Positions 1 through 64,000 of a stretch of 64,000 nt of DNA are shown here, piece after piece (positions within the stretch are counted from its first letter, which is position 1; every line of letters begins with the position of its first letter). The stretch is from Verrucomicrobiota bacterium (GTDB lineage Bacteria > Verrucomicrobiota > Verrucomicrobiia > Limisphaerales > UBA11358). The notes under the pieces are model-generated. The model searched no databases, was not told the origin of the DNA, and saw only the letters and a program-made list of their open reading frames with translations. The stretch lies in assembly GCA_049523455.1 (NCBI GenBank), contig JBEKMW010000009.1, positions 6,758-70,757 on the forward strand, written 5' to 3'. Position numbers and translations under genes: made by a program.

Positions 1-323
1 AAATTAGTGGAAAACTGTACAAACAATACCGCGGCATGGGCAGTTTTGCGGCCATGAAGGCCGGTTCGGCAGCGCGTTACGGCCAGCCGGCCCATGCTAC
101 GCAAAAGGTCGCGGCGGAGGGGATTGAGGCGCTCAAGGAAGCCTGCGGGTCAGTGGACCGGGTGCTGGCCCAGCTCATCGGGAGCATTCAAAGCGGCATG
201 GGTTATCTCGGCGCGGCCAATCTCGCCCAGCTTCAGGAGAAAGCCCGGTACATCCGCGTCAGCCCCGCTGGCCAGCGCGAAGCCGCGCCCCACGACGTCG
301 TCGAATTGAAGACCGGTAACTAG
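1..323 (+). CDS. guaB: IMP dehydrogenase, C-terminal fragment (gene continues upstream of the window)
   Basis: Frame is open from base 3. The translation [17 protein letters not shown]...[19 protein letters not shown]...[16 protein letters not shown] matches the conserved IMPDH C-terminus (YRGMGS, xSGMGYxGA, HDV tail). Confidence 0.9.
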
Positions 324-327
324 TGGA

Positions 328-1040
328 GTGCGGCGACTTGTCGCCGCTTTCCTCGACGCGACGTGTCGCGTCGAAACAAAGCGCGGACACGTCCGCGCAC
401 TCCCAAAAACCTGCGGCTGGCCAGCCGGTTCATGGGGAGCCTCCTTTCGATCTTTCGCATGCACTGGGACCATGAACCCAGTAGGGACTTCTCCCTCTCC
501 CCGCCAAACGGGGAGGGCCGGGGTGAGGGGTCGTTTTCTGTCTTCTGCCTTCATTGGCTATTGGCTATCGGCTATTGGATGTCGAATGTTCCCCCGGTTC
601 ATGGAAAGCCTCCTTTCGCCTTTGCGCATGCACTGGGACCATGAACCTGACGTAAGCTGCCAGTCTGCCGAACCAGGTTCGCGGGCCACCTGCTGTCCCC
701 TCTCCTATTCCCTCGCCCATTCTGATGGGAGAGGGACAGGGTGAGGGTATTAACTCTGATGGGAGGGGAGAGGGTCAGGGTGAGGTGAGGGTTCCGCCTT
801 CATTGGCTATCGGCTATTGGCTATTGGCTATTGGATGTTCGATGTTCCCCCGGTTCATGGAAAGGGCCGGGGTGAGGAGCCTGATTCTATTTGGAACTTT
901 GAGCCTGCCGATGCCACACGACCCTCCGAATATGAATGCTGCCCGCCTGCCATGCCCTCGCCCATTCGGATGGGAGAGAGGGAGGCCGAAGGCGGGTGAG
1001 GGTGTTAATTCAAATCAGCAATCGGCAATCGGAAATGATC
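328..1040. repeat. Mosaic of intergenic repeat families: palindromes, GGTTCATGG...CCATGAACC hairpins, GGGAGAGGG/GGTGAGGG units and heptamer arrays
   Basis: Three back-to-back palindromes at 330-398. Hairpin copies at 427-478 and 596-647. (ATTGGCT)n-type heptamers at 551-580 and 801-836. (AATCGGC)n at 1013-1040. The ORFs predicted here (328..744, 725..1153 and others) only read through repeats. Confidence 0.85.
330..350 (+). terminator. Possible guaB terminator hairpin (also the first unit of a REP-like palindrome triplet)
   Basis: GCGGCGA (330-336), CTTG loop, TCGCCGC (341-347), followed by TTT. It is followed by the palindromes TCGACGCGAC/GTCGCGTCGA (353-374) and GCGCGGAC/GTCCGCGC (381-398). 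Confidence 0.35.
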
Positions 1041-1092
1041 GACATTCTTCCGGCCCGATGGCACTCTGGGCGCCACCGGCACCAATGCCAGT

Positions 1093-1404
1093 GTGCTCGC
1101 CGCCTACTCGGATGCCGACGCGCGCGCCATCTTCGCCGCGCGCGCCAAATTGAATGGCAAATTTGTCCCGCTCAAAATCGCTTTCACGCCGGCCATTCGC
1201 ACCACCTGGCGCCAGCTCATCCGCTGGCGCCTCCGCGAGTGCGGCGGCACAGCCACCCTCGAACAGCTTTACGAACTGGCGGCCGGCCATCCCAAGCTCG
1301 CCGCCAATCCCAACTGGCAGGCCAAGATCCGCCAGCAGGTCCAGCGCGAAGCCGACCGCGTCGGCCCCGCGCTCTGGAAACAACGCTTCCTTTTGCCCGC
1401 ATGA
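1093..1404 (+). CDS. Hypothetical small protein, possibly with a winged-helix-like C-terminus
   Basis: GTG-started 103-aa ORF with strong GC3 bias. Contains ...GGTATLEQLYELAAGHPKLAANPNWQAKIRQQVQ.... No family recognised with certainty. Confidence 0.5.
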   Translation: MLAAYSDADARAIFAARAKLNGKFVPLKIAFTPAIRTTWRQLIRWRLRECGGTATLEQLYELAAGHPKLAANPNWQAKIRQQVQREADRVGPALWKQRFLLPA

Positions 1405-1478
1405 AAATGACCCAAGTGCAATGGATTCTCGCCTGCAGCGCGATGTTGTTAGCAGCAAAATCGTCACAGCTCAAATCC

Positions 1479-1652
1479 TCATGGCTTGGGGTCATCGTGC
1501 AACTTGTGCGCAATCTCCTCTGCCGCGCCAGCTATCCGCTCCGATGCTTTGACCAACCGGCTCAAAAGAATGACCAAAAAAACCGCCAAAGCAATCATGC
1601 CGACATAAATGAGAAGCACGAATAAAACCCAAATAAATCCTGACATCATCAT
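1479..1652 (-). CDS. Small (57 aa) single-pass membrane protein, hypothetical
   Basis: Hand-translated, below the ORF-track size cutoff: MMMSGFIWVLFVLLIYVGMIALAVFLVILLSRLVKASERIAGAAEEIAHKLHDDPKP. One clear TM helix. Confidence 0.35.
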   Translation of the reverse strand: MMMSGFIWVLFVLLIYVGMIALAVFLVILLSRLVKASERIAGAAEEIAHKLHDDPKP

Positions 1653-1694
1653 ATCTTGCCTTTTGTGTTGTGGTTAACTTTGCGTGTGTCTTGT

Positions 1695-1776
1695 TGCCTA
1701 ACGTTCCAATATAGGTAATCCGAAGTTATTCACCGGCGGGGCGGTGGGCCGAAGGAAATCCCCCGCCGCGCCGACG
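1695..1776. repeat. About 82-bp repeat, copy A (an inverted copy lies at 16918-17000)
   Basis: TGCCTAACGTTCCAATATAGGTAATCCGAAGTTATTCACCGGCGGGGCGGTGGGCCGAAGGAAATCCCCCGCCGCGCCGACGAG is, with a few mismatches, the reverse complement of 16918-17000. Contains a GGCGGGG...CCCCGCC stem. Confidence 0.85.
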
Positions 1777-1840
1777 AGAAGGGGTCGGTCAATAGTAATA
1801 TAGTATTTTAGTATTGACGATCGGGAATTAATTTTGCAGG

Positions 1841-2785
1841 ATGACAACCATGGCGCGGAAGCTGCGAGTGGAGTATGGCGGGGCGATTTATCATGTGATC
1901 AACCGCGGGGACCGGCGCGAACCCATCTTCAAGGATGACGAGGACCGGCGCCGTTTTCTGGCGACCCTGGGCGAAGCCTGTGCCAAAACCGACTGGCAGG
2001 TTCATGCGTTCTGCTTGATGCCCAACCATTTTCATTTAGTGGTCGAGACGCCCCAAGCGAACCTGGCGGCGGGGATGAAATGGTTTCTGGGGACCTACAC
2101 CAGCCGATTCAACCGGCGGCACAAACTGTTTGGCCATTTGTTCAGTGGTCGTTACAAGGCATTGATTGTGGATGGCAGTGGCAGCGGTTATCTGAAGACC
2201 GTCTGTGATTATGTGCATTTGAACCCGGTGCGAGCCCGGTTGCTCAAGGCGGAACAATCGCTGGGGGAGTATCGCTGGAGCAGTTGGCCCGAATACCTAA
2301 ACCGTCCGGGGCGGCGGCCGGCATGGTTGCGCGTGGACCGGTTGCTGGGTGAATATCGCGTGCCACGGGACAGTGCGGCGGGTCGGCGGCATCTGGCCGA
2401 GGCGTTGGAACAGCGCCGTGGGGCGGAAGCTGGCGACGCGTTCAAAGCGATCCGGCGAGGCTGGTTTTTCGGCAGCCCGGAGTTGAAGCAGGAATTGCTG
2501 GCGGCAATGTCGGAGCGGACGGGCCGATGGCATTATGGGGAGGCGGTGCAGGAGTCGTCGGTGGCCAGGGCGGAGCGTATGGTCCGGCAAGAAATGGGCC
2601 GGCGGAAATGGGATGAAGCGACCTTGGCTGCGCGGCGCAAAGGCGATGCCCAGAAGGTGGCCATGGCGCGGCGATTGCGGCGCGAGACGACGGTGACAGT
2701 GGCTTGGATAGCGGAACGGCTACGGATGGGAACCCCGACCTACCTGGCGCATTTGCTGTACTGGAACCGACGCAATGAAAAATAG
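1841..2785 (+). CDS. REP-associated tyrosine transposase (RAYT, IS200/Y1-like) with a C-terminal DnaA-type HTH tail
   Basis: N-terminal YHVINRG...HAFCLMPNHFHLVVETP (HuH motif) ...GHLFSGRYKA (catalytic Tyr region) ...YVHLNPVRA. C-terminus RRLRRETTVTVAWIAERLRMGT. Confidence 0.85.
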   Translation: MTTMARKLRVEYGGAIYHVINRGDRREPIFKDDEDRRRFLATLGEACAKTDWQVHAFCLMPNHFHLVVETPQANLAAGMKWFLGTYTSRFNRRHKLFGHLFSGRYKALIVDGSGSGYLKTVCDYVHLNPVRARLLKAEQSLGEYRWSSWPEYLNRPGRRPAWLRVDRLLGEYRVPRDSAAGRRHLAEALEQRRGAEAGDAFKAIRRGWFFGSPELKQELLAAMSERTGRWHYGEAVQESSVARAERMVRQEMGRRKWDEATLAARRKGDAQKVAMARRLRRETTVTVAWIAERLRMGTPTYLAHLLYWNRRNEK

Positions 2786-2915
2786 CATTATACCATTGAC
2801 CGACTCCCTCACATTCTGTCCCGCCCCCTGGCTGACGCCGTCCACCCGCGGCACAAATTCGTAACGTTTGGATTTCTGCATCCTACCTTCTGCCTTCTGC
2901 CTTTGTTCCGGCGGG

Positions 2916-4733
2916 TCAGGGCGAGAGTTGGCGCTGGCGGTCGGACAGGAACATTCCCGAACGAGAGGGCAGCACCGTGGTATTCTTGAGGGGGAAGCCG
3001 GGGGGAATATGGTTCAATGCGCCGGCTTGCAGCAAAAAGCGTCCCCAACTGTTGGGGGCGGCCAGGGCCATATCAGAATAGAACTTGCTGTCGAGGGTTT
3101 TGGTGGTGAGGTAAAGGCCCTGGACCGGTTTCAAGTATGTGTCGCTGAGGGCGTTGAAGTCGTCCTGGGCGTTCGCGGTGAGCCAGACGCATTCATGGCG
3201 GCCATACCACGCCACCGCCCAGGGGATGTCGCTCATCAGCAGTTCATTCTCACCCATTGCCCCGGAAATCTGCTGGATGTCCGGCGGGTAATACGGTGGA
3301 AAGGCCAATGGGGAAGCCTTGACCAACAGCGTAAAGACCATGGGCAGCCAGCATAACGCGACGAACAGAATGATGACGGCGTAATGCAACTGCACCAGCG
3401 GGAGCTTCATCTGCTCGAGGAACACCTGGAAGATAACCACGCCGTATATGAACACCAGCGGCGCAGCCAAAACGATCAGGTTGTCCGCGCTCACGTCCGT
3501 GGCCTCATCCGCCGGCCCGGTACGGCCGAAGGCTTGAAAAATAATGAGCATGCCGAGGCTCATCAACAAAAAGTAGCGCATCCGCCTGGGCGCCATGCTG
3601 CGGAACCCCAGCAGCAAACCGGCGAGGAACAACATGCTGGCCCAGTTCCCGCCCAGCTTGGGCAGGCCGCCTTCAAAAATGTCGCGGATATTGACGAGCC
3701 CCTTGTGCAAAACTGCCGCCGGTGAAAAGACCGAGGCCAGGTTCGGCTGTGCCGAACGTTCCAGGATGGTCGCCGGGAAGGTGGCGCCGGCAGCCATGGC
3801 ATAGCCAGCCGTGCCGAACGGCGTGCCGCTGACCGCCAAATTTCTTATTACCCAAGGCATCAGCACCAACAAAAATGCCGCCAACGCAACGAAGGCATGC
3901 GGCACCCGCCGCGGCCCGCCGAACAGAATCAGGAACACCACGACTGGAATGATCAACCCGCCAAACGAATAGCGGGTGAGGGCGCCCACGCCGGTGAGCG
4001 CGCCGGCCGCCGCGACCCAACCAAGCAATCGCCCGCCACCTGGCGTTTCCCGCGCCAAGGCTTCGATTCTCCAGATGCACCATGCCAGCCCCAGGAAAAG
4101 GACGATCAGCATCATCGTGGAGAGGCCGGACAGGCTGAACTGCCAAAGCTGGGCACAGCCGAACACCAGCACCGTCGAGATCCAGGCAACCGTGGAGTCA
4201 AACAGTTTTCGCGCCAGGAGGAAGGTGAGGACCACGACCACCATCAAGAGCAGTTCATTGAAGATATCCATGAGAAATTCCGGCTGGTAACGCTGGAAGC
4301 GTCCGCTGTCCGACCAGAAGGGCTTGGAGGTCTCCGCGTTGAAATTGAAGGGCAGAAGCTTCATCAAGCCGGCCAGCACCGTGGGATACACCGGCGGGTT
4401 GGCCAGGTCCGGATGCCCGGTCTGAATGTGTGCGAAGTCCGTGCCGGGAGCCGACTGGCTGCCCGCGCTTCTGGCCTCATTATGGGTCTGGACCAGATAG
4501 AGGCTGAACGGGCGGATGAACAACGTCGTGTAACCCTTTCCCTGTGCCAGGTTTCTGGCCACTTGCGCCGCGTCCATGGCTTCCGGCGCCGAGAAGTCGC
4601 GCAGCGCGCGCAAGTCCCACAGCAAACCCATGCCCACAACCGCCAGGATGACCAGCGCCACGCGCATGACGCGCGCTCCCATCCCGGTTTCGAGTTGGTT
4701 AATGAGTTCCTGGAGCGATCCGCCGATATGCAT
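2916..4733 (-). CDS. Polytopic membrane glycosyltransferase, GT-C fold (family 39/83, ArnT/PMT-like)
   Basis: 605 aa, more than 10 predicted TM segments, first-loop motif PEAMDAAQVARNLAQGKGYTT. Lies 3 nt downstream of the response regulator gene. Confidence 0.6.
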   Translation of the reverse strand: MHIGGSLQELINQLETGMGARVMRVALVILAVVGMGLLWDLRALRDFSAPEAMDAAQVARNLAQGKGYTTLFIRPFSLYLVQTHNEARSAGSQSAPGTDFAHIQTGHPDLANPPVYPTVLAGLMKLLPFNFNAETSKPFWSDSGRFQRYQPEFLMDIFNELLLMVVVVLTFLLARKLFDSTVAWISTVLVFGCAQLWQFSLSGLSTMMLIVLFLGLAWCIWRIEALARETPGGGRLLGWVAAAGALTGVGALTRYSFGGLIIPVVVFLILFGGPRRVPHAFVALAAFLLVLMPWVIRNLAVSGTPFGTAGYAMAAGATFPATILERSAQPNLASVFSPAAVLHKGLVNIRDIFEGGLPKLGGNWASMLFLAGLLLGFRSMAPRRMRYFLLMSLGMLIIFQAFGRTGPADEATDVSADNLIVLAAPLVFIYGVVIFQVFLEQMKLPLVQLHYAVIILFVALCWLPMVFTLLVKASPLAFPPYYPPDIQQISGAMGENELLMSDIPWAVAWYGRHECVWLTANAQDDFNALSDTYLKPVQGLYLTTKTLDSKFYSDMALAAPNSWGRFLLQAGALNHIPPGFPLKNTTVLPSRSGMFLSDRQRQLSP

Positions 4734-4736
4734 AGT

Positions 4737-6101
4737 TTAAAAGTCTTCCAGATGATACGCGTGTAATTTGCGATGGAACGTGCGTCGGCTCATACCGATT
4801 TTTTGCGCCGCCAGTGTGCGGTTGCCGCCGGTATCTTTCAAGGCGCGAATGATTAATTGTTTTTCCGCGTCTTTGACGGTCAAATCATTGGCCGGCAGCA
4901 TGGGCGCTTGCGCCACCGGGGCCACCCGCTCCGCCGCCAGGTGTCGCGGCAGGTCACGCGCCGTGATTTTGTCGCCGCGGCAGAGCACGACCGCGTGCTC
5001 GATGGCGGTGCGCAGCTCGCGCACATTGCCCGGCCAGGAGTAATTCATGAGCCGCGCCACCGCGTCGCTGGTAAAATCCTTCACCGGCTTGTGGTTTTCG
5101 TCCGCAAACTCGCGCAAAAAACTTTGTGCCAGCAGCGGAATGTCGTCCGTGCGCTCGCGCAAGGGCGGCAGGTGGATTTCCACGACGCGCAACCTGAAAA
5201 ACAGGTCTTCACGGAATCTGCCCGCCTTCACCTCTGCTTCCAGATCGCGATTGCTGGCGGTCACCACCCGCACGTCCGCCGTCAGCGTTTTGTTCGACCC
5301 GACCCGTTCAAACGTGCGTTCGCCGAGAAAGCGCAGCAGTTTCACCTGCAGTGCCGCGTCAATTTCCCCAATTTCGTCGAGAAACAACGTGCCGCCCTCG
5401 GCCTGCTCGAAACGCCCGATCCGCCGCTCGTGCGCTCCGGTAAAAGCGCCCTTTTCGTGGCCGAACAATTCGCTTTCCAGCAGGGTCGGCGCCAGGGCGG
5501 TGCAATGGACCGCCACCAGCGGCTGCCGGGCGCGGGGACTGAGTTGATGGATGGCCCGCGCCACGAGCTCCTTGCCGGTGCCGCTTTCGCCGGTGAGCAA
5601 CACCGTCGCTCGCGTCGGCGCCACCTGCTGAACTGTCTCCAGCAACTCCTGCATGGCCGGCGATTGGCCGATCAGGTTTTTCAGACCGAACCGGGAATCC
5701 AGTTGCTGGCGGAGCGAAACATTTTCCGATTCCAGGTTCTGCCGGCGCAACGCGCGGGCGATGCGCATCTCCAATTCATCTATCTGCATCCGGCCCTTGG
5801 CGATGTAATCATCCGCGCCGCGCTTCATCGCGTCCACCGCCAGTTCCTCCGAGCCGTAGGCGGTCATCAGAATGCAAATGGGCGGCCGGGCCAGCGATTT
5901 CGCCCGCGTTATGAGTTTGAGGCCGTCTTCGGTGGGCAACCGAAAATCCGTGAGCAGCACGTCGAAGTTTTCGCCTTCGAGCAGCTCCATGGCTGCCTTC
6001 GCGTCGTCGGCCACATAGACATCGTAGCGGTCCTCCAGTGCCGCGCGCAGTCCGTCGCGCGTCGGTTTTTCGTCGTCCACTATCAGCAAGGTTGGCTTCA
6101 T
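4737..6101 (-). CDS. Sigma-54-dependent Fis-family response regulator (NtrC class)
   Basis: Receiver domain (LIVDDE...D), AAA+ GESGTGKE, ESELFGHEKGAFTGA, C-terminal Fis HTH (GNRTLAAQKIGMSRRTF). Confidence 0.93.
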   Translation of the reverse strand: MKPTLLIVDDEKPTRDGLRAALEDRYDVYVADDAKAAMELLEGENFDVLLTDFRLPTEDGLKLITRAKSLARPPICILMTAYGSEELAVDAMKRGADDYIAKGRMQIDELEMRIARALRRQNLESENVSLRQQLDSRFGLKNLIGQSPAMQELLETVQQVAPTRATVLLTGESGTGKELVARAIHQLSPRARQPLVAVHCTALAPTLLESELFGHEKGAFTGAHERRIGRFEQAEGGTLFLDEIGEIDAALQVKLLRFLGERTFERVGSNKTLTADVRVVTASNRDLEAEVKAGRFREDLFFRLRVVEIHLPPLRERTDDIPLLAQSFLREFADENHKPVKDFTSDAVARLMNYSWPGNVRELRTAIEHAVVLCRGDKITARDLPRHLAAERVAPVAQAPMLPANDLTVKDAEKQLIIRALKDTGGNRTLAAQKIGMSRRTFHRKLHAYHLEDF

Positions 6102-6254
6102 CGGCGATTTACGATTTATAATTTATCCACCCTCCCTGGCAGACTACTGCCCAGGACGGGCGATTTACGCGAGGTGAGGTTTTGGGGTGCGGCGGCAGTG
6201 CGCTCTGCGCCCCCCCCCTGTCCGCCGCAAGTGGGCGATATTGGGCGATATTGG

Positions 6255-7496
6255 TCAGTCATGGGTGGAGGCTTCCAGCAACCGGGGTTTGCGCTCGTGC
6301 AAAGGCAGCCAGATGCGGAAGCTGGTGCCGCGACCGACGCGGCTTTCCAGTTCAATGCGGCCGCCGTGGGCGCGCACGATCCGTTGCACAATCATCAACC
6401 CCAGGCCGGTGCCTTTCTTCCGGGTGGTGTAGAAAGGCTCAAAAATACGGCTGATTTGCTCCGGTGGGATCCCACCGCCGGTGTCGCCCACGCTCACCCA
6501 CACGCCGTCGTCGGTCTCGCCGGTTTGCAAGCTCAGCGTGCCGCCGCGTGTCATGGCGTGCAGGGCGTTTTTGACCAGGTTCACCAGGACCTGCTGCATC
6601 TGCGTGGGGTCTATCGGCGTGGCCGTCAATTGCCGCGCCAACCGGGTCTTCACCGCAATATCGCGGTTCTCAATTTCCGGCCGCAACAAATCCAGCGTGG
6701 TTTCCACCACGTCGTTCAGCGACGCGATCTTCAATTGCAGGGGGGCGGGCCGGATGGCGCCGAGGAACTGGGTAACAATGTAGTCCAACCGCGCAATTTC
6801 ACCTTTGGCCACCTCGAGATACCGCGACAGTTTGAGCGCGGATTCAGCCGTGGAACGGGCTTCCAGCCGGTCGGGTTCGCGGGTCTTTCCGGAGATCGCC
6901 GGCGCCGGCCCCGCCGTCAGCTTCTTCAACTCGCGTTCCATGAGCTGCAGGTGAATATGCAGGGCGTTGAGCGGATTGCCGATTTCATGCGCTACGCTCG
7001 CCGCCAGCAGTGTGAGCGCCTGCACGCGCTCGCTTTCGATGGCGGCAAACGTCTGCTGCCGCGCCTCCGTGGCGTCCTGAAAAATCAACGCTACGCCGGC
7101 GGTGCCGGCCGCTTCGCCGTCGAGCGGCGCCGCGTAGAGCCGCAGGATACGGGGACGCGGATAGTGAATTTCAAATTCGTGGCGCACCACGCGCTGGCCG
7201 CCGCGGGCATCCGGCCGGGAAATTCTCTCCCAATCCATCTCCGGCAATAGCGTCGAGATGTGCCGGCCTTCCACATCCGGTTGCAGTCCGATCAGCCGGG
7301 TAACGGCCTGATTGAAGTAGATGACCTCCCCCTTCTCGTCCACCACCAGCACGCCATCTTCGATGGTATTGAACAGCGTCTCCAGGAAACTGCGCTCGCG
7401 CGCCAGCCGCTGGACCACCGTCTGGAGGCCTTCGGTGTCCAGCCGGCTGATCCGGCCAAGCACTTTGTCGAGAAAACTGGATTTGGGCACTGGCAT
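6255..7496 (-). CDS. PAS-domain sensor histidine kinase (NtrB-like)
   Basis: PAS region, H-box SVAHEIGNPLNAL, N-box LVNLVKNALHA, G-boxes DTGGGI and GTGLGL. Confidence 0.92.
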   Translation of the reverse strand: MPVPKSSFLDKVLGRISRLDTEGLQTVVQRLARERSFLETLFNTIEDGVLVVDEKGEVIYFNQAVTRLIGLQPDVEGRHISTLLPEMDWERISRPDARGGQRVVRHEFEIHYPRPRILRLYAAPLDGEAAGTAGVALIFQDATEARQQTFAAIESERVQALTLLAASVAHEIGNPLNALHIHLQLMERELKKLTAGPAPAISGKTREPDRLEARSTAESALKLSRYLEVAKGEIARLDYIVTQFLGAIRPAPLQLKIASLNDVVETTLDLLRPEIENRDIAVKTRLARQLTATPIDPTQMQQVLVNLVKNALHAMTRGGTLSLQTGETDDGVWVSVGDTGGGIPPEQISRIFEPFYTTRKKGTGLGLMIVQRIVRAHGGRIELESRVGRGTSFRIWLPLHERKPRLLEASTHD

Positions 7497-7500
7497 TGCA
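7485..7500 (+). promoter_or_regulatory. Near-consensus sigma-54 (-24/-12) promoter-like motif with no obvious downstream gene
   Basis: GGGCAC-TGGCA-TTGCA compared with the consensus TGGCAC-N5-TTGCA. GG-N10-GC spacing is exact. It overlaps the start codon of the kinase gene on the opposite strand. Confidence 0.3.
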
Positions 7501-7971
7501 AAAAATCAACGAAACGCACCTGCAAAACAGAGTGTCAATTTGGCGCAAATCTGGAATTCGTCAATGGCAAAAGCAGCCAATGGCACAGTGTCATGGCACG
7601 CCGAATTTCAGGGTCAGCCGGAAAACCCAAGTTGGCACAGCGCGTTTTGCCTCATTGCGTCGTAGCGCGGGCATCCAGCCTGCTGTATCGCCGATTTCCA
7701 ATCGGCAGCGCTCGAGACTCTATTGGGCTTGGGGAGATTCTGCCGTGGTATCCGCCACCGCATGAAGCTATGGCGGGAGAACCACCGTCACGACTCGTCG
7801 CGCCGTAGCTTCGACGCGAAGGCGGAGGCGGGCACTTGTCCGGTCGTAGCCTTGGCGAAGACCGAAGGCGCTGGGATGTCTCGTCGCGTCGAAGCGCAGC
7901 GTAGGCGGATGAGTTGTAAGCGGCCGGTGAACTACCCTGACTGGATGGCACAAGAGCTGATGGCAGGAGGA

Positions 7972-8226
7972 TTAGGACTGGCGGGCAGCTTTACGTTTTG
8001 CGCTGAGCCAGGCTGCAGGCGTGAGGGATTTGACTTCGGAGGTCTTGGCCTTGGGCAAACGCTCAAAGACATCCTGGAGATATTCGGCAGGATTGATGCC
8101 CAAGCGCCGACAACTGCCCAGCACTGAGTAGATCACGGCGCTGCGCTGGCCGGCCTCGGCATGGCCAATGTTGGCCGGTCCATTTGTTTTTTCCACAATG
8201 CGCCGAAGGTGTTCCATGGGTGGCAA
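7972..8226 (-). pseudogene. IS66-family transposase, C-terminal remnant only
   Basis: ...GHAEAGQRSAVIYSVLGSCRRLGINPAEYLQDVFERLP...LTPAAW matches the conserved IS66 TnpC tail (AG-ERsAviYSLi-tck-gvnP-aYL-dVl-rl). The catalytic body is absent. Confidence 0.75.
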
Positions 8227-8356
8227 TCCCTCGAGGCACTTTTCAACCGCCGTTTACAATTAAGACCAGCCACGAAAAGCATGAGCACGGTCACGATAAG
8301 AACTATTCTTTTCTCTTTAGGATTATCCTGAATTGTTTGTTTATTGATGGTTGGAA

Positions 8357-9445
8357 TTAGTCAGAATTCATGGGAATAACCGAAGCAAAGATGGCCACCT
8401 TGTTTAGAACCATGAGTTGTTGTTTTGTAATGTTACTACCCACAAGGTCAATAGTCACAGCGGATGACAAAGTGAGTCCATCATCAGTTCCATCGTCCTT
8501 GATGGTGTCTTTATACTTCATTGTTCCATTTAACCCTGGCACAGAGGTATTGCTTGTGAAAAATGCCGACTCGTCCGTTGGTGCAGCAAATGCACCAGAA
8601 GCATCGGGAGCAGGTTCATTAACACGAATATCGTATTCATACTGCCCGAGTCCATTGATTTTACGTTGAGCATTTTTTACCCAGCGAATAGTTCCAGTTA
8701 CACGGTCAATTTTGACCACGCTGTTATCGGCATATTGCACAGTGAAGTTGTTGAAGAACCAACAATTCTTATCATAATCATACAGCATTTGACCATTGAC
8801 GGTAACTGGTTGATAGATTTGAACTGGTCCTTCTGCAAGGACAACGTTGTGAAATTCCATCTTATCATATCTTTTCAATGAGACAGTCATGGGTTTTCCA
8901 TTGACAAGACGATTGATATTTACGGTTTCACGAATTGTATCAGTCCAATTGGCGGGGCGAACGAGTGGTTTGCCTGCCGCTTGCCCGCTAAACTTGCTGG
9001 TGAATCCCCCTGCACTACCCATCGGGAGAATGTCAATGACAAGTGAACTCTTATCATAATCATAGACACCATCGGACGTGATTGGCACAATGCCATACAT
9101 ACGGCCAATATTGCGGGTTTGTGAGGGATTAGCCGGATTAACCACATCACAGTCAACGTCATATTTCAGAGTGCGGGGCTGAGTGACAGACTTGCTGAAC
9201 ATACCCTCAATAATTTGTGGGCTGTCAGTCATCTTGCCGTGGAATACCACACTATTTGCCACGTTGAGGTTGATCTCATAGACATCTTGGATACGCTTCG
9301 TGCCAGCGGGATTCTGGTGCGTGTTATACGTGATATTCATCGTTCCCCTGATGAATAAATTGGTATTGGCATTGGTTTGTGCAGTGGCAATAGAGGCAAT
9401 TGCCATAAGTGCAGGGGCAATAGATAGAAGTGATTTACTTTTCAT
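8357..9445 (-). CDS. Secreted protein of unknown family (signal peptide, beta-rich)
   Basis: MKSKSLLSIAPALMAIASIATAQT signal peptide. 362 aa, rich in N/T/V/Y. No motif I recognise. Confidence 0.8.
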   Translation of the reverse strand: MKSKSLLSIAPALMAIASIATAQTNANTNLFIRGTMNITYNTHQNPAGTKRIQDVYEINLNVANSVVFHGKMTDSPQIIEGMFSKSVTQPRTLKYDVDCDVVNPANPSQTRNIGRMYGIVPITSDGVYDYDKSSLVIDILPMGSAGGFTSKFSGQAAGKPLVRPANWTDTIRETVNINRLVNGKPMTVSLKRYDKMEFHNVVLAEGPVQIYQPVTVNGQMLYDYDKNCWFFNNFTVQYADNSVVKIDRVTGTIRWVKNAQRKINGLGQYEYDIRVNEPAPDASGAFAAPTDESAFFTSNTSVPGLNGTMKYKDTIKDDGTDDGLTLSSAVTIDLVGSNITKQQLMVLNKVAIFASVIPMNSD

Positions 9446-9487
9446 AGTAATGTATTGGATGTTGTGTTAGTTAGTTCATAGTAGATA

Positions 9488-9616
9488 TTAAGTGGATTGT
9501 GTTGATGGGTTATAATCGTGATTGTGGTCATCTGTATTGTTCCTTCCGCCAAACAAATATGTTAGAATAAGGAGAAACACTACGACGATTACGGTTGCGA
9601 TAATGCTACACTTCAT
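9488..9616 (-). CDS. 42-aa single-TM mini-protein
   Basis: Hand-translated: MKCSIIATVIVVVFLLILTYLFGGRNNTDDHNHDYNPSTQST. Sits 13 nt after the PspA-like gene and 42 nt before the secreted-protein gene. Confidence 0.45.
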   Translation of the reverse strand: MKCSIIATVIVVVFLLILTYLFGGRNNTDDHNHDYNPSTQST

Positions 9617-9629
9617 AATGGTTGATTAG

Positions 9630-10316
9630 TTAATAGTTATGTGGGCGTAAGTAACTATTGCGCCGAGACGTTTTAAGGGGCACAGGACCTGCGTCAATTG
9701 TGATGGGTTCTTCCAAATCCAATTGTGGCATGGACACGGAACACGCCGAAGACGTTTGTGCAATTGCTTTTGGAGCAGCAGGAGCGGCAACAACAGTGGC
9801 AGATGTAGGTGCTTCATCCAACAGTGCGGTATCCAATTCTGCAAAGGCCAGATTAAGACCATCTTGAACCGTGGTGAGGGCAGTATCCTGCATCAGTTGT
9901 GATTCAAAAGCTTCACCTACATTGGCGAGCGTGTTAGCCTGTGCCATTGTTTGTGCAATCTTCCAATCGGAACGCGTCTCGTCAATGATAGCGCTAAAGT
10001 CCTGCAACTTCACCTTGGATGCTTTGTATTTCTCGCCACGCAGTTCTACCAACGCCTTCAACTTGTTATACTTATCAAGCCATTGAGAAGGCTTGCCAGG
10101 ATAAGTGGCATCGTGCTCTTTGATTTGGTTGTATAGGTCTTGAAGGATGGCATATGTGGCATTAATATTTTCACGGGATGCGGCGAGTGCATTCATCTTG
10201 TCACGATAAATCATTTCGAGATTTTCAATGGGGTTCGCAGCAGCGACAGCCTTGAGTGCCTTGAGACGCCAATTGCCAACGAGACGAGCGAATGCGGGAA
10301 TGAGGTTGATGACCAC
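9630..10316 (-). CDS. PspA/IM30-like coiled-coil protein (tentative)
   Basis: GTG start. The N-terminal amphipathic segment VINLIPAFARLVGNWRLKALKAVAAANPIENLEMIYRDKMNAL parallels the PspA N-terminus ([34 protein letters not shown]). Helical repeats continue to about residue 165. Confidence 0.55.
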   Translation of the reverse strand: MVINLIPAFARLVGNWRLKALKAVAAANPIENLEMIYRDKMNALAASRENINATYAILQDLYNQIKEHDATYPGKPSQWLDKYNKLKALVELRGEKYKASKVKLQDFSAIIDETRSDWKIAQTMAQANTLANVGEAFESQLMQDTALTTVQDGLNLAFAELDTALLDEAPTSATVVAAPAAPKAIAQTSSACSVSMPQLDLEEPITIDAGPVPLKTSRRNSYLRPHNY

Positions 10317-10423
10317 GAATGCTACGGCCGAGAAAACGCCGAAAAAGGTGTCAACCCATAGAATGGTTCATTTTTCACGCGGATTGGTTTTGTTGCATCC
10401 ATTCGTGCAGCCGAGCATTTGCG

Positions 10424-10560
10424 CTCTTCCGACCTGCCTAAACCCACACGAGCCGTAATCGCTTTGAGCCAAAGCGTCGTCTCCCGGCGCAACCGCGCCG
10501 CCATCGTCAGCTTGTCCCGCCTGTTTTTCCGCTCTTCATCCACGTTCATCTGCGTCCATC
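10424..10560 (-). pseudogene. C-terminal remnant of a second RAYT-type transposase
   Basis: ...DKLTMAARLRRETTLWLKAITARVGLG parallels QKVAMARRLRRETTVTVAWIAERLRMG of the intact RAYT at 1841-2785. No catalytic domain. Confidence 0.6.
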
Positions 10561-10703
10561 CGCGGTTTACATTCTGCTCTTGCTTGTCATCCGTGTCCCT
10601 TCGTGTTGACCCCTGGCAAAAGCCCATTTTTGTGCCTCTTGTGCCTTGTTGCGGCTGATCCCGCCGTGGTTCAACATTTGGTTGCGCCCTTGCCACGCCG
10701 GGT

Positions 10704-11033
10704 TCATTCGTGGCTGGTAACATATAGGCTCATTTGTGCCGCCCGCGGGCCGTTCAAAACATTCGCGGCCTGCAATGCGCCGTGTTCTGTGAAAACACGG
10801 ACGCTCTTGAAAAACCTGAGGTTCTGCAAGGATGTCACAGTTTGTGATATGCTCAAAATCTCATCCCGGGCGAGGGTAAAGCTGAATTCCGTCGGAAAAC
10901 GGTCAAGGTTGCGCTTCACCGCTTGGTTCAAGGCGCGCGTTTCGACGCCATAAAGCCGGGCAAGATCAACATCCAGCAAGACACGCTGATCACGAACTGT
11001 GAGGATGCGAAGTTTGGGAATTAGGGATTTCAT
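10704..11033 (-). CDS. ORF6N (KilA-N-like) DNA-binding domain protein
   Basis: VRDQRVLLDVDLARLYGVETRALNQAVKRNLDRFPTEFSFTL...FTEHGALQAANVLNGPRA is the characteristic ORF6N signature. Confidence 0.85.
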   Translation of the reverse strand: MKSLIPKLRILTVRDQRVLLDVDLARLYGVETRALNQAVKRNLDRFPTEFSFTLARDEILSISQTVTSLQNLRFFKSVRVFTEHGALQAANVLNGPRAAQMSLYVTSHE

Positions 11034-11254
11034 GACACTTTGATTTCGTAAGGCGTCTACCGCACGATCATGCCGATGCTATGCCTGCCCCGCTCCTCCC
11101 GCAACTGCTTTTTGCAGAAGGACGATTCCATTTCAGCCATCCGCGGTTCAAATGACGGGCCTTTGCTCATTTTCGAGCCGTCCCAAAGCCGTCCCAAAGC
11201 CGTCCCAAGCCGTACCAGACGCGCTGCCTGGATTTATCCCTCTCATGAACCGGG

Positions 11255-11289
<35 letters not shown>

Positions 11290-11462
11290 CAATGAAAGAG
11301 CAGGATTCCGGTCGTCCCCAGGAACTCCCGTCAGGTTCAGGGGTTCAATGCGCGATGTTATCGGGGAAATCTCTCCCCGCCCAACGGGGAGAGGTTCTTT
11401 CCGAATTGAGTGCAAAGTCGAAATTTCTTTCCGTCGCCGCGCCTTTGCGGGAAATTCCTCGC

Positions 11463-12251
11463 GTGGAACGGCTGGGTAAAAACCATGGAGGCTATCGCGG
11501 CGAGACCATTGACATCCGCGCCGTGCTGCGCGACATCACAGACGCCGCGCAAACGCACGGCTGGACGGCGGAAATTTTCCACTGCACCAGAGAATTCGAC
11601 CTGGCCGCGCTCCATCGCCACCCGACGACGGGCCATCCGCCGCCGCCGGCCCGCATTTATATTTCAACCGGCATCCACGGTGATGAACCGGCCGGCCCCC
11701 TTGCCGCCTTGCGGTTGCTGCACGACAACCGCTGGCCCGACAACGCGGAATTGTGGCTCTGTCCCTGCCTGAACCCCGCCGGCTTCACCCGGAACACCCG
11801 CGAAAATGCCGAAGGCATTGACCTCAACCGCGGCTATCGCAACCCCGTGACGCCGGAAATTCTGGCGCACATTGCCTGGTTGCAACGGCAGCCGGCCTTC
11901 GACCTCTACCTCCTGCTCCACGAGGACTGGGAGACGCACGGCTTTTATCTCTACGAACAGAATCCCGACGGCCGTCCGTCATTGGCGGAAAAAATGATTG
12001 AGGGCATTGAAAAGGTCTGTCCCATTGAGCAGTCCGAAATGATTGAAGGGCGTGAAGCCAAAGGCGGCATCATCCGCCCGAACCTCGACCCCCGCGCGCG
12101 CCCGCAATGGGCTGAGGCGTTTTATCTGATCATGCGCAAGTCCCGCCTGGGTTACACCCTGGAAGCTCCGTCTGATTTCCCTCTGTCCGTCCGCGTGAAT
12201 GCCCTCGTCACCGCCGTCCACGCCGCCTTGAAAAACTTTCGCTCCCTTTGA
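11463..12251 (+). CDS. M14-family zinc carboxypeptidase / MpaA-AstE-like amidase
   Basis: STGIHGDEPAG, CLNPAGF, GIDLNRGY, LLHEDWE. Start uncertain: the ORF is open from 11070, but 11070-11460 is repeat DNA, so GTG 11463 was chosen. Confidence 0.75.
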   Translation: MERLGKNHGGYRGETIDIRAVLRDITDAAQTHGWTAEIFHCTREFDLAALHRHPTTGHPPPPARIYISTGIHGDEPAGPLAALRLLHDNRWPDNAELWLCPCLNPAGFTRNTRENAEGIDLNRGYRNPVTPEILAHIAWLQRQPAFDLYLLLHEDWETHGFYLYEQNPDGRPSLAEKMIEGIEKVCPIEQSEMIEGREAKGGIIRPNLDPRARPQWAEAFYLIMRKSRLGYTLEAPSDFPLSVRVNALVTAVHAALKNFRSL

Positions 12252-12268
12252 ACCCGAAAAGCAAAGTT

Positions 12269-12412
12269 GGGGAGCACGCCCGCCCCGGGCGTTGCTGCAT
12301 ATGCCTCGTATCCAGCCGTGGGCACGTAGAGTATCGCCGGTAGGAAATTTTCTGTACCTCCGAGGTTTTCCGCGAGGCGCGGAGAACGGCGTCCGAGGCG
12401 GGCGCGCTCCCC
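12269..12412. repeat. 144-bp intergenic element with 16-bp terminal inverted repeats
   Basis: GGGGAGCACGCCCGCC (12269-12284) against GGCGGGCGCGCTCCCC (12397-12412), 1 mismatch. The left arm recurs inside purL at 45359-45381. Confidence 0.8.
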
Positions 12413-12699
12413 ATGCTAACTTCAGTTTTGGGGTTGAACGTTCGGCGTTCGAGGTTCAATGTTTTCGTCTTCCTGCTGCCGGTTTAACTTCGACGAAAAT
12501 ATAACTTGAACGCGTAACGACGGGGTGCTTCACTCGGAAAGCAGGTGCCGGGACAATTTAAGGCGAATGTGCTAATGCACTTTTGGCGGGCCGGGGTGCA
12601 CGTGCGGCAGCTTGTTGTTCCCTCAAGGCCTTCAGGGCCGGGAAGGGCACTGGTCTCGAAGGGGGGGATGGTTTTCAATTCAGGCCGGACGCACACTTT

Positions 12700-13017
12700 A
12701 TGAAAACATCACTCATACTCGTTTTGGCGTTCGTCTTTGTCGGCTGCGAGAGTTCGCGGCAGAGCGCGTCGCTGACCGCAGACCAAGCCGAGACACTCGC
12801 CATGAGGTTAGCCAACGACAATGCAGCCACGCTTTATCATTCCCGGCCTTTTGTAGCAGGCCAGCCTGCACAGATTGTGGCAGGTCATTGGCTTTGGGTC
12901 GTACAGCAGGGATTCGGGCTCGGTGACATCCAGGCGACCGTTGAGGTTGCGATGGACGGTTCGACCAACCACGTTGATCTACAGATATTCACCAGCCAAA
13001 ACCCAGTTGGCCCATGA
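12700..13017 (+). CDS. Small lipoprotein, hypothetical
   Basis: MKTSLILVLAFVFVGC lipobox. 105 aa. Confidence 0.7.
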   Translation: MKTSLILVLAFVFVGCESSRQSASLTADQAETLAMRLANDNAATLYHSRPFVAGQPAQIVAGHWLWVVQQGFGLGDIQATVEVAMDGSTNHVDLQIFTSQNPVGP

Positions 13018-13187
13018 TTGCCAGTTGACCGAGGACCTTAGATATATCTATGACGCCAACGAGGCGGCGGAGCCGACGCCCACTGTGATGGCAGTTGCCA
13101 GAATTATATTTGTCATTTTGTTCCTTTCTCCTTTTGGCTGCGTCCCTCTTGGGCGCGGCTCAGTTGGCCGTTAGGCCACTCAACACT

Positions 13188-13556
13188 ATGCACATTATGA
13201 AAACAAGATTAGCATTATTCGGACTTGTCAGCGCAGTCGCACTGACCGGCATCGCAGGTTGTAGCCGTTCAGACACGGTTGCAGAGGGCGTCATTTGCGA
13301 TGCGGAGTATCAAAATCCAGGCGGAGGCACAGAAGGATTCACACGCTTAAATAATGCGAAAGCAGTTCCCGGCGGCAACGGCTCTTGGAATATTGACGCT
13401 TATGGTCGGCTGACGCCGGAGTTTCTTGTCATTACGAGACCGCAGCGTCCAGACTTGGGTCAGCAGGTGATTCCGGTATCGCGGCTGGTGAGCGTCCAGT
13501 TCGGTGACGGCGGTATTAAGGAAGTCAATGAGGGACAGCCAAGCCTGTCGAAGTGA
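13188..13556 (+). CDS. Small lipoprotein, hypothetical
   Basis: MHIMKTRLALFGLVSAVALTGIAGC lipobox. An alternative start lies at 13197. Confidence 0.7.
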   Translation: MHIMKTRLALFGLVSAVALTGIAGCSRSDTVAEGVICDAEYQNPGGGTEGFTRLNNAKAVPGGNGSWNIDAYGRLTPEFLVITRPQRPDLGQQVIPVSRLVSVQFGDGGIKEVNEGQPSLSK

Positions 13557-13586
13557 TTTGCAGGACGAGTGGAGTATCAACGCGCC

Positions 13587-13750
13587 GGAACCGACGGCCA
13601 CTGGCCCTTCCGCCTTCGCTCCTGCCATCGTTTCGCTTCGACGCGGCAAGGCGCTACGGCGGGACACGTGAGATTTGGGTTGAGCGATGAAGATTGGATG
13701 TCATAATTGCACTCGGAGCCTGGCCGCCGGTGGCCGCGGGTCGGCGTTGA
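13587..13750. repeat. Composite repeat, copy 1 (related to 16783-16910)
   Basis: Shared blocks: GGAACCGACGGCCACTG(G/C)CCCTTCCGCC and GAGATTTGGGTTGAGCGATGAA(G/A)ATTGGATGTCATAATTGCA(C/T)TCGGAGC.TGG.CGCCGGTGGCCGCGG. Confidence 0.85.
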
Positions 13751-13764
13751 AAAGTTAACCTACT

Positions 13765-14049
13765 ATGCGCTTCCTTGCGATATTGGTACTGCTGCTGATT
13801 GGTGGTTGTGTGTATTTAGTTGAACAACGGCCTCATTTTAGCGGTTCCTCTCCGATAGCTATAGATGTGACGGTATTCGGTTATGTTACTGGCACAAACG
13901 AATACAGAGCTAGTATAACAGATCGTGCCGCGTGTGACGCTGTCTTGCAGGAATGTCGTCAGGCCAACTGGGTCTTTGGGAGCGAAAAGGAGATGGGCAC
14001 ATTTGCAATTCGATACGATAATGGCAAGATGGATGATGTGCCTGTCTAG
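13765..14049 (+). CDS. Small lipoprotein, hypothetical (lower GC)
   Basis: MRFLAILVLLLIGGC lipobox. 94 aa. Confidence 0.6.
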   Translation: MRFLAILVLLLIGGCVYLVEQRPHFSGSSPIAIDVTVFGYVTGTNEYRASITDRAACDAVLQECRQANWVFGSEKEMGTFAIRYDNGKMDDVPV

Positions 14050-14287
14050 CATGGTTTCCCGAATGGATATTACAGTATTATACGTCCAGGCGGGACGTAC
14101 CGGATGCCTATCGAGCGCTTTCGAGATGTATTGAAAAATGCCATCGCCTGCCGGCTTGCGCTGGATCAACCCGCGCACCAATCCGCCGCAGCGCTTCTTT
14201 CGCGTGAAATGTCCTTGCATGGGCAAACTGCACGGAAGTGCCACTATACGGATAACTTTAAAAAATATAAACCTGACAAGGAAAACC

Positions 14288-15634
14288 ATGAACATTAAAA
14301 ACGTGATTCACATCTGTCTGCTTGGTTGCACGATGCTGCAAGCGGACACCAGCGGAGCACAACCTGTGACGAAGGTTTCCGCTGGAGAATATTACACTCT
14401 ATTGCTCAAGGGCGATGGCAGCCTGTGGGCCGTGGGCGATAACTATTATGGCGAGTTGGGCGACGGCACTTACGGCTCTGCCCCTGACTATGGAACCAAC
14501 TACCCCGAGCAGATTGTGGCTACCAACGTCACGGCCATCGCCGCAGGAGAAGGCGACAGCAGCATGTTCCTCAAGAACGATGGTAGCTTGTGGGCAATGG
14601 GTTACAACGGTTATGGCGAGTTGGGCGACGGAACCGACAACACCACGGATAGTCCCGAATTGATTTTGGCCACCAACGTCACCGCTATTGCCTTGGGAGA
14701 AAATCACACCCTGTTGCTCAAGAGCGACGGCAGCCTGTGGGCCATGGGCGAGGACAATTATGGCCAGTTGGGCAACGGCGCTTATACGTTCCCCTACCCA
14801 GACCGGCCCCTTCAGATTTTGGCCAGCAACGTCACGGCCATCGCCGCCGGAATGTGGCACAGCCTGTTGCTCAAGAGCGACAGCAGCGTGTGGGCCATGG
14901 GTTTCAACGGTGACGGGCAGTTGGGCGATGGCACTTACAACAAAATCAACCACCCCGAGCTGATTGCCAGCAACGTCACCGCCATTGCCGCTGGAGGAAG
15001 CCACAGCCTGTTGCTCAAGAGCGACGGCAGTTTGTGGGGCATGGGTTACAACAATTATGGCCAGTTAGGCGACGGCACTTACAACACTGCCAACCACCCC
15101 GAACAAATAGTGCCTAGCGGGGTAACCGCCATTGCTGGGGGCGGCGAACACAGCCTGTTTCTCAAGAATGATGGCAGTTTATGGGCCATGGGCTGGAATG
15201 GATATGGTCAGTTGGGCGACGGCACTTACAATAATACCAACCGCCCCGAGCAGATTGCGGCCGGCGACGTCACTGCCATTGCCGCAGGATGGGACCACAG
15301 CTTGTTTCTGAAGAGCAACGGCAGTCTCTGGGCCATGGGCGACAACGGAAGTGGCGAACTGGGCGATGGCACTTACAATACTACCAACCGCCCCGAGCAG
15401 ATTCTGGCGGCTTTCAATCAAATCTCCGGCCAGCTTTTGGGCGGCACCAATATGCAATTCTCCTTTGTGGGCATCGCCGGGGCGAATTATGTGCTGGAGC
15501 GTTCCAGTAACCTGTCATCACCCGACTGGATTCCGCAAGCGACCAATCCCGCCAGTTCGTTCGGGGCACTGGTGTTCACCAACCCGCCGGACCTCACCAC
15601 GAACAATTTCTGGCGCATCCGTTCCGTGCCATGA
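14288..15634 (+). CDS. RCC1/BLIP-II beta-propeller repeat lipoprotein
   Basis: MNIKNVIHICLLGC lipobox, then about 8 repeats of the form HSLLLKSDGSLWAMGxNxYGQLGDGT. The ORF is open from 14138, but ATG 14288 gives the signal peptide. Confidence 0.9.
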   Translation: MNIKNVIHICLLGCTMLQADTSGAQPVTKVSAGEYYTLLLKGDGSLWAVGDNYYGELGDGTYGSAPDYGTNYPEQIVATNVTAIAAGEGDSSMFLKNDGSLWAMGYNGYGELGDGTDNTTDSPELILATNVTAIALGENHTLLLKSDGSLWAMGEDNYGQLGNGAYTFPYPDRPLQILASNVTAIAAGMWHSLLLKSDSSVWAMGFNGDGQLGDGTYNKINHPELIASNVTAIAAGGSHSLLLKSDGSLWGMGYNNYGQLGDGTYNTANHPEQIVPSGVTAIAGGGEHSLFLKNDGSLWAMGWNGYGQLGDGTYNNTNRPEQIAAGDVTAIAAGWDHSLFLKSNGSLWAMGDNGSGELGDGTYNTTNRPEQILAAFNQISGQLLGGTNMQFSFVGIAGANYVLERSSNLSSPDWIPQATNPASSFGALVFTNPPDLTTNNFWRIRSVP

Positions 15635-16465
15635 TCTTTCCACACGCAAACAATCTAAGAAAATCAATTTATACGTCTGGATTATGGCAAAAACCGGTGG
15701 TTTCAGACCCAAACCTTTCATCTGCACGGCGTCACCTTCCCAACCTGTTGCCGCGAGCAGTTCGGAGAAAACCGATTTACCTTGTGGGTTACGATGGAGT
15801 TCGAGTGATTGATGGCGATTTGGAGTCATTGAGGAATGGAAATGACAAGTGTTCAGATTTGTATGAGGCAGCCCAGCGGGTCGTCACAGAGTTGCGCCTG
15901 ATTACACAAGAGCAGCAAGGTGAGAGACGATGACCATGTGGGCTAACACCTATTAAGCCCGGACTGTCAACAGGGAAAAAGAAATTATGACGGAAAGATG
16001 TTTCCTTCCGTTTAGCAACCAACCAACGAGGCGCTTCCGCCTCCGCCCAGAGGCTACGGCGGACAGGCCCGCCTTCGCCAAGGCTAGGGCGAGGCAGGCC
16101 GACTTAATTTCAGTTCGTAGTTGCGGACGCGGCGCGTCTGACTAAACATCCGCCTTCGCTCGGAGCTACGGCGGGACAGGCCTATACGGACTCGATCGAG
16201 TGGGTCTAAGCGCTCCCTGATCCCTTGCACTCGTTGACCCGCTTTCCAGGGACGCGATCCAACGCCGCGTCCCGGTCCAGAAACACTGTGCAGTTCACCC
16301 ATCCGCTATCCATTCAACGCGAAGACGGCTGCCCCGATCGCATCGGGGCTCCAGTGTTTTGCGGACGTGCGGTTGGGGCGGAATCGCCAAATTATTTTTT
16401 GCTGGCTGGTGATGTAGTTCGCACGGTAAAACGAGCCGGGGCGGCAGCGAGCGTTCCACACCAAA

Positions 16466-16819
16466 ATGTCCGACAACAAACAACAAGCAGAAGTTCCAGT
16501 TGCGTTGCTTTCGAAAGCCTTGGTCGATTTGCGCGAGGCTCGCAGCAGCCAGCGCGCGACTCGTGAGGCTGTGATTTGGTATTTCAAATTCGGCATCACT
16601 GGCGGTTTCACAGTTGGTTCACTGATGCACTGGTTGTTCCTTTGGCCAGATTCGAAGCAGTCGGTGTTTTCACAGGTTGGCTACTCAGCCAAGGAGATCA
16701 GCGAGTTTATGGAGATTCTCAAAGAGAAACATTCTGCCCAAGAGTTAGGTTTGCAAGACGACCAAATGCCGCCTAACACGCTGGAACCGACGGCCACTGC
16801 CCCTTCCGCCGTCGCTTAG
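16466..16819 (+). CDS. Hypothetical protein with one TM segment
   Basis: 117 aa. The last 12 or so codons (LEPTATAPSAVA) are encoded by the composite repeat, so the C-terminus is repeat-derived. Confidence 0.4.
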   Translation: MSDNKQQAEVPVALLSKALVDLREARSSQRATREAVIWYFKFGITGGFTVGSLMHWLFLWPDSKQSVFSQVGYSAKEISEFMEILKEKHSAQELGLQDDQMPPNTLEPTATAPSAVA

Positions 16820-17000
16820 AAGCTATGGCGGGACTAGTGAGATTTGGGTTGAGCGATGAAAATTGGATGTCATAATTGCATTCGGAGCGTGGTCGCCGGT
16901 GGCCGCGGCTCAGCTCATCGTCGGCGCGGCGGGGGATTTCCTTCGGCCCACCGCCCCGCCGGTGAACAACTTCGGATAACCTATATTGGAACGTTGGGCA
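16783..17000. repeat. Composite repeat, copy 2 (16783-16910 relates to 13587-13750; 16918-17000 is the inverse of 1695-1776)
   Basis: Direct comparison of the three loci. See the finding on this repeat. Confidence 0.85.
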
Positions 17001-17046
17001 CCACCGGCTGCCGAGAATTGACATCCAGACAATCAGAACGATTGTC

Positions 17047-17298
17047 ATGACGTCTATGAGCACACATCAATTATGGTTTCAAGACGCACTCGTCACAATC
17101 CGGGTGTCCACGTCGGATGGCCAAGATGGCATTTCAATCCTTGAGCATCTTGTGCCGTATGGCTTTTCACCGCCCTTACATCTTCATCGCACCGAAGATG
17201 AGGTCTTCCACGTCTTGGAGGGCGAATTTCGCGTGAGGATCCAGGACCAAGAGCAGCGACTCGGCGCTGGGGATGTTCTGCTCACACCAGAAAGGTAA
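17047..17298 (+). CDS. Cupin domain protein, N-terminal half of a probable bicupin (ends at an in-frame TAA)
   Basis: PPLHLHRTEDEVFHVLEGEF...GAGDVLLTP is a cupin motif 1/2 region. Stop at 17296-17298. Confidence 0.6.
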   Translation: MTSMSTHQLWFQDALVTIRVSTSDGQDGISILEHLVPYGFSPPLHLHRTEDEVFHVLEGEFRVRIQDQEQRLGAGDVLLTPER

Positions 17299-17304
17299 GA
17301 AAAC

Positions 17305-17787
17305 ATGCCTACACATACGACTAGAGTGAATCCTTCGGAAGAGGCCATCAAGATGGGCGCGACAGGGATAGGGATACGGTTTCTCCTGACGCGGGAGGAC
17401 ACCAACGGCAGCATGTCCGTGTTCGAGGTTCGCGTCCCCGCCGGGCAGAAGATACCGGCACCGGCCCACAAGAACGACGCCTACGAGGAGGTCCTCTACG
17501 GCATCAAGGGCGTTCTGACCTGGACGGTCGATGGCGCACCCATCGAGGTTGGTCCCGGACAGGCGCTGTGCATCCCCCGGGGCGCGGTGCACCGGTTCGA
17601 TAACTTCGGCAGCGAGGATGTGAAACAACTCTGCCTCATCAGCCCGGCGGTCATGGGTCCTGCCTATTTCCGCGAAGCGGCCGAAGTAATCGGCGCTGCC
17701 GCCAGCGGCCCGCCCGACCGGGCGAAGATGAGCGAGATCTTCCGGCGTCATGGCATGACGATCGTCGCGCTCCCGCCCGCGAAATAG
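17305..17787 (+). CDS. Cupin domain protein, second half, in the same reading frame as 17047-17298
   Basis: PAPAHKNDAYEEVLYGIKG...GPGQALCIPRGAVHRFDN. Confidence 0.7.
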   Translation: MPTHTTRVNPSEEAIKMGATGIGIRFLLTREDTNGSMSVFEVRVPAGQKIPAPAHKNDAYEEVLYGIKGVLTWTVDGAPIEVGPGQALCIPRGAVHRFDNFGSEDVKQLCLISPAVMGPAYFREAAEVIGAAASGPPDRAKMSEIFRRHGMTIVALPPAK

Positions 17788-17816
17788 CGAGTGTTGGTAT
17801 CCGACATTAAGTTATC

Positions 17817-18263
17817 CTACCTTGTCCAGGCCGGGTCGCGCCGTTTCATCCATTCGCTCCCCATGCTCGTCAGCGTCTTGGCCTTCAACACCTCTTCGGC
17901 CAGCGGAAACACAATGCGTTCTTCCTTGTCGAAGTGCTCGCGCGAGCGCAACACGGCCTTTAAAAGCAGTTCGCGCGCTTGTTTCGGGCCGCGGGCCTTC
18001 TGGATCTCGGCCAGTTGCGCGTCAATTTCCTCGTGTTCCTCGTGAAAGGTCTCGCTCTGCCCGATTTGCTCCAGGCAATGTTCCAGCGGTTTCACCAGCA
18101 GGTCATCCTCGGTGTTGGCGTGCGGACGCATCAGCGCGTCCAACCCCGCGGCCAGCGCCTTGATTTCCGCCAGGCTCTTGAGCCGCGGCACGGTCTTCTC
18201 CAGGTGGTCGAATAAATTGTGGAATACCACGTGCTCGGCCACCAAAATTTCTGTAATTTTCAT
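17817..18263 (-). CDS. Hemerythrin-like (HHE cation-binding) domain protein
   Basis: ILVAEHVVFHNLF...HEEHEEID...REHFDKEERIVFP spacing of His/Glu ligands. Confidence 0.8.
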   Translation of the reverse strand: MKITEILVAEHVVFHNLFDHLEKTVPRLKSLAEIKALAAGLDALMRPHANTEDDLLVKPLEHCLEQIGQSETFHEEHEEIDAQLAEIQKARGPKQARELLLKAVLRSREHFDKEERIVFPLAEEVLKAKTLTSMGSEWMKRRDPAWTR

Positions 18264-18341
18264 GGTCAGGAACTTTGCTTCGTCTGCCCGCTACCATCTC
18301 CCCTTTGCCCCCCGCCAACCAACCCTTTCTTGGCTTTTGCT

Positions 18342-21299
18342 TTACCCCGTGCAGGTGCACACCGGATTACGGTCGCCATAGACGTTGTCCACGCGGCCCA
18401 CGATGGGCCAGAATTTGTATTCGCGCAGGCCCGGTACCGGATACGCCGCCTGCTCGCGCGGGTACGGCCGGTCCCAATGGTCCGCCGTCACCACGTCCGC
18501 CGTGTGCGGCGCGTTTTTTAGCACGTTGTTCTGCCCATCCGCCGCGCCGGATTCAACCGCCGTCATCTCGGCGTGGATGGCGATCATCGCGTCGCAAAAA
18601 CGGTCCAATTCGCATTTTGCTTCGCTCTCGGTCGGCTCCACCATCAGCGTGCCCGCCACCGGAAACGACAACGTGGGCGCGTGAAATCCGTAATCCATCA
18701 GCCGCTTGGCCACGTCCTCGGCGGTGACCCGCTTGAACCCGCGCAATTCCAAAATGCACTCATGCGCCACCAGCCCGCCGGGCCCGCGATAGAGCGTGGG
18801 AAAATATTTCTCCAACTGCTTGGCGATATAATTCGCGTTCAAGATCGCGAAGCGTGTGGCCTCCGTCAGTCCCTCCGCTCCCATGGCGGCGATGTACGCC
18901 CAGGAAATCGGCAGGATGCCTGCGCTGCCCCAAGGCGCGCCGGCAACCGCGCCGATGTGTTGCTTCGAATGCTTAGGGCCCAACCGCCCTGTGAACACCG
19001 GATGGCTCGGCAGGAACTCGACCAAGTGTTTCGCCACGCCAATCGGCCCCACGCCCGGCCCGCCGCCGCCATGCGGGATGCAAAACGTCTTGTGCAGGTT
19101 CAAATGGCATACGTCCGCGCCGATGCGCCCCGGTGAGGTCAAGCCCGCTTGCGCGTTCAAGTTCGCGCCATCCATATAGACCTGTCCGCCGTGCGCGTGG
19201 ATGATTTCGCAAATCTCCCGGATCGTTTCCTCAAAAACTCCGTGCGTGGATGGATACGTGACCATCAAGCACGCCAATTCGTCTTTGTGCGCCTCGGCTT
19301 TGCTCCGCAAATCCGCCACGTCAATATTGCCATCGCTATCGCACGCCACGACAACGACTCTTAACCCGGCCATTGCGGCGCTGGCGGGATTGGTGCCGTG
19401 GGCGGACGTCGGAATCAGGCACACCTTCCGCTGCGCCTGGCCGCGCGACTCGTGATAGGCGCGAATAACCAGCAGGCCGGTGTATTCACCCTGCGAACCG
19501 GCATTGGGCTGCAAGCAAATCCCGGCGAACCCGGTGATTTCCGCCAGCCAGTCCTCCAAGTTCTGAAACAGGATTTGGTACCCGCGCGCCTGTCGTAACG
19601 GTGCAAACGGGTGAATGCCGGCAAATTCCGGCCACGATATCGGCAGCATTTCAAACGCCGCATTGAGCTTCATCGTGCACGAGCCCAGCGGTATCATCGA
19701 AGCCGTAAGCGACAAATCGCGCGATTCCAGTCGCTTGAGATACCGCATCATCTCGGTCTCGCTGTGGTAGCGGTTGAAAACTTTGTGAGTGAGGATTGCC
19801 GATTGCCGGTCGCCGACTGCCGATTGCCGATTGCCAGCCAGTTCGGCCACGGAAAATTTAACGGGTTTATTGCCATTGAAGATTTGCCAGATTTCGGCCA
19901 CGTCTTTGGCGCCGGTCGTTTCGTCCAACGAAATACCGATGGTGTGGCCGTCAACCACACGGAAATTGACGTGGCGTGCCTCGGCAAGTTTCACAATTTC
20001 CGCCGCGCGCTTGTTGCCAAGCGAAACAACGAGCGTGTCAAAGTAGGACAGGCGTCCCGCCTGTCCCGCTCCTTTTGCGCTTGCCTTTAAAGATGGAGAC
20101 AGGCGCGACCCGTCCTTCGTGGCAGGGCTACTGCGGAGGGCGGACGCCTGTCCTACGGTGAAGCCAAGTTTCCCCAAACCCGCGGCGAGCGTGGCCGTCA
20201 ATCCGTGGATGCGTTCCGCAATTTTCTTCAGCCCTTCCGGCCCGTGATAGACGGCGTACATCGCGGCCATGCTCGCCAGCAACGCTTGCGCCGTGCAGAT
20301 GTTGCTCGTCGCCCTCTCACGGCGGATGTGCTGCTCGCGCGTGCCGAGCGCCAACCGCAGCGCCGGCTGGCCGCGTGAATCCCGCGACACGCCTACCAGA
20401 CGGCCCGGCATCTGCCGCTTGAATTCGTCGCGCGTGGCGAAGAACGCCGCGTGCGGCCCGCCGTACCCCAGCGGCACCCCAAACCGTTGCGCGCTGCCCA
20501 CCGCCACGTCGGCGCCGAATTCACCCGGCGGTTGGATGAGCGTGAGCGCCAGCAAATCCGTGGCCACCGTCACCATCGCTCCGGCCGCATGCGCCTTCTC
20601 CACCAGCGACCCGTAATCCTCAATCGCTCCAAACGTGTCCGGATACTGCACCAGCACGCCAAAAACTTTTTCGCTGAACGGGAAATCTTCGGGAGACCCG
20701 GTCACCACTTCGATTCCCAATGCCCTTGCCCGCGTGCGGACGACCTCGATGTTTTGCGGATGGCAGGTTTCGGAAACCAGGAACACGTTGCGTTCCTCTC
20801 CGCCTTTGAGCCGATGGCACATCATCATGGCTTCCGCGCAAGCCGTGGCTTCGTCGAGCAAAGAGGCATTGGCCACCTCCAGCGCCGTGAGATCGCACAC
20901 CATCGTCTGGAAATTCAAGAACGCCTCGAGCCGCCCTTGCGAAATCTCGGCCTGATACGGTGTGTATTGCGTGTACCAGCCCGGATTTTCCAGCAGGTTG
21001 CGCTGGATGACCGCCGGCGTGATGCAATTGTAGTAGCCCATGCCGATGAACGAGCGGCAGACCCGGTTCTGCGAAGCGATCTCTTTTAGCGCCGCGAGCA
21101 CCTCATGTTCGCTGCGTGCCGGCGGCAGATTCAATTTCTTGTCGAGCCGGATTTTCCGCGGCACGGCGGCGTCCACCAGTGCGTCGAGGCTCGGAAAGCC
21201 GAGCAACGCGAGCATTTCCTTCGCCTCCCGGGCATTCGGTCCCACGTGGCGTCGTACAAATTCGTCTGGGTGTGCAGTTGGATTTTGGGTCACAGCCAT
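18342..21299 (-). CDS. gcvP: Glycine dehydrogenase (aminomethyl-transferring), fused P-protein
   Basis: 985 aa. [42 protein letters not shown] (PLP-Lys), [16 protein letters not shown]. Confidence 0.97.
19794..19835. repeat. Six tandem GATTGCC-type heptamers (42 bp) inside gcvP
   Basis: gattgcc gattgcc ggtcgcc gactgcc gattgcc gattgcc. Encodes [14 protein letters not shown] on the minus strand. Confidence 0.9.
20043..20156. repeat. 114-bp REPIN-like element with perfect 15-bp terminal inverted repeats, in frame within gcvP
   Basis: GTAGGACAGGCGTCC (20043-20057) and GGACGCCTGTCCTAC (20142-20156). 38 codons. Confidence 0.9.
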
Positions 21300-21454
21300 C
21301 TGCCGAAATTATAGTTCCACGCCCGAAAAAGCGAGATTAGAATTGCCATCTGGCACATGAACTCCCCCATGAACCGGGGAGCATCGAACACTGCAGACCA
21401 CAGACCACAGACGGTCGGAAACGCTAAAACGCTAAAACGCTGAACCGAGGCGGG

Positions 21455-21582
21455 ACCTTTTGGACTGCGCCGGCAAAGCGAAGCGGCGACGGCGCTTTGG
21501 AAATGGCAAGGCGTGTCCGGTGGTTTAATTGAACTTCGGAAAGCGGTGTCGTGCTGCGCTTGCCACCGCAGTCCAAGACGCA
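21455..21582. repeat. REPIN-like inverted doublet (TTGGACTGCG..GGCAA.GCG...CGCTTT family)
   Basis: The 21457-21503 arm and the reverse complement of the 21536-21580 arm align: ttggactgcgccggcaaagcgaagcggcgacggcgctttgg against ttggactgcggtggcaagcgcagcacgacaccgctttcc. Confidence 0.75.
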
Positions 21583-22029
21583 GGCGCCTGATTCGTTAGC
21601 ACCCTGCCTGCCTGCGGTTCTGATGACCTAAAGGTCGTTTGGCGGCATTGTGGATTGTCCAGCGATTTCGAATGGAAGAATTGACGCCCCCTCTCCTCTC
21701 CCCCCTCTCCTATCGGGAATACACCTGCCGAAATCAGGGCAATAAAGGGCAATAGAGGGCGCTAAAGGCCACCACAGGACGCTCTCCATGAATTTGGGAA
21801 CATCGAACATCGAACGTCGAACATCGAATGAAAAGGAGCCCTCACCCCGGCCCTCTGCGCCCCATCCTCTCCAGGCGCTGCCTCCAAGGTTGCGCTCGCG
21901 GCTGGTTTTGGTTTATTCTCGCCCGAATGAAATGGCGCCTGACCAGCCGCAGGAATTACTTTCTCAAACATTCCCCTCGCGGCAGGCAAGCGGCGTCGCC
22001 TTGACCAGCTTGATTCGTCCAATTGAATT

Positions 22030-24123
22030 ATGAAGACCTACCAACCAGCGGATATCCGAAACTTCGCCATCGTCGGCCACGCCTCGTCGGGCAAAACCAT
22101 GCTCGCCGAGGCCATGCTCATGTGCGGCGGCGTCATCAACCGCATGGGCCGCATCGCCGATGGCTCCACGGTGTCCGATTATCATGTCGCGGAAAAGAAC
22201 CGCCAGATATCCGTCTCCGCTTCGCTCCTGCACGTGGACTGGACCGGGAAAAAGTTCAACATCATTGACTCGCCGGGCTACCTGGATTTCATCAGCGAAG
22301 GTCTGGGCGCGCTGCGGGTGAGCGATTTCGCGCTGGTGGTGGTCCATGCCCAGCACGGGCTTGGCGTGGGCACCGAGCGCGTGTGGAATTACGCCACGAA
22401 TTACGGCATCCCCAAATTCATCGCCGTCAATGCCGTGGACAAGGAGAACGTGGACTTCGAAGCCACCGTCAAGCAAATGCAGGAGCGGTTTGGGCGCCAC
22501 GTTTTTCCGCTGGCCGTGCCCATCAACGCCGGCCCGGGTTTCAACCGCGTGCTCGACATGCTGCGGAACGAAATCGTCACCTACGCCACCGACGGCTCGG
22601 GCAAATACCTAGAGGAGCCGGCCACCGGTGAATGGGAAGCCCGGGTCAAGGACCTCCACGGCCAGCTTATCGAGCACATCGCCGAGTCGGACGACGAACT
22701 GATGAACAAATTCTTCGAGCATGGCAGCCTGTCGGAGGAGGAATTCCGCGCCGGCATCCACGCGGCCGTGCAAAAGGAATCGTTCATTCCCCTGTTCGCG
22801 GTCTCGGCCGAAAATAATATTGGCGTGGCGCGCCTGATGGATTTCATCGCCAAATACGGCCCGTCACCCGTGGACCGCAAAAAGGTGCAGGCGCTGGACG
22901 CCAACGACAAGGAGATCGAAGTGGCCCTCGATAGCCATGACACCGTGGTTTACATATTCAAGACGATGGCCGAGGCGCACTTTGGCGAGCTGTCGTTCTT
23001 CCGTGTCTATTCAGGCTCCATCTCCACCGGCATGGATTTATTCAACAGCAACCGCAAAGCGAACGAACGCATCGGGCAGATCTACGTGCTGAATGGCCAA
23101 AACCGCGAGGCCGCCAACACCCTGGGCCCCGGCGACATCGGCGTGGTCGTAAAATTGAAGGTCACCCACACCGGCGACACGCTCTGCCACCCCAAACATC
23201 CCCTGGCGCTGGCAAAGGTTGCCTATCCCAAGCCCAATATCCACGCCGCGCTGGTCGCCCGGGTCAAGGGCGAAGAAGACAAGATAGCCTCCGGCCTGGC
23301 GGCCCTGCACGGCGAAGACCCCACATTCATATACGTGGTGGATGCGGAGTTACACCAGACGATCATCTCGGCCCAGGGCGAGTTGCATTTGGAAGTGGTG
23401 GCCGACCGCTTGCGGCGGCGCCACAACGTCCACGTGGAACTGGCCGAGCCGCGGGTGAAATACCGCGAGACGATCAAAGGCAAGGGCGATTCCAAGTACC
23501 GCCACAAGAAACAGACCGGCGGCGCCGGGCAATTTGCCGAGGTCTGGATGCGGATCGAGCCCAAACCGCGGGATAGCGGCGTGGAATTCACCAACTCGCT
23601 GGTGGGCCAAAACGTGGACCGGGTGTTTGTGCCGTCGGTGGAGAAAGGAGTGAACCAGGCGTGCATCGAGGGCATTCTGGCCGGCTGCCGGGTGACCGAT
23701 GTGAAGATTGACTTTTACGACGGCAAGATGCACCCGGTGGATTCCAAGGACATCGCGTTTCAGATCGCGGGCTATTTTGCGTTCAAGGAAGCGTTCCTGG
23801 CCGCCAGGCCGTGCCTGCTCGAACCGATTGAAACCGTCGAAATCCGCATTCCGGAGGACTGCATGGGCAAGGTCATGGGCGACCTCTCATCGCGGCGCGG
23901 AAAAATCATCGGGATGGACAGCGACGGCGTCTTTCAAGTGATCAAAGCCAGCGTGCCCGCCAAGGAGCTTTACCACTACTCCAGCACGCTGCGTTCACTG
24001 ACCGGCGGACGCGGCGTACATACCGAGGAATTCAGCCATTACGAGGAAATGCCGCGCGAGACCACGGAAAAGGTGATTGAAGAGGCGAAAAAACGAAAGG
24101 CGGCGGCGGCGGAAGCGCACTGA
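22030..24123 (+). CDS. Elongation factor G family GTPase (EF-G paralogue)
   Basis: 697 aa. G1 GHASSGKT, DSPGYLDF, NAVDK. Domains II-V are recognisable (for example GELHLEVV, GGAGQFA). The N-terminal G1 diverges from canonical AHIDAGKT. Confidence 0.9.
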   Translation: MKTYQPADIRNFAIVGHASSGKTMLAEAMLMCGGVINRMGRIADGSTVSDYHVAEKNRQISVSASLLHVDWTGKKFNIIDSPGYLDFISEGLGALRVSDFALVVVHAQHGLGVGTERVWNYATNYGIPKFIAVNAVDKENVDFEATVKQMQERFGRHVFPLAVPINAGPGFNRVLDMLRNEIVTYATDGSGKYLEEPATGEWEARVKDLHGQLIEHIAESDDELMNKFFEHGSLSEEEFRAGIHAAVQKESFIPLFAVSAENNIGVARLMDFIAKYGPSPVDRKKVQALDANDKEIEVALDSHDTVVYIFKTMAEAHFGELSFFRVYSGSISTGMDLFNSNRKANERIGQIYVLNGQNREAANTLGPGDIGVVVKLKVTHTGDTLCHPKHPLALAKVAYPKPNIHAALVARVKGEEDKIASGLAALHGEDPTFIYVVDAELHQTIISAQGELHLEVVADRLRRRHNVHVELAEPRVKYRETIKGKGDSKYRHKKQTGGAGQFAEVWMRIEPKPRDSGVEFTNSLVGQNVDRVFVPSVEKGVNQACIEGILAGCRVTDVKIDFYDGKMHPVDSKDIAFQIAGYFAFKEAFLAARPCLLEPIETVEIRIPEDCMGKVMGDLSSRRGKIIGMDSDGVFQVIKASVPAKELYHYSSTLRSLTGGRGVHTEEFSHYEEMPRETTEKVIEEAKKRKAAAAEAH

Positions 24124-24267
24124 GGGCGGACAAATCCGTTTGTTCGCCGACCATTGTGGTTTGCCCCTTCAAGGCAAAAAAGGTTTTCCGATTTTTCCGA
24201 GGGCGTTGCCCTCGGCTACGATGGTTCAGGCCTTTGGCCTGTGACCATTTTACCCACCATAAACGTC
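24124..24267. repeat. REP-like element (CCGAGGGC...GCCCTCGG hairpin followed by CTACGATGGTTCAGGCCTTTGGCC) inserted after the EF-G stop codon
   Basis: Same architecture as 38395-38515 (CCCAGGGCGG...GCCCTGGGCTATTATCGTTCGGGCTTTCAGCCC). Confidence 0.7.
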
Positions 24268-24401
24268 GAAGAAGCAAGGAACCGAAGGCGGCGGCGGAAG
24301 CGCACTGACCCGGGGAAAAACCCTGCCCTCAGGTGTTTTGAAACCTTGATCCCAATTTCGACCCGGCGGAGCCCCGTCCGTCGGATTGAATTGCCCGGCG
24401 C

Positions 24402-24656
24402 TCAGTGTGCCAGGAAAGTTGCGATGCGGCTGACGGCGGTGTACAGCGCGTCCTTCAGCTTGGCACGCTTGAATTTCAGTTCGTCAATCTCCTGATCGGT
24501 GGCGAATTCGATTTCTTCTTCGATTCGGCAAATGAGATCATCCACTTGATGGTATTCCTCGAACATCTGGCGAAACAAGTTGTCACTCAGCCGCAAGTGG
24601 CGGACGGTTTCGCGATGTTCGGGGAACTCGCTCAAGAAGGGGTGATGAATATCCAT
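24402..24656 (-). CDS. DUF465 (YdcH-like) protein
   Basis: HLRLSDNLFRQMFEEYHQVDDLICRIEEE...DELKFKRAKLKDALY is the DUF465 pattern. Confidence 0.85.
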   Translation of the reverse strand: MDIHHPFLSEFPEHRETVRHLRLSDNLFRQMFEEYHQVDDLICRIEEEIEFATDQEIDELKFKRAKLKDALYTAVSRIATFLAH

Positions 24657-24862
24657 TGGAACTCCTCCGGTGGAAGGTTAATCGGTCGCTGAACTATGGT
24701 CCTGGGTCCCATGACCTGTCCCTAATAAAGCGCAAATGGCAACGACGCGCCAGTAAAATTTTGTAAAATTTTCAACGGCGGTGGTCATTGCGTTTGTCCT
24801 CGGATTGCCTTTCCGGCTTTCCAAGACGGTGGGGATGGCCTAATTTGTGTCATCCTCGTGCC

Positions 24863-26365
24863 ATGCCGAGTGTTTACCTCAAGACTTTTGGTTGCCAGAT
24901 GAACGAGCGCGACAGCGAAGCCGTCGCCGCGCAGCTCGTGGCCAGAGGCTACACGCTCGCGCCGTCCGAAGCGGTGGCCGACGTGATTTTGCTCAACACG
25001 TGCAGCGTGCGCGACCTCGCGGAGCAGAAGGCGCTCGGCAAAATGACGGCGCTCATCGGCGATACCCGCCGCACGCGACCCAAGGTGGTGCTCGGCTTCC
25101 TGGGTTGCATGGCCCAAAGCCGCGGACAGGAACTCATTGACCGGTTGCCGGACGTGGATTTGGTCCTCGGCACGCAAAAGTTTCATCGCGCAGCGGATTA
25201 CCTGGACGAAATCCTGTCCGGCCGGCGTGAAAAAATTGTGGACGTGGCGGAAGAGGACGGCAGTGAAGCCACGATCCGCGAGCACTTGCTTTATGGCAAT
25301 GCCGCGGCCAATGGCAATGGTCATAGGCCGCCGCCGGTGACGGCGTTTGTCAGCATCATGCAGGGCTGCAACCAGTATTGCACTTTTTGCATCGTGCCTT
25401 ACACGCGCGGCAGGGAGCGCAGCCGCACCATTCCCGACCTCGTGGCCGAATGCCGCCAACTGGTCGCCCAGGGCGCGAAGGAGATCACGCTGCTTGGCCA
25501 GATTGTGACCAGTTATGGCAAACGCGGAGGTGTGGCGGCGGGCATCCTGCCTGCCTTAGAGCCGGGCTTCCAGCCCGGCGGGATGACCGTGGATAAGTCC
25601 GACGGTTCAACCATTTCAGAGAACGGTCCGGGCGGCAGGATGCCGCCCTCTACGGCAGGCAGGATGCCTGCCGCCACGAGCCCTTTTGTCCACCTGCTTG
25701 AAGCCGTCCACGAGATCGAAGGATTGGAACGGATCCGCTTCACCTCGCCGCACCCGAAAGGTTACGGCGACGATTTGATTGACGCTTACGCGCGGCTGCC
25801 GAAATTGGTCGAAAGCGCGCACCTGCCCGTTCAAAGCGGCAGCAATCGCGTGTTGAAATTGATGCACCGCGGCTATACGCGCGAACGTTACCTCGGAATC
25901 ATCGAGAAATTGCGGCGCGCCCGCCCCGGCATGGGCATCAGCACCGACCTGATTGTGGGCTTTCCCGGCGAGACCGAAGATGACTTTGAACAAACCCTTT
26001 CCCTGGCGCGCGAAGTGGAATTTGACCAGGCATTCATTTTCAAATACTCGCAACGCCGCGACACGCCCGCGGCCCAAATGCCGGACCAGGTTCCGCAACG
26101 CCTCCGGGAGGCGCGCAATCAGCGATTGTTGGAAGTCATCAACGAAATCGCGGGGCGCAGACATGCCGCGTTCGTGGGCCGGCAAACGCAAATTCTGGTG
26201 GAAGGCCCGAGCAAAAAGAACCCGGCGCGGATGACCGGCCGGACGCGCTGCAACAAGATAGTGGTCTTTGACGGCTCGGACCGCCATCGCGGCCAGCTCC
26301 TGGACGTGCGAATCATCCGCGCCGGTTCCTTTACGCTTTACGGCGAGCCGGATGTTCTGGAATGA
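24863..26365 (+). CDS. miaB: tRNA-2-methylthio-N6-dimethylallyladenosine synthase
   Basis: YLKTFGCQMNERDSE, radical-SAM CNQYCTFCIVPYTRG, LPVQSGSNRVLKLMHR, TRAM tail. The ORF is open from 24788 but ATG 24863 fits. Confidence 0.95.
   Translation: MPSVYLKTFGCQMNERDSEAVAAQLVARGYTLAPSEAVADVILLNTCSVRDLAEQKALGKMTALIGDTRRTRPKVVLGFLGCMAQSRGQELIDRLPDVDLVLGTQKFHRAADYLDEILSGRREKIVDVAEEDGSEATIREHLLYGNAAANGNGHRPPPVTAFVSIMQGCNQYCTFCIVPYTRGRERSRTIPDLVAECRQLVAQGAKEITLLGQIVTSYGKRGGVAAGILPALEPGFQPGGMTVDKSDGSTISENGPGGRMPPSTAGRMPAATSPFVHLLEAVHEIEGLERIRFTSPHPKGYGDDLIDAYARLPKLVESAHLPVQSGSNRVLKLMHRGYTRERYLGIIEKLRRARPGMGISTDLIVGFPGETEDDFEQTLSLAREVEFDQAFIFKYSQRRDTPAAQMPDQVPQRLREARNQRLLEVINEIAGRRHAAFVGRQTQILVEGPSKKNPARMTGRTRCNKIVVFDGSDRHRGQLLDVRIIRAGSFTLYGEPDVLE
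25534..25675. repeat. About 142-bp multi-hairpin repeat element inside miaB
   Basis: GGCGGCGGGCATCCTGCCTGCC (25534-25555) matches the reverse complement of GGCAGGCAGGATGCCTGCCGCC (25654-25675) at 21 of 22 positions. Internal hairpins GCCGGGCttccaGCCCGGC and GGCGGCAggaTGCCGCC. Confidence 0.85.
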
Positions 26366-26409
26366 AATTTTCGTGTCCATTCCTGTCCATTCGTGGTTAA
26401 CTTTTCTCA

Positions 26410-26964
26410 ATGAAACTATCGCTGTTGACGATTTTGCTGGGGCTGGGCATGGCCGTGCCGCAGCTTTATGGCCTCGCCAACCCGCAAAGGTTCATGGCCA
26501 CGGCGCGCCAGTTCCCGCGCAATCTGCCCGTCGGCATCGCGCTCATGCTCCTGGGCACGGCGTGGTTTCTGTGGAACGTGAACATCGAGCCCATTGCGGA
26601 CTTCTCGGCCTATAAAACGCCCATGATGGCCGGATTCGCCGCGGTGGGCATCTTGTCGTGCATCTACGTGCAGGACTTTCTGGCCGTGCGCGGCCTGGCA
26701 GTGGTGATGCTGTTGCTGGCCAAATTGATGGTGGATACGGGGCGTCCTCATTTGGCGGAGTCGCCTTGGGTGCTGGTGATTCAGGTCTGGGCCTACGTGC
26801 TGGTGGTGGCGGGCATTTGGTTCACGGTCACACCGTGGAGGCTGCGTGACCTGGTTAACTTCGCCACGGCCAACGAAACGCGCGTGCGCGTCGGCAGCGC
26901 GATCCGGCTGGCGTTTGCCTGCTTTGTGGTCATCCTGGGCCTGACGGCGTTTCGCGCGATGTGA
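26410..26964 (+). CDS. Integral membrane protein, hypothetical (about 5 TM segments)
   Basis: 184 aa, hydrophobic. Its stop overlaps the start of the next gene (GTGA). Confidence 0.6.
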   Translation: MKLSLLTILLGLGMAVPQLYGLANPQRFMATARQFPRNLPVGIALMLLGTAWFLWNVNIEPIADFSAYKTPMMAGFAAVGILSCIYVQDFLAVRGLAVVMLLLAKLMVDTGRPHLAESPWVLVIQVWAYVLVVAGIWFTVTPWRLRDLVNFATANETRVRVGSAIRLAFACFVVILGLTAFRAM

Positions 26965-27899
26965 GCGCCACCAAACCCAAGATTCTGGTCATTCGCGGCG
27001 GGGCCATTGGCGACTTCATTCTCACGTTGCCGGCAGTAGCCGCTTTGCGCCGCCAATTCCCCCAGGCCCATCTGGAAGTGCTCGGCTATCCGCACATCGC
27101 CCGGCTGGCGCTGGCCGGCGGGCTGGTAGACCGGGTGCAGCCGATTGAGGCGCCCAGCCTGGCCGGTTTTTTCGCGCGGGACACGGTGCTGGACCCGGAT
27201 TGGCGGGATTATTTCTCCGAGTTCGACCTTATCGTTTCGTATCTCTACGACCCGGATGAGATTTTCAAGGCCAACGTCTGTCGCTGCTCGGTACGACAAT
27301 TTATTTCCGGCCCCCATCGGCCCGGCGACGCCGAATCCGTCCACGCCACGCAAGTTTATCTCAAGCCGTTGGAACGGCTTGCCATCTTTGACGCTGACCC
27401 TATTCCGCGCCTGACGCTCAACGCTAGCCAACCGGGGCGCGGCCAGAACGGGAGCACCCAGCAATTGGCCCTTCATCCCGGCAGCGGCAGTGAGCGGAAG
27501 AATTGGCCAGAAGCCAAATGGGCTGAGCTGATTCAACGGATACGGCTCACCACCGACTGGCACCTCCTGCTCGTGGGCGGTGAAGCGGAAGGCGGACGCT
27601 TACGCCGTCTGGCAGGGCTGTTGCCGCCAGCGCGGTTTTCGCTGGCGCAGAGCCTGCCCTTGGTGGAGCTGGCCGAACGGCTACGGCCCGGCTCGGCGTT
27701 TGCCGGGCACGATTCCGGCATTACGCACCTGGCCGCGGCCTTGGGGCTGCCTTGCCTGGTTTTGTGGGCGGACACCTTGGAGGAAATCTGGCGTCCGCAA
27801 GGCGAACGACTGGTGATATTGAAGGAAATCACCGGCATCCGAGACATCAGCGTGGACAAAGTGATGGGAGAATTGCGGGCGTTGATCCAAAAAGGATAA
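26961..27899 (+). CDS. Glycosyltransferase family 9 (heptosyltransferase-like)
   Basis: KILVIRGGAIGDFILTLPAV...GHDSGITHLAAALGLPCLVLW. Confidence 0.85.
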   Translation: MSATKPKILVIRGGAIGDFILTLPAVAALRRQFPQAHLEVLGYPHIARLALAGGLVDRVQPIEAPSLAGFFARDTVLDPDWRDYFSEFDLIVSYLYDPDEIFKANVCRCSVRQFISGPHRPGDAESVHATQVYLKPLERLAIFDADPIPRLTLNASQPGRGQNGSTQQLALHPGSGSERKNWPEAKWAELIQRIRLTTDWHLLLVGGEAEGGRLRRLAGLLPPARFSLAQSLPLVELAERLRPGSAFAGHDSGITHLAAALGLPCLVLWADTLEEIWRPQGERLVILKEITGIRDISVDKVMGELRALIQKG

Positions 27900-27905
27900 C
27901 GAAGC

Positions 27906-29000
27906 TCACGTAATCCATCCGGCAGCCTGCGCCATCTTGACCAGCAAGTACGCTGCGCCACCGCTGGCGGGCAGCGTCATGATCCACGCCCAGACAATGC
28001 GCTCCACCACGTCGAATCTGAGATGGTTAAACCCTTTGGCACAGCCAACGCCCATAATGGACGTAGTGACGGCGTGCGTGGTGGACACCGGCATGCCAAA
28101 GAGCGCGGCGGTGCTCAAAACCGTGGCGGCGGTGGTTTCGGCAGCGAAACCGTGCACCGGATGCAGCCGGACCATTTTGTGGCCGAGGGTTTTGATGATG
28201 CGCCAGCCGCCGACCGCCGTGCCCGCGCACATGGTCAAAGCGCAAAGGGCCTTTATCCACGCGGCGATTTCCAGCGATTTCCCTGGCACCGGTTCGGTCG
28301 CGCGCAAGAAGGACAACCAATCGGGGACATGATCAAACATCCCGTTGCGGGTGGCGGTCAACAATACCAGCGCCACGATGCCCATGGTTTTCTGGGCGTC
28401 ATTCATGCCGTGGCTGATACCCATGTAGCTTGAGCTCCCAAGCTGAAGGATGCCGAACGTTCGGTTGACCGTGGCCGGACGCCAGTTGCGCAGCAGAAAA
28501 TACAAGGTCCCCATGAACAGAAACCCGCCCACCAAGCCCAGTACCGGAGACAGGATCATTGGCACGATGACCTTCCAAATCAACCCGCCGCCCAGCCACC
28601 AATGTTTGGCGCTGGGGATGGACCAGACGAGGACGCCCCACTGGTTGTGCGCGGCGGCCACGCACGCACCGCATAATCCACCGATGAGCGCGTGAGATGA
28701 ACTCGAGGGCATGCCGAACCACCACGTCAACAAGTTCCAAAAAATGGCCGCGATCAAGGCACAGAGCAGCACATGCGACGTCGCCACCTGGGGATCCACC
28801 AGTCCGGAGGCTATCGTGGTGGCCACGGCGCTGCCTAAAAAGGCGCCGGCCAAATTCGTGATGGCCGCCAGCATCACCGCCTGGCGCGGCGTGAGCACCT
28901 TGGTGGCCACGACGGTGGCGATGGAGTTGGCGGTGTCGTGAAAGCCGTTGATATAGGTAAACACCAACGCCGCCAGTATGACGAGAAGGATGACGGTCAT
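27906..29000 (-). CDS. Inorganic phosphate transporter, PiT family
   Basis: INGFHDTANSIATVV and a second half with GMNDAQKTMG. 364 aa polytopic. Confidence 0.92.
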   Translation of the reverse strand: MTVILLVILAALVFTYINGFHDTANSIATVVATKVLTPRQAVMLAAITNLAGAFLGSAVATTIASGLVDPQVATSHVLLCALIAAIFWNLLTWWFGMPSSSSHALIGGLCGACVAAAHNQWGVLVWSIPSAKHWWLGGGLIWKVIVPMILSPVLGLVGGFLFMGTLYFLLRNWRPATVNRTFGILQLGSSSYMGISHGMNDAQKTMGIVALVLLTATRNGMFDHVPDWLSFLRATEPVPGKSLEIAAWIKALCALTMCAGTAVGGWRIIKTLGHKMVRLHPVHGFAAETTAATVLSTAALFGMPVSTTHAVTTSIMGVGCAKGFNHLRFDVVERIVWAWIMTLPASGGAAYLLVKMAQAAGWIT

Positions 29001-29007
29001 CGTGTGG

Positions 29008-29637
29008 TCAGGAGTTCTTCAACACGATGTGTACCACCACGTTGCCGGCATCGCGGCAGCGGTCAATGGCTTTCTCAATCAATTCAAACACATCGCGGAT
29101 GACCATGGCCTGCGTGGCGCCGTATCGTCCGCTGTAAAGCTCCTTCAACAATTCCATCATCAGCCGGTCCGCCTCGTTTTCGAGATATTGCAGCTTGGTG
29201 TTCAACTCGTGAATTTTCTCCAAATGCTTGATGTCGCGCAGTTGCTTGACCATAACCAGCACCACATCGGTCGCCTGTTCCAGAATCTCAATCTGGCGGC
29301 TAAAATCCACTCCTTGAATATGCTGATGGCCGAGATGGACCCGCTCGGCCAGCTTTTCGATGGTCTTGGGGATTTTGCGCAGCGCCAGCGCCAGCGCCTC
29401 GATGTCCTCGCGTTCCAGGCCGGTAACGAACGTCTTCACCAATTCGGCCGTGATTTGCTCGCCGATCTTCTTTTCCTTGCGCCGTGACAGCACGAGGTCA
29501 TCGAGGTTCTTCGCGGAAGTCGGCGCCTTCATCATCTCCATGACCAGCCGGACGCTTGCGTGCGCTTCGGTGGCCGCGTCTTCCAGTAGTTGATAGAACA
29601 GATCCGATTTGCCAAAGAGAATTTGGAGCGAAAACAT
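29008..29637 (-). CDS. DUF47 / PhoU-like Pit accessory protein
   Basis: Start MFSLQILFGKSDLFYQLLED. Helical PhoU-like repeats (ENEADRLMMELLKELY). The ORF is open to 29898 but the upstream part is non-coding-like. Confidence 0.85.
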   Translation of the reverse strand: MFSLQILFGKSDLFYQLLEDAATEAHASVRLVMEMMKAPTSAKNLDDLVLSRRKEKKIGEQITAELVKTFVTGLEREDIEALALALRKIPKTIEKLAERVHLGHQHIQGVDFSRQIEILEQATDVVLVMVKQLRDIKHLEKIHELNTKLQYLENEADRLMMELLKELYSGRYGATQAMVIRDVFELIEKAIDRCRDAGNVVVHIVLKNS

Positions 29638-29756
29638 CTTGGGCACAGGATGTTGAAACCGCGGAAAAAATCCATTCAATTCCGGATGGCGCCGCGAACC
29701 GCCAGCCCAAAATTGGGTCGCCGAAACTCCCGTTCCATTGTAAGCTGCGCGCCCAT

Positions 29757-30452
29757 ATGGCACTGGCGGACATGCGGCGGGAATACTCGCTGGGCGGCTT
29801 GCGGCGCGCTGATTTGGATGCCAATCCGATGGCGCAATTTCAAAGATGGTTCGCGCAGGCGTCGGGTGGCGGGCGCGCCCGTAAAATCGGCATCGCACTC
29901 TACGAGTTATGGCATGCCCTCTTGGGCCACACGCCGCCCGAGGTGAACGCCATGGTGCTGGCCACGGTGGACCGGAACGGCAAACCTTCCACCCGCACGG
30001 TATTGCTCAAAGGCGTGGATGAACGCGGCTTTGCCTTTTACACGAACTACGACAGCCGCAAAGGGCTGGAATTGGCGGACAATCCAAACGCGGCGCTGAC
30101 TTTTTACTGGCCGGATTTGGAGCGGCAAGTGTGCGTGGCGGGCACGGTCACCAAATTGTCCCGCAACGAGTCCGAGGCCTATTTTAAAACCCGTCCGCAT
30201 GGCAGCCGCCTGGCAACCTGGGCGTCGAACCAGCGGGACGCGGTGGCTGACCGCGCGGCGCTGGAGGCCAAATGGAATGAAATGGGAATGAAATACCCCG
30301 GAGACGTGCCGCTGCCGCCGAATTGGGGCGGTTACGTGCTTAAACCGGAGCGCATCGAATTTTGGCAGGGCCGGCCCAGCCGGTTGCACGATCGGTTTTG
30401 TTACACGCGCCAGTCTGATGGCTCGTGGAAATTGGAACGGCTCTCGCCTTGA
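29757..30452 (+). CDS. pdxH: Pyridoxamine 5'-phosphate oxidase
   Basis: MRREYSLGGLRRADL...MVLATVDRNGKPSTRTVLLK...IEFWQGRPSRLHDRFCY. Confidence 0.93.
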   Translation: MALADMRREYSLGGLRRADLDANPMAQFQRWFAQASGGGRARKIGIALYELWHALLGHTPPEVNAMVLATVDRNGKPSTRTVLLKGVDERGFAFYTNYDSRKGLELADNPNAALTFYWPDLERQVCVAGTVTKLSRNESEAYFKTRPHGSRLATWASNQRDAVADRAALEAKWNEMGMKYPGDVPLPPNWGGYVLKPERIEFWQGRPSRLHDRFCYTRQSDGSWKLERLSP

Positions 30453-30533
30453 ATTGGTTTGCGTGGCAGAAATGGCGCCGGGACGCCCGCCCCCAGCAGG
30501 ACCGTCATCAGCCGCGGTTGTCGGCGCTCAAAG

Positions 30534-31313
30534 TCAAAATTTGTAGCCCAGCCCGCTAACCAATCGCACGTCATTGTCCTTGTGGCCCGGCGCAGGTTCA
30601 TTGGCAAAATAGTCCTGCAACACCGTTCGCAGACTGATTTTTTTGGTAATGGCGGCTTCCACCCCCACCTCGGCGTTGACGAGGAAATTATCGGGCCGGT
30701 CCACCTGGGGCAGAATTTCCAGGTTGTCCCAAACGTGCGTGTGGTCGTCAATCTTCTGATCGAGCCGCTCGGCCACGCGCGCGGTCATGTAATAGTTCTG
30801 CTCGCTGTCCAATCGTTCGGCAATCGCGCCGGGGCCGGTTTCGCCGGCCAGCACGGTCTGCTTGGTTTTGATAAAATAATAACCGGCGCCCCGGCTCACC
30901 GTAACGCGGTAACCCACGTCCGCAATTCCGTCATGCAAGGCGTCGGCACTGCCGTAGCCAAACCAGCGCTGGGTGAACAGGTGGTCATATTGACCGTAGC
31001 CGTGGAGGATTTCGGTGTTTTCCACCGCGTCATTTTCACCGTACGCTGCGTCGCCGCCAAAGGTCCATTGGTTGGTGGGGTTGTTCCGTTGCACTTTGAT
31101 CGTGGTGCTGGCCAGGACACTTTCGCTGTTGCCGCCCGTCAACGTCAATCCGGCCGCCAGCGCGCCGCTCCAGGGCGGCTGGTTGGTGGGCGCACCGACA
31201 GCGGGCAATACGCCGCCCACATTGCCCGCCCCCATGGCGGCCAAGGCGCTGCTGTCCAACAACAGGTGGTTGGTGTCGCCGGCGCGAGCGCACGCCGCCA
31301 ACACGGCAACCAT
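30534..31313 (-). CDS. DUF481-like outer-membrane beta-barrel protein
   Basis: The C-terminal strand ends ...VRLVSGLGYKF (terminal aromatic). Alternating beta pattern. Start uncertain (ATG 31313 or 31460). Confidence 0.55.
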   Translation of the reverse strand: MVAVLAACARAGDTNHLLLDSSALAAMGAGNVGGVLPAVGAPTNQPPWSGALAAGLTLTGGNSESVLASTTIKVQRNNPTNQWTFGGDAAYGENDAVENTEILHGYGQYDHLFTQRWFGYGSADALHDGIADVGYRVTVSRGAGYYFIKTKQTVLAGETGPGAIAERLDSEQNYYMTARVAERLDQKIDDHTHVWDNLEILPQVDRPDNFLVNAEVGVEAAITKKISLRTVLQDYFANEPAPGHKDNDVRLVSGLGYKF

Positions 31314-31664
31314 GACTGCAATCCAGATGTTCTCTCTCAGATAAATAAATTGCCGATGACGACCCAAACCGGGCCGGAATAACCGGCGGCGGTCGGTCGC
31401 ACGAAACCACCATCCGGCGACATGCGTGATAGGGGCCAACATTATATGCGCTTTCAACATTCTGCCGTTTAGCGGCCTATACCGGTATTCAGGCGTGACC
31501 TTGCATGAATTCCAACCGAGGAAACCGATGAAGCAGAAACTCTGACAACAACCAGCCCCGGATACCAATCGGGCAGCAATACTTTATCTGAAAAACACCA
31601 TCTAGCAAGCGGACGCAGGCAGGTTTAAGGCACGTTACTTGTCCGTTTCAGTATTGCTTTCACG

Positions 31665-34304
31665 CTACTTCTGCTCTTCGTCGCCCGCGGCGTCCTCCTT
31701 GTCCTCGCCGATGACCGGGGCGATGGCCTGCAATTTGTCGCCGGCGTCCAAGCCCACGAGCTTGACACCTTGCGTGTTGCGGCCGGCCTCGCGGATGCCA
31801 TTGACGGAAATGCGGACCATCTGGCCTTTGAAGGTGATGAGCATGATTTCGTCGGTGTCGCGCACGGTGAGCGCCCCCACCACTGCGCCGGTCTTATCGG
31901 TGGTCTTCATGGTGATAATGCCCTTGCCGCCGCGCGATTGGACGCGGTATTCCTCGAAGTCGGTGCGCTTGCCGATGCCGTTTTCGCCGGCCACCAGCAA
32001 CTTGGCGTCCGCCACCACGATGGCCAGCGCTACGACTTCATCGCCTTTTTCCAAGTTGATGCCGCGGACGCCGCCGGCGGGCCGGCCCATCGGGCGGGCA
32101 TCCTCTTCGTTGAACCGGATGCTCATGCCGTCGCGCGTGATGAGCACCACTTCGTTCTGGCCGGTCGTAAGCTTTACGTCAATCAGTGTGTCGCCCGGCT
32201 CGATGCCGATGGCAATGATGCCGCCCTTGCGGACGTTGGCGAAATCCGCCAGCTCGGTTTTCTTGACCGTTCCCTGTTTGGTGGCGAAGAAAATATAGCC
32301 GGGCTGCGACCAGGTGGCGTCTTGCTTGTTGGCATCCGTCTTGGAAAGAACGCGGATGAGGGCGGCGATGGTTTCCCCGGATTTCAATTCGAGCAAATTG
32401 GCGATGCTCCGGCCCTTGGCGGCGCGGCCCATGTCGGGGATTTCATGGACGCGCTCCACGTAAACGCGGCCGGTGTTGGTAAAGAACATCAAGTAGTCGT
32501 GGGTGCTGGCGGTGAACAGGTGTTCGATGAAATCCTTGTCCTCATCAGTCGCGCCTTCGCGGGTGATCATGCCGATGACGCCCTTGCCGCCGCGGCGCTG
32601 GGCGCGATAGCTGGACATGTTGGTGCGCTTGATCAGGCCGTTGTGCGTGAGGGTAATGATGACGCCTTCGTTGGCGATGAGGTCTTCGATGTTGATTTCG
32701 CCCTCGTCGGGCACCAGGTCGGTGAGGCGCGGCGTGGCGTATTTTTCCTGGATGGCCCGCAGTTCGGCCTTGATGATGCCCAACACGCGTGCTTCCTTGG
32801 CCAGGACGTCCATCAAATCCTTGATGCGGGCGAGCAGCTCCTTGTATTCGGCCTCGACCTTGTCAATTTCCAAACCGGTCAACTGGTAGAGGCGCAATTC
32901 CAGAATCGCATCCACCTGCCGCTCGGTGAGCGCGTAACGGCCCTTGGTCAGGCGCTCCTCGTTGCGGATGAGAATGGCCCAGCGTTCGACCTGCTTTTGC
33001 GTCCATTCAAACGCGAGCAATTTCACCCGCGCTTCCTCGCGCGTCTTGCTGCCGCGGATGAGCTTGATGAATTCATCCAGGTTGGCCAGCGCGCAGAGGT
33101 AGCCTTCGAGTATTTCCGCGCGTTCCTCGGCTTTCTTCAACAGGAACCGGGTGCGGCGCAAGATCACTTCCCGCCGGTGCTCGATGTAACATTGGATGAG
33201 ATCTTTGAGACCCAGCGTCTTGGGCCGGCCGTGGTCAATCGCCAGCATGTTTACCGCAAAACTCGTCTCCAACGCCGTCTGCTGGTAAAGGTTGTTGATG
33301 ACCACCTTGGCGATGGCGTCACGTTTGAGTTCGACGACCACGCGCGTGTTCTCGTCCGACTCGTCGCGGATGGCGGTGATGTCGGTGAATCCCTGCTCCT
33401 TTTCGTTGACCAATTCGGCAATGCGTTCCACCAGCAGCGCCCGGTTGACGCCGTAGGGGATTTCCGTGATCACGATCTGTTCTTTGCCGCCCTTGAGTTC
33501 CTCCACGCCCACCTTGCCGCGCACCTTGAGGCTGCCGCGGCCACTGGTGAAATACTCCTTGATGCCTTCGAGGCCGCAAATCATGCACCCGGTCGGGAAA
33601 TCCGGGCCTTTGACGAACTTCATCAGCCCCTTGACCGGGATGTCCGGGTCGTCAATCTGCGCGCAAACCCCGTCAATGATTTCGCCCAGGTTGTGCGGGG
33701 GAATATTGGTGGCCATGCCGACCGCGATGCCGGTGCCGCCGTTGACCAGCAGGTTCGGAAACGCGGCGGGGAAAACCGTCGGTTCACTCAGCCGTTCATC
33801 GTAATTCGGAACAAAATCCACCGTGTCCTGATCCATGTCCTGCATCAGGGTGCCGCCCAAGTGGGTCAGGCGCGCTTCGGTATAGCGCATGGCCGCCGGC
33901 GGATCGCCTTCGACGGAACCGAAGTTCCCCTGCGGATCCACGAGGCGCTCGCGCATGGCCCAAGGCTGGGCCATGTGAACGAGCGTGGGATAGATCACCG
34001 CTTCGCCGTGCGGATGGTAATTTCCGGAAGTGTCGCCGCAAATTTTGGCGCACTTCATGTGCTTCTTGGGCGGGTACAGCCCCAATTCGTGCATCGCGAA
34101 CAGAATCCGGCGTTGCGAAGGCTTCAGGCCGTCGCGCGCATCCGGCAGCGCGCGCGAAATAATCACCGACATCGAGTAATCAAGAAACGAGTTCTTGATT
34201 TCATCGGCCACGTTGACCTTGGCGATTTTTTCGCCGGCGGCAAACAATGGCGTGTTGATGACCGGCAAATCGTTTGACTTTTTGGATTTTTCTTCGTCAG
34301 GCAT
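31665..34304 (-). CDS. gyrA: DNA gyrase subunit A
   Basis: 879 aa. DGLKPSQRRILF, GNYHPHGE, PPAAMRYTEARL (active-site Tyr), C-terminal beta-pinwheel repeats. Confidence 0.98.
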   Translation of the reverse strand: MPDEEKSKKSNDLPVINTPLFAAGEKIAKVNVADEIKNSFLDYSMSVIISRALPDARDGLKPSQRRILFAMHELGLYPPKKHMKCAKICGDTSGNYHPHGEAVIYPTLVHMAQPWAMRERLVDPQGNFGSVEGDPPAAMRYTEARLTHLGGTLMQDMDQDTVDFVPNYDERLSEPTVFPAAFPNLLVNGGTGIAVGMATNIPPHNLGEIIDGVCAQIDDPDIPVKGLMKFVKGPDFPTGCMICGLEGIKEYFTSGRGSLKVRGKVGVEELKGGKEQIVITEIPYGVNRALLVERIAELVNEKEQGFTDITAIRDESDENTRVVVELKRDAIAKVVINNLYQQTALETSFAVNMLAIDHGRPKTLGLKDLIQCYIEHRREVILRRTRFLLKKAEERAEILEGYLCALANLDEFIKLIRGSKTREEARVKLLAFEWTQKQVERWAILIRNEERLTKGRYALTERQVDAILELRLYQLTGLEIDKVEAEYKELLARIKDLMDVLAKEARVLGIIKAELRAIQEKYATPRLTDLVPDEGEINIEDLIANEGVIITLTHNGLIKRTNMSSYRAQRRGGKGVIGMITREGATDEDKDFIEHLFTASTHDYLMFFTNTGRVYVERVHEIPDMGRAAKGRSIANLLELKSGETIAALIRVLSKTDANKQDATWSQPGYIFFATKQGTVKKTELADFANVRKGGIIAIGIEPGDTLIDVKLTTGQNEVVLITRDGMSIRFNEEDARPMGRPAGGVRGINLEKGDEVVALAIVVADAKLLVAGENGIGKRTDFEEYRVQSRGGKGIITMKTTDKTGAVVGALTVRDTDEIMLITFKGQMVRISVNGIREAGRNTQGVKLVGLDAGDKLQAIAPVIGEDKEDAAGDEEQK

Positions 34305-34315
34305 GATGTAAAGTT

Positions 34316-36844
<2,529 letters not shown>

Positions 36845-37039
36845 TTAAAAATACTCGTGTTCCGAGCGTTTAATTTCAGACAGAAAATTATAGGAAAATT
36901 GTTGTTTTCAGACAATGCTAAAACTGCAGATTTTTTGGGTGAAAACACTATTAGTTGTGGCCTATTATCAGCAAACGCCAAAATATTGTAGGGGCGCGGA
37001 CTGGCGAAATTTCCACGATTTTATGTGGAAGTGAACGGG

Positions 37040-37190
37040 CACGAACCCCGAAAAGCGCCAGAGGGCTGGCGTATTCTACGATGCCTGTGTCGTGTCACAG
37101 AAATGCGTTTCCAACCCCAATCCCAACGGGATTGAATCTATCAGCCCAGGGTTGCGAGGAACGAGCTACCCTGGGTGAACGAAATGTGCC
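37040..37190. repeat. REP-like intergenic element (…CCCAACGGGATTGAATCTATCAGCCCAGGGTTGCGAGGAACGAGCTACCCTGGGTG…)
   Basis: Contains the stem CCCAGGGT...ACCCTGGG. From memory it is a widespread repeat in PVC genomes. Only one copy in this window. Confidence 0.4.
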
Positions 37191-37197
37191 GGCTGGG

Positions 37198-38301
37198 TCA
37201 ATGCGCCAGCGCGGTTTTCAGGGCGGACAGACAGCGCTCGTTTTCCTGCGGGGTGCCGATGGAGATGCGCACCCATTCGGGCAGTTGATAGCCGCCCATG
37301 GGTCGGACAATCACGCCCTGCTTTTGCATGGCGTCGAACACCTTCTGGCCCTGGCCGACGCGGACGAGGATGAAATTGGCGTACGAGGGAACGAATTCGA
37401 GCTGCAAGGCGCGAAAGGCGCGCTCGAAAAATTCCAGTCCGGCGAAGTTGTTTTGCCGCGTCCGGTTGACGTGCGCCGAGTCGTCCAGCGCCGCGAGCGC
37501 CGCGGTTTGCGCCAGGAGATTGATGTTGAACGGCTGCCGGATCTTCTCCAGCACGGCGATGAAGTCGGGATGGGCGATGCCGTAGCCGATGCGCAACCCG
37601 GCCAGGCCGTAAATCTTGGAGAAGGTGCGCATCAAAATCAAATTGCGCCGGGTTCCCTGCCGGACCAGCGGCGACAAATCGAGGGGGTCCTGAAGGTACT
37701 CGAGGTAGGCCTCGTCCATGGCCAGGAGCACATGGTCGGGGACGTCGTTGACAAAGCGGATGATTTCGTCGCGCGGGGCGAGCGTGCCGGTGGGGTTGTT
37801 GGGGTTGGCGACGAAGACGATGCGGGTGCGCGGGGTAACGGCGCGGAGCATGGCCGCCAGATCGTGCCCGTAATTTTTGGCCGGCACGACCACGAGGTTG
37901 GCGCCGAACAATTTGGTGACGATGGGATAGACGGCAAAACAATATTGCGACACCACGACTTCGGCGCCGGCGGCGGCTCCCAGGCCGTCCAGCAGCGCGT
38001 GCCCGATGAACTCGATGACTTCATTCGAGCCGTTGCCGAGGATGAGGTGGGCCGGCTCCACGCCGAGTTTGGCGGCGAGTTTTTGTTTCAGATAAAACGC
38101 ATTGCCATCCGGATAGAGGTTCACGCCGGCCAGCGCCTTTTGCATGGCGGCGACGGCGAGTGGAGACGGTCCAAACGGGTTTTCGTTGGAGGCCACCTTG
38201 ATGATGTCCTCGGGGGACAGGCCGAGCTCGCGCGCGACCTCCTCAATGGGGCGGCCCGGTTGATAGACGGGCAGATCGTTCAGGAATGCATTGGTCTTCA
38301 T
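37198..38301 (-). CDS. hisC: Histidinol-phosphate aminotransferase
   Basis: SNENPFGPSP, PNNPTG, TFSKIYGLAGLRIGY (PLP-Lys). The ORF is open to 38340. Confidence 0.93.
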   Translation of the reverse strand: MKTNAFLNDLPVYQPGRPIEEVARELGLSPEDIIKVASNENPFGPSPLAVAAMQKALAGVNLYPDGNAFYLKQKLAAKLGVEPAHLILGNGSNEVIEFIGHALLDGLGAAAGAEVVVSQYCFAVYPIVTKLFGANLVVVPAKNYGHDLAAMLRAVTPRTRIVFVANPNNPTGTLAPRDEIIRFVNDVPDHVLLAMDEAYLEYLQDPLDLSPLVRQGTRRNLILMRTFSKIYGLAGLRIGYGIAHPDFIAVLEKIRQPFNINLLAQTAALAALDDSAHVNRTRQNNFAGLEFFERAFRALQLEFVPSYANFILVRVGQGQKVFDAMQKQGVIVRPMGGYQLPEWVRISIGTPQENERCLSALKTALAH

Positions 38302-38394
38302 TCGCACCAATCTGGAATCAAATCCCGTCCGGGGAAACAAAAAAATAGCCGCCGGGGATTTTGTTCGGTAGGAACTTTTGGCGATGGAGCATTT

Positions 38395-38515
38395 CTGTCG
38401 CCCCTTCAGGGCGGGGAAATTATTTTTTGAAACGCATACCCAGGGCGGCGCTCGAAGACTCGCTTGCCCTGGGCTATTATCGTTCGGGCTTTCAGCCCTC
38501 TGAGCTTCCAGCCCA
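38395..38515. repeat. REP-like element, same family as 24124-24267
   Basis: CCCCTTCAGGGCGGGG...CCCAGGGCGGCGCTCGAAGACTCGCTTGCCCTGGGCTATTATCGTTCGGGCTTTCAGCCC. Confidence 0.7.
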
Positions 38516-38621
38516 TTGAGTTTTGAGCGGAGTCACGCGCCATTGCTTGGTTTCGCTGCGCCGAACCACGGCACACGGCGCACGTAGCGCAGCCGTCCGC
38601 CAGCGCTGCGCTCGTTGCATT

Positions 38622-39710
38622 TCAAAGCGACTCGATAATCTTCTCAACGTTCACGTTCTGCGCCACGAGGTCGCGGATGAGCGAAATTTTTTCGCCGTCG
38701 GTCGGCCGGGTCTTGACCGTGAGGTTGTGAACCCTGGAGGCAACCCGATAGCTGTCAGCTTGCACGAGCATAAACGGGATGGGCGTGGCGCGGATGAGCT
38801 TCAGGACACTTTCCGCCGGACGCAAGCCGCCCGTTAATACGATGCCGGCCATTTGCCCGGCAGCGGGAACTTCAAAACACGCGGTCAAGATGATGTCTTC
38901 GCGGTCGCCGGGCGTAATGAGCAGCACGCCCTGCTTGAAGAATTTCTTCGCGTTTTGGGCACCCATCGCGCCCACCACCACGTCATCCACCAGCGTGTCG
39001 AGGGTGGCGGGCTGATTGAGCAGTTCGGCGCGCAACTCTTCGCGGATCAAATCCACCGACGGTTTGCCCAGGATCTGTTCGTAGGGCAGTACGCCCAACA
39101 GTTCGAGTCCCTTGCGCTTGAGGCCGCGGCGCGCGAAATCGGAGACGGTATCCACCTTTTCGTGGAGGACCTTGTTCAAAATGACGCCGATGACCGCGAC
39201 GCCCTCTTTTTCAAACAGCGCGCGGTTGAGGCACACCTCGTCAATGGGTTTGCCGATGCCGCCCTGGGTGACGATGACGACCTTGGTGCCCAGGATTTTC
39301 GCGACCTGCGCGTTGGACAGATCGAAGACCGAGCCGACGCCGGCGTGGCCGGAGCCTTCGCAGAGCACAAAATCCTTTTCCCAAGCCACGCGGTCAAAGG
39401 CTTTCTGGATTTTTTTGACGAGCGCCTCGTTGTTGGCGGTCTGGAGATACTTGCGGGTGAAATCGGGCTCGACGGCAATCGGACTCATGTCCACGAGCGG
39501 GCAATCGAGGCGATAGACCGCGTCCATGAGCACGGTGTCTTCATCAATTTTCTGCTCCTCGATTTCGACGAAACGCTGGCCGACGGGCTTGATGTAGCCA
39601 ACGCGCGGGAAGCGCTCGCGCAATGCGGCAATCAAGCCCAGCGAGGCGGTCGTTTTGCCGTCGTTTTGGCGTGTGGCCGCGATGAAAACGCGTGGCGTTG
39701 AGGTATTCAT
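38622..39710 (-). CDS. Stand-alone Pta N-terminal module (BioD-like AAA_26 plus DRTGG domains)
   Basis: VFIAATRQNDGKTTASLGL..., LCEGSGHAGVG, LITPGDREDIILTA...GIVLTGG parallels residues 1 to about 350 of E. coli Pta. Confidence 0.8.
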   Translation of the reverse strand: MNTSTPRVFIAATRQNDGKTTASLGLIAALRERFPRVGYIKPVGQRFVEIEEQKIDEDTVLMDAVYRLDCPLVDMSPIAVEPDFTRKYLQTANNEALVKKIQKAFDRVAWEKDFVLCEGSGHAGVGSVFDLSNAQVAKILGTKVVIVTQGGIGKPIDEVCLNRALFEKEGVAVIGVILNKVLHEKVDTVSDFARRGLKRKGLELLGVLPYEQILGKPSVDLIREELRAELLNQPATLDTLVDDVVVGAMGAQNAKKFFKQGVLLITPGDREDIILTACFEVPAAGQMAGIVLTGGLRPAESVLKLIRATPIPFMLVQADSYRVASRVHNLTVKTRPTDGEKISLIRDLVAQNVNVEKIIESL

Positions 39711-39713
39711 GTG

Positions 39714-39800
39714 TCAAAGCGTTGAAGCGTTGAAGCGTTAAATGGTTAAATGGTTAAGACGTTAAAACGTTAAAGCGTTGGAAACGTCTCCAACGCTTCC
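39714..39800. repeat. Octamer tandem array (T[G/A]AANNGT period 8)
   Basis: caaagcgt tgaagcgt tgaagcgt taaatggt taaatggt taagacgt taaaacgt taaagcgt. Confidence 0.9.
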
Positions 39801-39813
39801 GCCCTGAAACCAA

Positions 39814-40866
39814 TCATTCGACCGGCAATTCGGCATCGGCGCCGGGATACAATTTTTGGTAATCGGTGGCCTGGACGCCGATGATGGCGGCGACGCCGAG
39901 AATATCATGAGCGTTGGAGCCGCGCGAAACGTCCGCGGCAGGCCGGTTCAGGCCGATGAGAATATGGCCGTAGGCATTGGCGTGGCCGACGAGCCGCATG
40001 AGCTTGCTGGCGATATTGCCGGAGTTGAGCTCGGGGAAGATGAGCACGTTGGCGCGGCCGGCCACCTTGCTGTCATGGAGCTTGCGTTCAGCAATTTCGG
40101 GCACGAGCGCGGCATCCACCTGGAGTTCGCCGTCGAAATCGGCCTCCAGGAACAACTGTTCGGCCTTGACCCGGGCCTGGGCGGTGGCGGCCTGGACCTT
40201 GCCCACCGACGGGTGGCTCGCGCTGCCCCGGGTGGAAAACGACAACAACGCCACCCGCGGCCGCACACCCAGGAGGTGCCGCGCCAGGCGCGCCGTGGAA
40301 ACCGCGATATCGGCCAATTGTTCGACCGTGGGATCCGGCACCACGCCGCAATCGGCCATGAAGACCACGCCATTTTCTCCCAGCCGGGAATCTTCCACCT
40401 CGATGACCATGCAGCTCGAAGCGGTGGCGATGCCAGGGGCGACCTTGATAATTTGAAAGAGCGGGCGCAACAGGCTGCTGGTAATGTGCGACGCGCCGGA
40501 TACCAAACCGTCCGCCTGATGCATCGCCAGCATCATGGTGCCGAAATAATTTGGCTGCAACACGGCTTCGCGAGCCTCGGTGGCGCGGATGCCCTTGTCG
40601 CGACGTAGCGCCAGAAACCGCCGGGTGAAATTCTCCAACTCCTCGCTCGCGGCCGGATCAATGATGCGGATGCCATCGAGGGGAATGCCCAAGACCTCGG
40701 CGGCGGCCTTCACCCTGGGCGGTTCACCGAGCAGAATGGGGGCGCCCAGCCGCAACGCCTGAAACTGGCGCGCCGCCTGCAGGATGCGCGGCTCCGTGCC
40801 TTCGGGGAAAACCACCCGCTTGGGATGCCGTTGCAATTTTTCAATAGCACTGCCGATAAAACGCAT
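39814..40866 (-). CDS. pta: Phosphate acetyltransferase, catalytic PTA_PTB domain only
   Basis: VVFPEGTEPRILQAA..., DGLVSGASHITSSLLRP, DCGVVPDPTVEQLADIA, PELNSGNI. Confidence 0.9.
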   Translation of the reverse strand: MRFIGSAIEKLQRHPKRVVFPEGTEPRILQAARQFQALRLGAPILLGEPPRVKAAAEVLGIPLDGIRIIDPAASEELENFTRRFLALRRDKGIRATEAREAVLQPNYFGTMMLAMHQADGLVSGASHITSSLLRPLFQIIKVAPGIATASSCMVIEVEDSRLGENGVVFMADCGVVPDPTVEQLADIAVSTARLARHLLGVRPRVALLSFSTRGSASHPSVGKVQAATAQARVKAEQLFLEADFDGELQVDAALVPEIAERKLHDSKVAGRANVLIFPELNSGNIASKLMRLVGHANAYGHILIGLNRPAADVSRGSNAHDILGVAAIIGVQATDYQKLYPGADAELPVE

Positions 40867-40974
40867 GGCCGGACAGTGTCGGGATTCGAGCAGCCGGTTT
40901 CAAGCGCAGAATACACCACCGGTCGAAGGCGCGCATTGACTTGGCGAAAAACGGGGGCTAGTCTCCGGCCGTCA

Positions 40975-41703
40975 ATGTTGGAGACAATCGAGAAGTTGTT
41001 GATCTTGCAGGATCGCGACCAGAAAATCCGCCGTGCCGGCGGCGAACTGGCGCACTTGGGCCCGGAGCGCGAAGGCTTGCGCGCCAAGGCTGCGGCCAGC
41101 CGGTCCCAACTGGAAACCTTCAAGGCGCGACTGAAACAAACGGAGGCCGACCGCAAACGCCTGGAACTCGACGTGCAGGAGAAGCAGCAGCAAATCGAAC
41201 GCTACGCCAACCAGCAGCTTCAGACACGCAAGAACGAGGAATACCGGGCGCTGGCCCACGAGATTGACGCGTGCAAGACCGAGATTACCAGGATTGAGGA
41301 CCGGGAAATCGAGCTGATGGAGCAAGCCGAACAGTTGCAGAAAGAAATCAGCCGTGCGACCCGCGAAGGGGACGAGACGGGCAAATTGGTGGAAGGCCAG
41401 GTGGCACAACTGAATCAACGCGAGGAGAATTTGAAAAAGGAGCTGGCGGTCTTGCAACAAGGCCGCGCGGAACTGGCGGCGGCGGTGGATGAATCGGCCC
41501 GGGCCCGGTACGAGCGGTTGATCAGAAGCAAAGGCGAGAACGTGGTGGTGGGCGTGGACCACGGTGTGTGCGGCGGCTGCCACATGAAGCTGCCGGCGCA
41601 AGATCTCGTCACGTGCCAGGCGCAGCAGGAAATCGTCGCGTGCATCCATTGCGGACGGATTCTCTACTACACCCGCGACATGGCGCTGGCGGCGGCGGAG
41701 TAG
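40975..41703 (+). CDS. COG1579/DUF164 coiled-coil protein with a C4 zinc ribbon
   Basis: LLILQDRDQKI..., long coiled coil, then CGGCHMKLP...CIHCGRILY. Confidence 0.85.
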   Translation: MLETIEKLLILQDRDQKIRRAGGELAHLGPEREGLRAKAAASRSQLETFKARLKQTEADRKRLELDVQEKQQQIERYANQQLQTRKNEEYRALAHEIDACKTEITRIEDREIELMEQAEQLQKEISRATREGDETGKLVEGQVAQLNQREENLKKELAVLQQGRAELAAAVDESARARYERLIRSKGENVVVGVDHGVCGGCHMKLPAQDLVTCQAQQEIVACIHCGRILYYTRDMALAAAE

Positions 41704-41708
41704 GTTTT

Positions 41709-41742
41709 GGAGCGCGGGTCTGCGACCCGCAGCACTTTTTTT
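41709..41742 (+). terminator. REP-family hairpin followed by T7, a likely intrinsic terminator
   Basis: GGAGCGCGGGTCTGCGACCCGCAGCAC followed by TTTTTTT. The same REP occurs at 56002-56026. Confidence 0.55.
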
Positions 41743-41764
41743 ACGAAATTGCGAACGAATTGAG

Positions 41765-41974
41765 TTGATCGAGAAAGTGCGTCAGAACGCCAAACACATC
41801 CAACGCAGCCTCGAGAAACACGCGCTGTGGCTGCTCGAACACCGGCTGTCCGCGGAAACGGAGAGGTCCGACGAGTTGGCGGACCGCATTTGGCGGGAGC
41901 CAGTGCCCAAAGCTGACCCCGCGAAAATTGACGCTTATCTCCGGAATCGGGGGCGACGGTCAACTCGCTCATGA
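41765..41974 (+). CDS. Hypothetical small helical protein (weak call)
   Basis: 69-aa ORF with a TTG start. No recognised motif. Confidence 0.25.
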   Translation: MIEKVRQNAKHIQRSLEKHALWLLEHRLSAETERSDELADRIWREPVPKADPAKIDAYLRNRGRRSTRS

Positions 41975-42069
41975 TTGCCGACCGTTAGCGCTTGGAAAGA
42001 CAACGTGCCGGGCCGCCGCGCTCCGTGATTTGCTTGTTTCGCAGGTGAAAATCGCGCAGCGTCTCGTTG

Positions 42070-42092
42070 ACTGAAACGCAGTCACTGAAACG
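42070..42092 (+). promoter_or_regulatory. 9-bp direct repeat (ACTGAAACG x2) just upstream of the DUF4160 gene, a possible operator
   Basis: 42070-42078 and 42084-42092, overlapping a TTGACT -35-like hexamer at 42067. Confidence 0.2.
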
Positions 42093-42102
42093 ATTACACA
42101 GC

Positions 42103-42336
42103 ATGCCGACGATTAAAATTGAGCGCTACAAGTTTAGATTTTACTCCTCGGACGTGGGCGAGCCACCACATGTTCACGTGATTGACGGCGACAGGGTCGC
42201 CAAAATCTGGTTGCAGCCGGTTTCGACCGAATACAATCATGGTTACAACGTGGCACAGTTGAACTATATTTTGAAGCTGACAAGAGAAAACCAGGCCCGT
42301 TTACTGGCGAACTGGAATGAATACTTTGCTCGATAA
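42103..42336 (+). CDS. DUF4160 domain protein
   Basis: MPTIKIERYKFRFYSSDVGEPPHVHV...AKIWL is the typical DUF4160 N-terminus. Confidence 0.85.
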   Translation: MPTIKIERYKFRFYSSDVGEPPHVHVIDGDRVAKIWLQPVSTEYNHGYNVAQLNYILKLTRENQARLLANWNEYFAR

Positions 42337-42583
42337 AACAATGGAAACGGTGAAGGCGCGCCACGCGAGTTTCGTCGGCGACCGCCTTTGCATCGAATTG
42401 TCCGACGGACGCGAATTGAGCGTGCCCTACAAAAAAATTCCGTGGCTCAAATGGCTCGCCAAGGCTTCGCCCAGGCAGCGCGCCGCCTGGTCGCTCGAAC
42501 CCGGCGGCTACGCGATTTATTGGGATCAGCTCGACGACGGCGTGGAAATCGGCCATCTGCTCGGCATGGAAAGCTTAAAGTGA
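42317..42583 (+). CDS. DUF2442 domain protein
   Basis: ...LCIELSDGRELSVPY...PWL...ASPRQRAAWSLEPGGYAIYWDQLDDGVEI. Overlaps the DUF4160 gene by 20 nt. Confidence 0.85.
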   Translation: MNTLLDKTMETVKARHASFVGDRLCIELSDGRELSVPYKKIPWLKWLAKASPRQRAAWSLEPGGYAIYWDQLDDGVEIGHLLGMESLK

Positions 42584-42590
42584 GCCGTTC

Positions 42591-42800
42591 ATGCGCTGCA
42601 CCATCATCATCGAACGCGGGCCGAAAAATTTCAGCGCGTACGCACCGGATTTTCCCGGCTGCGTGGCGGCGGCGGAGAGAGAACCGGAAACTCTCGCGCT
42701 GATGAAGGAGGCATTGCAAATGCACATTGAGGACATGCGCGAGCGCGGCGAACCGATTCCAAAGCCGAGCGGAATCCGCGAAGTGGAAGTGGCGGCGTAA
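42591..42800 (+). CDS. hicB: HicB-family antitoxin-like protein (UPF0150)
   Basis: CTIIIERGPKNFSAYAPDFPGCVAAAEREPETLALMKEALQMHIEDMRERGEPIPKP. Confidence 0.85.
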   Translation: MRCTIIIERGPKNFSAYAPDFPGCVAAAEREPETLALMKEALQMHIEDMRERGEPIPKPSGIREVEVAA

Positions 42801-42808
42801 AATAGCCC

Positions 42809-43945
42809 ATGAGTGATCCATCTTTCACACAACTATTTCGCCGAAGCCGGTATTCCCGGATTGGCCCGTCAGGAGACGATGAGCGGGATCAGGACCGCAA
42901 GGAAGTATTCGCCGTGGCAGCGGTAGGGTTTGCCTTAAAGCATGATGCCCAATTCCAAAAGAAATTCCTTGAAAAATTTGCCGGTATTGATGAAGATCCC
43001 GAAGATTACAAGCCAAGCCTCCAGCCGGCCGATTGCATAGACTTAAGGCTGGAAAACCCCCAAAAAAAGATTTTAGTCGCGGTTGAATTCAAAGTTGGCG
43101 CAGGACTGGCGGAACATCAAAATCCTTGGCTCGATTTCGACGAACGAAAGGCCAATCTCAGAAAACCCGATGACAAAGGTTTGCCGTTCTGGTGCAAAGC
43201 CAAAAATGGTTATGGCTTTCAATTCAGCAACGATTTTAAGGATTTTCCCACCGTCCATTATGTGATCGTTCAACAAAAAGAGCACGGAGATGTGCGTGAT
43301 GAGGAGCCAATCGAGCAACCTGGTAAAACTTTTCATTTGAAAAGGCGGAATTGGGAATGCCTTTTGCCACCGAATGCGGGGTTGGAGAGAGATTTAGTTA
43401 ATTCGTTGGGCGAACTTGGAATTACTGAACTCGTGGACTGGACTATGAAAACCATGAAAATAGACCCCGAATCCATTGAAGGTTGCTTCAAAGGATTGGA
43501 AGTAGGAGAAAAGCTCATCAAAATCCTCCTCTGGATTTCTAAGAAATTGAGGCTAACAGTCAAATTAGACGACTTTGTGACGGAAATATCGGGAGATTCG
43601 CGTTATTTAGGCATTGGTTTCTCAAATAAGGTTACGGCACGTCTATCGAAAGAACGATCTGCATATATCGGTAAGCGTGATTATGGCGCTGGATGGTTCG
43701 GCTATTCTTCGGAACAACAAGGAAAATTCCAACCCGAAGTGTGGTTTTATTGTAATGATAATATGAAGCCGAGGCTATTAAATATACTGAAAACTGAATT
43801 CAGTGATTCTGTAGAATTTCCTGAACCCCCGAAGGATGGGTGTGAAAACTACAATATTCGAATTCGCCGTTCGCAGACTTCGCGAAAGCCGGATGGGGCC
43901 TGGTTTTATGAAGTCTTAGGAATCAATGAATTTTCAAATGACTGA
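42809..43945 (+). CDS. Uncharacterised low-GC protein with a putative PD-(D/E)xK nuclease core
   Basis: 378 aa. ...[31 protein letters not shown]... fits D-x(n)-E-x-K on consecutive beta strands. Hand counts: line 43741-43800 has 17/60 G+C and line 43201-43260 has 22/60. Confidence 0.7.
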
Positions 43946-46427
43946 ACCCAAAGTTACACCGGAACTGGTTGCCAAACACAACCTGACGCCCGAGGAACAC
44001 CGGAAAATTCTCGAAGTGCTGGGCCGCGAGCCGAGCTATACCGAATTGGGCATCTTCTCGGTGATGTGGAGCGAACATTGCTGTTACAAGAGCACCCGCC
44101 CGCTGCTCAAAACCTTTCCGACCAAGTCCAAGAAAATCCTCGTCGGCGCCGGGGAAGAGAACGCCGGCATTATTGACATTGGCGACGGCCTGGCCATTGC
44201 GTTCAAAGTGGAGTCGCACAACCATCCGAGCGCGGTCGAGCCGTTCCAGGGGGCGGCCACGGGCGTCGGCGGCATCGTGCGGGATATTTTTACGATGGGA
44301 GCCAGGCCCATTTGCTCGGTAAATTCCTTGCGATTTGGACCGATCACCGGGAATTCGGAACGCGGAGCGCGGAGTGCGGAATCAAAAAGTGGGAAGGAAG
44401 CTGCGTTGAAGAACAACCGCCGCCTCTTTGCGGGCGTCGTCGCTGGCATTGCGCATTATGGTAATTGCTTTGGCATTCCCACCATCGCCGGCGAGGTTTA
44501 TTTCGACCCATCCTACGAGGGCAATCCGCTGGTCAACGCTTTTTGCCTGGGCGTCCTCCGCCACGAGCAAATCGCGCGCGGCGCCGCCAAAGGCATCGGC
44601 AATCCGGTCTTTTACGTGGGCCCGGCCACGGGCCGCGACGGTCTGGCCGGCGCCGCATTCGCCTCGCAGGATTTGACCGAGGAATCGGCCGAGCAGCAGC
44701 GCGGGGCGGTGCAGGTGGGCGATCCCTTCATGGAAAAACTCGTGTGCGAAGCCTGCCTGGAATTGCTGGCCACCGGCGCGGTGGCGGGCATTCAGGACAT
44801 GGGCGCGGCGGGCCTGACCTGTTCCACGTGCGAGACGGCGGCGCGCGCCGGCACGGGCATCGAAATCGAATTGGACAAGGTGCCGCAACGCGCGCCGAAC
44901 ATGAGCAGCTACGAAATCATGCTCAGCGAATCGCAGGAGCGGATGCTCATCATCGTTAACCGCGGCCGGGAAGCGGAGGTCAAACGCATTTTCGACAAAT
45001 GGGATTTGCCTTGGGCGGAAATCGGTTTCGTCACCGACACCGGCCGCATGGTGGTCAAACACCACGGCCAGGTGGTGGCGGATATTCCGGCCAGGAAAAT
45101 CGCCGATGAGTCGCCGGTTTGCCAGCGGGAGGCGGCCGAGCCGGAGTACCTGAAGGACGTGCGGGCCTTTCGGCTGGATGGAATTGCCGATTGCCAATCA
45201 CCGGTTGACGATTTGAAGAAGTTGCTGGCGTGGCCGACCATCGCGTCGAAAAACTGGGTGTACCGCCAATACGACCACATGGTGCGGGATGGTTCGGTGG
45301 TTTGTCCCGGCAGCGACGCGGCCGTGTTGCGCATCAAGGCGGACAGTTTGCCGGATCTGGGGAGCGCGCCCGCCCCGGGCGCCGCGGTTGACGCCCCGTC
45401 AACCGCAAAAGCCGGCGACATGTCAGCCGCCAGCGACGCACTTTCAGTTCCCGAGAAATTTATCGCCCTGACCTCGGATGGCAACGGCGCTTACGTCTAT
45501 CTCGATCCCTACGAAGGGGCGAAGGTCGTCATGGCTGAAGCGTGCCGCAACCTGGCGTGCTCCGGCGCCGTGCCATTGGGGACGACGGACAATCTCAACA
45601 TGCCCAGCCCCCTCAAGCCGGAACTGTTCTGGCAAATCAAGGAATCGGTGCGCGGCTTGGCCGACGCGTGCCGGGCCTTCAACGCGCCCGTCACCGGCGG
45701 CAATTGCTCGCTCTACAACCAGAGCCCCAACGGCCCGATTGACCCGACGCCCACCGTCGTGGTGGTGGGGTTGGTCGAAAAACCGGAACACGTGACGACG
45801 CAGTGGTTCAAGGACGAAGGCGACGCGATCATTTTGCTGGGTGAAGCGGTGGATGCGAGCGATCCGCTGTCCGGCCTGGGCGGTTCCGCTTATCTGCAAG
45901 TGATCCATGGCCAAAAGACCGGCAGACCGCCGCGTTGTGATCTCGAGCAGGCCAAAACCCTGCACACGACGCTGCTGGGCTTGATCCATTCCGGACTGGT
46001 AAAAAGCGCGCATGATTGCAGTGAAGGCGGTTTGGCGGTTTGCCTGGCCGAAAGCTGCATTTCACAACTCGCCGCCCGCGAAACGCCCCGCCTCATCGGG
46101 GCCACGGTGGATTTGAGCCTCGTAGGACAGGCTTCCAGCCTGTCTCAAACGAAAAAAGAAGATGGAGACAGGCAGGATGCCCGTCCTCCGGCGCGCTTGG
46201 ATGGCCTGCTCTTTGGCGAAGCCCAGTCGCGCGTGGTTATCACCTGTCACCCGCTGAATGCGGTGAAAGTGGTCGAACGCGCGAAGTTGATGGGTGTGCC
46301 TGCGGCACAAATCGGCAAAGTGGGCGGTGACCAGTTGACCATAAAAACCGCCGCCGGCGAAATCAGCGCGCCAGTGGCCGAATTGCACGACGTCTGGTGG
46401 AACGCCATCGCGCGGGCGATGGCCTGA
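43926..46427 (+). CDS. purL: Phosphoribosylformylglycinamidine synthase subunit PurL
   Basis: 833 aa. [52 protein letters not shown]. The start may be ATG 43938. Confidence 0.96.
44356..44383. repeat. Four CGGANNG heptamers inside purL
   Basis: cggaacg cggagcg cggagtg cggaatc, within a segment of about 19 aa ([19 protein letters not shown]) that is absent from B. subtilis PurL as I recall it. Confidence 0.8.
45339..45455. repeat. 117-bp (39-codon) insertion in purL carrying one arm of the 12269-12412 element
   Basis: GGGGAGCGCGCCCGCCCCGGGCG (45359-45381) against GGGGAGCACGCCCGCCCCGGGCG (12269-12291). Confidence 0.8.
46122..46190. repeat. In-frame copy, inside purL, of the same element family as gcvP 20043-20156
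   Basis: GTAGGACAGGCTTCCAGCCTGTCT...AAGATGGAGACAGGCAGGATGCCCGTCCTCCG against GTAGGACAGGCGTCCCGCCTGTCC...AAGATGGAGACAGGCGCGACCCGTCCTTCG. Confidence 0.85.
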
Positions 46428-46439
46428 CGAGTCGGCGCG

Positions 46440-48575
46440 TCAGGCGGACATCTTTTCCGCCGTTTGTGCAATTTCCGCCAATTCGTCTGCCATCCTTTTA
46501 TACTTAGTCAACCACTGTGCGGTTTTTTGCCTGAGCGATTCGCAGTCGTCCCCACTTAAATGACTCTGGCCTCTGGCCAATTGAAGACGGGGACCGGGAG
46601 CTGCACTGTCCGCTTCGGACGGTTCCGCACTCAGCGAATTCACCATTTGCTTTTGTGCCTCTAGCGCCTTTGCCAACACCGGCGCCTCGCCCGATGATTC
46701 TCCCACCGCCGCCATCTCATCCAGCACTGCCAGCGCGTCCATGAGTTCGCAGTTCTTTTTGCAAGCGCTGCCGGCTTGGTTCACCGCCGCTACCAACTCA
46801 TGGATGCGCTCCGACGAAACCGGATTTGCCCCCGCCCCACTTATGCCCGAAAGCGTAAGGGACAGGGCCAGTTGCATCCGGCGATTCAATGCCGCGGCGA
46901 CCTCGTGCAGCGAATTCCTCAAGGCCTGGCGTGCCGCAAGTGCGTCGGCCGCCGCCGTTTCGGCCGATTCGATGGTCTGGTCGGCGAGGGCGAAGGCTTC
47001 CGGCTGAATGAGAACGTCCGACTCCAGCAGCCGCACAGCGGCGCGGGCCTTAATCAGTTTCTGGGAGGCATCGGAATATTGGGATGCAATGGGCGCCAAA
47101 TGGCCGGCCACCCCTTGAAGTCCGGCGGACAGTTGATGCAGTTCCGCCAAGGCCGCTTCCGCATTCACCGGCGCCGGCGCCGGGACTTGGAGCGGCATCA
47201 ACAGCGGAAATACGCCGAGGAAAAATTCGTCGGTGGCGCTGCGGAAATCGGCCGCCGCCGCATACCCTTGAGCCGCCTTGGGATGCGTGGACTCCACGTG
47301 CAGCAGCATTCGCTCGGTAATGGGTATTCCCAGGTCGTCGGTGTAATGCAGCAACGTAACAAAACGCGCCGGATGCTCGAAACTGGCGAACAAGGATGAA
47401 GCCGGGCGGTCGTCATGAAAAATTCCGGGCTCGCCCGCCATGCGGGCTCGGCGGATGCGGTCCGCGGGCGATGGATGCGAATCAAACAGCGTGGTGCGAC
47501 GAAAGCCGAGGGTGTCGTCAATTTTTTGCAGGATGTTCGGCGCGAGGTTTTCATGCACCTGGCGCACCATTTCACTCAGGTTGTCTGGCAATCGGCGCTC
47601 CTTTTTCCATCGCAGCCGGATTTGTTGAAATGTCCCGTCCATGGCCGCGCCGAGCGTCGCGAGTTTGCGGTGGGTCGCCTCAAATGTTTCGCTGCCGACC
47701 ACTTTGATTTGCCAGGCGTCCGCGTCATATTCCATCTGGCGCAGCATGAAACCGGCGAGGATGTGGCCGATCAGCATCAGGAGTTTCAAAACCAGGCGCG
47801 AGAGCCAGACGGCGATCTGGATAAACCAGACCAGGAGCGCCACGCGGCCGTCCCGCACCTCGTTCGACCAGTTCTCGAGCGCCTCGTCCCAGGCGTCGCG
47901 TTCATACGCCACCCGCGCAAACCAGAAATTGATCGAACGAATCATGTAGCTCAACCGCATGCCGGCGCCCTGGGCGAAGTGGCCGAATTCGTGGGCAATG
48001 ACCCCGGCCAGCTCGCGCGCCGATAAATTAGCGGCCAGCGGCAGGCCGATGGTCAATACCAGATCGTTGCCCGCCAGGCTGCGCCATCCGTGGCGGAAAC
48101 TGGCGGACGCATTGAGGTCGCAATTCAGGTCAATCCGTTTCGGTGCGGGCGCCCGCACCACGTCGCAGATTTTTGCGATGAAGGCGTAAAGCAAGGGGTT
48201 GTCGGCCGGATTGAGAGCCAGGGGTTGTGCGCGTTTGGGGCGCCCGGCGAAAAGCGGCTTGAACATGAAGAACAAGACCACCACGCCAGCGAACAGTGGC
48301 GCCAGGTAAAGGAGGAATTTGGCAACGATGATGTATCCGACCCCAATAAAGCCGCCGAGGCCCATGATAGGCCTCAAATCATACACGGCGTGATAGTAAA
48401 CCAACCGCGCCAGAACCACCAACAGGGCGAGATAGACCAGTGGCAACACCAACATGGCGCCAGCGACGAGCAACAGACATGTGTGGTAAAGCATGCCGGT
48501 TTTGGGGCGCGCTAGGGTGGTATTCAGCGCCGACAAAATGGAATAATCGGGGCCTGATGTTTCGTTCACTGGCAA
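46440..48575 (-). CDS. M48-family zinc metalloprotease with N-terminal TM segments and a long helical C-terminal region
   Basis: AGVIAHEFGHFAQG (HExxH). 711 aa. Confidence 0.85.
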   Translation of the reverse strand: MPVNETSGPDYSILSALNTTLARPKTGMLYHTCLLLVAGAMLVLPLVYLALLVVLARLVYYHAVYDLRPIMGLGGFIGVGYIIVAKFLLYLAPLFAGVVVLFFMFKPLFAGRPKRAQPLALNPADNPLLYAFIAKICDVVRAPAPKRIDLNCDLNASASFRHGWRSLAGNDLVLTIGLPLAANLSARELAGVIAHEFGHFAQGAGMRLSYMIRSINFWFARVAYERDAWDEALENWSNEVRDGRVALLVWFIQIAVWLSRLVLKLLMLIGHILAGFMLRQMEYDADAWQIKVVGSETFEATHRKLATLGAAMDGTFQQIRLRWKKERRLPDNLSEMVRQVHENLAPNILQKIDDTLGFRRTTLFDSHPSPADRIRRARMAGEPGIFHDDRPASSLFASFEHPARFVTLLHYTDDLGIPITERMLLHVESTHPKAAQGYAAAADFRSATDEFFLGVFPLLMPLQVPAPAPVNAEAALAELHQLSAGLQGVAGHLAPIASQYSDASQKLIKARAAVRLLESDVLIQPEAFALADQTIESAETAAADALAARQALRNSLHEVAAALNRRMQLALSLTLSGISGAGANPVSSERIHELVAAVNQAGSACKKNCELMDALAVLDEMAAVGESSGEAPVLAKALEAQKQMVNSLSAEPSEADSAAPGPRLQLARGQSHLSGDDCESLRQKTAQWLTKYKRMADELAEIAQTAEKMSA

Positions 48576-48826
48576 CTCAACGGGTTTCCCCAGCTTGGGC
48601 CGGGTGGTTTTGATGCGTCAACAGAAATCTTGAATGAAATTGGGGCCCGCCGGTTGAATCGGATGGGGGTACGCGTTTTGTTTTGTCCCCTTCATAACTC
48701 ACATCCACTTTGAACACCTCCCCGGCTGTTCGCTCTATTTAATTGGTAATCCGGCGGGTCGCGGCTTGTTCAGCAATTAACCGCTGGCCTTTCGCGCCCG
48801 GATTCGTATGCTTTTCTGGAGTTTAC

Positions 48827-49801
48827 ATGCGACAATTTTGCACTATCGCCGCGAACGCCTTTATGGAGCTCATCCGGCAGCCGGTTTTTCTGCTGATGAT
48901 GACGGCGTCGGTGTTATTTGAGCTTTTTCTGGCGGTGCCGTATTACTTCGCGTTCGGCGACGAACCCAAGTTGGTGAAAAACAGCACGTTGGCGGTCATG
49001 CTGATGTCGGGCCTGGTGGGCGCGGTGTTGAGCGCTTCGTCCTCGCTGGCTCGTGAAATCCGGACGGGCACGGTCCTGGCGGTGCTGTCCAAGCCAGTGG
49101 GCCGGGCCCAGTTTTTGCTGGCCAAATACGCGGGGCTGGCGGCGGCGCTGACGGTGATGACTTATGTGAACCTCATCGGGGTGTTGGTGGCCAGCCGGAT
49201 GGCGTTCGACGCCTACGGCCGGACCGACATGGCAGCGCTGGGAATCTTCGCCGCGGGCCTGACGCTGGCTTACGCACTGGCAGGCTTCAGCAATTTTTTC
49301 CTGCGGCGGCCGTTCGTGGGCGATGCCGTGCTGGTGGTGGTGGTTTTCGCCACGCTGGCGGCGTTTGTTATTTTTCAGTTTACCACCCAGATGGAAAGCC
49401 TGAGCACACCGGCGCACGTGGACTGGGACCTGGTGCCGCCGGGAATCTTGATCCTGTTCGCGCTGTGGATTCTGGCGGCGCTGGCGCTGGCGTGCTCGAC
49501 GCGCTTGGACACGATCCCCACTCTGGCGGTCTGTTCCGCGTTCTTTTTGCTCGGGCTGATGTCGGATTATTTTTACTGGAAGGCGGGTGGCCGGACCGAA
49601 GGGGGCGGACCGTGGTGGGCTTCGACGCTTTACACGGTCATCCCAAACTGGCAACTTCTCTGGTTTGCAGATGCCTTGAACATGGGTAAGAGCACTTTCC
49701 ATTGGGCGTATGTCGGCAAGGCGTTCGTCTATGCCGTGGCTTACGCGGGCGCGGCGCTGGCGGTGGGCACGGCGCTCTTTGAAGAACGGGAATTGAGCTA
49801 G
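48827..49801 (+). CDS. ABC-2-type permease-like polytopic membrane protein (no adjacent ATPase)
   Basis: FMELIRQPVFLLMM...REIRTGTVLAVLSKPVGRAQFLLAKY is typical of ABC-2/NosY-like permeases. Confidence 0.7.
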   Translation: MRQFCTIAANAFMELIRQPVFLLMMTASVLFELFLAVPYYFAFGDEPKLVKNSTLAVMLMSGLVGAVLSASSSLAREIRTGTVLAVLSKPVGRAQFLLAKYAGLAAALTVMTYVNLIGVLVASRMAFDAYGRTDMAALGIFAAGLTLAYALAGFSNFFLRRPFVGDAVLVVVVFATLAAFVIFQFTTQMESLSTPAHVDWDLVPPGILILFALWILAALALACSTRLDTIPTLAVCSAFFLLGLMSDYFYWKAGGRTEGGGPWWASTLYTVIPNWQLLWFADALNMGKSTFHWAYVGKAFVYAVAYAGAALAVGTALFEERELS

Positions 49802-49951
49802 TGAAATAAGTTAAATGGTTAAATGAGTTAAACAGGCAAAGGGTTAAATGAAAAAGTCACACAACTTCAACTACGGCAGCCAGAACCCGGCGCGTCTGCC
49901 GGCGCGCCTTTCATTTGACATATTTAACCAGCCACTCATTTAACCAACCCC

Positions 49952-51856
49952 ATGGAACGCAACGTTCAGAGAAATGGTTTGATAAATCTGGTTGCCGCGA
50001 TGGTGATTTTCATCGCCGCGTTTGCCGCCACCTGCTTTGTGAATTCACTGGCGGGCCAGGGCTGCTCGATTTTCCTCGGCCTGGGCGTGCTGGTGACGTT
50101 TGCAAGCTGGTTCCAGATGCGGTTGGAAGAGAACGAGCGGCTGGAAAAACTCGAGGTGGAGGAACTGGCGCGCGCCAAGGGCGACTCCTCGCTGTTCACG
50201 TCCCAGGACGCAGAGGTGTTCCCGGCGCAGCGCGCGCGCGAGCAGTTTGAGAAATTTTTTGTGCCGGGCTTCAGCGTCTTGCTGTTCGTGCTCGAAGCCG
50301 GGGGCGCGTGGCTCCTCTGGCGCTGGATCGGCCGCACCACCAACGTCATCGTGCCGGAACGCGCCATGGCCTCGCTTTCGCTCTTCGCCATTTTCGCCCT
50401 GATCCTGTTCTTGCTGGGGCGCTTTTCCGTGACCATCGCCCGGCTGGAAGACCAGCGGTTGTTGCGGCCGGGAGCCAACTTCCTGCTGGCCGGCGCCTAT
50501 GTCTGCTTCCTGTCGGCGGTGGGCATTGCCGGCGTGGAAGTCAAATTTCCCAGCGCCGACGCCTGCCTGGGACGGGCCTTGTGCGTGCTGCTGGGGTTGA
50601 TGGCGCTGGAAACGTTCATTACGCTGCTGCTGGAGATTTACCGGCCGCGGGTGAAGGGAAAAGTGGTGCGCGCCCTTTACGACAGCCGGCTCGTTGGCTT
50701 GCTCGCGCAACCGGAGAGCCTGTTCACCGCCGCGGCGCAGGCGCTCGACTACCAGTTCGGATTCAAGGTTTCGGAGACGTGGTTCTTCCAATTGCTGCGC
50801 CGCGGACTGCCCATATTGTTCCTGGCGCAACTGGTGGTATTACTGCTGTCCACGAGCGTCGTTTTCATCGAACCGGGCGAGCAAGGCGTGCTGGAACATT
50901 TTGGCAAACTCGACTCCTCGCAGCCGGTCTTGAATCCGGGCGGCCACCTGGTCTGGCCGTGGCCGGTTGACCATGTCTATCGCTATCGCACCGGCCAGAT
51001 TCAAATGTTTGAGGTCGGTTACATACCCGAGCCCCAGAGCCAGGCGGTCCAGACCATTTTGTGGACCCAACCGCATTACAAGGCGGAGGTCAATTTTCTC
51101 GTCGGCAACCCGCAAGCGGCAACGATCACCAATCAAACCCCCGTAAGTGAAACCACCGGGGGTGAAAATGGCCAGGCGCAGAAAGTGGCCTCGGTGGGCT
51201 TGCTGGACATCAGCATCCCCGTGCAGTTTCAAATTACCAACGTGCTGGACTGGGCCTACGTGAACGCGGGCCCGACGAACCTGCTCCAGGACCTGGCCAC
51301 CCGCGAGGTCATTCGTTATCTCGCGGGCTCGGATTTGGACGCGGTCTTGTCACAATCCCGTGCCGAGGCGGAACTGCAATTGCAGGACCAGATTCAAGAC
51401 GACGCCAACCGGCATCAGCTCGGCGTCAAAATACTGTTTGTGGGTGTGCAAGACTTGCATCCGCCGCAAACGGTGGCGGCCGACTACGAGAGGGTGGTCG
51501 CGGCGGATCAATCCCGCATCGCCACCAACAATTTCGCCCTGGCCGACGCCATCCAGACCAATGCCCTGGCCGGTGCGCTCGCCTTTGCCGAAGTTGCCCA
51601 AGCCGGGGCGGCGCAACAGCAAATCGAACAGGCCGCGTTTGCGCGGGCGGATTTGTTTACCAACCAGCTCGCGGCGTATGAAGCCGCGCCTTCGGTCTAT
51701 CGCCAACGGGCCTATTACCAAATGTTCCCCGCCGCCACCGCCAATGCCCGCAAATACATCCTCCTCGTGACCAATGTGCACAACGTCATCGTTTTCGATC
51801 TGGAGGACAGAATCCGCTCCGATCTTGAAAATCTAACCTTTACCAATTCGCCATGA
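49952..51856 (+). CDS. SPFH/band-7 (HflK-like) protein with an N-terminal multi-TM extension of about 280 aa
   Basis: 634 aa. SPFH core VFIEPGEQGVLEHFGK...GHLVWPWPVDHVY...GVKILFVGVQDLHPP. Confidence 0.8.
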   Translation: MERNVQRNGLINLVAAMVIFIAAFAATCFVNSLAGQGCSIFLGLGVLVTFASWFQMRLEENERLEKLEVEELARAKGDSSLFTSQDAEVFPAQRAREQFEKFFVPGFSVLLFVLEAGGAWLLWRWIGRTTNVIVPERAMASLSLFAIFALILFLLGRFSVTIARLEDQRLLRPGANFLLAGAYVCFLSAVGIAGVEVKFPSADACLGRALCVLLGLMALETFITLLLEIYRPRVKGKVVRALYDSRLVGLLAQPESLFTAAAQALDYQFGFKVSETWFFQLLRRGLPILFLAQLVVLLLSTSVVFIEPGEQGVLEHFGKLDSSQPVLNPGGHLVWPWPVDHVYRYRTGQIQMFEVGYIPEPQSQAVQTILWTQPHYKAEVNFLVGNPQAATITNQTPVSETTGGENGQAQKVASVGLLDISIPVQFQITNVLDWAYVNAGPTNLLQDLATREVIRYLAGSDLDAVLSQSRAEAELQLQDQIQDDANRHQLGVKILFVGVQDLHPPQTVAADYERVVAADQSRIATNNFALADAIQTNALAGALAFAEVAQAGAAQQQIEQAAFARADLFTNQLAAYEAAPSVYRQRAYYQMFPAATANARKYILLVTNVHNVIVFDLEDRIRSDLENLTFTNSP

Positions 51857-52764
51857 AACGGAATCTCGTCACCATCATCATCGCCGCGGTGCTGCTGATC
51901 ATATTTGCACTGCTGCTGTTCACCTTCCAGGTCCGCCAGTCCGAAGTCGCCGTGGTCACCACCTTCGGCCGGATAAGCGGGCCGCCGTGCGAACCCGGGT
52001 TGCATCTCCGCTGGCCGTGGCCCATTCAGCAAGTCTATAAATTCGACCAGCGCATTCAGGACTTCCAGGACACCTTCGGCGAAAACTACACGGCAGACAG
52101 CATTACCCTGATGACCAGTGTCTATGTCGGCTGGAAGATTTCAGATCCGGCCGCGTTCCTCAACAGCTTCCGGGAGGGCTCAATCGCAGCGGCGCAGAGC
52201 CAGCTTCAGAGCATCCTGACCAGCGCCAAGGCGGCCATGGTGGGCAGTAATACGCTTTCGGCATTTGTGAACGCCGACCAAAGCCAGCTTAAATTCGATA
52301 AGATCCAGGGTGACATCGAGCAATTCGTTCAAAGTGAATTGCGGACCAACAATTACGGCATCCAAATCGAATTTCTGGGCATCAAACAACTGGGCCTCCC
52401 GGCAAGCGTCACGCAAACGGTGTTCGACCGCATGAAGGCGGAGCGCGAGGTCCTCATCAGCCACGCGCTGAATGAAGGCCAGGCCGAAGCCAACAAAATC
52501 CGGGCCAAGGCCGACAGTCAAGCCAAGATAACCCTGGCGGATGCCCAGGCGGAGGCCACCCGGATCGAAGGCGTGGGTGTCAATGAAGCGGCCACGACGC
52601 TCCGCACGTTCGAAGAAAATCCTGATCTGGCCGTCTTCATGCTTCGCCTCCGGGCTCTCCAGGATTCCCTTAACCAAAAATCCATCGTGATTTTTGACCA
52701 GCGCACCCCGCCCTTTGATTTGTTTCAAAGCATTTCCACCAACGCCTGGGGCCAATCACCATGA
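51853..52764 (+). CDS. SPFH/band-7 protein, HflC-like
   Basis: FQVRQSEVAVVTTFGR...GLHLRWPWPIQQVYKFD...IEFLGIKQLGLP...MKAEREV. ATGA overlap with the upstream gene. Confidence 0.85.
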   Translation: MKRNLVTIIIAAVLLIIFALLLFTFQVRQSEVAVVTTFGRISGPPCEPGLHLRWPWPIQQVYKFDQRIQDFQDTFGENYTADSITLMTSVYVGWKISDPAAFLNSFREGSIAAAQSQLQSILTSAKAAMVGSNTLSAFVNADQSQLKFDKIQGDIEQFVQSELRTNNYGIQIEFLGIKQLGLPASVTQTVFDRMKAEREVLISHALNEGQAEANKIRAKADSQAKITLADAQAEATRIEGVGVNEAATTLRTFEENPDLAVFMLRLRALQDSLNQKSIVIFDQRTPPFDLFQSISTNAWGQSP

Positions 52765-53864
52765 GTGACGAGCACGAACATCCGCACGAGCACGAGCCGC
52801 CGCCGGCGCCAACGAGACCGGTGACGCCGGACGATGCCGGCTCGCAGGCGCTGGCCGAAGCGTTGCGCAGCAGCTTTACCATCGTCAAATTCGTGATGGC
52901 GGCGCTGGTGGTGGTCTTTCTTGCGTCCGGCCTCTTCCAGGTCGGCCCCCAGGAAAAAGCGGTCATTTTGCGCTTCGGCAAACCCGTCGGCCACGAGCAG
53001 GAAGCGTTGCTCGGGCCCGGATTGCATTGGTCGTTCCCTTACCCGATTGATGAGGTGGTGAGAATTCCCATTACCGAAATTCAAAAGGTCTCTTCCACCA
53101 TCGGCTGGTATTACCTGACGCCGGAGCAGGAGGCCGCCGGCATCACCCCCTCCCCCGGGGTTTCCCTTGTGCCCGGCAAGGACGGCTATGTGATTACCGC
53201 CGACCGCAATATCATCCACACCCGGGCAACACTCTTCTACCAGGTGGACCAGCCCATCCACTACATGTTTGATTTTGTCTCGGCTTCCAACACCGTCCAA
53301 AACGATTTGAACAACGCTTTGCTCTACACCGCCGCGCATTTCAAGGTGGACGATATTCTTTACTATGACGTCGAGGGTTTTCGGGATGCGGTGAGGCAGC
53401 GTGTGAGCAGCCTCGTTGACAAACAACGGCTTGGCATAACGGTCAAAGACTGCACGGTGGACCGGACCGCACCCCTGCAGTTGAAAGACATCTTCGATCA
53501 GGTCACGGAAGCGCGCCAGAACCAAATCAAAGCCCTCGATGACGCCCACAGCGAGGAAAACCGACTGACCAACAGCGCCGACTGGCAGGCAGCATCCATC
53601 ATCAATGTGGCCCAGAGCGCGAGCACCAACTATGTCCAGTTTGTCCAGGCGGACGCCAACGTATTCAGCGGGCTGCTGACCAATTACCTGGTAAATCCCA
53701 GCCTCTTCAAACAGCAACAACTGGTGCAGATGATGGGACGGGCACTGACCAACGCGAATTTCAAGGCATATTTGCCCACCACCGCCAATGGCGAACCGAC
53801 CGAATTGAGGTTAATGTTGAACCGTGAGCCGCCGGGGCCGGGTTCGGCCTCGCCGGCTCCCTGA
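52761..53864 (+). CDS. SPFH/band-7 protein, HflK-like (third in tandem)
   Basis: FQVGPQEKAVILRFGKP...GLHWSFPYPIDEV...ITVKDCTVDRTAP. ATGA overlap with the upstream gene. Confidence 0.8.
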   Translation: MSDEHEHPHEHEPPPAPTRPVTPDDAGSQALAEALRSSFTIVKFVMAALVVVFLASGLFQVGPQEKAVILRFGKPVGHEQEALLGPGLHWSFPYPIDEVVRIPITEIQKVSSTIGWYYLTPEQEAAGITPSPGVSLVPGKDGYVITADRNIIHTRATLFYQVDQPIHYMFDFVSASNTVQNDLNNALLYTAAHFKVDDILYYDVEGFRDAVRQRVSSLVDKQRLGITVKDCTVDRTAPLQLKDIFDQVTEARQNQIKALDDAHSEENRLTNSADWQAASIINVAQSASTNYVQFVQADANVFSGLLTNYLVNPSLFKQQQLVQMMGRALTNANFKAYLPTTANGEPTELRLMLNREPPGPGSASPAP

Positions 53865-53867
53865 GTA

Positions 53868-53915
53868 CATTTTAACTATTTAACGATTTAACGATTTAGC
53901 GATTCAACGAATCAA
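53868..53915. repeat. Octamer tandem array (TTTAACGA period 8)
   Basis: tttaacta tttaacga tttaacga tttagcga ttcaacga. The reverse complement is related to the ACGTTAAA units at 39750-39780. Confidence 0.85.
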
Positions 53916-53919
53916 GTTT

Positions 53920-55968
53920 ATGCAGGTAACATCGCTTTTAAGCCGTGACGAGCACCAGCACGGGCCGGAGTGCGGCTGTGGCCATGACCACGAACACTCG
54001 GTAGTGCACATCTGGCAGGCCATCGCCGGCATCGTTTTTGTCATCAACGCCTATATCGTTGACTGGTTGTTTCAACAGGGCAGCGCCGTGGCCAGCGCCA
54101 GCGCGATGATTGGCGCCATCATCCTCATCTATCCCATTGTCGTCACCGCCATCAAGGATTTGCGCGCCGGCCGGTTGAGCATCAATGAACTCGTCGCGGT
54201 CGCCGTGCTCGCCGCCTTCGCCTCCGGCGCGGTGGGCATGTTGAACGCCCAAAACACTGGCGCCTTCGGAATGGAGGCCAGCGGCGGCTACAAAATCGCC
54301 GGGCTCATCGCCTTCCTCATGCTGATGGGAGAAGTCATCGAAACCCGCACGGCGGAAGGTGCGCGCGCCTCGATCGAATCGCTCATCAAACTCACGCCCA
54401 CCAAGGCCCGCCGCCTCAAGCCCGACGGCAGCGAAGAGGAAGTCGCCGCGAGCGAACTCGCCGTGGGCGACCGTATCCGCGTCCGGCCCGGCGACAACGT
54501 GGCCGCCGACGGCGTCATCGCCAGCGGCCAGGGGTCGTTCAACGAAGCCACCATCACCGGCGAATCGCTGCCGGCGGACAAGAAGACCGGCGACGAAGTC
54601 TTTGCCGGCACGCAGAACCTGACCGGCGTGCTCGAAATCAAAGTCAGCCGCGCAGGCGCCGATACCACGCTGGGCCGCGTGCGCGAACTCATTCTGGCGG
54701 CGGAAAAAACCAAGCTGCCGATCATGAAAATCGTGGATCAGTACATGGGCTTTTACACCCCGCTCGTGCTGGTCATCGGCGCGCTGGTTTGGGCTTTTAC
54801 CCATGATTTAAACCGTGTCATCGCCGTATTTGTGGTTTCCTGCCCCTGCGCCTTCATTTTGGCGACGCCGACCGCCATGGTCGCGGCGCTCTCCGCCGCC
54901 GCGCGTCTCGGTATTTTGATCAAGAACGTCGCTGACATCGAAGCGGCGGCCAGAATCAACGCGTTCATCTTTGACAAGACCGGCACGTTGACCACCGGTG
55001 AACTGGCGGTGAGCCGTCTCATGCCGCTGGGGGACACCAAACCGGCCGAGCTTTTGCTGCTGGCCGCTTCCGCCGAGAAATACAGCAACCACCCGACGGC
55101 CAAGGCCCTGGCCCAATTGGCCAGGGAAGCCGGCGTGCCGGTGGCCGAGCCGAAGGATTTTTCCGAAACGGCCGGCCGCGGCGTAAAAGCCCAGGTCAAC
55201 GGCACAACGGTTTTGGTTGGCCGCGCCCAATGGCTCAAGGACAACGGCGTGGATTCCAATTTCGAAAAATCGGTGGACCTGAACGAGACCGAAGGTTGGA
55301 GCTTGATCTTTGTCGCCCGCAACGGCCAATGCACCGGCTGGATCGGCTTGCAGGACCAGACGCGTTCCGAGGCCAGGGAATCGCTGACCGAACTTCGGGA
55401 AGCCGGGGTGCGGCGCATTTCGATGATTTCCGGCGACCGCCAGCTCGTGGCCACCCGCGTGGCCGCCGAAATCGGCTGCGAGGAGGCCCGCGGCGATTGC
55501 CTGCCGCAGAACAAGGTGGAATTCGTGCGCGCCATGAAGGCCAAAAGCTATCGCGTGGCGGTGGTGGGCGACGGCGTGAACGATGCCCCCGCTCTCGCGG
55601 CGGGCGACATTGGCATCGCCATGGGCGCGGCGGGCAGCGAAGTGGCCATCCACACCGCGACCATTGCGCTGATGAACAACGACCTGCGCCGGCTGCCATT
55701 CCTGGTGAAGCTTTCGCGCAGCACGCGCGCGGTCATCAACCAGAACTTCGTATTCGGCATTTGCTTTATCATCATCGGCCTTACGGCCTCGGCGTTTGGC
55801 TATATCGGTCCGATTACCGCCGCCATACTGCACGTGACGGGCACCTTTATCGTCATCTTCAACAGCGCGCGCCTGGTGCGTAAAGGCGAGGAACTGGAGC
55901 ATTTTCATCCCGAGCCGGAGGCGCCGCCGCGCGCCGCGACCGGCCCGTTGACGCCGAAGCTGGCGTAG
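53920..55968 (+). CDS. Heavy-metal-translocating P1B-type ATPase (Zn/Cd/Co class) with a His/Cys-rich N-terminus
   Basis: DEHQHGPECGCGHDHEH, TGES, SCPCAF, DKTGTLT, GDGVNDAPAL. Confidence 0.93.
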   Translation: MQVTSLLSRDEHQHGPECGCGHDHEHSVVHIWQAIAGIVFVINAYIVDWLFQQGSAVASASAMIGAIILIYPIVVTAIKDLRAGRLSINELVAVAVLAAFASGAVGMLNAQNTGAFGMEASGGYKIAGLIAFLMLMGEVIETRTAEGARASIESLIKLTPTKARRLKPDGSEEEVAASELAVGDRIRVRPGDNVAADGVIASGQGSFNEATITGESLPADKKTGDEVFAGTQNLTGVLEIKVSRAGADTTLGRVRELILAAEKTKLPIMKIVDQYMGFYTPLVLVIGALVWAFTHDLNRVIAVFVVSCPCAFILATPTAMVAALSAAARLGILIKNVADIEAAARINAFIFDKTGTLTTGELAVSRLMPLGDTKPAELLLLAASAEKYSNHPTAKALAQLAREAGVPVAEPKDFSETAGRGVKAQVNGTTVLVGRAQWLKDNGVDSNFEKSVDLNETEGWSLIFVARNGQCTGWIGLQDQTRSEARESLTELREAGVRRISMISGDRQLVATRVAAEIGCEEARGDCLPQNKVEFVRAMKAKSYRVAVVGDGVNDAPALAAGDIGIAMGAAGSEVAIHTATIALMNNDLRRLPFLVKLSRSTRAVINQNFVFGICFIIIGLTASAFGYIGPITAAILHVTGTFIVIFNSARLVRKGEELEHFHPEPEAPPRAATGPLTPKLA

Positions 55969-56001
55969 GCTCACGGCTTGGTAGTGTCCCGATTTGTTTT
56001 C

Positions 56002-56073
56002 GGAGCGCGGGTCTGCGACCCGCAGCGGCTTGGATTGCATGGGGATGTGCTGCGGCTCATAGAGCCGCGCTCC
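56002..56073. repeat. REPIN-like inverted doublet of the GGAGCGCGG...CCGCAGC REP family
   Basis: Left arm GGAGCGCGGGTCTGCGACCCGCAGC (56002-56026). The right arm GTGCTGCGGCTCATAGAGCCGCGCTCC (56047-56073) is the same unit inverted. Confidence 0.85.
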
Positions 56074-56132
56074 TGAATTTAGGACACCACCCACGGCTTG
56101 CCCGCCGGGAGAAATGCGGTTAATTTGAAAGC

Positions 56133-56309
56133 ATGAGCGCCACTGAAGTCATTGAAGAATTCAAGCAGCTTTCGCGCGAAGAGCAGCGGAAGGTGGCCGC
56201 GTATATTCAGGAATTTAACGCCGGCGGTGGCGTGAGCGACGAATTTAAACGCATCGCCGACGAAGTGTTCAACACGAATGACGAACTTTTCCGCAAGCTT
56301 GCCCAATGA
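56133..56309 (+). CDS. Small antitoxin-like (addiction-module component-like) protein, 58 aa
   Basis: Hand-translated: MSATEVIEEFKQLSREEQRKVAAYIQEFNAGGGVSDEFKRIADEVFNTNDELFRKLAQ. ATGA overlap with the next ORF. Confidence 0.5.
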   Translation: MSATEVIEEFKQLSREEQRKVAAYIQEFNAGGGVSDEFKRIADEVFNTNDELFRKLAQ

Positions 56310-56395
56310 ATCCGGGCGAGCCGAAATTCCTGACTTTCGCCGAAGTGTTGATTGCACAAAAACGGACTTGCCGCTGTCTTAAGACAACCGGCTGA
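56306..56395 (+). pseudogene. Truncated Doc/Fic-type toxin remnant (29 codons)
   Basis: MNPGEPKFLTFAEVLIAQKRT... resembles the Doc N-terminus (..FLT.eEVLaiH). Stops after 29 aa. Confidence 0.4.
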
Positions 56396-56415
56396 CAAAC
56401 AAAACTGAAAACACC

Positions 56416-57645
56416 ATGCCCGTCGCCGTTGAACCAAATCGTCAATCGCCAATCGGAAATCAAAAATCCGATGAGGTCGTCGTGTCCGTCCGCGGGCTGA
56501 CGAAAGTCTTCAAGGACTTCTGGAACCGCCCCAAGGCGCGCGCGGTGGACAACGTGGATTTCGACGTTCGCCGCGGCGAAGTATTCGGCTTGCTGGGCCC
56601 CAATGGCTCCGGTAAGTCCACCACCGTCAAGCTGCTGTTGGGCTTGTTGTATCCCACCAAGGGACTCATCGAGGTATTCGGCCATTCGCCCCGGCACGTG
56701 GCCACCAAATCGCGCATCGGTTATTTGCCCGAAGAATCGTATCTTTATCGCTACCTCGATTCGCGCGAAACGCTGCATTTCTTTGGCAACCTGTTCCATC
56801 TGTCGCCGGAGGAGCGCAACAACCGCGCCGGGCAATTGCTGGAAATGGTCGGCTTGAGCCAGGTCCGCACCCGTTCCGTCGGCGAGTTTTCCAAGGGCAT
56901 GCAACGCCGCATCGGGCTGGCCCAGGCGCTCATCAACGATCCCGACCTCGTCATTCTGGATGAGCCGACGTCCGGCCTCGACCCCATCGGCTGCCGCGAG
57001 ATCAAGGACCTCATTCTCGCGTTGTCGCGCCGCGGCAAGACGGTCATTTTGAGCAGCCATTTGCTCGCCGACGTCGAGGATGTTTGCGACCGTGTGGTGA
57101 TTTACTACGGGGGACGAATCCAGGCGATGGGTGCGCTCAAGGAACTGCTGGCCAAGCCGGACACCCTGCGCATCACCACCCCGGTGCTGCCGCGGGAGAC
57201 CCTCGAGCGCGTGCTCGAAGTCATCCGACGCGACGCCGCCGCCGACCAGGTGCAGGTGGACAATCCCACCCAAAATCTCGAAAGCTATTTTCTGGAAGTG
57301 GTTCAAAAGGCGCGCCGGGAGGCGGCGGAAACCAGCGGCGCCACCTCCGGCGCGCGAGTGGCCCCTTATTTGCGCGCCGGCGGAGAGGATCGGCCGGCAG
57401 CGGAAAGAATTCTTGAGCGCCTCGCCCTGCCGGCGGCGGCACAACCGCCGGCGCCCAAACCCGCCGCTCCCGTGGCCGCGCCGTCGCCGGACGACCGGAA
57501 ATTGGAAGCATTGGCCAAAGCCAATGCGCCTGCACCGGCGCCTGTCAAACCTTCACCGGCTCCCGAATCCAAGCCGGCGGATTTGTCCAAGGCCGACGAA
57601 AAACTGTCCGCGCTGCTCGGCGGGAAGAAACGATTGGGAAGGTGA
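56416..57645 (+). CDS. ABC transporter ATP-binding protein (ABC-2 exporter type) with a Pro/Ala-rich C-terminal tail
   Basis: GPNGSGKST, FSKGMQRR, LVILDEPTSGLD, SSHLL. The tail is ...AAQPPAPKPAAPVAAPSPDD...APAPAPVKPSPAPESKP. Confidence 0.92.
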   Translation: MPVAVEPNRQSPIGNQKSDEVVVSVRGLTKVFKDFWNRPKARAVDNVDFDVRRGEVFGLLGPNGSGKSTTVKLLLGLLYPTKGLIEVFGHSPRHVATKSRIGYLPEESYLYRYLDSRETLHFFGNLFHLSPEERNNRAGQLLEMVGLSQVRTRSVGEFSKGMQRRIGLAQALINDPDLVILDEPTSGLDPIGCREIKDLILALSRRGKTVILSSHLLADVEDVCDRVVIYYGGRIQAMGALKELLAKPDTLRITTPVLPRETLERVLEVIRRDAAADQVQVDNPTQNLESYFLEVVQKARREAAETSGATSGARVAPYLRAGGEDRPAAERILERLALPAAAQPPAPKPAAPVAAPSPDDRKLEALAKANAPAPAPVKPSPAPESKPADLSKADEKLSALLGGKKRLGR

Positions 57646-57649
57646 CTGG

Positions 57650-59017
57650 ATGCGACAGATTCTCGCCATAGCTGGATTGACTTGGAAGGCCGCCTTCCGA
57701 TTCCGGCTGTTCCTCGTCATGGCGGTGCTCTTGCTCGCGTCCGTGGTTGGCCTGCCATTGATCATCAAGGACGATGGCACGGCGCGCGGTTTCACGCAGA
57801 TCCTGTTGACCTACACCCTGAGCATCATCACGATGCTGCTCGGGCTTTCGACGCTGTGGCTGGCGTGCGGAACGCTGGCCCGGGACATCGAGGAATGCCA
57901 GATCCAGGTGGTGGCCACCAAGCCCGTCGCCCGCTGGCAGATCTGGCTGGGGAAATGGCTGGGCCTGGTGTCGCTCAACGCGGCGTTGCTGGCTTTGTCG
58001 GGGGCCTGCGTCTATGGGCTCTTATACTGGCGTTCCGCAAGGCTCCCGGTGGCCCAACAGAAGATTTTGCGCCAGGAAGTGCTGGTGGCGCGCGGTTCGG
58101 CCAAGCCATCCAACTTAAACGCGGAGATTGAAGCCCAAACCGACCAGGCTTTGAGGCGTGTGCTCACGAACACACCCGTGGCTCCGGCGGAAATCCCGGC
58201 GGTGCGCACGCAAATTCGCGAGCAGGTCAAAATGCAGTATGAACTGGTGCCGCCGGATTATGCGCACCGGTGGCAGATTGATCTCGGTTTGGCGAAAAAT
58301 TATTTGCGCGACCAGCCGCTCCAATTGCGCGTGAGATTCAACACCGCCGCGTGGGACGTAAACAGCACCTACCTGGCGTATTGGCGAGTGGGCGCGACGA
58401 ATTCGCCCAATGTCTGGGAACCGCCCGTGCCGATGAGTCTCTCCGCAAACACGTTCCATGAATTTCAAATCTCCCCAAATCTTTTCGACGCCCATGGCGT
58501 GTTAACGGTCATTTTTATCAATCCCAACAATACGGCGCTTACCTTTCCGCTCGATGAGGGAATTGAAGTGCTGTATCCGCAGGGCGGTTTTGCGCCGAAC
58601 TTTGCGCGCGGCCTGGGAATCATATGGTGTTGGATGGCGCTGCTCGCCGCGCTGGGATTGACGGCGGCAAGTTTTCTTTCGTTTCCGGTGGCGGCGTTCT
58701 TCTCGCTGGCCGTCCTGCTGGTCGTCCTGTCTGGCGGCGTGCTCGCCGAGGCAGCGGATGCCGGCACAATCGGCAACGGAGCCCCCGGGCCTGTTGACGT
58801 CGTGGTGATTCCGATCTTCAAGGCCCTGCTGGTGCCCATCCATCTAATCGGGGAGTTTTCGCCCATTGACGCGTTGAGTACGGGGCGCAGCATCCCGTGG
58901 AGTGAGTTGGGGGCGGCGTTCGGCCAGATCGTACTGCTCTTTGGCGGTGTGACGGCCATCATCGGCATCGCGCTGTTGCATCGGCGCGAACTGGCCACGG
59001 CCCAAGGCAGCCAATGA
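57650..59017 (+). CDS. ABC-2-type permease-like membrane protein with a large extracytoplasmic loop
   Basis: MRQILAIAGLTWKAAFRFRLFLVMAVLLL...ECQIQVVATKPVARWQIWLGKWLG. The ORF is open from 57131, but ATG 57650 follows the ATPase stop. Confidence 0.8.
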   Translation: MRQILAIAGLTWKAAFRFRLFLVMAVLLLASVVGLPLIIKDDGTARGFTQILLTYTLSIITMLLGLSTLWLACGTLARDIEECQIQVVATKPVARWQIWLGKWLGLVSLNAALLALSGACVYGLLYWRSARLPVAQQKILRQEVLVARGSAKPSNLNAEIEAQTDQALRRVLTNTPVAPAEIPAVRTQIREQVKMQYELVPPDYAHRWQIDLGLAKNYLRDQPLQLRVRFNTAAWDVNSTYLAYWRVGATNSPNVWEPPVPMSLSANTFHEFQISPNLFDAHGVLTVIFINPNNTALTFPLDEGIEVLYPQGGFAPNFARGLGIIWCWMALLAALGLTAASFLSFPVAAFFSLAVLLVVLSGGVLAEAADAGTIGNGAPGPVDVVVIPIFKALLVPIHLIGEFSPIDALSTGRSIPWSELGAAFGQIVLLFGGVTAIIGIALLHRRELATAQGSQ

Positions 59018-60558
59018 ACAGCCGCGCCAGAAGAATCCTCCTGCTCCTGCTGGCCGCCGCCTTGCTCGCCGGTGCGGGCCGCGTGCAGCAGTCTTTAAAC
59101 CGCGACCGGGACACGCTGGGCCTCACGCAGACCGCCACCCTCCAGAATGCCCCTCCCTTGCTGGCGTTCACCACCGTCGCGCTGGGCGGCTTTCGCGGCT
59201 TGATTTCCAATTACCTTTGGATTCGCTCGAATGACCTCCAATTGGACGATAAGTATTTCGAAGCCGCGCAACTGGCAGACTGGATTACGGACCTCGAGCC
59301 GCGCTTCGCGACCGTCTGGGTTTTTGAAGCCTGGAACATGGCCTTCAACATTTCGGTGAAGTTCAAGGATTTCTCCGACCGCTGGAACTGGCTGCAACGC
59401 GGCATCGAGCTGCTGCGCGACCGCGCCTTGCTATATAACCCGGACTCCGTCCCCATTTATCAGCAACTCGCCTGGTTCTATCAGTTCAAGATGGGCGGCT
59501 ACCTCGATGACGCGCAGGTCTATTACAAGGGGAAATGGGCGCTGGAAATGATGCCCTTCTTCGGTCCCAAAGGGACCAATTTCACCGCCCTGGTCAACCC
59601 GCAAACCGCGCAGGAAAAGGCCAACGCCGCCGGGTTCAAGGAGAAATACAAGATTGACCCGGTCTTCGCCGAAAAGGTGAATTCCCAATGGGGCCCGCTC
59701 GACTGGCGGTTGCCGGAGGCGCATGCGATTTACTGGGCCTCGGTCGGCCTGCAAAAGGCGAAGGAAGATCCTGACAAGGTCAAACCGGGCGACCTCATTC
59801 AACTGCGCCGCGTGATCTACCAATCCATGCTTCAGGCATTCCATCACGGGCGCTTTATTGCCAACCCCTTTACCAATCAGTACACGTTGGGGCCGAACCT
59901 GGACCTGGTGGCCAAGGTCAACAACGCCTATTTGACCGAGATGAAGGAAGACCCGCCCAGCAGCAATGAAATCGCCGTGGCCCACCGCAACTTCCTGCGT
60001 GATGCGGTCTATTTCCTTTACTCCAACAACCGCGTGGCCGAAGCGGCCAATTGGTATCGTGACCTTGGCCAGCGCTATCCCGATAAAACCATCCTTGACA
60101 AGGTTCCGGATTCTCTTCCGAAAAACCTCACCTTGGATCAGTATGCGGCTGACCGCGTGCAGGAAGACATTGGTGATTTTTCAGAGGAACGCACCATCTC
60201 GGATATCCAAGGATTGCTGGGCACCGCCTATTACAACCTGGCGATTGGAGAAGATGACCATTACCAGGGGCTTTTGTTAGAGGCCCACCAGCTTTATGAG
60301 AACTATCAAAAAAGATTGCAAGCCTTCGACACGACCAAGCGCATCGTTCTTCCTCCTTTTCCAACCATGAACCAAACCGTGCGGAATAGTATTCTTGATC
60401 CGAAGAACGGTGCGCCCTATGCCATGCGCGCCGTCATCCGCACCCAGTTGGGGCTGCAGCCGGAGTCCAGCAACCCTCCTGCTGCTTCCACTAACGCCCC
60501 GCCGGAGTCCGGGACCAACACCGTGGAGAACCCCGCCACCAATTCAACGCCGCCGTAA
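59014..60558 (+). CDS. Conserved-looking hypothetical protein, N-terminal signal anchor (514 aa)
   Basis: ATGA-coupled to the permease gene. Helical repeat-like body. No motif recognised. Confidence 0.75.
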   Translation: MNSRARRILLLLLAAALLAGAGRVQQSLNRDRDTLGLTQTATLQNAPPLLAFTTVALGGFRGLISNYLWIRSNDLQLDDKYFEAAQLADWITDLEPRFATVWVFEAWNMAFNISVKFKDFSDRWNWLQRGIELLRDRALLYNPDSVPIYQQLAWFYQFKMGGYLDDAQVYYKGKWALEMMPFFGPKGTNFTALVNPQTAQEKANAAGFKEKYKIDPVFAEKVNSQWGPLDWRLPEAHAIYWASVGLQKAKEDPDKVKPGDLIQLRRVIYQSMLQAFHHGRFIANPFTNQYTLGPNLDLVAKVNNAYLTEMKEDPPSSNEIAVAHRNFLRDAVYFLYSNNRVAEAANWYRDLGQRYPDKTILDKVPDSLPKNLTLDQYAADRVQEDIGDFSEERTISDIQGLLGTAYYNLAIGEDDHYQGLLLEAHQLYENYQKRLQAFDTTKRIVLPPFPTMNQTVRNSILDPKNGAPYAMRAVIRTQLGLQPESSNPPAASTNAPPESGTNTVENPATNSTPP

Positions 60559-60565
60559 CCCTGCA

Positions 60566-60590
60566 GTAGGACAGGCGTCGCGCCTGTCTC
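60566..60590. repeat. Intergenic half-copy of the GTAGGACAGGC...GCCTGTC element family
   Basis: GTAGGACAGGCGTCGCGCCTGTCTC forms the hairpin GACAGGCG/CGCCTGTC. Confidence 0.8.
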
Positions 60591-60622
60591 TGACTTTCAA
60601 ATCAGTATAATTTGTCCCACCC

Positions 60623-62377
60623 GTGACGAAGACGAATTCCAACGACGGCCCGACGCGGGACGTTCGACCGCGCAGCGAGCGTCCCCTCCGCGTCGGCTTG
60701 ATTTCGCTCGGCTGCGCCAAGAATCTGGTGGATGCCGAGGTCATGCTCGGTTCGCTCCTCCAGCACGGCATGGAAATCACCAATGATGCCGCGCAGGCCG
60801 ACGCGGTGATCGTCAACACTTGTTCATTCATTGACGCCGCACAGGAAGAAAGTGTGGACGCCATTCTCGAATCCGTCGCGCTGCGCGAGGCCAACCGTCG
60901 TGGCCAGGCCGTCATCGTGTCGGGTTGCCTGCCGCAGCGCTTTCGCGGGGAGCTGCCGCAGCTCCTGCCGGAGGTGGACGCTTTCATGGGCATTGATCAA
61001 GTCACGCGCGTCGGCCAAATCGTGGAGGATGCGCTCCAGAACCGGCGCAACCGGATGGGGAAACAGCCCACATCGCAGAGTGAATTCCGGCCCGCGAAAG
61101 CAAAAATCACCGGACGGATTGCGGTATTGGAGAAGAATCGTGCCGCCGAAGAGCGTGTTCGCCCCGCTGAGACCGGATTTCCCCATTTAACGCAACCCGC
61201 AACCCGCAACACCTCAGCCGCATCCGTGCCAATCCTCGAGGTCACCCCTCGTCCCGCCTTCGTTCCCGATTTTGCCACGCCGCGTTTTCGTCTTACCCCG
61301 CGTCATTTTGCCTACGTCAAAATCGCCGAGGGCTGCAACCATCCGTGCAGCTTTTGCATCATTCCCCGGATGCGCGGTCCGCACCGCAGCCGCCGGCAGG
61401 CGGACATCGTGGCCGAAGTGCGCGCACTCCTTGCCGATGGGGTCAGGGAAATCAACCTCATCTCGCAGGATTCCACCTACTATGGCCTTGATTTGCGCCG
61501 GCCCGCAGCAGGCATCAGTAGCCCGCAAGAAGCATCACACCCTTCGCGCGCGATTTCGTCGCCGGAAAAGTTCTCCGCCACGGTAGAATCCCTGCCGGCC
61601 AATGCCGCCACGCTTTGCACCCTGCTGCGCGACTTGAACTCCCTGCCCGGCGATTTCTGGATTCGACTCCTTTACACCCATCCGGCGCATTGGACGGATG
61701 AACTCATCCAGACTATTGCGGGCTGTTCCAAGGTGGCGCGTTATGTGGACATCCCCCTCCAGCACATCCATGAGAACATGCTCGAACGCATGCGGCGCGA
61801 GACTTCCCAGCAATACCTCGTGGACCTGCTCCGCAGAATCCGCGCCGGGGTGCCGGGCATCGCCTTGCGAACGACGTTCATCGTGGGCTTTCCCGGCGAA
61901 ACCGAACAGAGTTTTGCCACGCTGCTCGATTTTATCCGCGAAACCAAATTCGAACGCCTGGGGGTGTTCGCCTATTCCCGCGAAGCGGGCACGCGCGCAG
62001 GTGCCATGGCCGGCCAGATTTCCGAACGGGTGAAGCAAAAGCGCCGCGAACTCGCCATGGCCGAGCAGCGCCGGATCGCCCGGAAAGTGTCGGAATCGTT
62101 TGTGGGCCGTGACATCAAAGTTTTGGTTGAAGGCCCGGCCGACGCGAAACAAGGGACGCCAGCCAACGTCAGCTCCTGGGAGCACGGCTGGCTCCGCAGG
62201 CCGGCTGCCCGCGCCCCGCGTACCACGGCGGGCCGCTGCTTCATTGCCCGCGGCGAAGCGGACGCCCCGGATATTGACGGACGGGTCTTCGTTCGCGGCC
62301 GGTTGCCCGTGGGCGAATTTGCCCGCGTCAAAATCGTGGGCCACACGGACTACGATTTGCTGGCCGAGCCGGTTTGA
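60623..62377 (+). CDS. rimO: Ribosomal protein S12 methylthiotransferase
   Basis: ISLGCAKNLVDAE, VNTCSFI, LTPRHFAYVKIAEGCNHPCSFCIIPRMRG, IPLQH, FIVGFPGETE, TRAM tail ADAPDIDG. 584 aa compared with about 440 typical. Confidence 0.92.
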   Translation: MTKTNSNDGPTRDVRPRSERPLRVGLISLGCAKNLVDAEVMLGSLLQHGMEITNDAAQADAVIVNTCSFIDAAQEESVDAILESVALREANRRGQAVIVSGCLPQRFRGELPQLLPEVDAFMGIDQVTRVGQIVEDALQNRRNRMGKQPTSQSEFRPAKAKITGRIAVLEKNRAAEERVRPAETGFPHLTQPATRNTSAASVPILEVTPRPAFVPDFATPRFRLTPRHFAYVKIAEGCNHPCSFCIIPRMRGPHRSRRQADIVAEVRALLADGVREINLISQDSTYYGLDLRRPAAGISSPQEASHPSRAISSPEKFSATVESLPANAATLCTLLRDLNSLPGDFWIRLLYTHPAHWTDELIQTIAGCSKVARYVDIPLQHIHENMLERMRRETSQQYLVDLLRRIRAGVPGIALRTTFIVGFPGETEQSFATLLDFIRETKFERLGVFAYSREAGTRAGAMAGQISERVKQKRRELAMAEQRRIARKVSESFVGRDIKVLVEGPADAKQGTPANVSSWEHGWLRRPAARAPRTTAGRCFIARGEADAPDIDGRVFVRGRLPVGEFARVKIVGHTDYDLLAEPV

Positions 62378-62384
62378 TTTTGCC

Positions 62385-63197
62385 ATGACAATCCGGCCCT
62401 CCGGACGTACATTCCGCACGATGGCCAAACCGCCTTTGATTCTCGTATCGCCCAGCATCGAAAAACGAGGCGTTGAATTTCACGACCTTTCGGTGAGCCT
62501 TTCGGTCCAATACGATCTGGCGGTGCTCCAGTCCGGCGGCATTCCCGTGACGGCTCCCACCACGACTGATCGCGCCGTGCTGGCCGAATGCGTGCGCCGC
62601 GTGGACGGCGTGATGCTCACGGGGGGCGACGACATCAACCCCGATCTTTACGATGCGGATTTGCCGCGGCCGGTGCGCCGGACGGTGGGCCAGACCCCGG
62701 ACGGAGGCGGGCGCGATTTGCGGGAATTGACGTTGATTGACGAAACGTTCCGGCAGCACAAACCGCTGCTGGCGATTTGCCGGGGCCACCAATTGCTAAA
62801 CGTGGCGTTCGGCGGCGGGTTGGTGGCGGACATCCGGCGGCAGGTGCCGGGTGCGCTGAATCATCAACGGATGGACCAGGCGGAGGATTTGGTGCACGAA
62901 GTAGCATTGACAGCGGGGTCATTACTGGCCAAGATTGCGGGCGAGCGGATTGTGGGCGTGAACAGTTCACATCATCAGGCCGTATGGCAGCCCGCCAAGC
63001 CCCTGATGGCGGTGGGAAGGAGCCGTGACGGCATTGTGGAGGCAATGGAGTTGCAGCCGGAGGCCGCCAGGGCGGTGCCGTTCTTGTTGAGCGTGCAATT
63101 TCATCCCGAACGGCTGGCCGCAAAGTCCGCGCAACATCGCGCCATATTTGACCGGTTTATTCAAGTCTGTGCGCAGCCAAAGGGCCGCATATTATGA
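62385..63197 (+). CDS. Class-I glutamine amidotransferase, peptidase C26 / PuuD-like gamma-glutamyl hydrolase family
   Basis: LTGGDDINP, LLAICRGHQLLNVAFGG, NSSHHQA, SVQFHPE. An alternative start lies at 62421. Confidence 0.85.
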   Translation: MTIRPSGRTFRTMAKPPLILVSPSIEKRGVEFHDLSVSLSVQYDLAVLQSGGIPVTAPTTTDRAVLAECVRRVDGVMLTGGDDINPDLYDADLPRPVRRTVGQTPDGGGRDLRELTLIDETFRQHKPLLAICRGHQLLNVAFGGGLVADIRRQVPGALNHQRMDQAEDLVHEVALTAGSLLAKIAGERIVGVNSSHHQAVWQPAKPLMAVGRSRDGIVEAMELQPEAARAVPFLLSVQFHPERLAAKSAQHRAIFDRFIQVCAQPKGRIL

Positions 63198-64000
63198 AGG
63201 GTAAAATTCTGGTCGTTGACGATGAAGCCGACATCCGGCAGTTGTTGAGCGCCATTCTGGAGGAGCAGTATGAGGTCGCCGAGGCCGGCAGTGGCGCGGC
63301 GTTGCAGAAGCTGCTGGCCCAGGACGCGCCGGACGTGGTGTTGCTGGACGTGAAACTGCCGGACGCCGACGGCCTGGACCTGCTCCCGCAAATCAAACGG
63401 CGCTGGCCGGACACGGAGGTCATCGTGTTGAGCGGCCACGGTACCATCACCATGGCCGTGGAGGCAGGCAAGCGCGGCGCTTACAATTTCCTGGGCAAGC
63501 CCTTCGAAGCCGAAAAGCTGCTGGCCGACGTGAAGTGCGCCCTCGATCGCAAACAGCAGAGCGAGGAGAACAGCTCACTCCGGCGCGCGTTGGAAACCAT
63601 GAGCGGCACGGCTTCGCCCATCTTCCGCAGCGCCGCCATGCAGGAAGTCGTGCGCACCGTCGAACGCATCGCGCCCAGCGACGTGACAGTGCTCATCACC
63701 GGCGAAAGCGGCACGGGCAAGGAAGTCATCGCCGACCTCACCCATGCGCTCAGCCCGCGCAGCAAGGGCAAAATCATCAAAATCAACTGCGCCGCGTTGC
63801 CGCGCGAGTTGATTGAAAGCGAGCTGTTCGGTTCCGTCAAAGGCGCCTTCACCGGCGCGCATTCGGACCGCGAGGGCCTGTTCCGCCAGGCCGAGGGCGG
63901 CACGCTGCTGCTCGACGAAATTTCCGAAATGCCCGTGGATACGCAAAGCAAATTGCTCCGGGTGTTGCAGGACCAGGAGGTGCGGCCCGTGGGCGGCAAG
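63194..64000 (+). CDS. Sigma-54-dependent response regulator (NtrC class), N-terminal part, runs off the window
   Basis: MKGKILVVDDEADIR...LLDVKLPDADG, GESGTGKE, ESELFGSVKGAFTGA. ATGA overlap with the upstream gene. Confidence 0.9.
   Translation, partial: MKGKILVVDDEADIRQLLSAILEEQYEVAEAGSGAALQKLLAQDAPDVVLLDVKLPDADGLDLLPQIKRRWPDTEVIVLSGHGTITMAVEAGKRGAYNFLGKPFEAEKLLADVKCALDRKQQSEENSSLRRALETMSGTASPIFRSAAMQEVVRTVERIAPSDVTVLITGESGTGKEVIADLTHALSPRSKGKIIKINCAALPRELIESELFGSVKGAFTGAHSDREGLFRQAEGGTLLLDEISEMPVDTQSKLLRVLQDQEVRPVGGK

What the first reader, a model, noticed from the sequence alone, without database searches (positions are those of the whole stretch)
20043..20156. 114-bp palindrome-ended repeat element sits in frame inside the essential gcvP gene
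- Inverted ends: bases 20043-20057 (GTAGGACAGGCGTCC) and 20142-20156 (GGACGCCTGTCCTAC) are perfect reverse complements.
- In frame: the span is 114 bp, exactly 38 codons. It is read on the minus strand as [38 protein letters not shown], between ...GLGKLGFT and FDTLVV.
- Absent elsewhere: from memory, E. coli GcvP reads ...[20 protein letters not shown] here, with no such segment.
- Other copies: the same DNA family occurs in purL (46122-46190) and intergenically (60566-60590).
- Interpretation: this is the behaviour described for Rickettsia palindromic elements (mobile palindromes tolerated as extra peptide loops). I am not aware of it being described for this kind of genome.
Basis: partly seen in the sequence, partly recalled or inferred. 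Interest (0 to 1): 0.8.

Follow-up and report, generated by a model that had tools for sequence, protein, structure and literature searches.

The report
Translated REP palindrome inside gcvP
A 114-bp hairpin-forming repeat of the bacterial "REP" kind sits in frame inside the glycine-cleavage gene gcvP of an uncultured Verrucomicrobium and adds a 38-residue loop.

Summary
Bases 20043-20156 have perfect 15-nt inverted ends, span exactly 38 codons, and are read without a stop inside an otherwise full-length gcvP gene (18342-21299, minus strand).

- **What it is:** a GTAG-tagged REP doublet (REPIN-like). Each half is GTAG, a 9-bp stem GGACAGGCN, and a TCY/RGA triloop. A further 36-nt degenerate REP is nested in the loop of one half.
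- **Other copies in the window:** one lies in frame in purL and a single REP lies just after a stop codon.
- **Distribution:** the same REP occurs in at least 120 loci from about 9 or more phyla.
- **Transposase link:** this REP flanks REP-associated tyrosine transposase (RAYT) genes in a cyanobacterium and in a Verrucomicrobia MAG. Relatives of that RAYT are flanked by hairpins of the same architecture.
- **Position in the protein:** where solved P-proteins have 4 residues, this GcvP has 36.
- **Variability of the site:** among 120 verrucomicrobial GcvPs the loop is empty or holds a single REP, doublets of three REP families, heptamer arrays, or an RHH domain. Proteins 94-96% identical elsewhere can carry different occupants.
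- **Prior description:** the Rickettsia-like reading is right as behaviour. However, Di Nocera et al. 2013 already reported in-frame GTAG REP dimers, most numerous in the verrucomicrobium Opitutus terrae.

Verdict: a new member of a known kind. The rapid turnover at one loop is the fresh element.

The parts
18342..21299 (-). Host gene gcvP (glycine dehydrogenase, aminomethyl-transferring), 985 aa, intact to the C terminus
   Evidence: TIGR00461 1457 bits, match split at the insert. Aligns end to end with Synechocystis P-protein 4LGL except residues 383-418.
20043..20156 (-). Whole 114-bp element: a REP doublet with a nested third REP, translated as residues 382-419
20142..20156 (-). Left REP, first part: GTAG tag, 5' stem GGACAGGCG and loop TCC (read on the minus strand)
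   Evidence: In relatives (L002) this REP is uninterrupted: GTAGGACAGGCG TTG CGCCTGTCT.
20106..20141 (-). Nested 36-nt piece in the loop of the left REP: GCCCTCCGCAGTAGCCCTGCCACGAAGGACGGGTCG. It contains its own GTAG and an imperfect 7-bp hairpin, and encodes [12 protein letters not shown].
   Evidence: Present only in the window and its 98%-identical relatives. No other copy in the window or in the fetched loci.
20098..20105 (-). Left REP, 3' stem CGCCTGTC
20066..20097 (-). Spacer between the two REPs. It starts with TCCATCT, as in other verrucomicrobial doublets.
20043..20065 (-). Right REP in inverted orientation: GACAGGCG GGA CGCCTGTC CTAC. On the plus strand this is GTAGGACAGGCG TCC CGCCTGTC, a perfect 9-bp stem with a 3-nt loop.
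46122..46190 (+). Second copy of the family: a 69-bp doublet in frame in purL, encoding [23 protein letters not shown]
   Evidence: It lies in PurL residues 712-759, where Thermus PurL 3VIU has 14 residues.
60566..60590 (+). Third copy: a single extragenic REP, GTAGGACAGGCG TCG CGCCTGTC TCT, 8 nt after the stop of ORF 59014-60558

Best explanation
The segment is a GTAG-tagged REP doublet (a REPIN-like miniature mobile element), not an original part of GcvP. Each half is the tetranucleotide GTAG, a 9-10-bp stem (GGACAGGCN), and a TCY triloop (RGA on the other strand). The two halves face each other across an A/T-rich spacer.

Proposed history and mechanism:
1. A doublet of about 78 nt entered, or replaced, a short loop of GcvP between a helix and the strand FFDT. 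It survived because it landed in one of its two stop-free frames, with a length divisible by three, at a place where extra residues do no harm.
2. In the window's lineage a further 36-nt degenerate REP then landed in the loop of the left hairpin, giving 114 nt and 38 aa.
3. The element is copied and moved as single-stranded DNA by a REP-associated tyrosine transposase (a RAYT, a Y1/HUH enzyme of the IS200/IS605 type) that recognises the tag plus hairpin on one strand.
4. Doublets can collapse to single REPs by slippage between their directly repeated stems.
5. The same loop is re-occupied repeatedly in related lineages.

Shown here: the anatomy, the frame, the family membership, the variable occupancy in orthologues, the conservation of the hairpin by covariation, and the physical association of this REP with RAYT genes in other genomes.

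Inferred: that a RAYT mobilises it in this organism, that the peptide is translated and exposed on the surface, that it is neutral, and that doublets collapse by slippage.
For: **Anatomy and frame**
- Perfect 15-nt inverted ends, 38 codons, and 2 of 6 frames open.

**Family**
- Hits are often inverted pairs 10-110 nt apart.

**The hairpin is conserved as a structure**
- The loop-closing pair is Watson-Crick in 159 of 163 copies, using all four pair types (GC 82, AT 37, TA 27, CG 13), with no G·T.
- The triloop is TCN in 133 of 163 copies when GTAG is at the 5' end, so the element is strand-asymmetric.

**RAYT link**
- In Cylindrospermum NIES-4074 (L014) a 176-aa ORF passes NCBIfam's equivalog cut-off for REP-associated tyrosine transposase (94.5 against 80 bits). 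It is flanked on both sides by this very REP, with the GTAG ends facing the gene.
- In a Verrucomicrobia MAG (L051) a homologue is likewise flanked by this REP. It is 37% identical to the L014 protein and scores 64.6 bits.
- Among the 35 metagenomic relatives of that protein (of 80 fetched) that have full flanks, 17 have GT[AG]G-tagged hairpins with 8-9-bp stems and TCC/TCT loops within 300 nt. Only 2 of 35 do in control windows.

**Insertion, not ancestral sequence**
- Residues 383-418 stand where 4LGL has 4 residues.
- Related GcvPs show an empty site, single REPs, doublets of three families (stems GGACAGGC, CTGCCGRCA, CGCAGCCG), heptamer arrays, or an RHH domain at the same codon.
- These states are interspersed on the tree. 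Pairs 94-96% identical outside the site differ in occupant.

**Tolerated in frame elsewhere**
- The same REP lies inside Pfam domains of PurM, an ABC ATPase, GlnRS/GluRS, a class-III aminotransferase, DnaE, Mfd and a methyltransferase in other genomes.
- In the window it lies in PurL.

**Stable inheritance**
- Four independent assemblies of the species-level cluster keep the open 38-aa insert.

**Literature**
- Intragenic GTAG REP dimers encoding 20-30 aa are described, most numerous in Opitutus terrae (PMC3733652).
Against: - **No cognate RAYT shown in this organism.** Only a 107-kb contig is known. The Y1 transposase-like ORF in the window (1841-2785) is only distantly related to the REP-flanked RAYTs (E about 1e-3), scores below the RAYT cut-off (55.9 against 80 bits), and is not flanked by this REP.
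- **Copy number unknown.** Only three family copies are visible in 64 kb, so genome-wide copy number is not established.
- **No clean junction evidence.** There is no matching empty-site/filled-site pair at nucleotide level and no target duplication. Compared with empty alleles, four native codons are missing. No conserved target motif lies 5' of GTAG.
- **Translation and exposure untested.** The AlphaFold model was too poor to use (mean pLDDT 49.7).
- **Origin of the nested piece unproven.** The 36-nt piece has no other copy, so its identity as a REP rests on its GTAG and an imperfect hairpin.
Confidence: 0.77

Rival explanations
1. The element is retained because the host uses it, rather than as a neutral passenger. 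Possible uses are a regulatory structure in the mRNA (pausing ribosomes between GcvP sub-domains, or an RNase or stability determinant), a DNA site such as the gyrase- or IHF-binding BIMEs of E. coli, or a useful surface loop. Its origin would still be a REP; the claim is that selection keeps it.
For: - The fold is very stable (-68.4 kcal/mol, z = -5.6).
- The insert is fixed in four assemblies of the species-level cluster.
- An occupied state is more common than the empty state among 121 GcvPs: 99 occupied against 22 empty.
- Hairpin pairing is maintained by covariation.
Against: - The occupants of the loop are unrelated in sequence: three REP families, heptamer arrays and an RHH domain. About a fifth of relatives have none.
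- The peptide and spacer are not conserved.
- The absence of G·T pairs at the covarying position argues for constraint on DNA rather than RNA.
- The same REP sits in many unrelated proteins and in intergenic DNA.
Confidence: 0.1
2. [quoted passage not shown]
For: - The terminal inverted repeats are perfect over 15 nt and the unit is about 80-114 bp, a typical MITE size.
- DDE transposase genes exist in related contigs, for example a DDE_3 gene in L002.
Against: - No target-site duplication flanks the element.
- Each end is itself a complete hairpin with a GTAG tag and also occurs alone as a single unit, for example 60566-60590 and many of the 116 singles found.
- The strand-asymmetric triloop and the flanking of RAYT genes by this exact repeat point to a Y1/HUH enzyme.
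Confidence: 0.06
3. The palindrome arose on the spot, by template switching or slippage during replication or repair of a variable loop. Its similarity to other copies would then reflect convergent sequence bias rather than movement.
For: - The native loop is short and variable.
- Heptamer arrays, which do grow by slippage, occupy the same loop in some relatives (L129).
- The proposed collapse of doublets to singles also needs slippage.
Against: - Identity over about 20 nt with copies in purL, in intergenic DNA and in at least 120 loci of many phyla cannot be convergence.
- The shared inner motifs of verrucomicrobial doublets (TCTCCATCT ... AGAGACAGGC) point the same way.
Confidence: 0.03
4. 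It is an assembly or binning artefact: a chimeric join inside gcvP.
For: The source is a metagenome contig.
Against: - The same insert, with two nucleotide differences, occurs in a contig from another metagenome (L003), and the same 38-aa insert occurs in two further assemblies.
- The gene stays open and full length.
Confidence: 0.01

Closest known systems
Intragenic GTAG-tagged REPs of Opitutus terrae (families GTAG-17 to GTAG-20; Di Nocera, De Gregorio & Rocco, BMC Genomics 2013, PMC3733652)
   Same: - Same phylum.
- GTAG (or GTGG) tag, short G+C-rich stem and 2-3-nt loop.
- Mostly dimers that encode 20-30 aa in frame inside housekeeping genes, including PurL.
- Peptides begin with V (from GTA) and end with Y (from TAC), for example VGPALAAGREQRARLPAAGERPPY.
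   Different: - The stem sequence differs: GGACAGGC here. The paper's figures are not held, so identity with one of its 24 families could not be excluded, but its listed O. terrae peptides differ.
- The host is an uncultured Limisphaerales-like lineage.
- This copy is a doublet with a third REP nested in a hairpin loop.
- The rapid exchange of occupants at one codon of one gene is mentioned in that paper only in passing, for Xanthomonas recB.
REPIN-RAYT systems (Nunvar et al. 2010, PMC2817692; Bertels & Rainey 2011, PMC3116915; Ton-Hoang/Messing 2012, PMC3479197)
   Same: - Two inverted REPs separated by a spacer form a larger hairpin.
- A conserved 5' GTAG is present.
- A single-copy Y1/HUH transposase gene is flanked by the same REPs, seen here in L014 and L051.
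   Different: - Classical REPINs are extragenic, by name and by observation.
- They were characterised in Proteobacteria.
- They are held to be vertically inherited within a lineage, whereas this REP sequence is shared by about 9 or more phyla.
- No RAYT has been tied to the repeat in the window's own genome.
Rickettsia palindromic elements (RPE; Ogata et al. 2000/2002; Claverie & Ogata 2003), as cited in PMC3733652
   Same: Palindromic repeats inserted in frame in genes for functional proteins and tolerated as extra peptide segments.
   Different: - Different superfamily: Di Nocera et al. equate the CGTC-tagged intragenic Rickettsia conorii repeats with RPE-4 and RPE-6, and found no dedicated transposase for CGTC REPs.
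- RPE-1 elements are longer.
- The host there is an obligate intracellular alphaproteobacterium with a reduced genome.
- From my own knowledge, RPE insertions are mostly old and vertically inherited, whereas this GcvP loop changes occupant between proteins about 95% identical.
E. coli REP/BIME elements
   Same: A GTAG-tagged imperfect palindrome, arranged in alternating orientation, with a RAYT (TnpA-REP/YafM) that recognises it.
   Different: - BIMEs are extragenic, usually at the 3' ends of genes.
- They have documented host uses (gyrase and IHF binding, mRNA stabilisation). None of these was tested here.

Membership tests
GTAG-tagged REP superfamily / REPIN | Conserved GTAG (or a close variant) at the 5' end of each unit | tested here: met
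   Both outer ends are GTAG/CTAC. The same holds in the purL and intergenic copies.
GTAG-tagged REP superfamily / REPIN | A short palindrome next to the tag (stem 5-13 bp and loop 2-20 nt in the published families) | tested here: met
   The right unit has a perfect 9-bp stem and a 3-nt loop. The left unit has the same stem with a 39-nt loop because of the nested piece. Pairing is kept by covariation in 159 of 163 family copies.
GTAG-tagged REP superfamily / REPIN | Two units in inverted orientation separated by a short spacer (a dimer, or REPIN) | tested here: met
   The units are 20043-20065 and 20098-20156, with a 32-nt spacer. The same architecture is seen in L002 and in 24 exact doublets among the fetched loci.
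GTAG-tagged REP superfamily / REPIN | Many dispersed copies in the same genome | tested here: inconclusive
   There are three copies in the 64-kb window. The rest of the genome is not available; the contig is 107 kb. Several MAGs show multiple hits per genome, for example Caldilinea DYPX01, Acidobacteriota CAVRWB01 and Verrucomicrobia CAINDV01.
GTAG-tagged REP superfamily / REPIN | A cognate RAYT gene flanked by the same REP | tested here: inconclusive
   - Met in other genomes: L014 (94.5 bits, cut-off 80) and L051 (64.6 bits), both flanked by this REP.
- Relatives of that RAYT are enriched for tagged hairpins: 17 of 35 loci against 2 of 35 controls.
- Not shown for the window's organism. Its Y1_Tnp ORF 1841-2785 is a different subfamily and lacks these flanks.
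GTAG-tagged REP superfamily / REPIN | Extragenic location | tested here: not met
   This copy and the purL copy are inside coding sequence. Intragenic members are nevertheless documented for the superfamily (PMC3733652), so this is not disqualifying.
Rickettsia palindromic elements (RPE) | Sequence membership in one of the Rickettsia RPE families (the intragenic R. conorii repeats equated with RPE-4/-6 are CGTC-tagged according to PMC3733652) | tested here: not met
   The tag here is GTAG, not CGTC, and the paper assigns the Rickettsia repeats to the CGTC superfamily. No direct alignment with RPE sequences was made.
Rickettsia palindromic elements (RPE) | Palindromic repeat inserted in frame in an ORF that still encodes a full-length protein | tested here: met
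Rickettsia palindromic elements (RPE) | The insert lies at the protein surface, away from catalytic parts | tested here: inconclusive
   - It replaces 4 residues between a helix and a strand of 4LGL.
- The loop accepts 7 to about 70 residues in relatives.
- The model was too poor (pLDDT 49.7) and gives no coordinates.
TIR-type MITE | Target-site duplication flanking terminal inverted repeats | tested here: not met
   The flanks are ...TTCACC | element | TTTGAC..., with no duplication.
Rfam RNA families | A match to a curated structured-RNA model | tested here: not met
   No match at gathering score anywhere in the window.

The most novel reading that the evidence does not exclude
The GcvP loop is a re-used landing site rather than merely a tolerant one.
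- REP doublets of at least three stem families share one architecture (GTRG tag, 8-9-bp stem, TCY triloop) and plausibly one RAYT clade.
- They are exchanged at exactly the same codon on the timescale of about 5% protein divergence.
- REP-RAYT systems would then act as a continuing generator of loop diversity in essential enzymes of free-living Verrucomicrobiota.

In addition, one REP sequence (stem GGACAGGC) is shared by about 9 or more phyla and flanks related RAYTs in a cyanobacterium and a Verrucomicrobium. This would mean inter-phylum spread of a REP-RAYT pair, against the prevailing view of strictly vertical inheritance.
Probability: 0.25. Interest if true: 0.6.

Novelty: new member of a known kind. 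Interest (0 to 1): 0.38.

Why it matters
- **Annotation.** REP-type palindromes are routinely translated inside core enzymes of abundant, uncultured soil and peat Verrucomicrobiota. In this window alone GcvP, PurL and MiaB carry such inserts. Annotation, orthology, protein-length statistics and structure prediction for these organisms should therefore expect repeat-derived loops.
- **A natural experiment.** The GcvP loop has about nine occupancy states among proteins otherwise 93-96% identical. It shows how fast miniature elements enter, collapse and are replaced within a coding sequence, and which protein sites tolerate them.
- **Limits.** It does not open a new category. The phenomenon was catalogued in 2013, and nothing here shows a function for the insert.

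Tried and rejected
- **Structure prediction.** The GcvP model built from 57 homologues came out with mean pLDDT 49.7 and pTM 0.29, too poor to judge exposure, so no fold search was run.
- **Rfam.** The scan of the window found nothing.
- **Nested 36-nt piece.** I searched for further copies in the window (up to 3 mismatches) and in all loci. There are none, so it cannot be shown to be a repeat in its own right.
- **Target motif.** I looked at the 8 nt 5' of GTAG in 161 copies and found no conserved motif.
- **Presence/absence polymorphism.** All full-length members of the 90% cluster carry the insert.
- **The window's Y1 transposase.** I tested whether ORF 1841-2785 is the cognate RAYT. It belongs to a different subfamily, has no REP flanks and scores below the RAYT cut-off.
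- **Literature string search.** Searches for GTAGGACAGGC and its parts returned only unrelated primer-type hits.
- **Metagenomic RAYT relatives.** Only 2 of 80 loci had the GGACAGGC core nearby. The link is at the level of REP architecture, not this exact stem.
- **Rejected readings.** Intron, intein or other removal was rejected because the segment is in frame, has no stop and has no matching RNA family. An assembly artefact was rejected because of the four assemblies.
- **Deliberately not run.** A database-wide peptide search for REP-encoded peptides was skipped as costly. The loci already gave eight protein families.
Full report
**1. The observation**

The sequence is as described. Bases 20043-20057 (GTAGGACAGGCGTCC) and 20142-20156 are perfect reverse complements. 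With up to three mismatches the 15-mer occurs six times in the window, against 1.33 expected from shuffles.

The 114 bp lie inside a 985-codon ORF on the minus strand (18342-21299). They are read as [38 protein letters not shown], residues 382-419. The ORF is GcvP: TIGR00461 scores 1457 bits, with the match broken in two at the insert. Only two of the six frames of the unit are free of stops, and the gene uses one of them. As a single strand the region folds at -68.4 kcal/mol, z = -5.6.

The window is part of a 107-kb contig of JGI metagenome 3300043536. The closest GcvPs that carry a name come mostly from Verrucomicrobiota/Limisphaerales MAGs.

**2. Position in the protein**

Against the solved Synechocystis P-protein (4LGL) the alignment runs query 8-382 to chain 27-400, then query 419-985 to chain 405-976. 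Thirty-six residues therefore stand where the solved protein has four, between the helix ending ...LKRLNYSL and the strand FFDTLRV. Human and another solved P-protein break at the same point.

An AlphaFold model built from 57 homologues was too poor to use (mean pLDDT 49.7). It placed residues 386-417 below 50, between better-predicted flanks.

**3. Anatomy**

Read on the coding strand, the unit has five parts:
- GTAG-GACAGGCG-TCC (20156-20142), the tag, 5' stem and loop of the left REP.
- A 36-nt piece (20141-20106).
- CGCCTGTC (20105-20098), the 3' stem of the left REP.
- A 32-nt spacer beginning TCCATCT (20097-20066).
- GACAGGCG-GGA-CGCCTGTC-CTAC (20065-20043), the right REP.

Each end is thus a complete tagged hairpin: a GTAG tag, a 9-bp stem and a 3-nt loop. 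The two hairpins are inverted relative to each other.

A GcvP 79% identical (L002) has the uninterrupted form at the same codon: GTAGGACAGGCG TTG CGCCTGTCT - 30-nt spacer - AGACAGGCG CGA CGCCTGTCCTCC, 78 nt and 26 aa. The extra 36 nt, which contain their own GTAG and an imperfect hairpin, are found only in the window and its 98%-identical relatives. They have no other copy in the window or the fetched loci.

**4. The repeat family**

In the window the family recurs twice:
- 46122-46190, 69 bp in frame in PurL ([23 protein letters not shown]). This lies in a stretch of 48 residues where Thermus PurL has 14.
- 60566-60590, a single REP 8 nt after a stop codon.

By their record titles these are:

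| Group | Loci |
|---|---|
| Verrucomicrobiota | about 36 |
| Acidobacteriota | 22 |
| Planctomycetota | 19 |
| Cyanobacteria | 10 |
| Chloroflexota | 10 |
| "Deltaproteobacteria"/Desulfobacterota | 5 |
| Nitrospirota | 4 |
| Others | remainder |

These include the isolate genome of Cylindrospermum NIES-4074 and a complete Phormidium chromosome. About 17 hits would be expected by chance for 18 fixed bases in 596 Gb on both strands (my estimate). Many hits are inverted pairs.

Across 163 copies the pair that closes the loop is Watson-Crick in 159, using GC, AT, TA and CG, and never G·T. The triloop is TCN in 133 when GTAG is at the 5' end. The hairpin is therefore conserved as a structure, asymmetrically with respect to strand. 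The lack of wobble pairs fits a constraint on DNA better than on RNA. The copies are not independent, so these counts are descriptive.

**5. Link to a transposase**

- In Cylindrospermum (L014) a 176-aa ORF passes NCBIfam's equivalog threshold for REP-associated tyrosine transposase (94.5 against 80 bits; Pfam Y1_Tnp). It is flanked on both sides by this very REP, with the GTAG ends facing the gene.
- In a Verrucomicrobia MAG (L051) a homologue is flanked by doublets of the same REP. It is 37% identical to the L014 protein, scores 64.6 bits, and has HUH and Tyr motifs.
- Eighty metagenomic relatives of that protein were fetched. Among the 35 with full flanks, 17 have GT[AG]G-tagged hairpins with 8-9-bp stems and TCC/TCT loops within 300 nt, against 2 of 35 in control windows of the same size further away. 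The stems differ between loci; only 2 of 80 have the GGACAGGC core. What is shared is the architecture.
- The window itself has a Y1 transposase-like ORF at 1841-2785 (Pfam 56.9 bits). It is only distantly related to these RAYTs, scores below the RAYT cut-off, and is not flanked by the repeat.

**6. The site in relatives**

In an alignment of 120 GcvPs 73-98% identical to the query, the stretch between ...KLGxxV and FDT takes the following states:

| State at the site | Number |
|---|---|
| Short native loop of 7-8 residues | 22 |
| Single family-A REP | 9 |
| Family-A doublet | 53 |
| Doublet with stem CTGCCGRCA and a GTG tag | 20 |
| Doublet with stem CGCAGCCG | 7 |
| Heptanucleotide arrays | 6 |
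| About 60-residue insert containing a ribbon-helix-helix domain | 2 |

The RHH insert scores 24.5 bits for RHH_1 against a cut-off of 20.5.

The DNA confirms these states in L004, L005, L002, L006, L128, L129 and L127. All three REP families start at the same Val codon. On a neighbour-joining tree built with the site masked, the states are interspersed.

Proteins that are very similar outside the site can differ in occupant:

| Pair of states | Identity outside the site |
|---|---|
| Family A doublet vs family C doublet | 95.8% |
| Family A doublet vs family B doublet | 95.1% |
| Family A doublet vs single REP | 95.0% |
| Family A doublet vs heptamer array | 94.7% |
| Family A doublet vs empty | 93.7% |

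The single-REP alleles have the loop of the right-hand unit (GGA). That is what a deletion between the directly repeated stems of the two palindromes would leave; this is my inference.

Other loops of GcvP, near residues 488-497, 772-781 and 854, also carry repeat-like peptides in some relatives. Within the species-level cluster of the window, all four assemblies keep the 38-residue insert.

**7. In-frame copies in other proteins**

Of 140 elements in the 120 loci, 41 are spanned by an ORF with at least 60 codons on each side. For those checked, the element lies inside a Pfam domain or between two matched domains of the same protein: PurM, an ABC ATPase, GlnRS/GluRS, a class-III aminotransferase, DnaE, Mfd and a DNA methyltransferase.

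**8. Literature**

Di Nocera, De Gregorio and Rocco (BMC Genomics 2013, PMC3733652) define GTAG- and CGTC-tagged REP superfamilies. Their main points relevant here:
- GTAG REPs are found in Proteobacteria, Cyanobacteria, Chloroflexi and the PVC group, and are linked to RAYTs.
- REPs entirely inside ORFs are reported. More than half are dimers or groups encoding 20-30 aa.
- They equate the intragenic Rickettsia repeats with RPE-4 and RPE-6, in the CGTC superfamily.
- They note different REPs at about the same site of recB in two Xanthomonas species.

No paper in the library holds the string GTAGGACAGGC in a relevant context.

**9. Explanation and rivals**

The best explanation is a RAYT-type REP doublet that entered a permissive loop and survived because of its frame and length. 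A further REP later nested in it. It is carried as a passenger loop.

- Shown: the anatomy, the family, the variable occupancy, and the association with RAYTs elsewhere.
- Inferred: mobilisation in this organism, translation, surface exposure and neutrality.
- A host function for the hairpin or the loop cannot be excluded. It is disfavoured by the unrelated occupants of the site and by the empty alleles.
- A DDE-type MITE is disfavoured by the absence of target duplication, the free-standing single units and the RAYT association.
- Local origin and assembly artefact are contradicted by the dispersed copies and the independent assemblies.

**10. Verdict**

The finding is real and correctly read as the Rickettsia-like phenomenon. 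It belongs, however, to the GTAG REP/REPIN kind, for which in-frame copies in a Verrucomicrobium were already published.

What is new:
- This particular family and host.
- The nested structure.
- The breadth of the family across phyla.
- The fast turnover of occupants at one codon of an essential gene.

I rate it a new member of a known kind, interest 0.38.

Noticed in passing
L051 1465-2257 (Verrucomicrobia MAG Bin_73_16, VFJO01000280.1): A whole REP-flanked RAYT-like gene sits inside valS and is read through without a stop. The order is:
- ValRS (664 bits over aa 36-458) ...VWYKKD
- REP doublet
- about 200-aa RAYT-like segment with HUH and Tyr motifs
- REP cluster that includes a direct copy of the first doublet
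- ValRS continuing as TFEIKCQIESPGEGWTQDSDVLDTWFSS.

No obvious start codon for the RAYT was seen. The locus ends at the contig end.
   Followed up: partly
L127 (P0066) and P0030, the same GcvP loop as the finding: Two GcvPs carry a 60-70-residue insert at this codon that contains a ribbon-helix-helix (CopG-type) domain. RHH_1 scores 24.5 bits (cut-off 20.5) in one and 19.9 in the other. No REP ends are visible in the DNA.
   Followed up: partly
window 25520-25675 (in miaB, ORF 24863-26365 +): MiaB has 52 residues (220-271...GILPALEPGFQPGG...GPGGRMPPSTAGRMPAA) where Bacteroides uniformis MiaB 7MJV has 7. The DNA holds three perfect 8-9-bp hairpins with TCC/GGA triloops at 25561, 25630 (followed by CTAC) and 25653. 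Its outer arms are 44 nt long and 84% complementary.
   Followed up: partly
window 44349-44405 and 45348-45464 (in purL): PurL has two further inserts relative to Thermus PurL 3VIU. Residues 142-160 overlap a CGGAACG heptamer array at 44356-44381. Residues 475-513 contain a perfect 10-bp hairpin at 45384-45406.
   Followed up: partly
window 19794-19835 (in gcvP), 45183-45213 (in purL); intergenic 553-578, 802-834, 11255-11289, 21798-21828: - Heptanucleotide tandem arrays are frequent: GATTGCC x6 is read as [13 protein letters not shown] in GcvP, ATTGGCT arrays lie at 553-578 and 802-834, and GAACATC arrays lie at 11255-11289 and 21798-21828.
- In GcvP the array does not lengthen the protein relative to 4LGL.
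- In some relatives heptamer arrays occupy the REP loop itself (L129 AGTCCRC x4; P0099 and P0104 SEIRNPK).
   Followed up: partly
window 1692-1777, 1841-2785, 13653-13745, 16822-17003: - A 314-aa Y1 (IS200-like) transposase homologue occupies 1841-2785. Its best NCBIfam match is REP-associated tyrosine transposase (55.9 bits, below the cut-off of 80).
- It lies 64 nt downstream of one arm of an 86-nt inverted repeat that is 95% complementary. The other arm is 15 kb away at 16918-17003.
- That second arm is next to a 93-nt direct repeat (13653-13745 / 16822-16914, 90% identical).
- This may be a long-TIR-associated tyrosine transposase arrangement, or the ends of a 15-kb element.
   Followed up: partly
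window 24197-24219 and 38584-38612: Two further tagged hairpins lie in typical extragenic REP positions.
- CCGAGGGCG TTG CCCTCGG CTAC lies about 75 nt after the EF-G-like ORF 22030-24123.
- GTAGCGCAGCCGTCC... lies between the convergent ORFs 36955-38430 and 38622-39710. It has the same stem as the 'family C' doublet found in the GcvP loop of L128.
   Followed up: partly
L014 3935-3958 (Cylindrospermum NIES-4074): The RAYT gene that is flanked by the REP also contains a REP-like hairpin in frame: GAACAGGCGAGACGCCTGTTCTAC, read as NRRDACST. It lies in a stretch that is gapped in the alignment with the L051 homologue.
   Followed up: no
GcvP alignment, query residues about 488-497, 772-781, 854: Other loops of GcvP in relatives carry repeat-like peptides. 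Examples are ISTGLQPGVKTNDDKPAVSTAS...NTGLKPGANESGI, VGRVTPCAPS...GAQGTARPT, VHASACSGGGDNLKVELQR and IVAGGEQGSAGVSPAAPNKNESDEQAGRLRYI. GcvP lengths range from 944 to 1045 aa.
   Followed up: no
window 14376-15408 (in ORF 14138-15634 +): A tandem array of about 147-nt coding repeats, with roughly 6-7 copies 64-78% identical, encodes a repeat protein. Its family was not identified.
   Followed up: no
L049, L098, L019 (record titles): Contigs labelled Bifidobacteriaceae and Akkermansia muciniphila MAGs carry verrucomicrobial-type REP doublets of this family. The Bifidobacteriaceae labels in particular look like binning or labelling errors.
   Followed up: no

What the first reader, a model, noticed from the sequence alone, without database searches (positions are those of the whole stretch)
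25534..25675. Multi-hairpin repeat of about 142 bp expands a loop of MiaB by about 45 residues
- Inverted ends: GGCGGCGGGCATCCTGCCTGCC (25534-25555) matches the reverse complement of GGCAGGCAGGATGCCTGCCGCC (25654-25675) at 21 of 22 positions.
- Internal hairpins: two more lie between them (GCCGGGCttccaGCCCGGC and GGCGGCAggaTGCCGCC).
- Extra residues: the encoded peptide GVAAGILPALEPGFQPGGMTVDKSDGSTISENGPGGRMPPSTAGRMPAATS lies between LLGQIVTSYG and FVHLL. From memory, E. coli MiaB has only about 12 residues there ([21 protein letters not shown]).
- Note: the GGCAGGCAGGATGCCTGCC-type palindrome is a classic intergenic REP shape. Here it is coding.
Basis: partly seen in the sequence, partly recalled or inferred. 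Interest (0 to 1): 0.7.

Follow-up and report, generated by a model that had tools for sequence, protein, structure and literature searches.

The report
Mobile palindromic repeat inside miaB
A 146-bp selfish palindromic DNA repeat of the REP type, common in Verrucomicrobia, sits in-frame inside the tRNA-modifying enzyme MiaB and adds a floppy loop of about 45 residues; this kind of insertion is already known, but here closely related strains carry different repeat families at the same spot.

Summary
Window 25532-25677 is a strong multi-hairpin palindrome (RNA fold -112.6 kcal/mol, z -9.45) lying in-frame in miaB.

It is one copy of a dispersed 130-200-bp element built from four GTAG-tagged REP stem-loops. 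More than 120 loci carry it, mostly in Verrucomicrobiota MAGs. Most copies are intergenic. Others are in-frame, always in the same reading frame, in MetH, UvrB, kinases, FolC and other genes. In one MAG two copies flank a bona fide RAYT transposase.

The insert lies inside the radical-SAM core, in the loop between a beta strand and the next helix. It does not lie between the core and the TRAM domain. Distant relatives have a 13-residue loop there.

At the same loop, relatives carry at least 11 unrelated palindromic cassette types. Proteins 96-99% identical elsewhere differ in cassette. In one near-identical 21-kb pair the cassette was swapped by a 0.7-kb recombination tract. GcvP loops behave the same way.

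In-frame GTAG REPs in Verrucomicrobia (Opitutus terrae) and Rickettsia RPEs are published, so this is a new member of a known kind. The cassette hot spot with strain-level exchange is the less expected part.

The parts
24863..26365 (+). miaB gene (tRNA i6A37 methylthiotransferase), 500 aa. The ATG at 24863 is the likely start, giving MPSVYLKTFGCQMN.
   Evidence: Pfam UPF0004 4-103, Radical_SAM 163-381, TRAM 437-495. E = 5e-93 to PDB 7MJV MiaB. Homologues are named MiaB by their sources.
25532..25677 (+). Whole inserted element ('type A'): four REP stem-loops plus a variable centre. It is translated in-frame as VAAGILPALEPGFQPGGMTVDKSDGSTISENGPGGRMPPSTAGRMPAAT.
   Evidence: 44-nt inverted arms; fold z = -9.45; aligns end to end with the consensus of 80 copies from other loci; nhmmer 149 bits.
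25532..25555 (+). Outer left REP: tag GTGG (25532-25535, a degenerate GTAG) plus hairpin GGCGGGCA-TCC-TGCCTGCC (25537-25555).
   Evidence: Family consensus GTAG-CGGCAGGCATCCTGCCTGCC. Helix 1 is 99.1% paired, with 3 pairs changed on both sides.
25556..25579 (+). Inner left REP: tag TTAG (a degenerate GTAG; GTAG in most other copies) plus hairpin GCCGGGC-TTCCA-GCCCGGC (25561-25579).
   Evidence: In helix 2 the loop-closing pair switches between UA:36, GC:25 and AU:17.
25580..25629 (+). Variable centre of the element, with the partly conserved motifs AGTTCRA and ATTTCG seen in the miaB copies.
   Evidence: Alignment of miaB orthologue copies and of 80 copies. Its length varies between copies.
25630..25653 (+). 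Inner right REP (inverted): hairpin GGGCGGCA-GGA-TGCCGCCC (25630-25648) plus CTAC tag (25650-25653).
   Evidence: In helix 3 four pairs change on both sides.
25654..25677 (+). Outer right REP (inverted): hairpin GGCAGGCA-GGA-TGCCTGCC (25654-25672) plus CCAC (25674-25677, a degenerate CTAC).
   Evidence: In helix 4 three pairs change on both sides.
46122..46189 (+). Second in-frame REP dimer in the window, in purL: GTAG + GACAGGC-TTCCA-GCCTGTC ... GACAGGCA-GGA-TGCCCGTC + CTCC. Encoded peptide [23 protein letters not shown].
   Evidence: It lies in a 49-residue segment that corresponds to 15 residues of PDB 3VIU PurL.
20043..20156 (-). Third in-frame REP dimer, in gcvP (gene on the - strand): GTAG + GGACAGGCG-TCC-CGCCTGTCC ... 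CCTAC. Encoded peptide [37 protein letters not shown].
   Evidence: Relatives have a loop of about 5 residues or other cassettes at this site.
60566..60588 (+). Ordinary extragenic single REP of the same GACAGGCG family, 8 nt after the stop of ORF 59014-60558.
1778..2810 (+). IS200/RAYT-like Y1 transposase gene (1841-2785) flanked by 32-nt inverted repeats (1778-1809 and 2779-2810). It is not flanked by type-A elements.
   Evidence: Pfam Y1_Tnp 56.9 bits (cut-off 23). NCBIfam RAYT model 55.9 bits, below its cut-off of 80. Inverted repeats.

Best explanation
Window 25532-25677 is a copy of a dispersed, non-autonomous palindromic element of the GTAG-tagged REP superfamily. It resembles a REP cluster or REPIN. 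Its layout is two REP stem-loops in direct order on the left, a variable centre, and the same two inverted on the right.

- **Where it landed.** It sits, or was brought in by recombination, in the loop between a beta strand (EITLLGQIVTSYG) and the next helix (FVHLLEAV) of the radical-SAM core of miaB.
- **Why it survives.** In this orientation and frame it has no stop codon. It is read through and gives a Gly/Pro/Ala-rich, probably disordered loop of about 45 residues that the enzyme tolerates. The ribosome translates it and nothing removes it.
- **What maintains it.** The conserved unit is each local REP hairpin. Element-level processes (recognition and copying by a RAYT-type tyrosine transposase acting on single-stranded hairpins, and gene conversion) most likely maintain these stems, rather than selection on the protein.
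- **Turnover at the site.** The loop is permissive, and many REP families have occupied it. Cassettes decay by internal deletion and are exchanged between lineages by homologous recombination.

Shown: the repeat family, its hairpin covariation, its in-frame presence in several genes, its RAYT association in one genome, and one recombination tract. Inferred: translation of the insert, neutrality, and RAYT as the mobilising enzyme in this particular genome.
For: **Repeat family**
Most are Verrucomicrobiota or Limisphaerales MAGs, with many loci per MAG and inverted doublets 105-175 bp apart.
- The consensus of 80 copies is GTAG-hairpin-GTAG-hairpin ... hairpin-CTAC-hairpin-CTAC.

**Hairpins are the conserved unit**
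- Local stems: 95.2% of cells paired, 12 pairs and 137 cells changed on both sides, covariation score 0.182 against 0.073 in shuffles (0/500).
- Long-range arm pairing: 7 pairs changed on both sides against 6.3 expected (224/500).

**Intergenic copies**
- L086:13228-13361 and L012:11383-11527, plus most of the 95 copies.

**In-frame copies in other real genes, all in the frame VAAGILPAVEPGxxPGG...PGGKMPPSTAG..PAAT**
- MetH, UvrB, two Ser/Thr kinases, a PSD/PSCyt protein (two copies), FolC-like, HisKA kinase, NarJ-like and MnmC-like proteins.

**Frames**
- Only 2 of 6 frames of the window copy are open.
- All 20 coding copies use frame +0. Frame +2 is open equally often in non-coding copies and is never used in coding copies.

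**RAYT association**
- L204:1266-1937 scores 93.3 bits on NCBIfam REP_Tyr_transpos (cut-off 80).
- Full type-A elements flank it on both sides.

**Ancestral state and location**
- Relatives at 62-72% identity have a 13-residue loop; 7MJV has 9 residues there.
- Radical_SAM spans 163-381. AF2 gives pLDDT below 50 and no secondary structure for 213-270.

**Read-through**
- The 8 miaB copies are 162-186 nt long, all multiples of 3 and free of stops despite a diverged centre.
- All 34 close tblastn-found loci keep the frame across the loop.

**Turnover**
- Identity with the loop masked is 0.862 within cassette types and 0.864 between them. Pairs 96-99% identical outside the loop carry different cassettes.
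- L211 and L212 are identical over 21.4 kb except for about 10 scattered sites and two divergent patches, the larger a 710-nt tract centred on the cassette.
Against: - No direct evidence of translation (no proteome or ribosome profiling).
- No type-A-flanked RAYT is seen in the 64-kb window. The only Y1 transposase there has different ends and scores below the RAYT cut-off.
- The window copy has degenerate tags (GTGG, TTAG, CCAC), so it may no longer be mobile.
- The insertion follows the strand that, in radical-SAM enzymes, carries a SAM-contacting motif. This is established knowledge and was not checked on coordinates here, so a functional effect on MiaB cannot be excluded.
- The AF2 model is poor overall (mean pLDDT 62.4), so 'disordered' rests on weak ground.
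- Why at least 11 families share one site is not explained by simple tolerance.
Confidence: 0.85

Rival explanations
1. The insert is kept because it acts at the nucleic-acid level inside miaB. The stable hairpins in the mRNA or DNA would slow ribosomes or polymerases, set mRNA stability, or act as a recombination or gyrase site, and so tune MiaB expression.
For: - Very stable fold, -112.6 kcal/mol, z = -9.45.
- The palindrome is kept in all 8 orthologue copies.
- Recombination breakpoints cluster at the cassette in two near-identical pairs.
- REPs in general are proposed to act on mRNA stability and supercoiling (PMC3733652).
Against: - The same stems are equally conserved in intergenic copies and in unrelated genes, so the conservation belongs to the element, not to miaB.
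- Wobble pattern: in the left arm the variable pair is G-U on the sense strand (37 of 80 copies). In the right arm the equivalent pair is an A-C mismatch on that strand (37 of 80). This fits a DNA inverted repeat, not one optimised RNA strand.
- Relatives do well with unrelated cassettes or none.
Confidence: 0.12
2. The roughly 45-residue loop is an adaptive protein feature, for example a new interaction surface or regulatory loop of MiaB. The palindrome would be only the fossil of how it arose.
For: - The peptide ends (VAAGILPAVEPG......PGGKMPPSTAGRMPAAT) are conserved in 27 of 120 relatives.
- Coding copies always use one frame.
Against: - The conserved peptide ends coincide exactly with the REP stems, which are equally conserved in non-coding copies.
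- The centre is hypervariable.
- Near-identical MiaB proteins carry unrelated cassettes or remnants, for example P0017 and P0076.
- The same peptide appears in unrelated enzymes.
- The segment is predicted to be unstructured.
Confidence: 0.06
3. The segment is not translated. It would be removed from the mRNA (like an intron) or bypassed by the ribosome, so MiaB would be made without it.
For: A strong hairpin that brings the two ends together is the geometry seen in some bypass or splicing elements. This is a resemblance only.
Against: - No Rfam family matches (best hit E = 0.16, a miRNA precursor model).
- Every copy inside a gene keeps the frame and lacks stops, although frames +1, -1 and -2 are usually closed. 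That is unexpected if the segment were never read.
- Lengths vary in multiples of 3.
Confidence: 0.03
4. The insert is an assembly or binning artefact (a chimeric contig).
For: The source is evidently a metagenome-type assembly. Repeats can mislead assemblers.
Against: - The exact protein is on record in 2 contigs.
- Eight independent assemblies carry an orthologous copy at the same codon position.
- The frame is intact on both sides.
Confidence: 0.01

Closest known systems
GTAG-tagged REP repeats, including intragenic ones in Opitutus terrae (Di Nocera, De Gregorio and Rocco 2013, BMC Genomics 14:522, PMC3733652)
   Same: - Short G+C-rich stem-loops (7-8 bp stems here, 6-9 bp in the paper) tagged by GTAG.
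- Many dispersed copies, often as inverted dimers that can fold into larger structures.
- Flank RAYT genes.
- Found in-frame inside genes that encode known proteins. The paper reports the largest number of intragenic GTAG REPs in a verrucomicrobium, including PurL.
   Different: - The unit here is a fixed four-REP compound of 130-200 bp that encodes about 45-60 residues. The paper's intragenic O. terrae inserts encode mostly 7-38 residues.
- MiaB is not in their list.
- The paper does not describe one site occupied by many families, or strain-level exchange of cassettes.
Rickettsia palindromic elements (RPE-1 and relatives; Ogata et al. 2000, recalled from memory and cited in PMC3733652)
   Same: - Palindromic repeats of about 100-150 bp inserted in-frame in housekeeping genes.
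- One usable frame.
- Add about 45 residues, thought to lie on the protein surface without destroying function.
   Different: - No sequence relationship was tested or is expected, and the phylum is different.
- RPE-4 and RPE-6 carry the CGTC tag (PMC3733652), whereas this element carries GTAG.
- RPE insertion sites are described as stable between species. Here the site turns over among close strains.
REPINs and their RAYT transposases (Bertels and Rainey 2011, PMC3116915)
   Same: - Two REP units in inverted orientation around a spacer, forming a long hairpin.
- Populations of copies within a genome.
- A RAYT gene flanked by the cognate repeats (L204).
   Different: - Each arm here holds two different REP hairpins.
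- REPINs are described as extragenic, whereas a sizeable minority of these copies are in-frame in genes.
- Covariation does not support the long-range hairpin beyond chance.
Bacterial MITEs (reviewed in PMC10969869)
   Same: Small, non-coding-capacity element with inverted ends, dispersed, sometimes intragenic.
   Different: - No target-site duplication was seen at the miaB junctions.
- The ends are REP hairpins with GTAG tags, not the terminal inverted repeats of a DDE-type IS.

Membership tests
GTAG-tagged REP superfamily (PMC3733652) | Short stem-loop with a 6-9 bp G+C-rich stem | tested here: met
   Four hairpins with 7-8 bp stems and 3-5 nt loops at 25537-25555, 25561-25579, 25630-25648 and 25654-25672. 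95.2% of cells are paired across 80 copies.
GTAG-tagged REP superfamily (PMC3733652) | Conserved GTAG tetranucleotide at one end of the stem-loop | tested here: met
   The family consensus has GTAG 5' of both left hairpins and CTAC 3' of both right hairpins. In the window copy the tags are GTGG, TTAG, CTAC and CCAC, so only one of four is intact. GTGG is a common variant in the family alignment, and the paper notes GTGG in an O. terrae family.
GTAG-tagged REP superfamily (PMC3733652) | Many dispersed copies per genome, often as inverted dimers | tested here: met
The copy number in the window's own genome could not be counted; the window holds only this copy.
GTAG-tagged REP superfamily (PMC3733652) | Association with a RAYT (REP-associated tyrosine transposase) flanked by the repeats | tested here: met
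   Met for the family in one MAG: L204:1266-1937 scores 93.3 bits (cut-off 80) and is flanked by type-A copies at L204:1056-1225 and 1937-2105. Not shown for the window's own genome.
REPIN (PMC3116915) | Two REPs in inverted orientation whose pairing into one long hairpin is the conserved, replicating unit | tested here: inconclusive
   The inverted arrangement is present and the predicted fold is a long hairpin. Two-sided changes for the long-range pairing do not exceed shuffles (7 against 6.3; 224/500), whereas the local stems do.
REPIN (PMC3116915) | Extragenic location | tested here: not met
   This copy, and at least 12 non-miaB copies, are in-frame in Pfam-confirmed genes.
Rickettsia palindromic elements (RPE) | Sequence membership in one of the Rickettsia RPE families | not tested
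   No RPE sequences were on hand. The Rfam scan of the region found nothing. Different phylum and a different tag type argue against membership. Only the mode of existence is alike.
Rickettsia palindromic elements (RPE) | In-frame insertion in functional genes, translated, on the protein surface | tested here: inconclusive
   In-frame and free of stops: met. Translation: not testable here. Surface location: low-confidence AF2 loop and a loop position by alignment to 7MJV.
MITE | Terminal inverted repeats with a target-site duplication, related to a DDE-type IS | tested here: not met
   No duplication is seen at the junctions when near-identical alleles are compared. The ends are GTAG-REP hairpins.
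MiaB methylthiotransferase (host gene) | UPF0004 + Radical_SAM (CxxxCxxC) + TRAM architecture | tested here: met
   Pfam hits at 4-103, 163-381 and 437-495. CNQYCTFC motif is present. E = 5e-93 to 7MJV.

The most novel reading that the evidence does not exclude
Certain permissive loops of housekeeping enzymes in Limisphaerales act as landing pads for palindromic REP cassettes. Examples are the strand-to-helix loop of the MiaB radical-SAM core and two loops of GcvP.

- At least 11 unrelated cassette families alternate at the same codon position.
- They differ between strains that are otherwise 98-100% identical.
- They are passed between lineages on short recombination tracts of about 0.7 kb.

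If real and general, this would be a previously undescribed, population-level, in-frame cassette polymorphism inside essential enzymes. It could be driven by REP-targeted insertion, by hairpin-induced breakage and repair, or by diversifying selection.
Probability: 0.4. Interest if true: 0.65.

Novelty: new member of a known kind. Interest (0 to 1): 0.5.

Why it matters
- **Annotation.** Peptides such as AAGILPAVEPG...GRMPAAT, GQASRLS...[25 protein letters not shown] or GAHGVTRPT in verrucomicrobial proteins are translated REP DNA, not protein motifs. They should be masked in homology searches, domain calling and phylogeny.
- **Biology.** Selfish hairpin elements, usually called extragenic, routinely live inside enzymes in a free-living phylum, not only in Rickettsia.
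- **A natural experiment.** Alternative cassettes at one loop in near-identical strains show how much foreign sequence a radical-SAM core loop can bear. They also show that palindromes and recombination tracts coincide within genes.
- **A handle on the transposase.** The RAYT-flanked copies give a way to test REP mobilisation outside Proteobacteria.

Tried and rejected
- **Rfam.** A scan of 24700-26500 at E <= 1 gave only a chance hit to a plant miRNA precursor model (17.8 bits against a gathering score of 297). No known RNA family matches.
- **Single long hairpin as the functional unit.** Rejected. Covariation for long-range pairing is at shuffle level, while the local stems are well supported.
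Rejected by the Pfam coordinates and the 7MJV alignment.
- **First structure job.** It was rerun with database proteins only. The resulting model is mediocre (mean pLDDT 62.4), is used only for the local loop call, and was not sent to fold search.
- **Neighbour-joining tree of 120 MiaB proteins with the loop masked.** It gave no clean mapping of cassette types. It was replaced by within-type versus between-type identities and by direct DNA comparison of near-identical pairs.
- **Generic hairpin scan of the window** (stem >= 8, G-T pairs allowed). It found 115 hairpins against 71-97 in Markov-shuffled sequence, too unspecific to count REPs. Only the GTAG-tagged GACAGGC-family hits were kept.
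- **Inverted repeat inside the TRAM-coding part of miaB (26210-26337).** Complementarity falls to 12-17 of 25 at synonymous sites in orthologues. It is a by-product of the NPAR / RAG codons, not a feature.
- **Literature.** Searches for cassette hot spots or in-frame REPINs found nothing beyond PMC3733652. The library is partial.
Full report
**1.

The sequence at 25534-25675 is as described.
- The two 22-mers are reverse complements at 21 of 22 positions.
- The inverted repeat in fact runs over 44-nt arms (25532-25575 and 25634-25677) at 84% complementarity.
- Two further perfect hairpins lie between the arms.
- Folded as RNA, 25520-25690 gives -112.6 kcal/mol against -71.5 +/- 4.35 for 200 dinucleotide-preserving shuffles. 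That is z = -9.45, and no shuffle does as well.
- The 19-mer GGCAGGCAGGATGCCTGCC with up to 3 mismatches occurs 4 times in the window against 0.02 expected. Three of the four are self-matches of the element's two arms; the fourth is in purL (section 5).

The segment lies in-frame in a 500-residue MiaB (ORF 24863-26365).
- Pfam places UPF0004 at 4-103, Radical_SAM at 163-381 and TRAM at 437-495.
- Against the solved Bacteroides uniformis MiaB (7MJV), query residues 219-272 correspond to chain residues 221-229.
- The insert is therefore about 45 residues long and lies inside the radical-SAM core. It sits between the strand EITLLGQIVTSYG and the helix FVHLLEAV, not at the core/TRAM junction.
- An AlphaFold2 model (mean pLDDT only 62.4) gives pLDDT below 50 and no secondary structure for 213-270, between strand 207-211 and helix 274-283.

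**2. It is a copy of a dispersed repeat**

*MiaB relatives with the same insert.*
- MiaB relatives are Verrucomicrobiota / Limisphaerales proteins.
- Eight orthologues with the same kind of insert were fetched as DNA.
- All keep the multi-hairpin palindrome, at -92 to -116 kcal/mol. Their lengths of 162-186 nt are all multiples of three, and the centre is strongly diverged.

*Copies outside miaB.*
- The same element occurs outside genes at L086:13228-13361 and at L012:11383-11527, directly after the miaB stop of another lineage.
Most are in Verrucomicrobiota MAGs, with many loci per MAG. Pairs of opposite-strand matches lie 105-175 bp apart.
- A few record titles name other phyla. Some of these MAG labels look unreliable and were not pursued.
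- A profile built from the miaB copies finds 95 full-length copies in the DNA held.

*Consensus.* Eighty copies align to GTAG-CGGCAGGCATCCTGCCTGCC-GTAG-A-GCCGGGCnTCCnGCCCGGCGG ... CCGGGCGGCAGGATGCCGCCCT-CTAC-GGCAGGCAGGATGCCTGCCG-CTAC.
- This is four stem-loops, each with a GTAG tag: two in direct order on the left, and the same two inverted on the right.
- In the window copy the tags read GTGG, TTAG, CTAC and CCAC.

**3. What is conserved is each local hairpin**

*Local stems.*
- 95.2% of cells pair, and 12 of 32 pairs show changes on both sides (137 cells).
- The covariation score is 0.182 against 0.073 in shuffles (0/500). Slid controls fall to 31-46% pairing.
- The loop-closing pairs switch among A-T, G-C and T-A.

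*Long-range pairing.*
- Pairing of the left arm with the right arm has 7 pairs changed on both sides against 6.3 expected (224/500).

*Wobble pattern.*
- A frequent variant gives G-T wobble in the left arm on the top strand (37 of 80 copies).
- The equivalent pair in the right arm is an A-C mismatch on that strand (37 of 80), which is G-T on the bottom strand.
- This is the pattern of a DNA inverted repeat in which each REP is 'read' on its own GTAG strand. It is not the pattern of one optimised RNA.

**4. It is often in-frame in genes, and one frame is used**

- Only two of the six frames of the window copy are open.
- Full-length copies lie in long ORFs and read VAAGILPAVEPG[FV][QP]PGG...PGG[KR]MPPSTAG..PAAT.
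- Pfam confirms the following hosts:
  - MetH, with the copy between the homocysteine and pterin domains;
  - UvrB;
  - two Ser/Thr kinases, with the copy inside the kinase domain;
  - a PSD/PSCyt protein with two copies;
  - a FolC-like ligase, a HisKA kinase, a NarJ-like protein and an MnmC-like protein.
- In 65 copies without coding context, frame +0 is open in 41, frame +2 in 41 and the reverse AAGILPA frame in 18.
- All 20 coding copies use +0. This points to a filter on what is translated.

**5. Link to a transposase and to known families**

- A motif scan of all held DNA found Y1-transposase-like ORFs.
- L204:1266-1937 comes from MAG CAVYLE01, which also has the UvrB copy. It reaches 93.3 bits on NCBIfam REP_Tyr_transpos, above the cut-off of 80.
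- Full type-A elements flank it at 1056-1225 and 1937-2105, and its stop codon lies within a GTAG tag. This is the classic RAYT-plus-REP arrangement.
- The window itself has a Y1_Tnp gene (1841-2785) with 32-nt inverted ends of a different kind. It scores below the RAYT cut-off.
- Di Nocera et al. 2013 (PMC3733652) defined the GTAG-tagged and CGTC-tagged REP superfamilies and listed intragenic REPs. They found the most intragenic GTAG REPs in the verrucomicrobium Opitutus terrae, PurL included. MiaB is not in their table.
- Rickettsia RPEs are the classic parallel.
- The window has two more in-frame GTAG REP dimers, in purL (46122-46189) and gcvP (20043-20156). It also has an ordinary extragenic REP at 60566-60588.

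**6. The less expected part: one loop, many cassettes**

*Many types at one position.*
- Among the 120 best MiaB relatives, the same loop holds at least 11 unrelated inserts besides type A.
- Examples are SLAPRGTSGERVGARG..LLTPALSSFGEEREK, GRAELPLGQDAQQRVPT, GRAGSPLPA..GAHGVTRPT, GGASVPASRLVSSLAPP, SSRE..STLDPRPST, EKRDEWRVARD..VTRHPS and WSSSFSL..DTLKRELQ. There are also compounds and nested forms, remnants, and one empty 12-residue loop.
- Relatives at 62-72% identity have the 13-residue loop GKRDIPxRDGKSA.
- The cassettes examined as DNA are hairpins, several with GTAG tags.
- Types C, D, G and L have copies elsewhere in the sampled loci.

*No tie to MiaB phylogeny.*
- With the loop masked, identity within a cassette type (0.862) equals identity between types (0.864).
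- Proteins 96-99% identical outside the loop carry different cassettes.

*Two near-identical pairs compared as DNA.*
- L209 and L210 are identical from nt 18 to 659. They are unrelated from 660 to 764, and about 2% diverged after that.
- L211 and L212 are syntenic over 21.4 kb. Apart from about 10 scattered differences they differ in two patches.
- One patch is an ordinary tract in the BipA-like GTPase gene. The other is a 710-nt tract (10225-10934) whose flanks differ mostly at third codon positions and whose centre is the cassette.
- Cassette alleles therefore move by homologous recombination. How so many families first came to occupy the same site is not resolved. Nested forms suggest that resident REPs attract further REPs.

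*GcvP behaves the same way.* Two loops carry several alternative cassettes, against short forms in other relatives. The behaviour is not special to MiaB.

**7. Verdict**

It is an in-frame copy of a RAYT-associated, GTAG-tagged REP compound element. It is most likely translated as a tolerated, disordered loop in the radical-SAM core of MiaB.

The kind is known, from intragenic REPs in Opitutus and from Rickettsia RPEs. This is a new member, with a new host gene and a fixed four-REP architecture.

The cassette hot spot with strain-level exchange goes beyond what I found described and deserves a proper census.

No Rfam family matches. Nothing suggests splicing or bypass, and nothing suggests an artefact.

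Noticed in passing
window 46122-46189 (purL, ORF 43926-46427 +): In-frame GTAG REP dimer (GTAG-GACAGGC-TTCCA-GCCTGTC ... GACAGGCA-GGA-TGCCCGTC-CTCC). Against PDB 3VIU, PurL also has two other extra segments (aa ~141-160 and 474-514). The second contains a 10-bp-stem hairpin at 45384-45406.
   Followed up: partly
window 20043-20156 and ~19790-19840 (gcvP, ORF 18342-21299 -): In-frame REP dimer (peptide [12 protein letters not shown]) and a second short insert, [14 protein letters not shown]. In 120 relatives both loops hold many alternative cassettes or none. Two relatives (P0150, P0186) carry an insert of about 60 residues whose sequence looks like a ribbon-helix-helix protein.
   Followed up: partly
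window 1778-2810: IS200/RAYT-like Y1 transposase gene (1841-2785; Pfam Y1_Tnp 56.9 bits) with a long C-terminal extension. It is bounded by 32-nt inverted repeats instead of REPs, so it resembles a TIR-flanked tyrosine transposase.
   Followed up: partly
window 60566-60588: Single extragenic REP (GTAG-GACAGGCG-TC-GCGCCTGTC) 8 nt after a stop codon and just upstream of a RimO-like paralogue (60623-62377, 584 aa). That paralogue is about 140 residues longer than typical RimO, including a long segment between its N-terminal and radical-SAM domains.
   Followed up: no
window 495-517 and 11368-11396: Two hairpins of another shared family (CTCTCCCCGCC-AAAC-GGGGAGAG). They resemble the DNA behind the 'LSP..GEERE' cassette type seen in MiaB relatives.
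   Followed up: no
window 26210-26337 (TRAM-coding part of miaB): 25-nt inverted repeat at 84% complementarity. In orthologues the complementarity drops to 12-17 of 25 at synonymous sites, so it is a by-product of the codons for KNPARM and IRAGSF.
   Followed up: yes
L081:11635-12258; L211 and L212:440-1021; L081:9859-9886: RAYT-like ORFs (59 and 48 bits, below the cut-off) lie close to miaB in relatives. One is immediately downstream of miaB in L081, and a type-C REP lies just upstream of that miaB. The miaB neighbourhood seems rich in REPs in this clade.
   Followed up: no
L092:990-5543 and L197 (orthologous PSD/PSCyt protein): One gene carries two separate full-length type-A elements in-frame, at the same positions in two MAGs.
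   Followed up: partly
L106, L116, L120, L154 and other genome-contig loci: Several MAGs that carry the element are titled Klebsiella, Bifidobacterium, Proteobacteria or Haliangiales. Their genes and repeats look verrucomicrobial, so these are probably mislabelled bins.
   Followed up: no

Follow-up and report, generated by a model that had tools for sequence, protein, structure and literature searches.

A putative PD-(D/E)xK nuclease of a new two-domain family in a variable slot ahead of purL in a clade of Verrucomicrobiota

Chromosomal defence and integration hot spots between core genes are a known class of variable locus, as are the free-standing homing endonuclease genes of phages. McrC, a subunit of the E. 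coli McrBC endonuclease, is a restriction/defence nuclease, and the PADLOC family PDC-S26 is an unvalidated single-gene phage-defence candidate. In HicAB, a type II toxin–antitoxin system, the antitoxin belongs to the HicB family, whose members usually carry a C-terminal DNA-binding domain. The DhiTA (DUF4160/DUF2442) toxin–antitoxin module has been validated experimentally in Dickeya dadantii (PMC8198452), and its architecture has also been described elsewhere (PMC12065111); orphan antitoxins are common (PMC7192599).

The window analysed here, a stretch of 64,000 nucleotides from a Verrucomicrobiota bacterium (GCA_049523455.1, JBEKMW010000009.1:6758-70757), had been read from its sequence alone as containing a HicB-like antitoxin gene followed, in place of hicA, by a low-G+C PD-(D/E)xK-like gene (hereafter X), the two forming a possible new toxin–antitoxin or defence pair. 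Our analysis favours a different account. X is probably a single-gene PD-(D/E)xK nuclease, either of defence type or selfish, lying in an operon-embedded hot spot in which it is co-expressed with purL, while the HicB-like and DhiTA-like genes beside it are unrelated co-tenants. Our confidence in the nuclease assignment, and in the unrelatedness of HicB and DhiTA, is higher than in this reading as a whole.

The coordinates, the 8-nt gap between the HicB-like ORF and X on the + strand, the low-G+C ORF of 378 aa and the overlap with purL given by the sequence-only reading were all reproduced by ORF calls (Table 1). Its hand counts of G+C (17/60 at 43741-43800 and 22/60 at 43201-43260) proved exact, and the ExK-region peptide that it cited is present in X, beginning at residue 76. 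At 44.2% G+C, X falls 3.7 sd below the window mean of 58.6% (sd 3.9% among same-length windows, of which only 1% are as low); GC3 in this copy is 0.43. The stop codon of X occupies 43943-43945. The longest purL ORF begins at ATG 43926, which gives a 20-nt overlap with X, and the N-terminus conserved among homologues (MTEP...) points to ATG 43938 and an overlap of 8 nt. With either start, the 3′ end of X is indeed wedged against purL, and this overlap of stop and start suggests translational coupling. A terminator-like hairpin that ends the upstream CT398-like gene is, judged by its sequence, the probable 5′ boundary of a DhiTA-HicB-X-purL transcription unit; no comparably strong terminator-like site was found on the + strand up to the end of purL, with weaker ones at 43688 and 44595. 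We infer that X is co-transcribed with purL. An Rfam scan of 41000-46600 returned chance-level eukaryotic matches only and no regulatory RNA, neither insertion scars nor flanking repeats were found around X in the window, and no mobility gene was seen attached to X.

Table 1 Features of the locus in window coordinates.
Feature	Position	Strand	Basis
Intrinsic terminator-like hairpin + T-run, end of upstream CT398-like gene	41714..41745	+	7-bp stem, 6 G-C pairs
DUF4160 protein, DhiT-like toxin	42067..42336	+	Pfam PF13711, E=9.6e-16
DUF2442 protein, DhiA-like antitoxin	42317..42583	+	Pfam PF10387, E=2.1e-12
HicB-like ORF, 69 aa	42591..42800	+	ORF call and Pfam PF15919
Gene X ORF, 378 aa, two-domain protein	42809..43945	+	ORF call
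X N-terminal domain, aa 1-190, predicted PD-(D/E)xK nuclease core	42809..43378	+	Conserved residues and predicted fold
Putative catalytic codon, E32	42902-42904		
Putative catalytic codon, D78	43040-43042		
Putative catalytic codon, E93	43085-43087		
Putative catalytic codon, K95	43091-43093		
Putative catalytic codon, Q104	43118-43120		
X C-terminal domain, aa 191-378, four helices then alpha/beta unit	43379..43942	+	AlphaFold2 model
purL (FGAM synthase II)	43938..46427	+	Pfam AIRS, AIRS_C, FGAR-AT_linker; MTEP start conserved in homologues

X represents an uncharacterised new family of a superfamily that is itself well known, and its setting is unusual. A word-indexed search of 5.8 billion proteins retrieved just 13 close homologues, and an exhaustive profile search recovered 326 cluster representatives (clusters at 50% identity), most of ~350 aa and aligning end to end. 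No named family was reached in Pfam, NCBIfam, PADLOC or PHROGs by X or by 103 of its relatives, sub-threshold PD-(D/E)xK hints being the only signals, and PDB sequence searches with the single X protein and with a profile gave no match; X thus lies below every threshold for curated sequence-family membership in Pfam, NCBIfam and PDB sequences. The Pfam profile PDDEXK_4 aligns to residues 37-104 of X at E=0.075 (13.4 bits, with a cut-off of 22.3) and matches 1 of the 103 family members at E<0.01. PDC-S26 matches X weakly (E=0.026 over 29 residues) and 15/103 members at E<=0.05, the best at 6e-4, around the D...ExK segment. For SduA/DUF4263 (Shedu), X gave no match, three of the 103 members matched SduA weakly (E>=0.005) and the Pfam scan gave none. 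The HMM matches to PDDEXK_4, PDC-S26, Cas4 and SduA, weak but recurrent, all land exactly on the same motif segment.

Conservation and structure prediction point in the same direction. In an alignment of the 103 relatives (21-60% identity), no substitution occurs at D78, E93, K95 or Q104, and at least 90% of the sequences keep E32. AlphaFold2 models of X have a pLDDT of 84.4 over the full length and 86.5 over residues 1-190, and the N-terminal domain is predicted to adopt an alpha-beta-beta-beta-alpha-beta topology (H24-45, E68-74, E77-83, E88-94, H135-142, E148-155). E32 lies on the first helix of the model, D78 starts strand 2 and E93-x-K95 ends strand 3, so that the helix-1 glutamate, the strand-2 acid and the strand-3 (D/E)xK of the PD-(D/E)xK superfamily are all found at the expected elements. 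When the N-domain model was searched against PDB folds, the top four matches were McrC (best probability 0.92, E=6.4e-3, none reaching E<=1e-3), followed by HerA-DUF4297, several DdmD entries, HincII, Nt.BspD6I and Cap4. The full-length model gave nothing usable against the PDB, where only the N-domain model put PD-(D/E)xK nucleases on top; in BFVD, the full-length model matched a viral protein that carries a PD-(D/E)xK nuclease annotation (E=5.6e-4, probability 1.0). None of the fold and HMM matches is individually significant by strict criteria; jointly they make a nuclease fold in X very likely. The PD-(D/E)xK call of the sequence-only reading therefore stands, upheld by the family-wide residues, the topology and the McrC-led fold search, and the catalytic-type D, E and K that it had pointed to are conserved in the homologues. 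The C-terminal domain has the conserved motifs LVxSLGELGI, WFGY and DxxWF, and its fold searches returned only weak YbjN-like matches and no convincing structural relative. Between two allele types of X it is 34-45% identical, compared with 60-71% for the N-domain.

All close homologues of X on long enough contigs lie between purQ and purL, in the order purS-purQ-X-purL, in Verrucomicrobiota MAGs (loci L001/L011, L002, L003-L006/L014, L007, L008, L012 and L013). These loci contain no HicB; the gap between purQ and X is 1-2 nt in most of them, and X overlaps purL or ends at most 12 nt from it. In L008, purQ and X are separated by an additional ORF of 67 aa. This ORF and two other small ORFs upstream of X (78 aa in L024, 173 aa in L018) were considered as hidden antitoxins and rejected; they had no Pfam or NCBIfam match and did not resemble HicB. 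A conserved position within the clade is also what would be expected of a vertically inherited housekeeping gene, an observation that runs counter to the reading proposed above.

In the window, purS and purQ are absent, and a rearrangement in its lineage must therefore have kept X and purL together. The closest genome-derived relative, L015, has the same HicB-X-purL order; its hicB carries an indel and deletions, and its X is frameshifted. The window and L015 are the only loci with HicB and X adjacent. Their upstream flanks differ, and persistence of the HicB-X-purL block in two such lineages leaves some room for a functional link, again counter to our reading. Cassettes with a copy of the purL 5′ end have entered the site in L015. 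An inserted cassette there looked like a toxin–antitoxin pair by eye but gave no family match, and we class it as toxin–antitoxin-like only. L016 has purS-purQ-HigB-truncated HigA followed by a 52-aa remnant of X, with no purL, and the L003-type X has an in-frame deletion.

The junction also has other occupants. An 83%-identical homologue of the window HicB sits there without X, in the order purS-purQ-HicB-(59 aa)-TPR protein-purL. With 81% identity to the ORF that partners HigB in L016, the 59-aa ORF is a truncated HigA-like antitoxin and not HicA. L059-L062 show this purQ-HicB-HigA′-TPR-purL order, and throughout L059-L068 HicB is followed by the truncated HigA-like ORF and then by either the TPR protein or a helicase, X being absent from these loci; variants carry a Dam-like methylase before HicB or a UvrD-like helicase after it. 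In the 10 contexts of this homologue, no HicA was found beside it. The TPR gene at the L059-type junction is likewise low in GC (0.47, compared with 0.63) and shares 4 nt with purL; it is alternative cargo at the position held by X. The purQ/purL junction thus forms a mosaic slot, one of whose combinations places HicB next to X. We found no description of a purQ/purL hot spot in the literature.

The evolution of X differs from that of its neighbours. X is under purifying selection: its omega ranges over 0.16-0.33, narrowing to 0.20-0.25 in the pairs least affected by saturation (dS is saturated for most). The dN of X exceeds that of purL or purQ by a factor of 3-5, and purL is 80-84% identical across genomes in which X is 46-58% identical. 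In every close locus, the GC of X is 13-18 points below its flanks, and in every lineage its GC3 is 0.34-0.47 versus 0.71-0.76 in neighbouring genes, so that the foreign-looking composition noticed in the window extends to all close lineages. That GC3 has not ameliorated despite saturated synonymous divergence suggests either that X has repeatedly been imported or its alleles exchanged, or that rare codons are selected for. The X tree conflicts at 99-100% bootstrap with a tree of five concatenated flanking proteins, the pair L008 and L013 being second-closest by flanks and most distant by X; both are neighbour-joining trees of six MAG-derived taxa, for which long-branch effects are possible.

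To this we added 42 loci of distant X members. X has a lower GC than its flanks in ~30 of 36 distant loci. Defence genes neighbour X in a minority of the distant loci, and many neighbours are housekeeping genes, which also counts against the reading favoured here. Examples of the former are an hsdR-X-hsdM arrangement with a 4-nt overlap (L031), HsdR-X with NERD, HNH/ScoMcrA and PIN (L021-L023), and GmrSD and Mrr near some members; L056 has X wedged in a non-defence operon, PSCyt2/PSD1-X-DUF1501. A TPR-like gene of 265 aa abuts X in L027, L038, L039 and L047. Its relationship to the TPR cargo of L059 was rejected (hhalign probability 0.4%). Comparison of the neighbours of distant X members showed none resembling HicB, DhiTA, HigB or purL, and no conserved antitoxin neighbour was found in the ~36 loci.

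The most interesting rival to a defence-type gene, unlikely as we judge it, is that X is a selfish, homing-endonuclease-like gene that cuts the empty gene junction and is copied in by repair, which would explain its scar-free wedging. X is placed tightly between normally adjacent pairs of genes, not only purQ|purL but also hsdR|hsdM and PSCyt2/PSD1|DUF1501; it is present in some members of the clade and absent (as at the L059-type junction) or decayed in others; and the lasting foreign GC3, the discord of its tree with the flanks and the purL-copy cassettes of L015 would all be in keeping with such a lifestyle. However, Pfam scans of X and its 103 relatives found no relation to LAGLIDADG, GIY-YIG, HNH or EDxHD homing endonucleases, X being unrelated to any known family of these enzymes. 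Moreover, no truly empty purQ-purL site was among the loci recovered, X in the window lacks flanking repeats, many distant members are not between obvious partner genes, and an omega of ~0.2, sustained over long divergence, points to long-term maintenance or to an advantage for the host. Carriage by mobile elements, whose absence counts against the reading favoured here, was not seen: tblastn with X, and with P0050 from among the distant members, gave no match in PLSDB plasmids or INPHARED phages, and two IMG/VR scans found no relatives.

A broader version of the slot is also conceivable, and we regard it as similarly doubtful. The purQ/purL junction would be an in-operon cargo slot in which low-GC cassettes are swapped while remaining translationally coupled to purL, and X would found an operon-wedging PD-(D/E)xK family of homing type or defence function. 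The cargo would comprise X, the TPR protein, the Dam-like methylase, the helicase and toxin–antitoxin fragments headed by the orphan HicB. At least one cassette would bring along a purL 5′-end copy of its own, and in the variant with a defence nuclease the expression of X would track the demand for purine biosynthesis.

We regard as very unlikely the pairing from which the analysis set out, in which HicB would neutralise or regulate X in place of HicA as a new toxin–antitoxin or two-gene defence system. The 69-aa protein does match Pfam HicB_lk_antitox (E=2.8e-10, 40.9 bits, curated cut-off 27), and no hicA was found beside it; the flanking gaps of 7 nt upstream and 8 nt downstream are too short to hold one, and the absence of the usual partner had been seen correctly. 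The match spans profile positions 3-64 of 123 only, and the protein therefore lacks the usual C-terminal DNA-binding part. The close spacing on one strand, the HicB-X-purL block retained in the window and L015 despite different upstream flanks, the 10 contexts in which HicB, without HicA, always heads variable cargo (TPR protein, helicase or X) and the strong constraint on HicB (omega ~0.04 against L059; among HicB relatives, dN=0 at dS ~0.3) are what such a pair would have in its favour. Against it, X directly follows purQ in at least 7 distinct lineages, with gaps of 1-2 nt and without any antitoxin-like gene, and HicB occupies the same junction without X. The two families also differ in size by more than 25-fold, HicB having at least 334 homologues (the best 120 of which are 74-93% identical) against 13 for X, and in L015 both genes are broken.

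Searches for a conserved HicB-plus-X neighbourhood were largely negative. Eight close purQ-X-purL loci have no HicB, and an HMM screen of all X loci found it in just two, L015, where the orthologue is decayed, and L047, the one exception among the ~36 distant loci, where HicB has its own HicA, which we take the following ORF to be from its typical appearance. The sequence-only reading had itself allowed that homologues never adjacent to antitoxin-like genes would speak against a pair; such adjacency is rare, and the toxin–antitoxin proposal consequently fails by its own test. The window HicB is an independent, strongly conserved orphan tenant of the purQ/purL junction and not the partner of X, and an antitoxin-like neighbour in one genome is weak evidence for a toxin–antitoxin pair.

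Nor does the proposed block of four genes (DUF4160-DUF2442-HicB-X) hold together. The DUF4160/DUF2442 pair was rightly placed directly upstream in the same orientation, as the Pfam matches confirm, with the toxin gene first and overlapping the second by 20 nt; however, it is an already described DhiTA module, a separate insertion that forms a third unit beside HicB and X. Since HicB and DhiTA are independent of X, the juxtaposition of HicB and X reflects mosaic shuffling of cargo rather than a functional pair.

Two further alternatives fare worse. Decay of X in L015, L016 and the L003 type, together with its unadapted codon usage, would fit a relic that has lost its function and is carried along in the purL transcription unit, but the copy in the window retains its full length and all of the conserved residues, and the omega values indicate selection on the protein, which makes this highly improbable. 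A housekeeping role linked to purines, such as assisting the PurLQS complex as an accessory factor, would explain the fixed place of X between purQ and purL in many genomes of the clade, its abutting or overlapping starts and stops and the purifying selection on it, but is scarcely credible given that its relatives outside the clade are never beside pur genes, that equally related genomes carry the TPR protein in its place, that three lineages whose pur genes are intact have X only as a frameshifted, internally deleted or remnant copy, that the GC3 of X is foreign, and that there is no evident use for a conserved nuclease active site in FGAM synthesis.

We therefore return to X as a single-gene nuclease and propose a plausible mode of action. 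X would be a stand-alone two-domain DNA endonuclease with an McrC-like PD-(D/E)xK N-terminal half, in which E32, D78, E93 and K95 would bind a metal ion, activate water and cut the phosphodiester bond. The fast-diverging alpha/beta C-terminal half most likely sets the choice of target or restrains the nuclease. The family appears to be accessory in uncultured environmental bacteria and to behave as a single-gene nuclease of restriction or defence type; in one clade of Verrucomicrobiota, X would fill the variable cargo slot of a purS-purQ-[slot]-purL operon. Packed there nearly without spacers, with its stop overlapping the start of purL, it would be made from the purL transcript, while HicB would be a separate orphan tenant of the slot and DhiTA a third insertion. 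We infer nuclease activity, a DNA substrate and a role in defence for X; a defence role for the nuclease alone is plausible.

If this account is correct, X adds to the superfamily an unnamed two-domain PD-(D/E)xK family of ~326 clusters at 50% identity that has no coverage in Pfam, NCBIfam or the PDB, and which would be a candidate single-gene defence or selfish element. More unusual would be the hypervariable accessory slot within an essential biosynthetic operon, with cargo coupled to purL. It raises the questions of how genes could insert there without scars, why the cargo remains AT-rich across long divergence and what role the conserved orphan HicB that heads the slot may have.

Among described systems, McrC (PDB 6hz4, 7vsr, 6ut6) is the best match to the N-domain of X, over ~180 aligned columns, and has a core of the same E...D...ExK type. 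The two differ in that the match reaches only an E of 6e-3, a TM of ~0.36 and 6-8% identity, and in that X has another C-terminal domain and, as a single gene, no McrB-like GTPase partner. PDC-S26 and PDDEXK_4 resemble X as single proteins of ~400 aa with a matching D...ExK segment, but the matches are weak, extend over ~30-70 residues only and fall below every curated threshold. The gene upstream of X shares with HicAB a bona fide HicB N-terminal domain, whereas it lacks both HicA and the DNA-binding domain and behaves as a conserved orphan. The domain pair, the toxin-first order and the overlapping genes at 42067-42583 are all as in dhiTA (PMC8198452), although the DUF4160 protein of the window, a member here by sequence and unrelated to X, is distant from the NCBIfam DhiT equivalog (toxin_DhiT, a weak 19 bits versus a cut-off of 100). 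Finally, the purQ/purL slot resembles chromosomal hot spots and homing-gene sites in its variable, low-GC, horizontally exchanged cargo, its conserved flanks and its alternative tenants. The slot showed neither an integrase nor a tRNA or att site, and it differs from those classes in lying inside a biosynthetic operon, with cargo that is co-oriented, nearly free of spacers and coupled to purL.

Other cargo occupies the purQ/purL junction in related genomes (L059:1031-4216, L060, L061, L062 and L063). The order at this type of junction is the conserved orphan HicB, a truncated HigA-like ORF of 59-63 aa, and a TPR protein of 226 aa, whose low-GC gene overlaps purL by 4 nt. In addition, a Dam-like methylase precedes HicB in L061, and a UvrD-like helicase follows the HigA-like ORF in L063. 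hicA is absent from all five of these junctions.

At L015:4156-4875, a 630-bp cassette separates X from purL. Inside this insertion lie two short ORFs of 70 and 87 aa, TA-like in appearance, for which a search for family matches returned none. The cassette is bordered on both sides by 90-nt direct repeats that are 88% identical and span the purL start together with the first 26 purL codons, and it seems to have brought a copy of the 5' end of purL along with it.

X itself is broken or shortened at several loci. In L016:6403-8156, an intact HigB (Pfam E = 8.5e-27) comes directly after purS-purQ; next are a HigA-like ORF, which is truncated, and what remains of X, a 52-aa piece with 73% identity to residues 9-60. 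Since purL was not found within 8 kb in L016, the rearrangement breakpoint is placed inside X. A 275-aa variant of X is encoded at L003:8001-8828 and likewise in L004-L006 and L014; it has lost roughly 100 residues of the linker and C-terminal domain through an in-frame deletion. Because this variant occurs on 14 contigs from several samples, it is probably genuine, not an artefact of assembly. Within a 4.6-Mb MAG contig (L001:9092-11664), several ORFs stand in place of one purL, a split that probably reflects indel errors of long-read assembly; frameshift calls, such as that for X in L015, should therefore be treated with caution.

Elsewhere in the window, GC content falls to 42.5% at 7750-10700, which, X aside, is the sole region so AT-rich. 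Neither of its two ORFs had a Pfam match, and the region may be another foreign islet. The putative ORF upstream of the DhiT-like (DUF4160) gene matched no Pfam or NCBIfam family.

Coordinates of ORFs in the window and of TPR-like genes directly upstream of distant X homologues
Feature	Location	Strand	Size	Position or spacing
ORF	window 8357-9445	minus	362 aa	in AT-rich region 7750-10700
ORF	window 9630-10316	minus	228 aa	in AT-rich region 7750-10700
Putative ORF	window 41765-41974		69 aa	between terminator 41714-41745 and DhiT-like gene
TPR-like gene	L027:135-929	same as X		46-66 nt (range with L038)
TPR-like gene	L038:2902-3702	same as X		46-66 nt (range with L027)
TPR-like gene	L039:101-928	same as X		abuts/overlaps X
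TPR-like gene	L047:4352-5149	same as X		abuts/overlaps X
TPR-like gene	L045:1724-2731	same as X	335 aa	

The most divergent protein of the close X group, P0013 (35% identity; L009:482-2855 and L010), is encoded away from purL, and a gene for a ~400-aa AAA-type ATPase precedes it on the same strand. Among distant X homologues, a ~265-aa TPR-like protein, unrelated to the TPR cargo of L059, recurs directly upstream and may be a partner in that subfamily. Two further homologues are wedged, with spacers of at most 24 nt, between PSCyt2/PSD1 and DUF1501 (L056:2472-8501) and between hsdR and hsdM (L031:3-3826), both of them gene pairs that are normally adjacent partners.

Follow-up and report, generated by a model that had tools for sequence, protein, structure and literature searches.

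A 69-base stretch in the purL gene of the window (the whole stretch of DNA analysed here, 64,000 nucleotides) consists of two inverted GTAG REP hairpins, now decayed, which make up a REPIN-like head-to-head dimer and lie in frame within the coding sequence of an essential enzyme. REPs are small palindromes mobilized by REP-associated tyrosine transposases (RAYTs). Taken alone, the single purL copy is an ordinary relic, and intragenic GTAG REPs in Verrucomicrobia, FGAM synthase included, have been known since 2013 (PMC3733652). What is less ordinary about purL is how quickly elements have succeeded one another at a single codon position: an insert is present at the same PurL loop in 117 of 120 close orthologues, and most of these inserts are recognizable palindromic elements.

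The host gene was identified as that of the FGAM synthase subunit PurL by a match of its ORF to the NCBIfam equivalog NF002290 (937 bits), and its product also matches the structure of T. thermophilus PurL (PDB 3viu, E 9.5e-168). The insert, GTAGGACAGGCTTCCAGCCTGTCTCAAACGAAAAAAGAAGATGGAGACAGGCAGGATGCCCGTCCTCCG, contains no stop in the purL frame, in agreement with the sequence-only reading, and one base after the right REP unit completes the last codon (Table 1). Between alignable blocks there are 14 residues in 3viu versus 48 in the window's PurL. This unaligned gap, together with the variation in length among orthologues, suggests that residues 733-755 form a loop, which would also be exposed at the surface; an AlphaFold2 model of PurL, built with a shallow alignment of 30 close orthologues, had a mean pLDDT of 34.8. 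The REP-coded segment is probably translated, as indicated by the open frame kept in many independent assemblies.

Table 1. Features of the window discussed in the text; positions are counted from its first base
Feature	Position	Strand	Basis
purL (FGAM synthase subunit PurL), host gene, 833 aa	43926..46427	+	NCBIfam NF002290, PDB 3viu match, 120 orthologues
Whole insert: 68-nt REP dimer plus 1 nt, 23 codons, PurL residues 733-755	46122..46190	+	Translation, empty-site orthologues, hairpin fold
Left REP unit: GTAG, G, 8-bp stem GACAGGCT/AGCCTGTC, loop TCC	46122..46144	+	Direct reading, family pattern, pairing with right unit
A-rich spacer, 22 nt	46145..46166	+	Alignment with verrucomicrobial dimers L102, L038, L043, L058, L014
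Right REP unit, inverted and decayed: 1 stem mismatch, terminal CTAC changed to CTCC	46167..46189	-	Inverted-repeat arms; comparison with L121
gcvP sister copy: 114 nt, 38 codons, terminal units GTAGGACAGGCGTCC...GGACGCCTGTCCTAC, internal decayed unit	20043..20156	+ (gene read on -)	Sequence, translation, fold
Single unit of the purL/gcvP family, usual extragenic place	60566..60588	+	8 nt after stop codon of ORF 59014..60558

The left unit of the purL element is 23 nt long, with a perfect stem and a 3-nt loop, a layout equal to that of the group-3 REPs of S. maltophilia (23-nt unit, 8-bp perfect stem, 3-nt loop; Corneloup 2021, PMC8266576). The last 8 nt of the spacer start the subfamily motif AAGATGGAGACAGGC, which extends into the right unit. 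An intact form of the right unit, GCCTGTCCTAC, was obtained from locus L121, and the GTAG ends are intact there, in the gcvP copy and in the unit at 60566; the right unit of purL has GGAG in their place (CTCC on the + strand). As this right-hand GTAG complement is mutated, the purL copy may no longer be a transposase substrate. The inverted-repeat arms (46121-46146 and 46165-46190) are 85% complementary, and the minimum-free-energy fold of the element pairs 46124-46146 with 46165-46187. As DNA, the hairpin has a predicted energy of -18.1 kcal/mol (z -5.7) on the + strand and -21.0 kcal/mol (z -7.1) on the - strand; the RNA form reaches -35.3 kcal/mol (z -6.4). Searching the entire window against Rfam at the gathering threshold gave 0 matches. 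No direct repeat, as expected of a target-site duplication, surrounds the purL copy (...GAGCCTC/GTAGG...CTCC/GGCGCG, junctions marked by slashes) or the gcvP copy (GTCAAA/GTAGG...CCTAC/GGTGAA), and a MITE derived from a DDE-type insertion sequence was ruled out because neither copy has such flanking repeats.

We consider it probable that a GTAG REP dimer was copied by a RAYT into a tolerant loop of purL, survived there by filtering for frame, is translated and is now decaying. The enzyme, of the HUH/Y1 type that acts on single-stranded hairpins (PMC3333891, PMC8266576), would have placed the element in a short loop of the PurL C-terminal domain. This loop presumably tolerates extra residues, since its length varies widely among orthologues. 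Survival would have depended on an element length and small junction changes that kept the frame, and on use of a frame without a stop, so that the element would now be read as some 20 extra hydrophilic residues while it decays.

Comparison with orthologues provided the empty state of the site. The sample comprised 120 PurL proteins (78-100% identity, Verrucomicrobiota/Limisphaerales) and 80 orthologous loci as DNA. Some 30 more distant loci are uninterrupted and read GAT TTG AGC GCC ATC AAA GAC GTC CGC (DLSA-IKDV-RLD), and three of the 120 close orthologues are also empty (P0052, P0059, P0089). Measured between the same fixed anchors, the window allele spans 123 nt versus 63 nt in the empty allele, a gain of 60 nt or 20 codons, with the element and its one additional base standing in place of the three IKD codons; an earlier count of about 28 extra residues is thereby lowered to 20. 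No single conserved, homologous PurL loop was found in this sample, the distant orthologues being empty and the close ones mostly carrying other palindromic repeats. One locus (L154, with 68% identity across this region of PurL) has a copy oriented as in the window, and the A-rich spacer and the GCCCG variant are common to both copies; 56 of 82 nt of the insert are identical to the window, as against 62-72% in the flanks, and its left unit has decayed. This decayed copy in the same orientation points to a purL insertion in the window that is old and decaying rather than recent.

The occupants of the loop are far more diverse than a single old insertion. At least seven sequence families were detected at residues 733-755, in either orientation and with several types of junction, the occupants being approximately 13-45 residues long and unrelated in sequence. 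They include the window's own family (GTAGGACAGGC), those typified by GTAGCGGCATCTCGG, GTGGGGCGAGCG, GTAGGGACGAC, TGGGAGGG, CCCCTCAC...GGGTGAGGGG and TGTGCTGCCGGCATCC, and a heptamer-armed element. The probability that two PurL orthologues carry the same family was 0.83 above 98% identity in conserved columns and 0.38 at 95-98%, with a random expectation of 0.25; conserved-column identity understates the time elapsed in these comparisons. This pattern could be produced by nothing but a few tolerated loops and a high insertion flux. Rare neutral insertions alone do not predict that 117 of 120 loops are filled, which counts against our preferred explanation.

Element-for-element replacement is a serious alternative because the GTAG/GTGG junction is shared and empty alleles are rare. 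Under this explanation the window copy, like most occupants, replaced an earlier palindrome in place instead of entering an empty site, through insertion beside a resident REP that was then lost, gene conversion by copies elsewhere in the genome, or template switching at the hairpin. The GTAG/GTGG-type families have a common left junction (DLSx/GTAG) and all lack the same IKD codons, and target deletion is not expected from transposition by RAYT-type enzymes. The window's family is found in both orientations with identical junctions (window versus L121), and different families are present in pairs of PurL proteins whose conserved columns are 95-97% identical. Against this, the CCCCTCAC...GGGTGAGGGG and TGGGAGGG families differ in their junctions, where relics of native codons persist (AAC GTT, CAG GTC), so at least several separate insertions into the native loop must have occurred. 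Furthermore, the neighbour-joining tree of PurL is weakly resolved, the understated time weakens the comparison of close pairs, and none of the alleles found at the PurL loop had two elements next to each other, as an intermediate would. We therefore regard in-place replacement as possible for the window copy but rather less likely than direct entry.

The near-universal filling of the loop at its exact place could also reflect selection, if the insert were a useful protein loop (for contact with PurQ/PurS or for solubility) or a useful mRNA or DNA hairpin (for translational pausing, mRNA stability or gyrase binding). The strength of the RNA hairpin agrees with such a role, as does the better conservation of the units than of their flanks (24 of 24 nt of the left unit are identical between the window and L121, versus 75-77% of the flanks). 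However, the occupants share neither sequence nor length nor orientation, family identity is near random below about 98% conserved-column identity, empty alleles occur both in the clade and among the distant orthologues, and the copies in the window and in L154 are visibly decaying. A function common to them all could not depend on sequence, and we consider selection for a filled loop improbable.

A sister copy lies in gcvP (ORF 18342..21299, - strand, TIGR00461), where its reading closes with GQAGRLSY; the purL element had been said to share two blocks of sequence with it. This likeness was borne out against shuffles of the window: GTAGGACAGGC with at most one mismatch occurs 4 times versus 0.42 expected, a count reached by 0 of 100 shuffles, and AAGATGGAGACAGGC occurs exactly twice, in purL and gcvP only, versus 0.09 expected with at most two mismatches, no shuffle reaching 2. 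The similarity of the DNA is thus far above the chance background of the window. The asymmetric 15-mer AAGATGGAGACAGGC is on the + strand in both purL and gcvP and the two genes are on opposite strands; therefore the opposite coding sense is real, and for the interior of the element the claim of translation in both orientations stands. It does not extend to the 5' end, which is read as GTA GGA CAG (VGQ) in both genes because the ends of the element are palindromic, only the 3' frames being different. Reading in both orientations is accordingly less remarkable than it looks, since palindromic ends give VGQ twice. GcvP orthologues, in a set made up mostly of fragments that shows empty and single-unit alleles, are mostly empty (LGYxVGx-xxFFDTL), and a few close ones, such as P0166, have a single unit. 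With the extragenic unit, there are three loci of the GACAGGC family in the 64-kb window; miaB contains a dimer of another family (25532-25677), and rimO probably also has such an insert. As a separate observation, end residues coded by the REPs coincide with native ones: V in PurL, VG in GcvP and GRTG in BioA.

The distribution of the family was examined by scanning one genome per species (596 Gb) for an 18-base pattern, GTAGGACAGGCNNNNNGCCTGTC, for which we estimate a chance expectation of approximately 17; at least 120 stretches were found. Among the matches listed, there were 163 units in 120 loci, often in +/- pairs with 8-110 nt between them, and distinct head-to-head dimers numbered 59. 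The hosts among these matches belong to Verrucomicrobiota, Acidobacteriota, Planctomycetota, Nitrospirota and others, and include a Caldilinea MAG and cyanobacteria such as the isolate Cylindrospermum NIES-4074; genes hosting dimers among the same matches include those for GlnRS, BioA and ValRS. The window copies align over their full length with dimers of other Verrucomicrobia and have the same spacer ends, TCTCT(A/G)AC...AGATGGAGA. A chance likeness of purL and gcvP as GC-rich, low-complexity coding loops, with no mobile element involved, has next to no probability: the genome is about 60% G+C and short palindromes are common, but the shuffles never reached the count of either block, 120 loci of the public genome collection together contain at least 163 such units, the alignments with other verrucomicrobial dimers are full length, and both genes have empty-site orthologues.

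A link of the family with RAYTs is provided by two loci. In Cylindrospermum (L008), units lie on both sides of a 176-aa ORF that matches Pfam Y1_Tnp and passes the cut-off of NF047646, the profile of the REP-associated tyrosine transposase (94.5 bits, cut-off 80). On a verrucomicrobial contig (L045), a RAYT homologue 37% identical to this ORF (E 8e-18) lies between dimers; its NF047646 score of 64.7 bits is below the cut-off of 80. No RAYT was detected in the 64-kb window by phmmer searches of all ORFs of at least 70 aa, which counts against our preferred explanation as far as the enzyme of this genome is concerned. In-frame RAYT genes were also observed inside ValRS, NAD synthase and other enzymes. 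We considered GTAG as an insertion target, by analogy with the TTAC of IS608 and in view of the coincident end residues noted above, and set this aside, as CT/CA cleavage is guided by GTAG according to published work (PMC8266576); no common motif was obvious by eye in the 15 nt upstream of the 163 units among the matches listed.

The stop-free state of the element in several frames and orientations had been attributed by the sequence-only reading either to selection on the repeat or to filtering of the insertions that survive. We examined this with the 59 distinct dimers among the matches listed. Their lengths modulo 3 were distributed 18/20/21, with no bias towards multiples of three, and the total number of open frames was 156, versus 151 +/- 8 in shuffles. 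The frame that contains the TAG of GTAG was closed in 57 and 53 of the 59 dimers on the two strands, and the other four frames were open in 33-39 of 59, versus approximately 25 in shuffles; this excess is simply a consequence of stops being concentrated in the GTAG frame. A depletion of stop codons was therefore absent from the dimers as a whole and modest in their spacers (120 stops versus 145 +/- 10 in shuffles); the shortage in spacers counts against our preferred explanation. Dimers fell within ORFs of at least 200 codons in 20 of 59 cases (34%), whereas random segments drawn from these loci did so in 70% of cases. Overall, then, the family shows no adaptation to coding and is under-represented in genes, and the intragenic copies are survivors, although a third of the dimers is still a large share. 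Because there is no 3n bias, no overall excess of open frames and a depletion from ORFs, filtering of insertions is favoured over selection on the repeat as the explanation of the open frame. Selection for a coding-compatible repeat as the main cause was ruled out by the lack of a 3n bias and of a global excess of open frames.

The closest known system is the GTAG REP superfamily, defined by a GTAG (or GTGG) tag and a short perfect stem-loop (20-40 bp), with head-to-head dimers, units commonly being paired at 1-100 bp, and copies that flank RAYTs (PMC3733652). Opitutus terrae, a verrucomicrobium, is reported to have more of the intragenic members than any other species (Di Nocera, De Gregorio & Rocco 2013, BMC Genomics 14:522, PMC3733652). 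Dimers whose units are 20-100 bp apart contribute 20-30 residues in frame to its housekeeping genes, sometimes two per gene, and its FGAM synthase Oter_3711 has two GTAG-17 dimers (PMC3733652). The elements described here resemble those of O. terrae in tag and stem-loop, dimers, in-frame coding, phylum, the function of FGAM synthase and, in genomes other than that of the window, a RAYT flanked by repeats. They differ in that the O. terrae stem sequence is not that of the GACAGGC family, and no peptide or DNA strings of this family occur in the part of the PMC3733652 supplementary files available to us. The host also differs, being a Limisphaerales-like order with a small PurL, whereas Oter_3711 is the 1438-aa large form. 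Same-site REPs are reported in that study for Xanthomonas recB only, and it describes no codon position in O. terrae filled by many families of the kind seen at the PurL loop (PMC3733652). A literature search for the GACAGGC family or for Limisphaerales REPs found no paper.

The Rickettsia palindromic elements (RPEs), whose first description is attributed to Ogata and colleagues (2000), are similar in behaviour. RPE-1 is approximately 100-150 bp long, is confined to Rickettsia and has no known dedicated transposase. RPEs too are palindromic repeats that lie in frame in many protein genes and are translated where tolerated, with the host proteins remaining functional. The likeness is of behaviour only, as the taxon is another (the PurL matches here are from Verrucomicrobiota) and so is the REP class, RPE-4 and RPE-6 having been classed as CGTC-type rather than GTAG REPs (PMC3733652). 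The REPIN/RAYT system and the BIMEs of E. coli also have two inverted REPs that form one hairpin, with a guide-like GTAG 5' of the stem (Bertels & Rainey 2011, cited in PMC3733652; Ton-Hoang 2012, PMC3333891; PMC8266576). Known REPINs and BIMEs are, however, almost wholly extragenic and mainly from Proteobacteria, whereas about one-third of the dimers sampled here lie in long ORFs and the unit sequence is common to several phyla.

Two further hypervariable loops of PurL (approximately residues 140-163 and 475-513) act like the loop at 733-755, and the GACAGGC family is present there in some orthologues. A tentative and rather doubtful extension of our findings is that these three loops, and probably similar ones in other housekeeping proteins, are landing pads where elements are exchanged and the frame is never lost. 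Were this so, resident REPs would attract or template their successors, resulting in REP-for-REP replacement inside coding sequence and in a fast variation of protein loops driven by mobile elements, and the in-frame RAYT genes in ValRS, NAD synthase and other enzymes would represent cases of this exchange in which the transposase itself was carried along.

Here we have described a REP dimer in purL whose site has been filled by many unrelated elements in related bacteria. For annotation, inserts such as those in purL, gcvP, miaB and probably rimO of this window lengthen proteins and fragment profile matches, and REP inserts can make gene callers fuse neighbouring genes. For evolutionary studies, alleles with and without an insert can be compared directly, and nature has thus kept a clean record of the protein loops that tolerate insertions. 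Finally, if the occupants truly replace each other in place, this would be a little-studied route for selfish DNA to rewrite protein surfaces.

The open frame at 97..2340 of locus L045, a contig of Verrucomicrobia bacterium Bin_73_16, is free of stop codons and holds a valine-tRNA ligase (ValRS) gene together with a RAYT gene and its flanking REP dimers. Many of the 120 homologues listed for this RAYT are likewise annotated as one protein with a housekeeping enzyme, the partners being ValRS, D-Tyr-tRNA deacylase (in at least 11 clusters), AdoMet decarboxylase (in at least 13 clusters), NAD synthase, Ddl, Sua5 and CobT. For NAD synthase, the RAYT is placed between the two domains of the enzyme. 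The joints between enzyme and RAYT are peptides coded by REPs, and these proteins may be genuine fusions or may reflect read-through by gene callers over stop-free REPs. In an earlier survey of Y1 transposases, long proteins of this kind were set aside as either "gene fusions" or "annotation errors" (PMC6006769). A REP unit also lies in frame within a RAYT gene itself, that of the cyanobacterial REPtron L008, and the segment that it encodes is missing from the verrucomicrobial RAYT homologue.

The 23-nt unit GTAG-GACAGGC-N-TCY-N-GCCTGTC is common to genomes of at least seven phyla among the matches listed (loci L001-L120) and varies chiefly in the closing base pair and loop (GTCTC, ATCTT, GTCCC, GTCGC, TTCCA and ATCCT). 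Two RAYTs associated with this unit are just 37% identical to each other. One of the loci, L043, is on a contig labelled Bifidobacteriaceae yet carries a dimer of the verrucomicrobial type, and therefore this contig is probably mis-binned.

Features of the window and of comparison loci (coordinates refer to the window unless a locus is given)
Feature	Position	Context
In-frame REP unit GAACAGGCGAGACGCCTGTTCTAC, read NRRDACST	L008:3934-3957	Cylindrospermum sp. NIES-4074; within RAYT gene of REPtron
RAYT gene with flanking REP dimers, ~800 nt	L045:1465-2262 (VFJO01000280)	Inside valine-tRNA ligase gene
RAYT homologues called as one protein with an enzyme		P0241, P0242, P0262, P0267, P0324, P0349
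Hypervariable PurL loop	44343-44415	Residues ~140-163
Hypervariable PurL loop	45349-45465	Residues ~475-513
Unit TGGGGAGCGCGCCCGCCCCGGGCG, another palindromic family	45358-45384	Inside second PurL loop
146-nt dimer GTGGCGGCGGGCATCCTGCCTGCC...GGCAGGCAGGATGCCTGCCGCCAC, family differing from that in purL/gcvP	25532-25677	In frame in miaB (ORF 24788..26365)
Tandem heptanucleotide repeats	553-608, 809-864, 11244-11299, 19795-19839, 21368-21409, 21787-21828, 45183-45213
86-nt inverted repeat, 95% complementary	1692-1777 / 16918-17003	Copies 15 kb apart
Direct repeats, ~90% identity	13579-13745 / 16775-16914	3.2 kb apart
Gene with 7 or 8 tandem repeats of ~147 nt	14376-15403	Motif DGSLWAMG

These two hypervariable loops of PurL, additional to the one at 46122-46190, contain diverse element-coded peptides across orthologues. 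Relatives of the unit in the second loop occur as a dimer at 12268-12413, which lies downstream of the ORF 11070..12251. In the orthologue at L136 the PurL loop that corresponds to 46122-46190 is occupied by a heptamer-armed inverted element (TTCAAGT x3 ... ACTTGAA x3). Tandem heptanucleotides in the window (CATCGAA, ATTGGCT, ATTGCCG and variants) are found in intergenic DNA and also within gcvP, where the repeat is translated as a 13-residue peptide. The dimer in miaB splits the MiaB profile match, residue 297 being aligned to profile position 212; RimO (60623..62377) has 584 residues against a profile of 432 positions and thus probably carries inserts too. The long inverted repeat and the direct repeats together flank the region containing the DGSLWAMG-repeat gene.

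In BioA (L115), and in GcvP (20043-20156) and PurL (46122) of the window, the REP ends encode residues that coincide with those native to the insertion site. The element's GRTG stands in for the conserved GFGRTG motif of BioA, the VG and aromatic residue preceding FDTL in GcvP come from the element, and the element's V occupies the position of a native I/L/V in PurL. This coincidence could reflect microhomology during integration, or a filter by which insertions persisted only when the boundary residues were kept.
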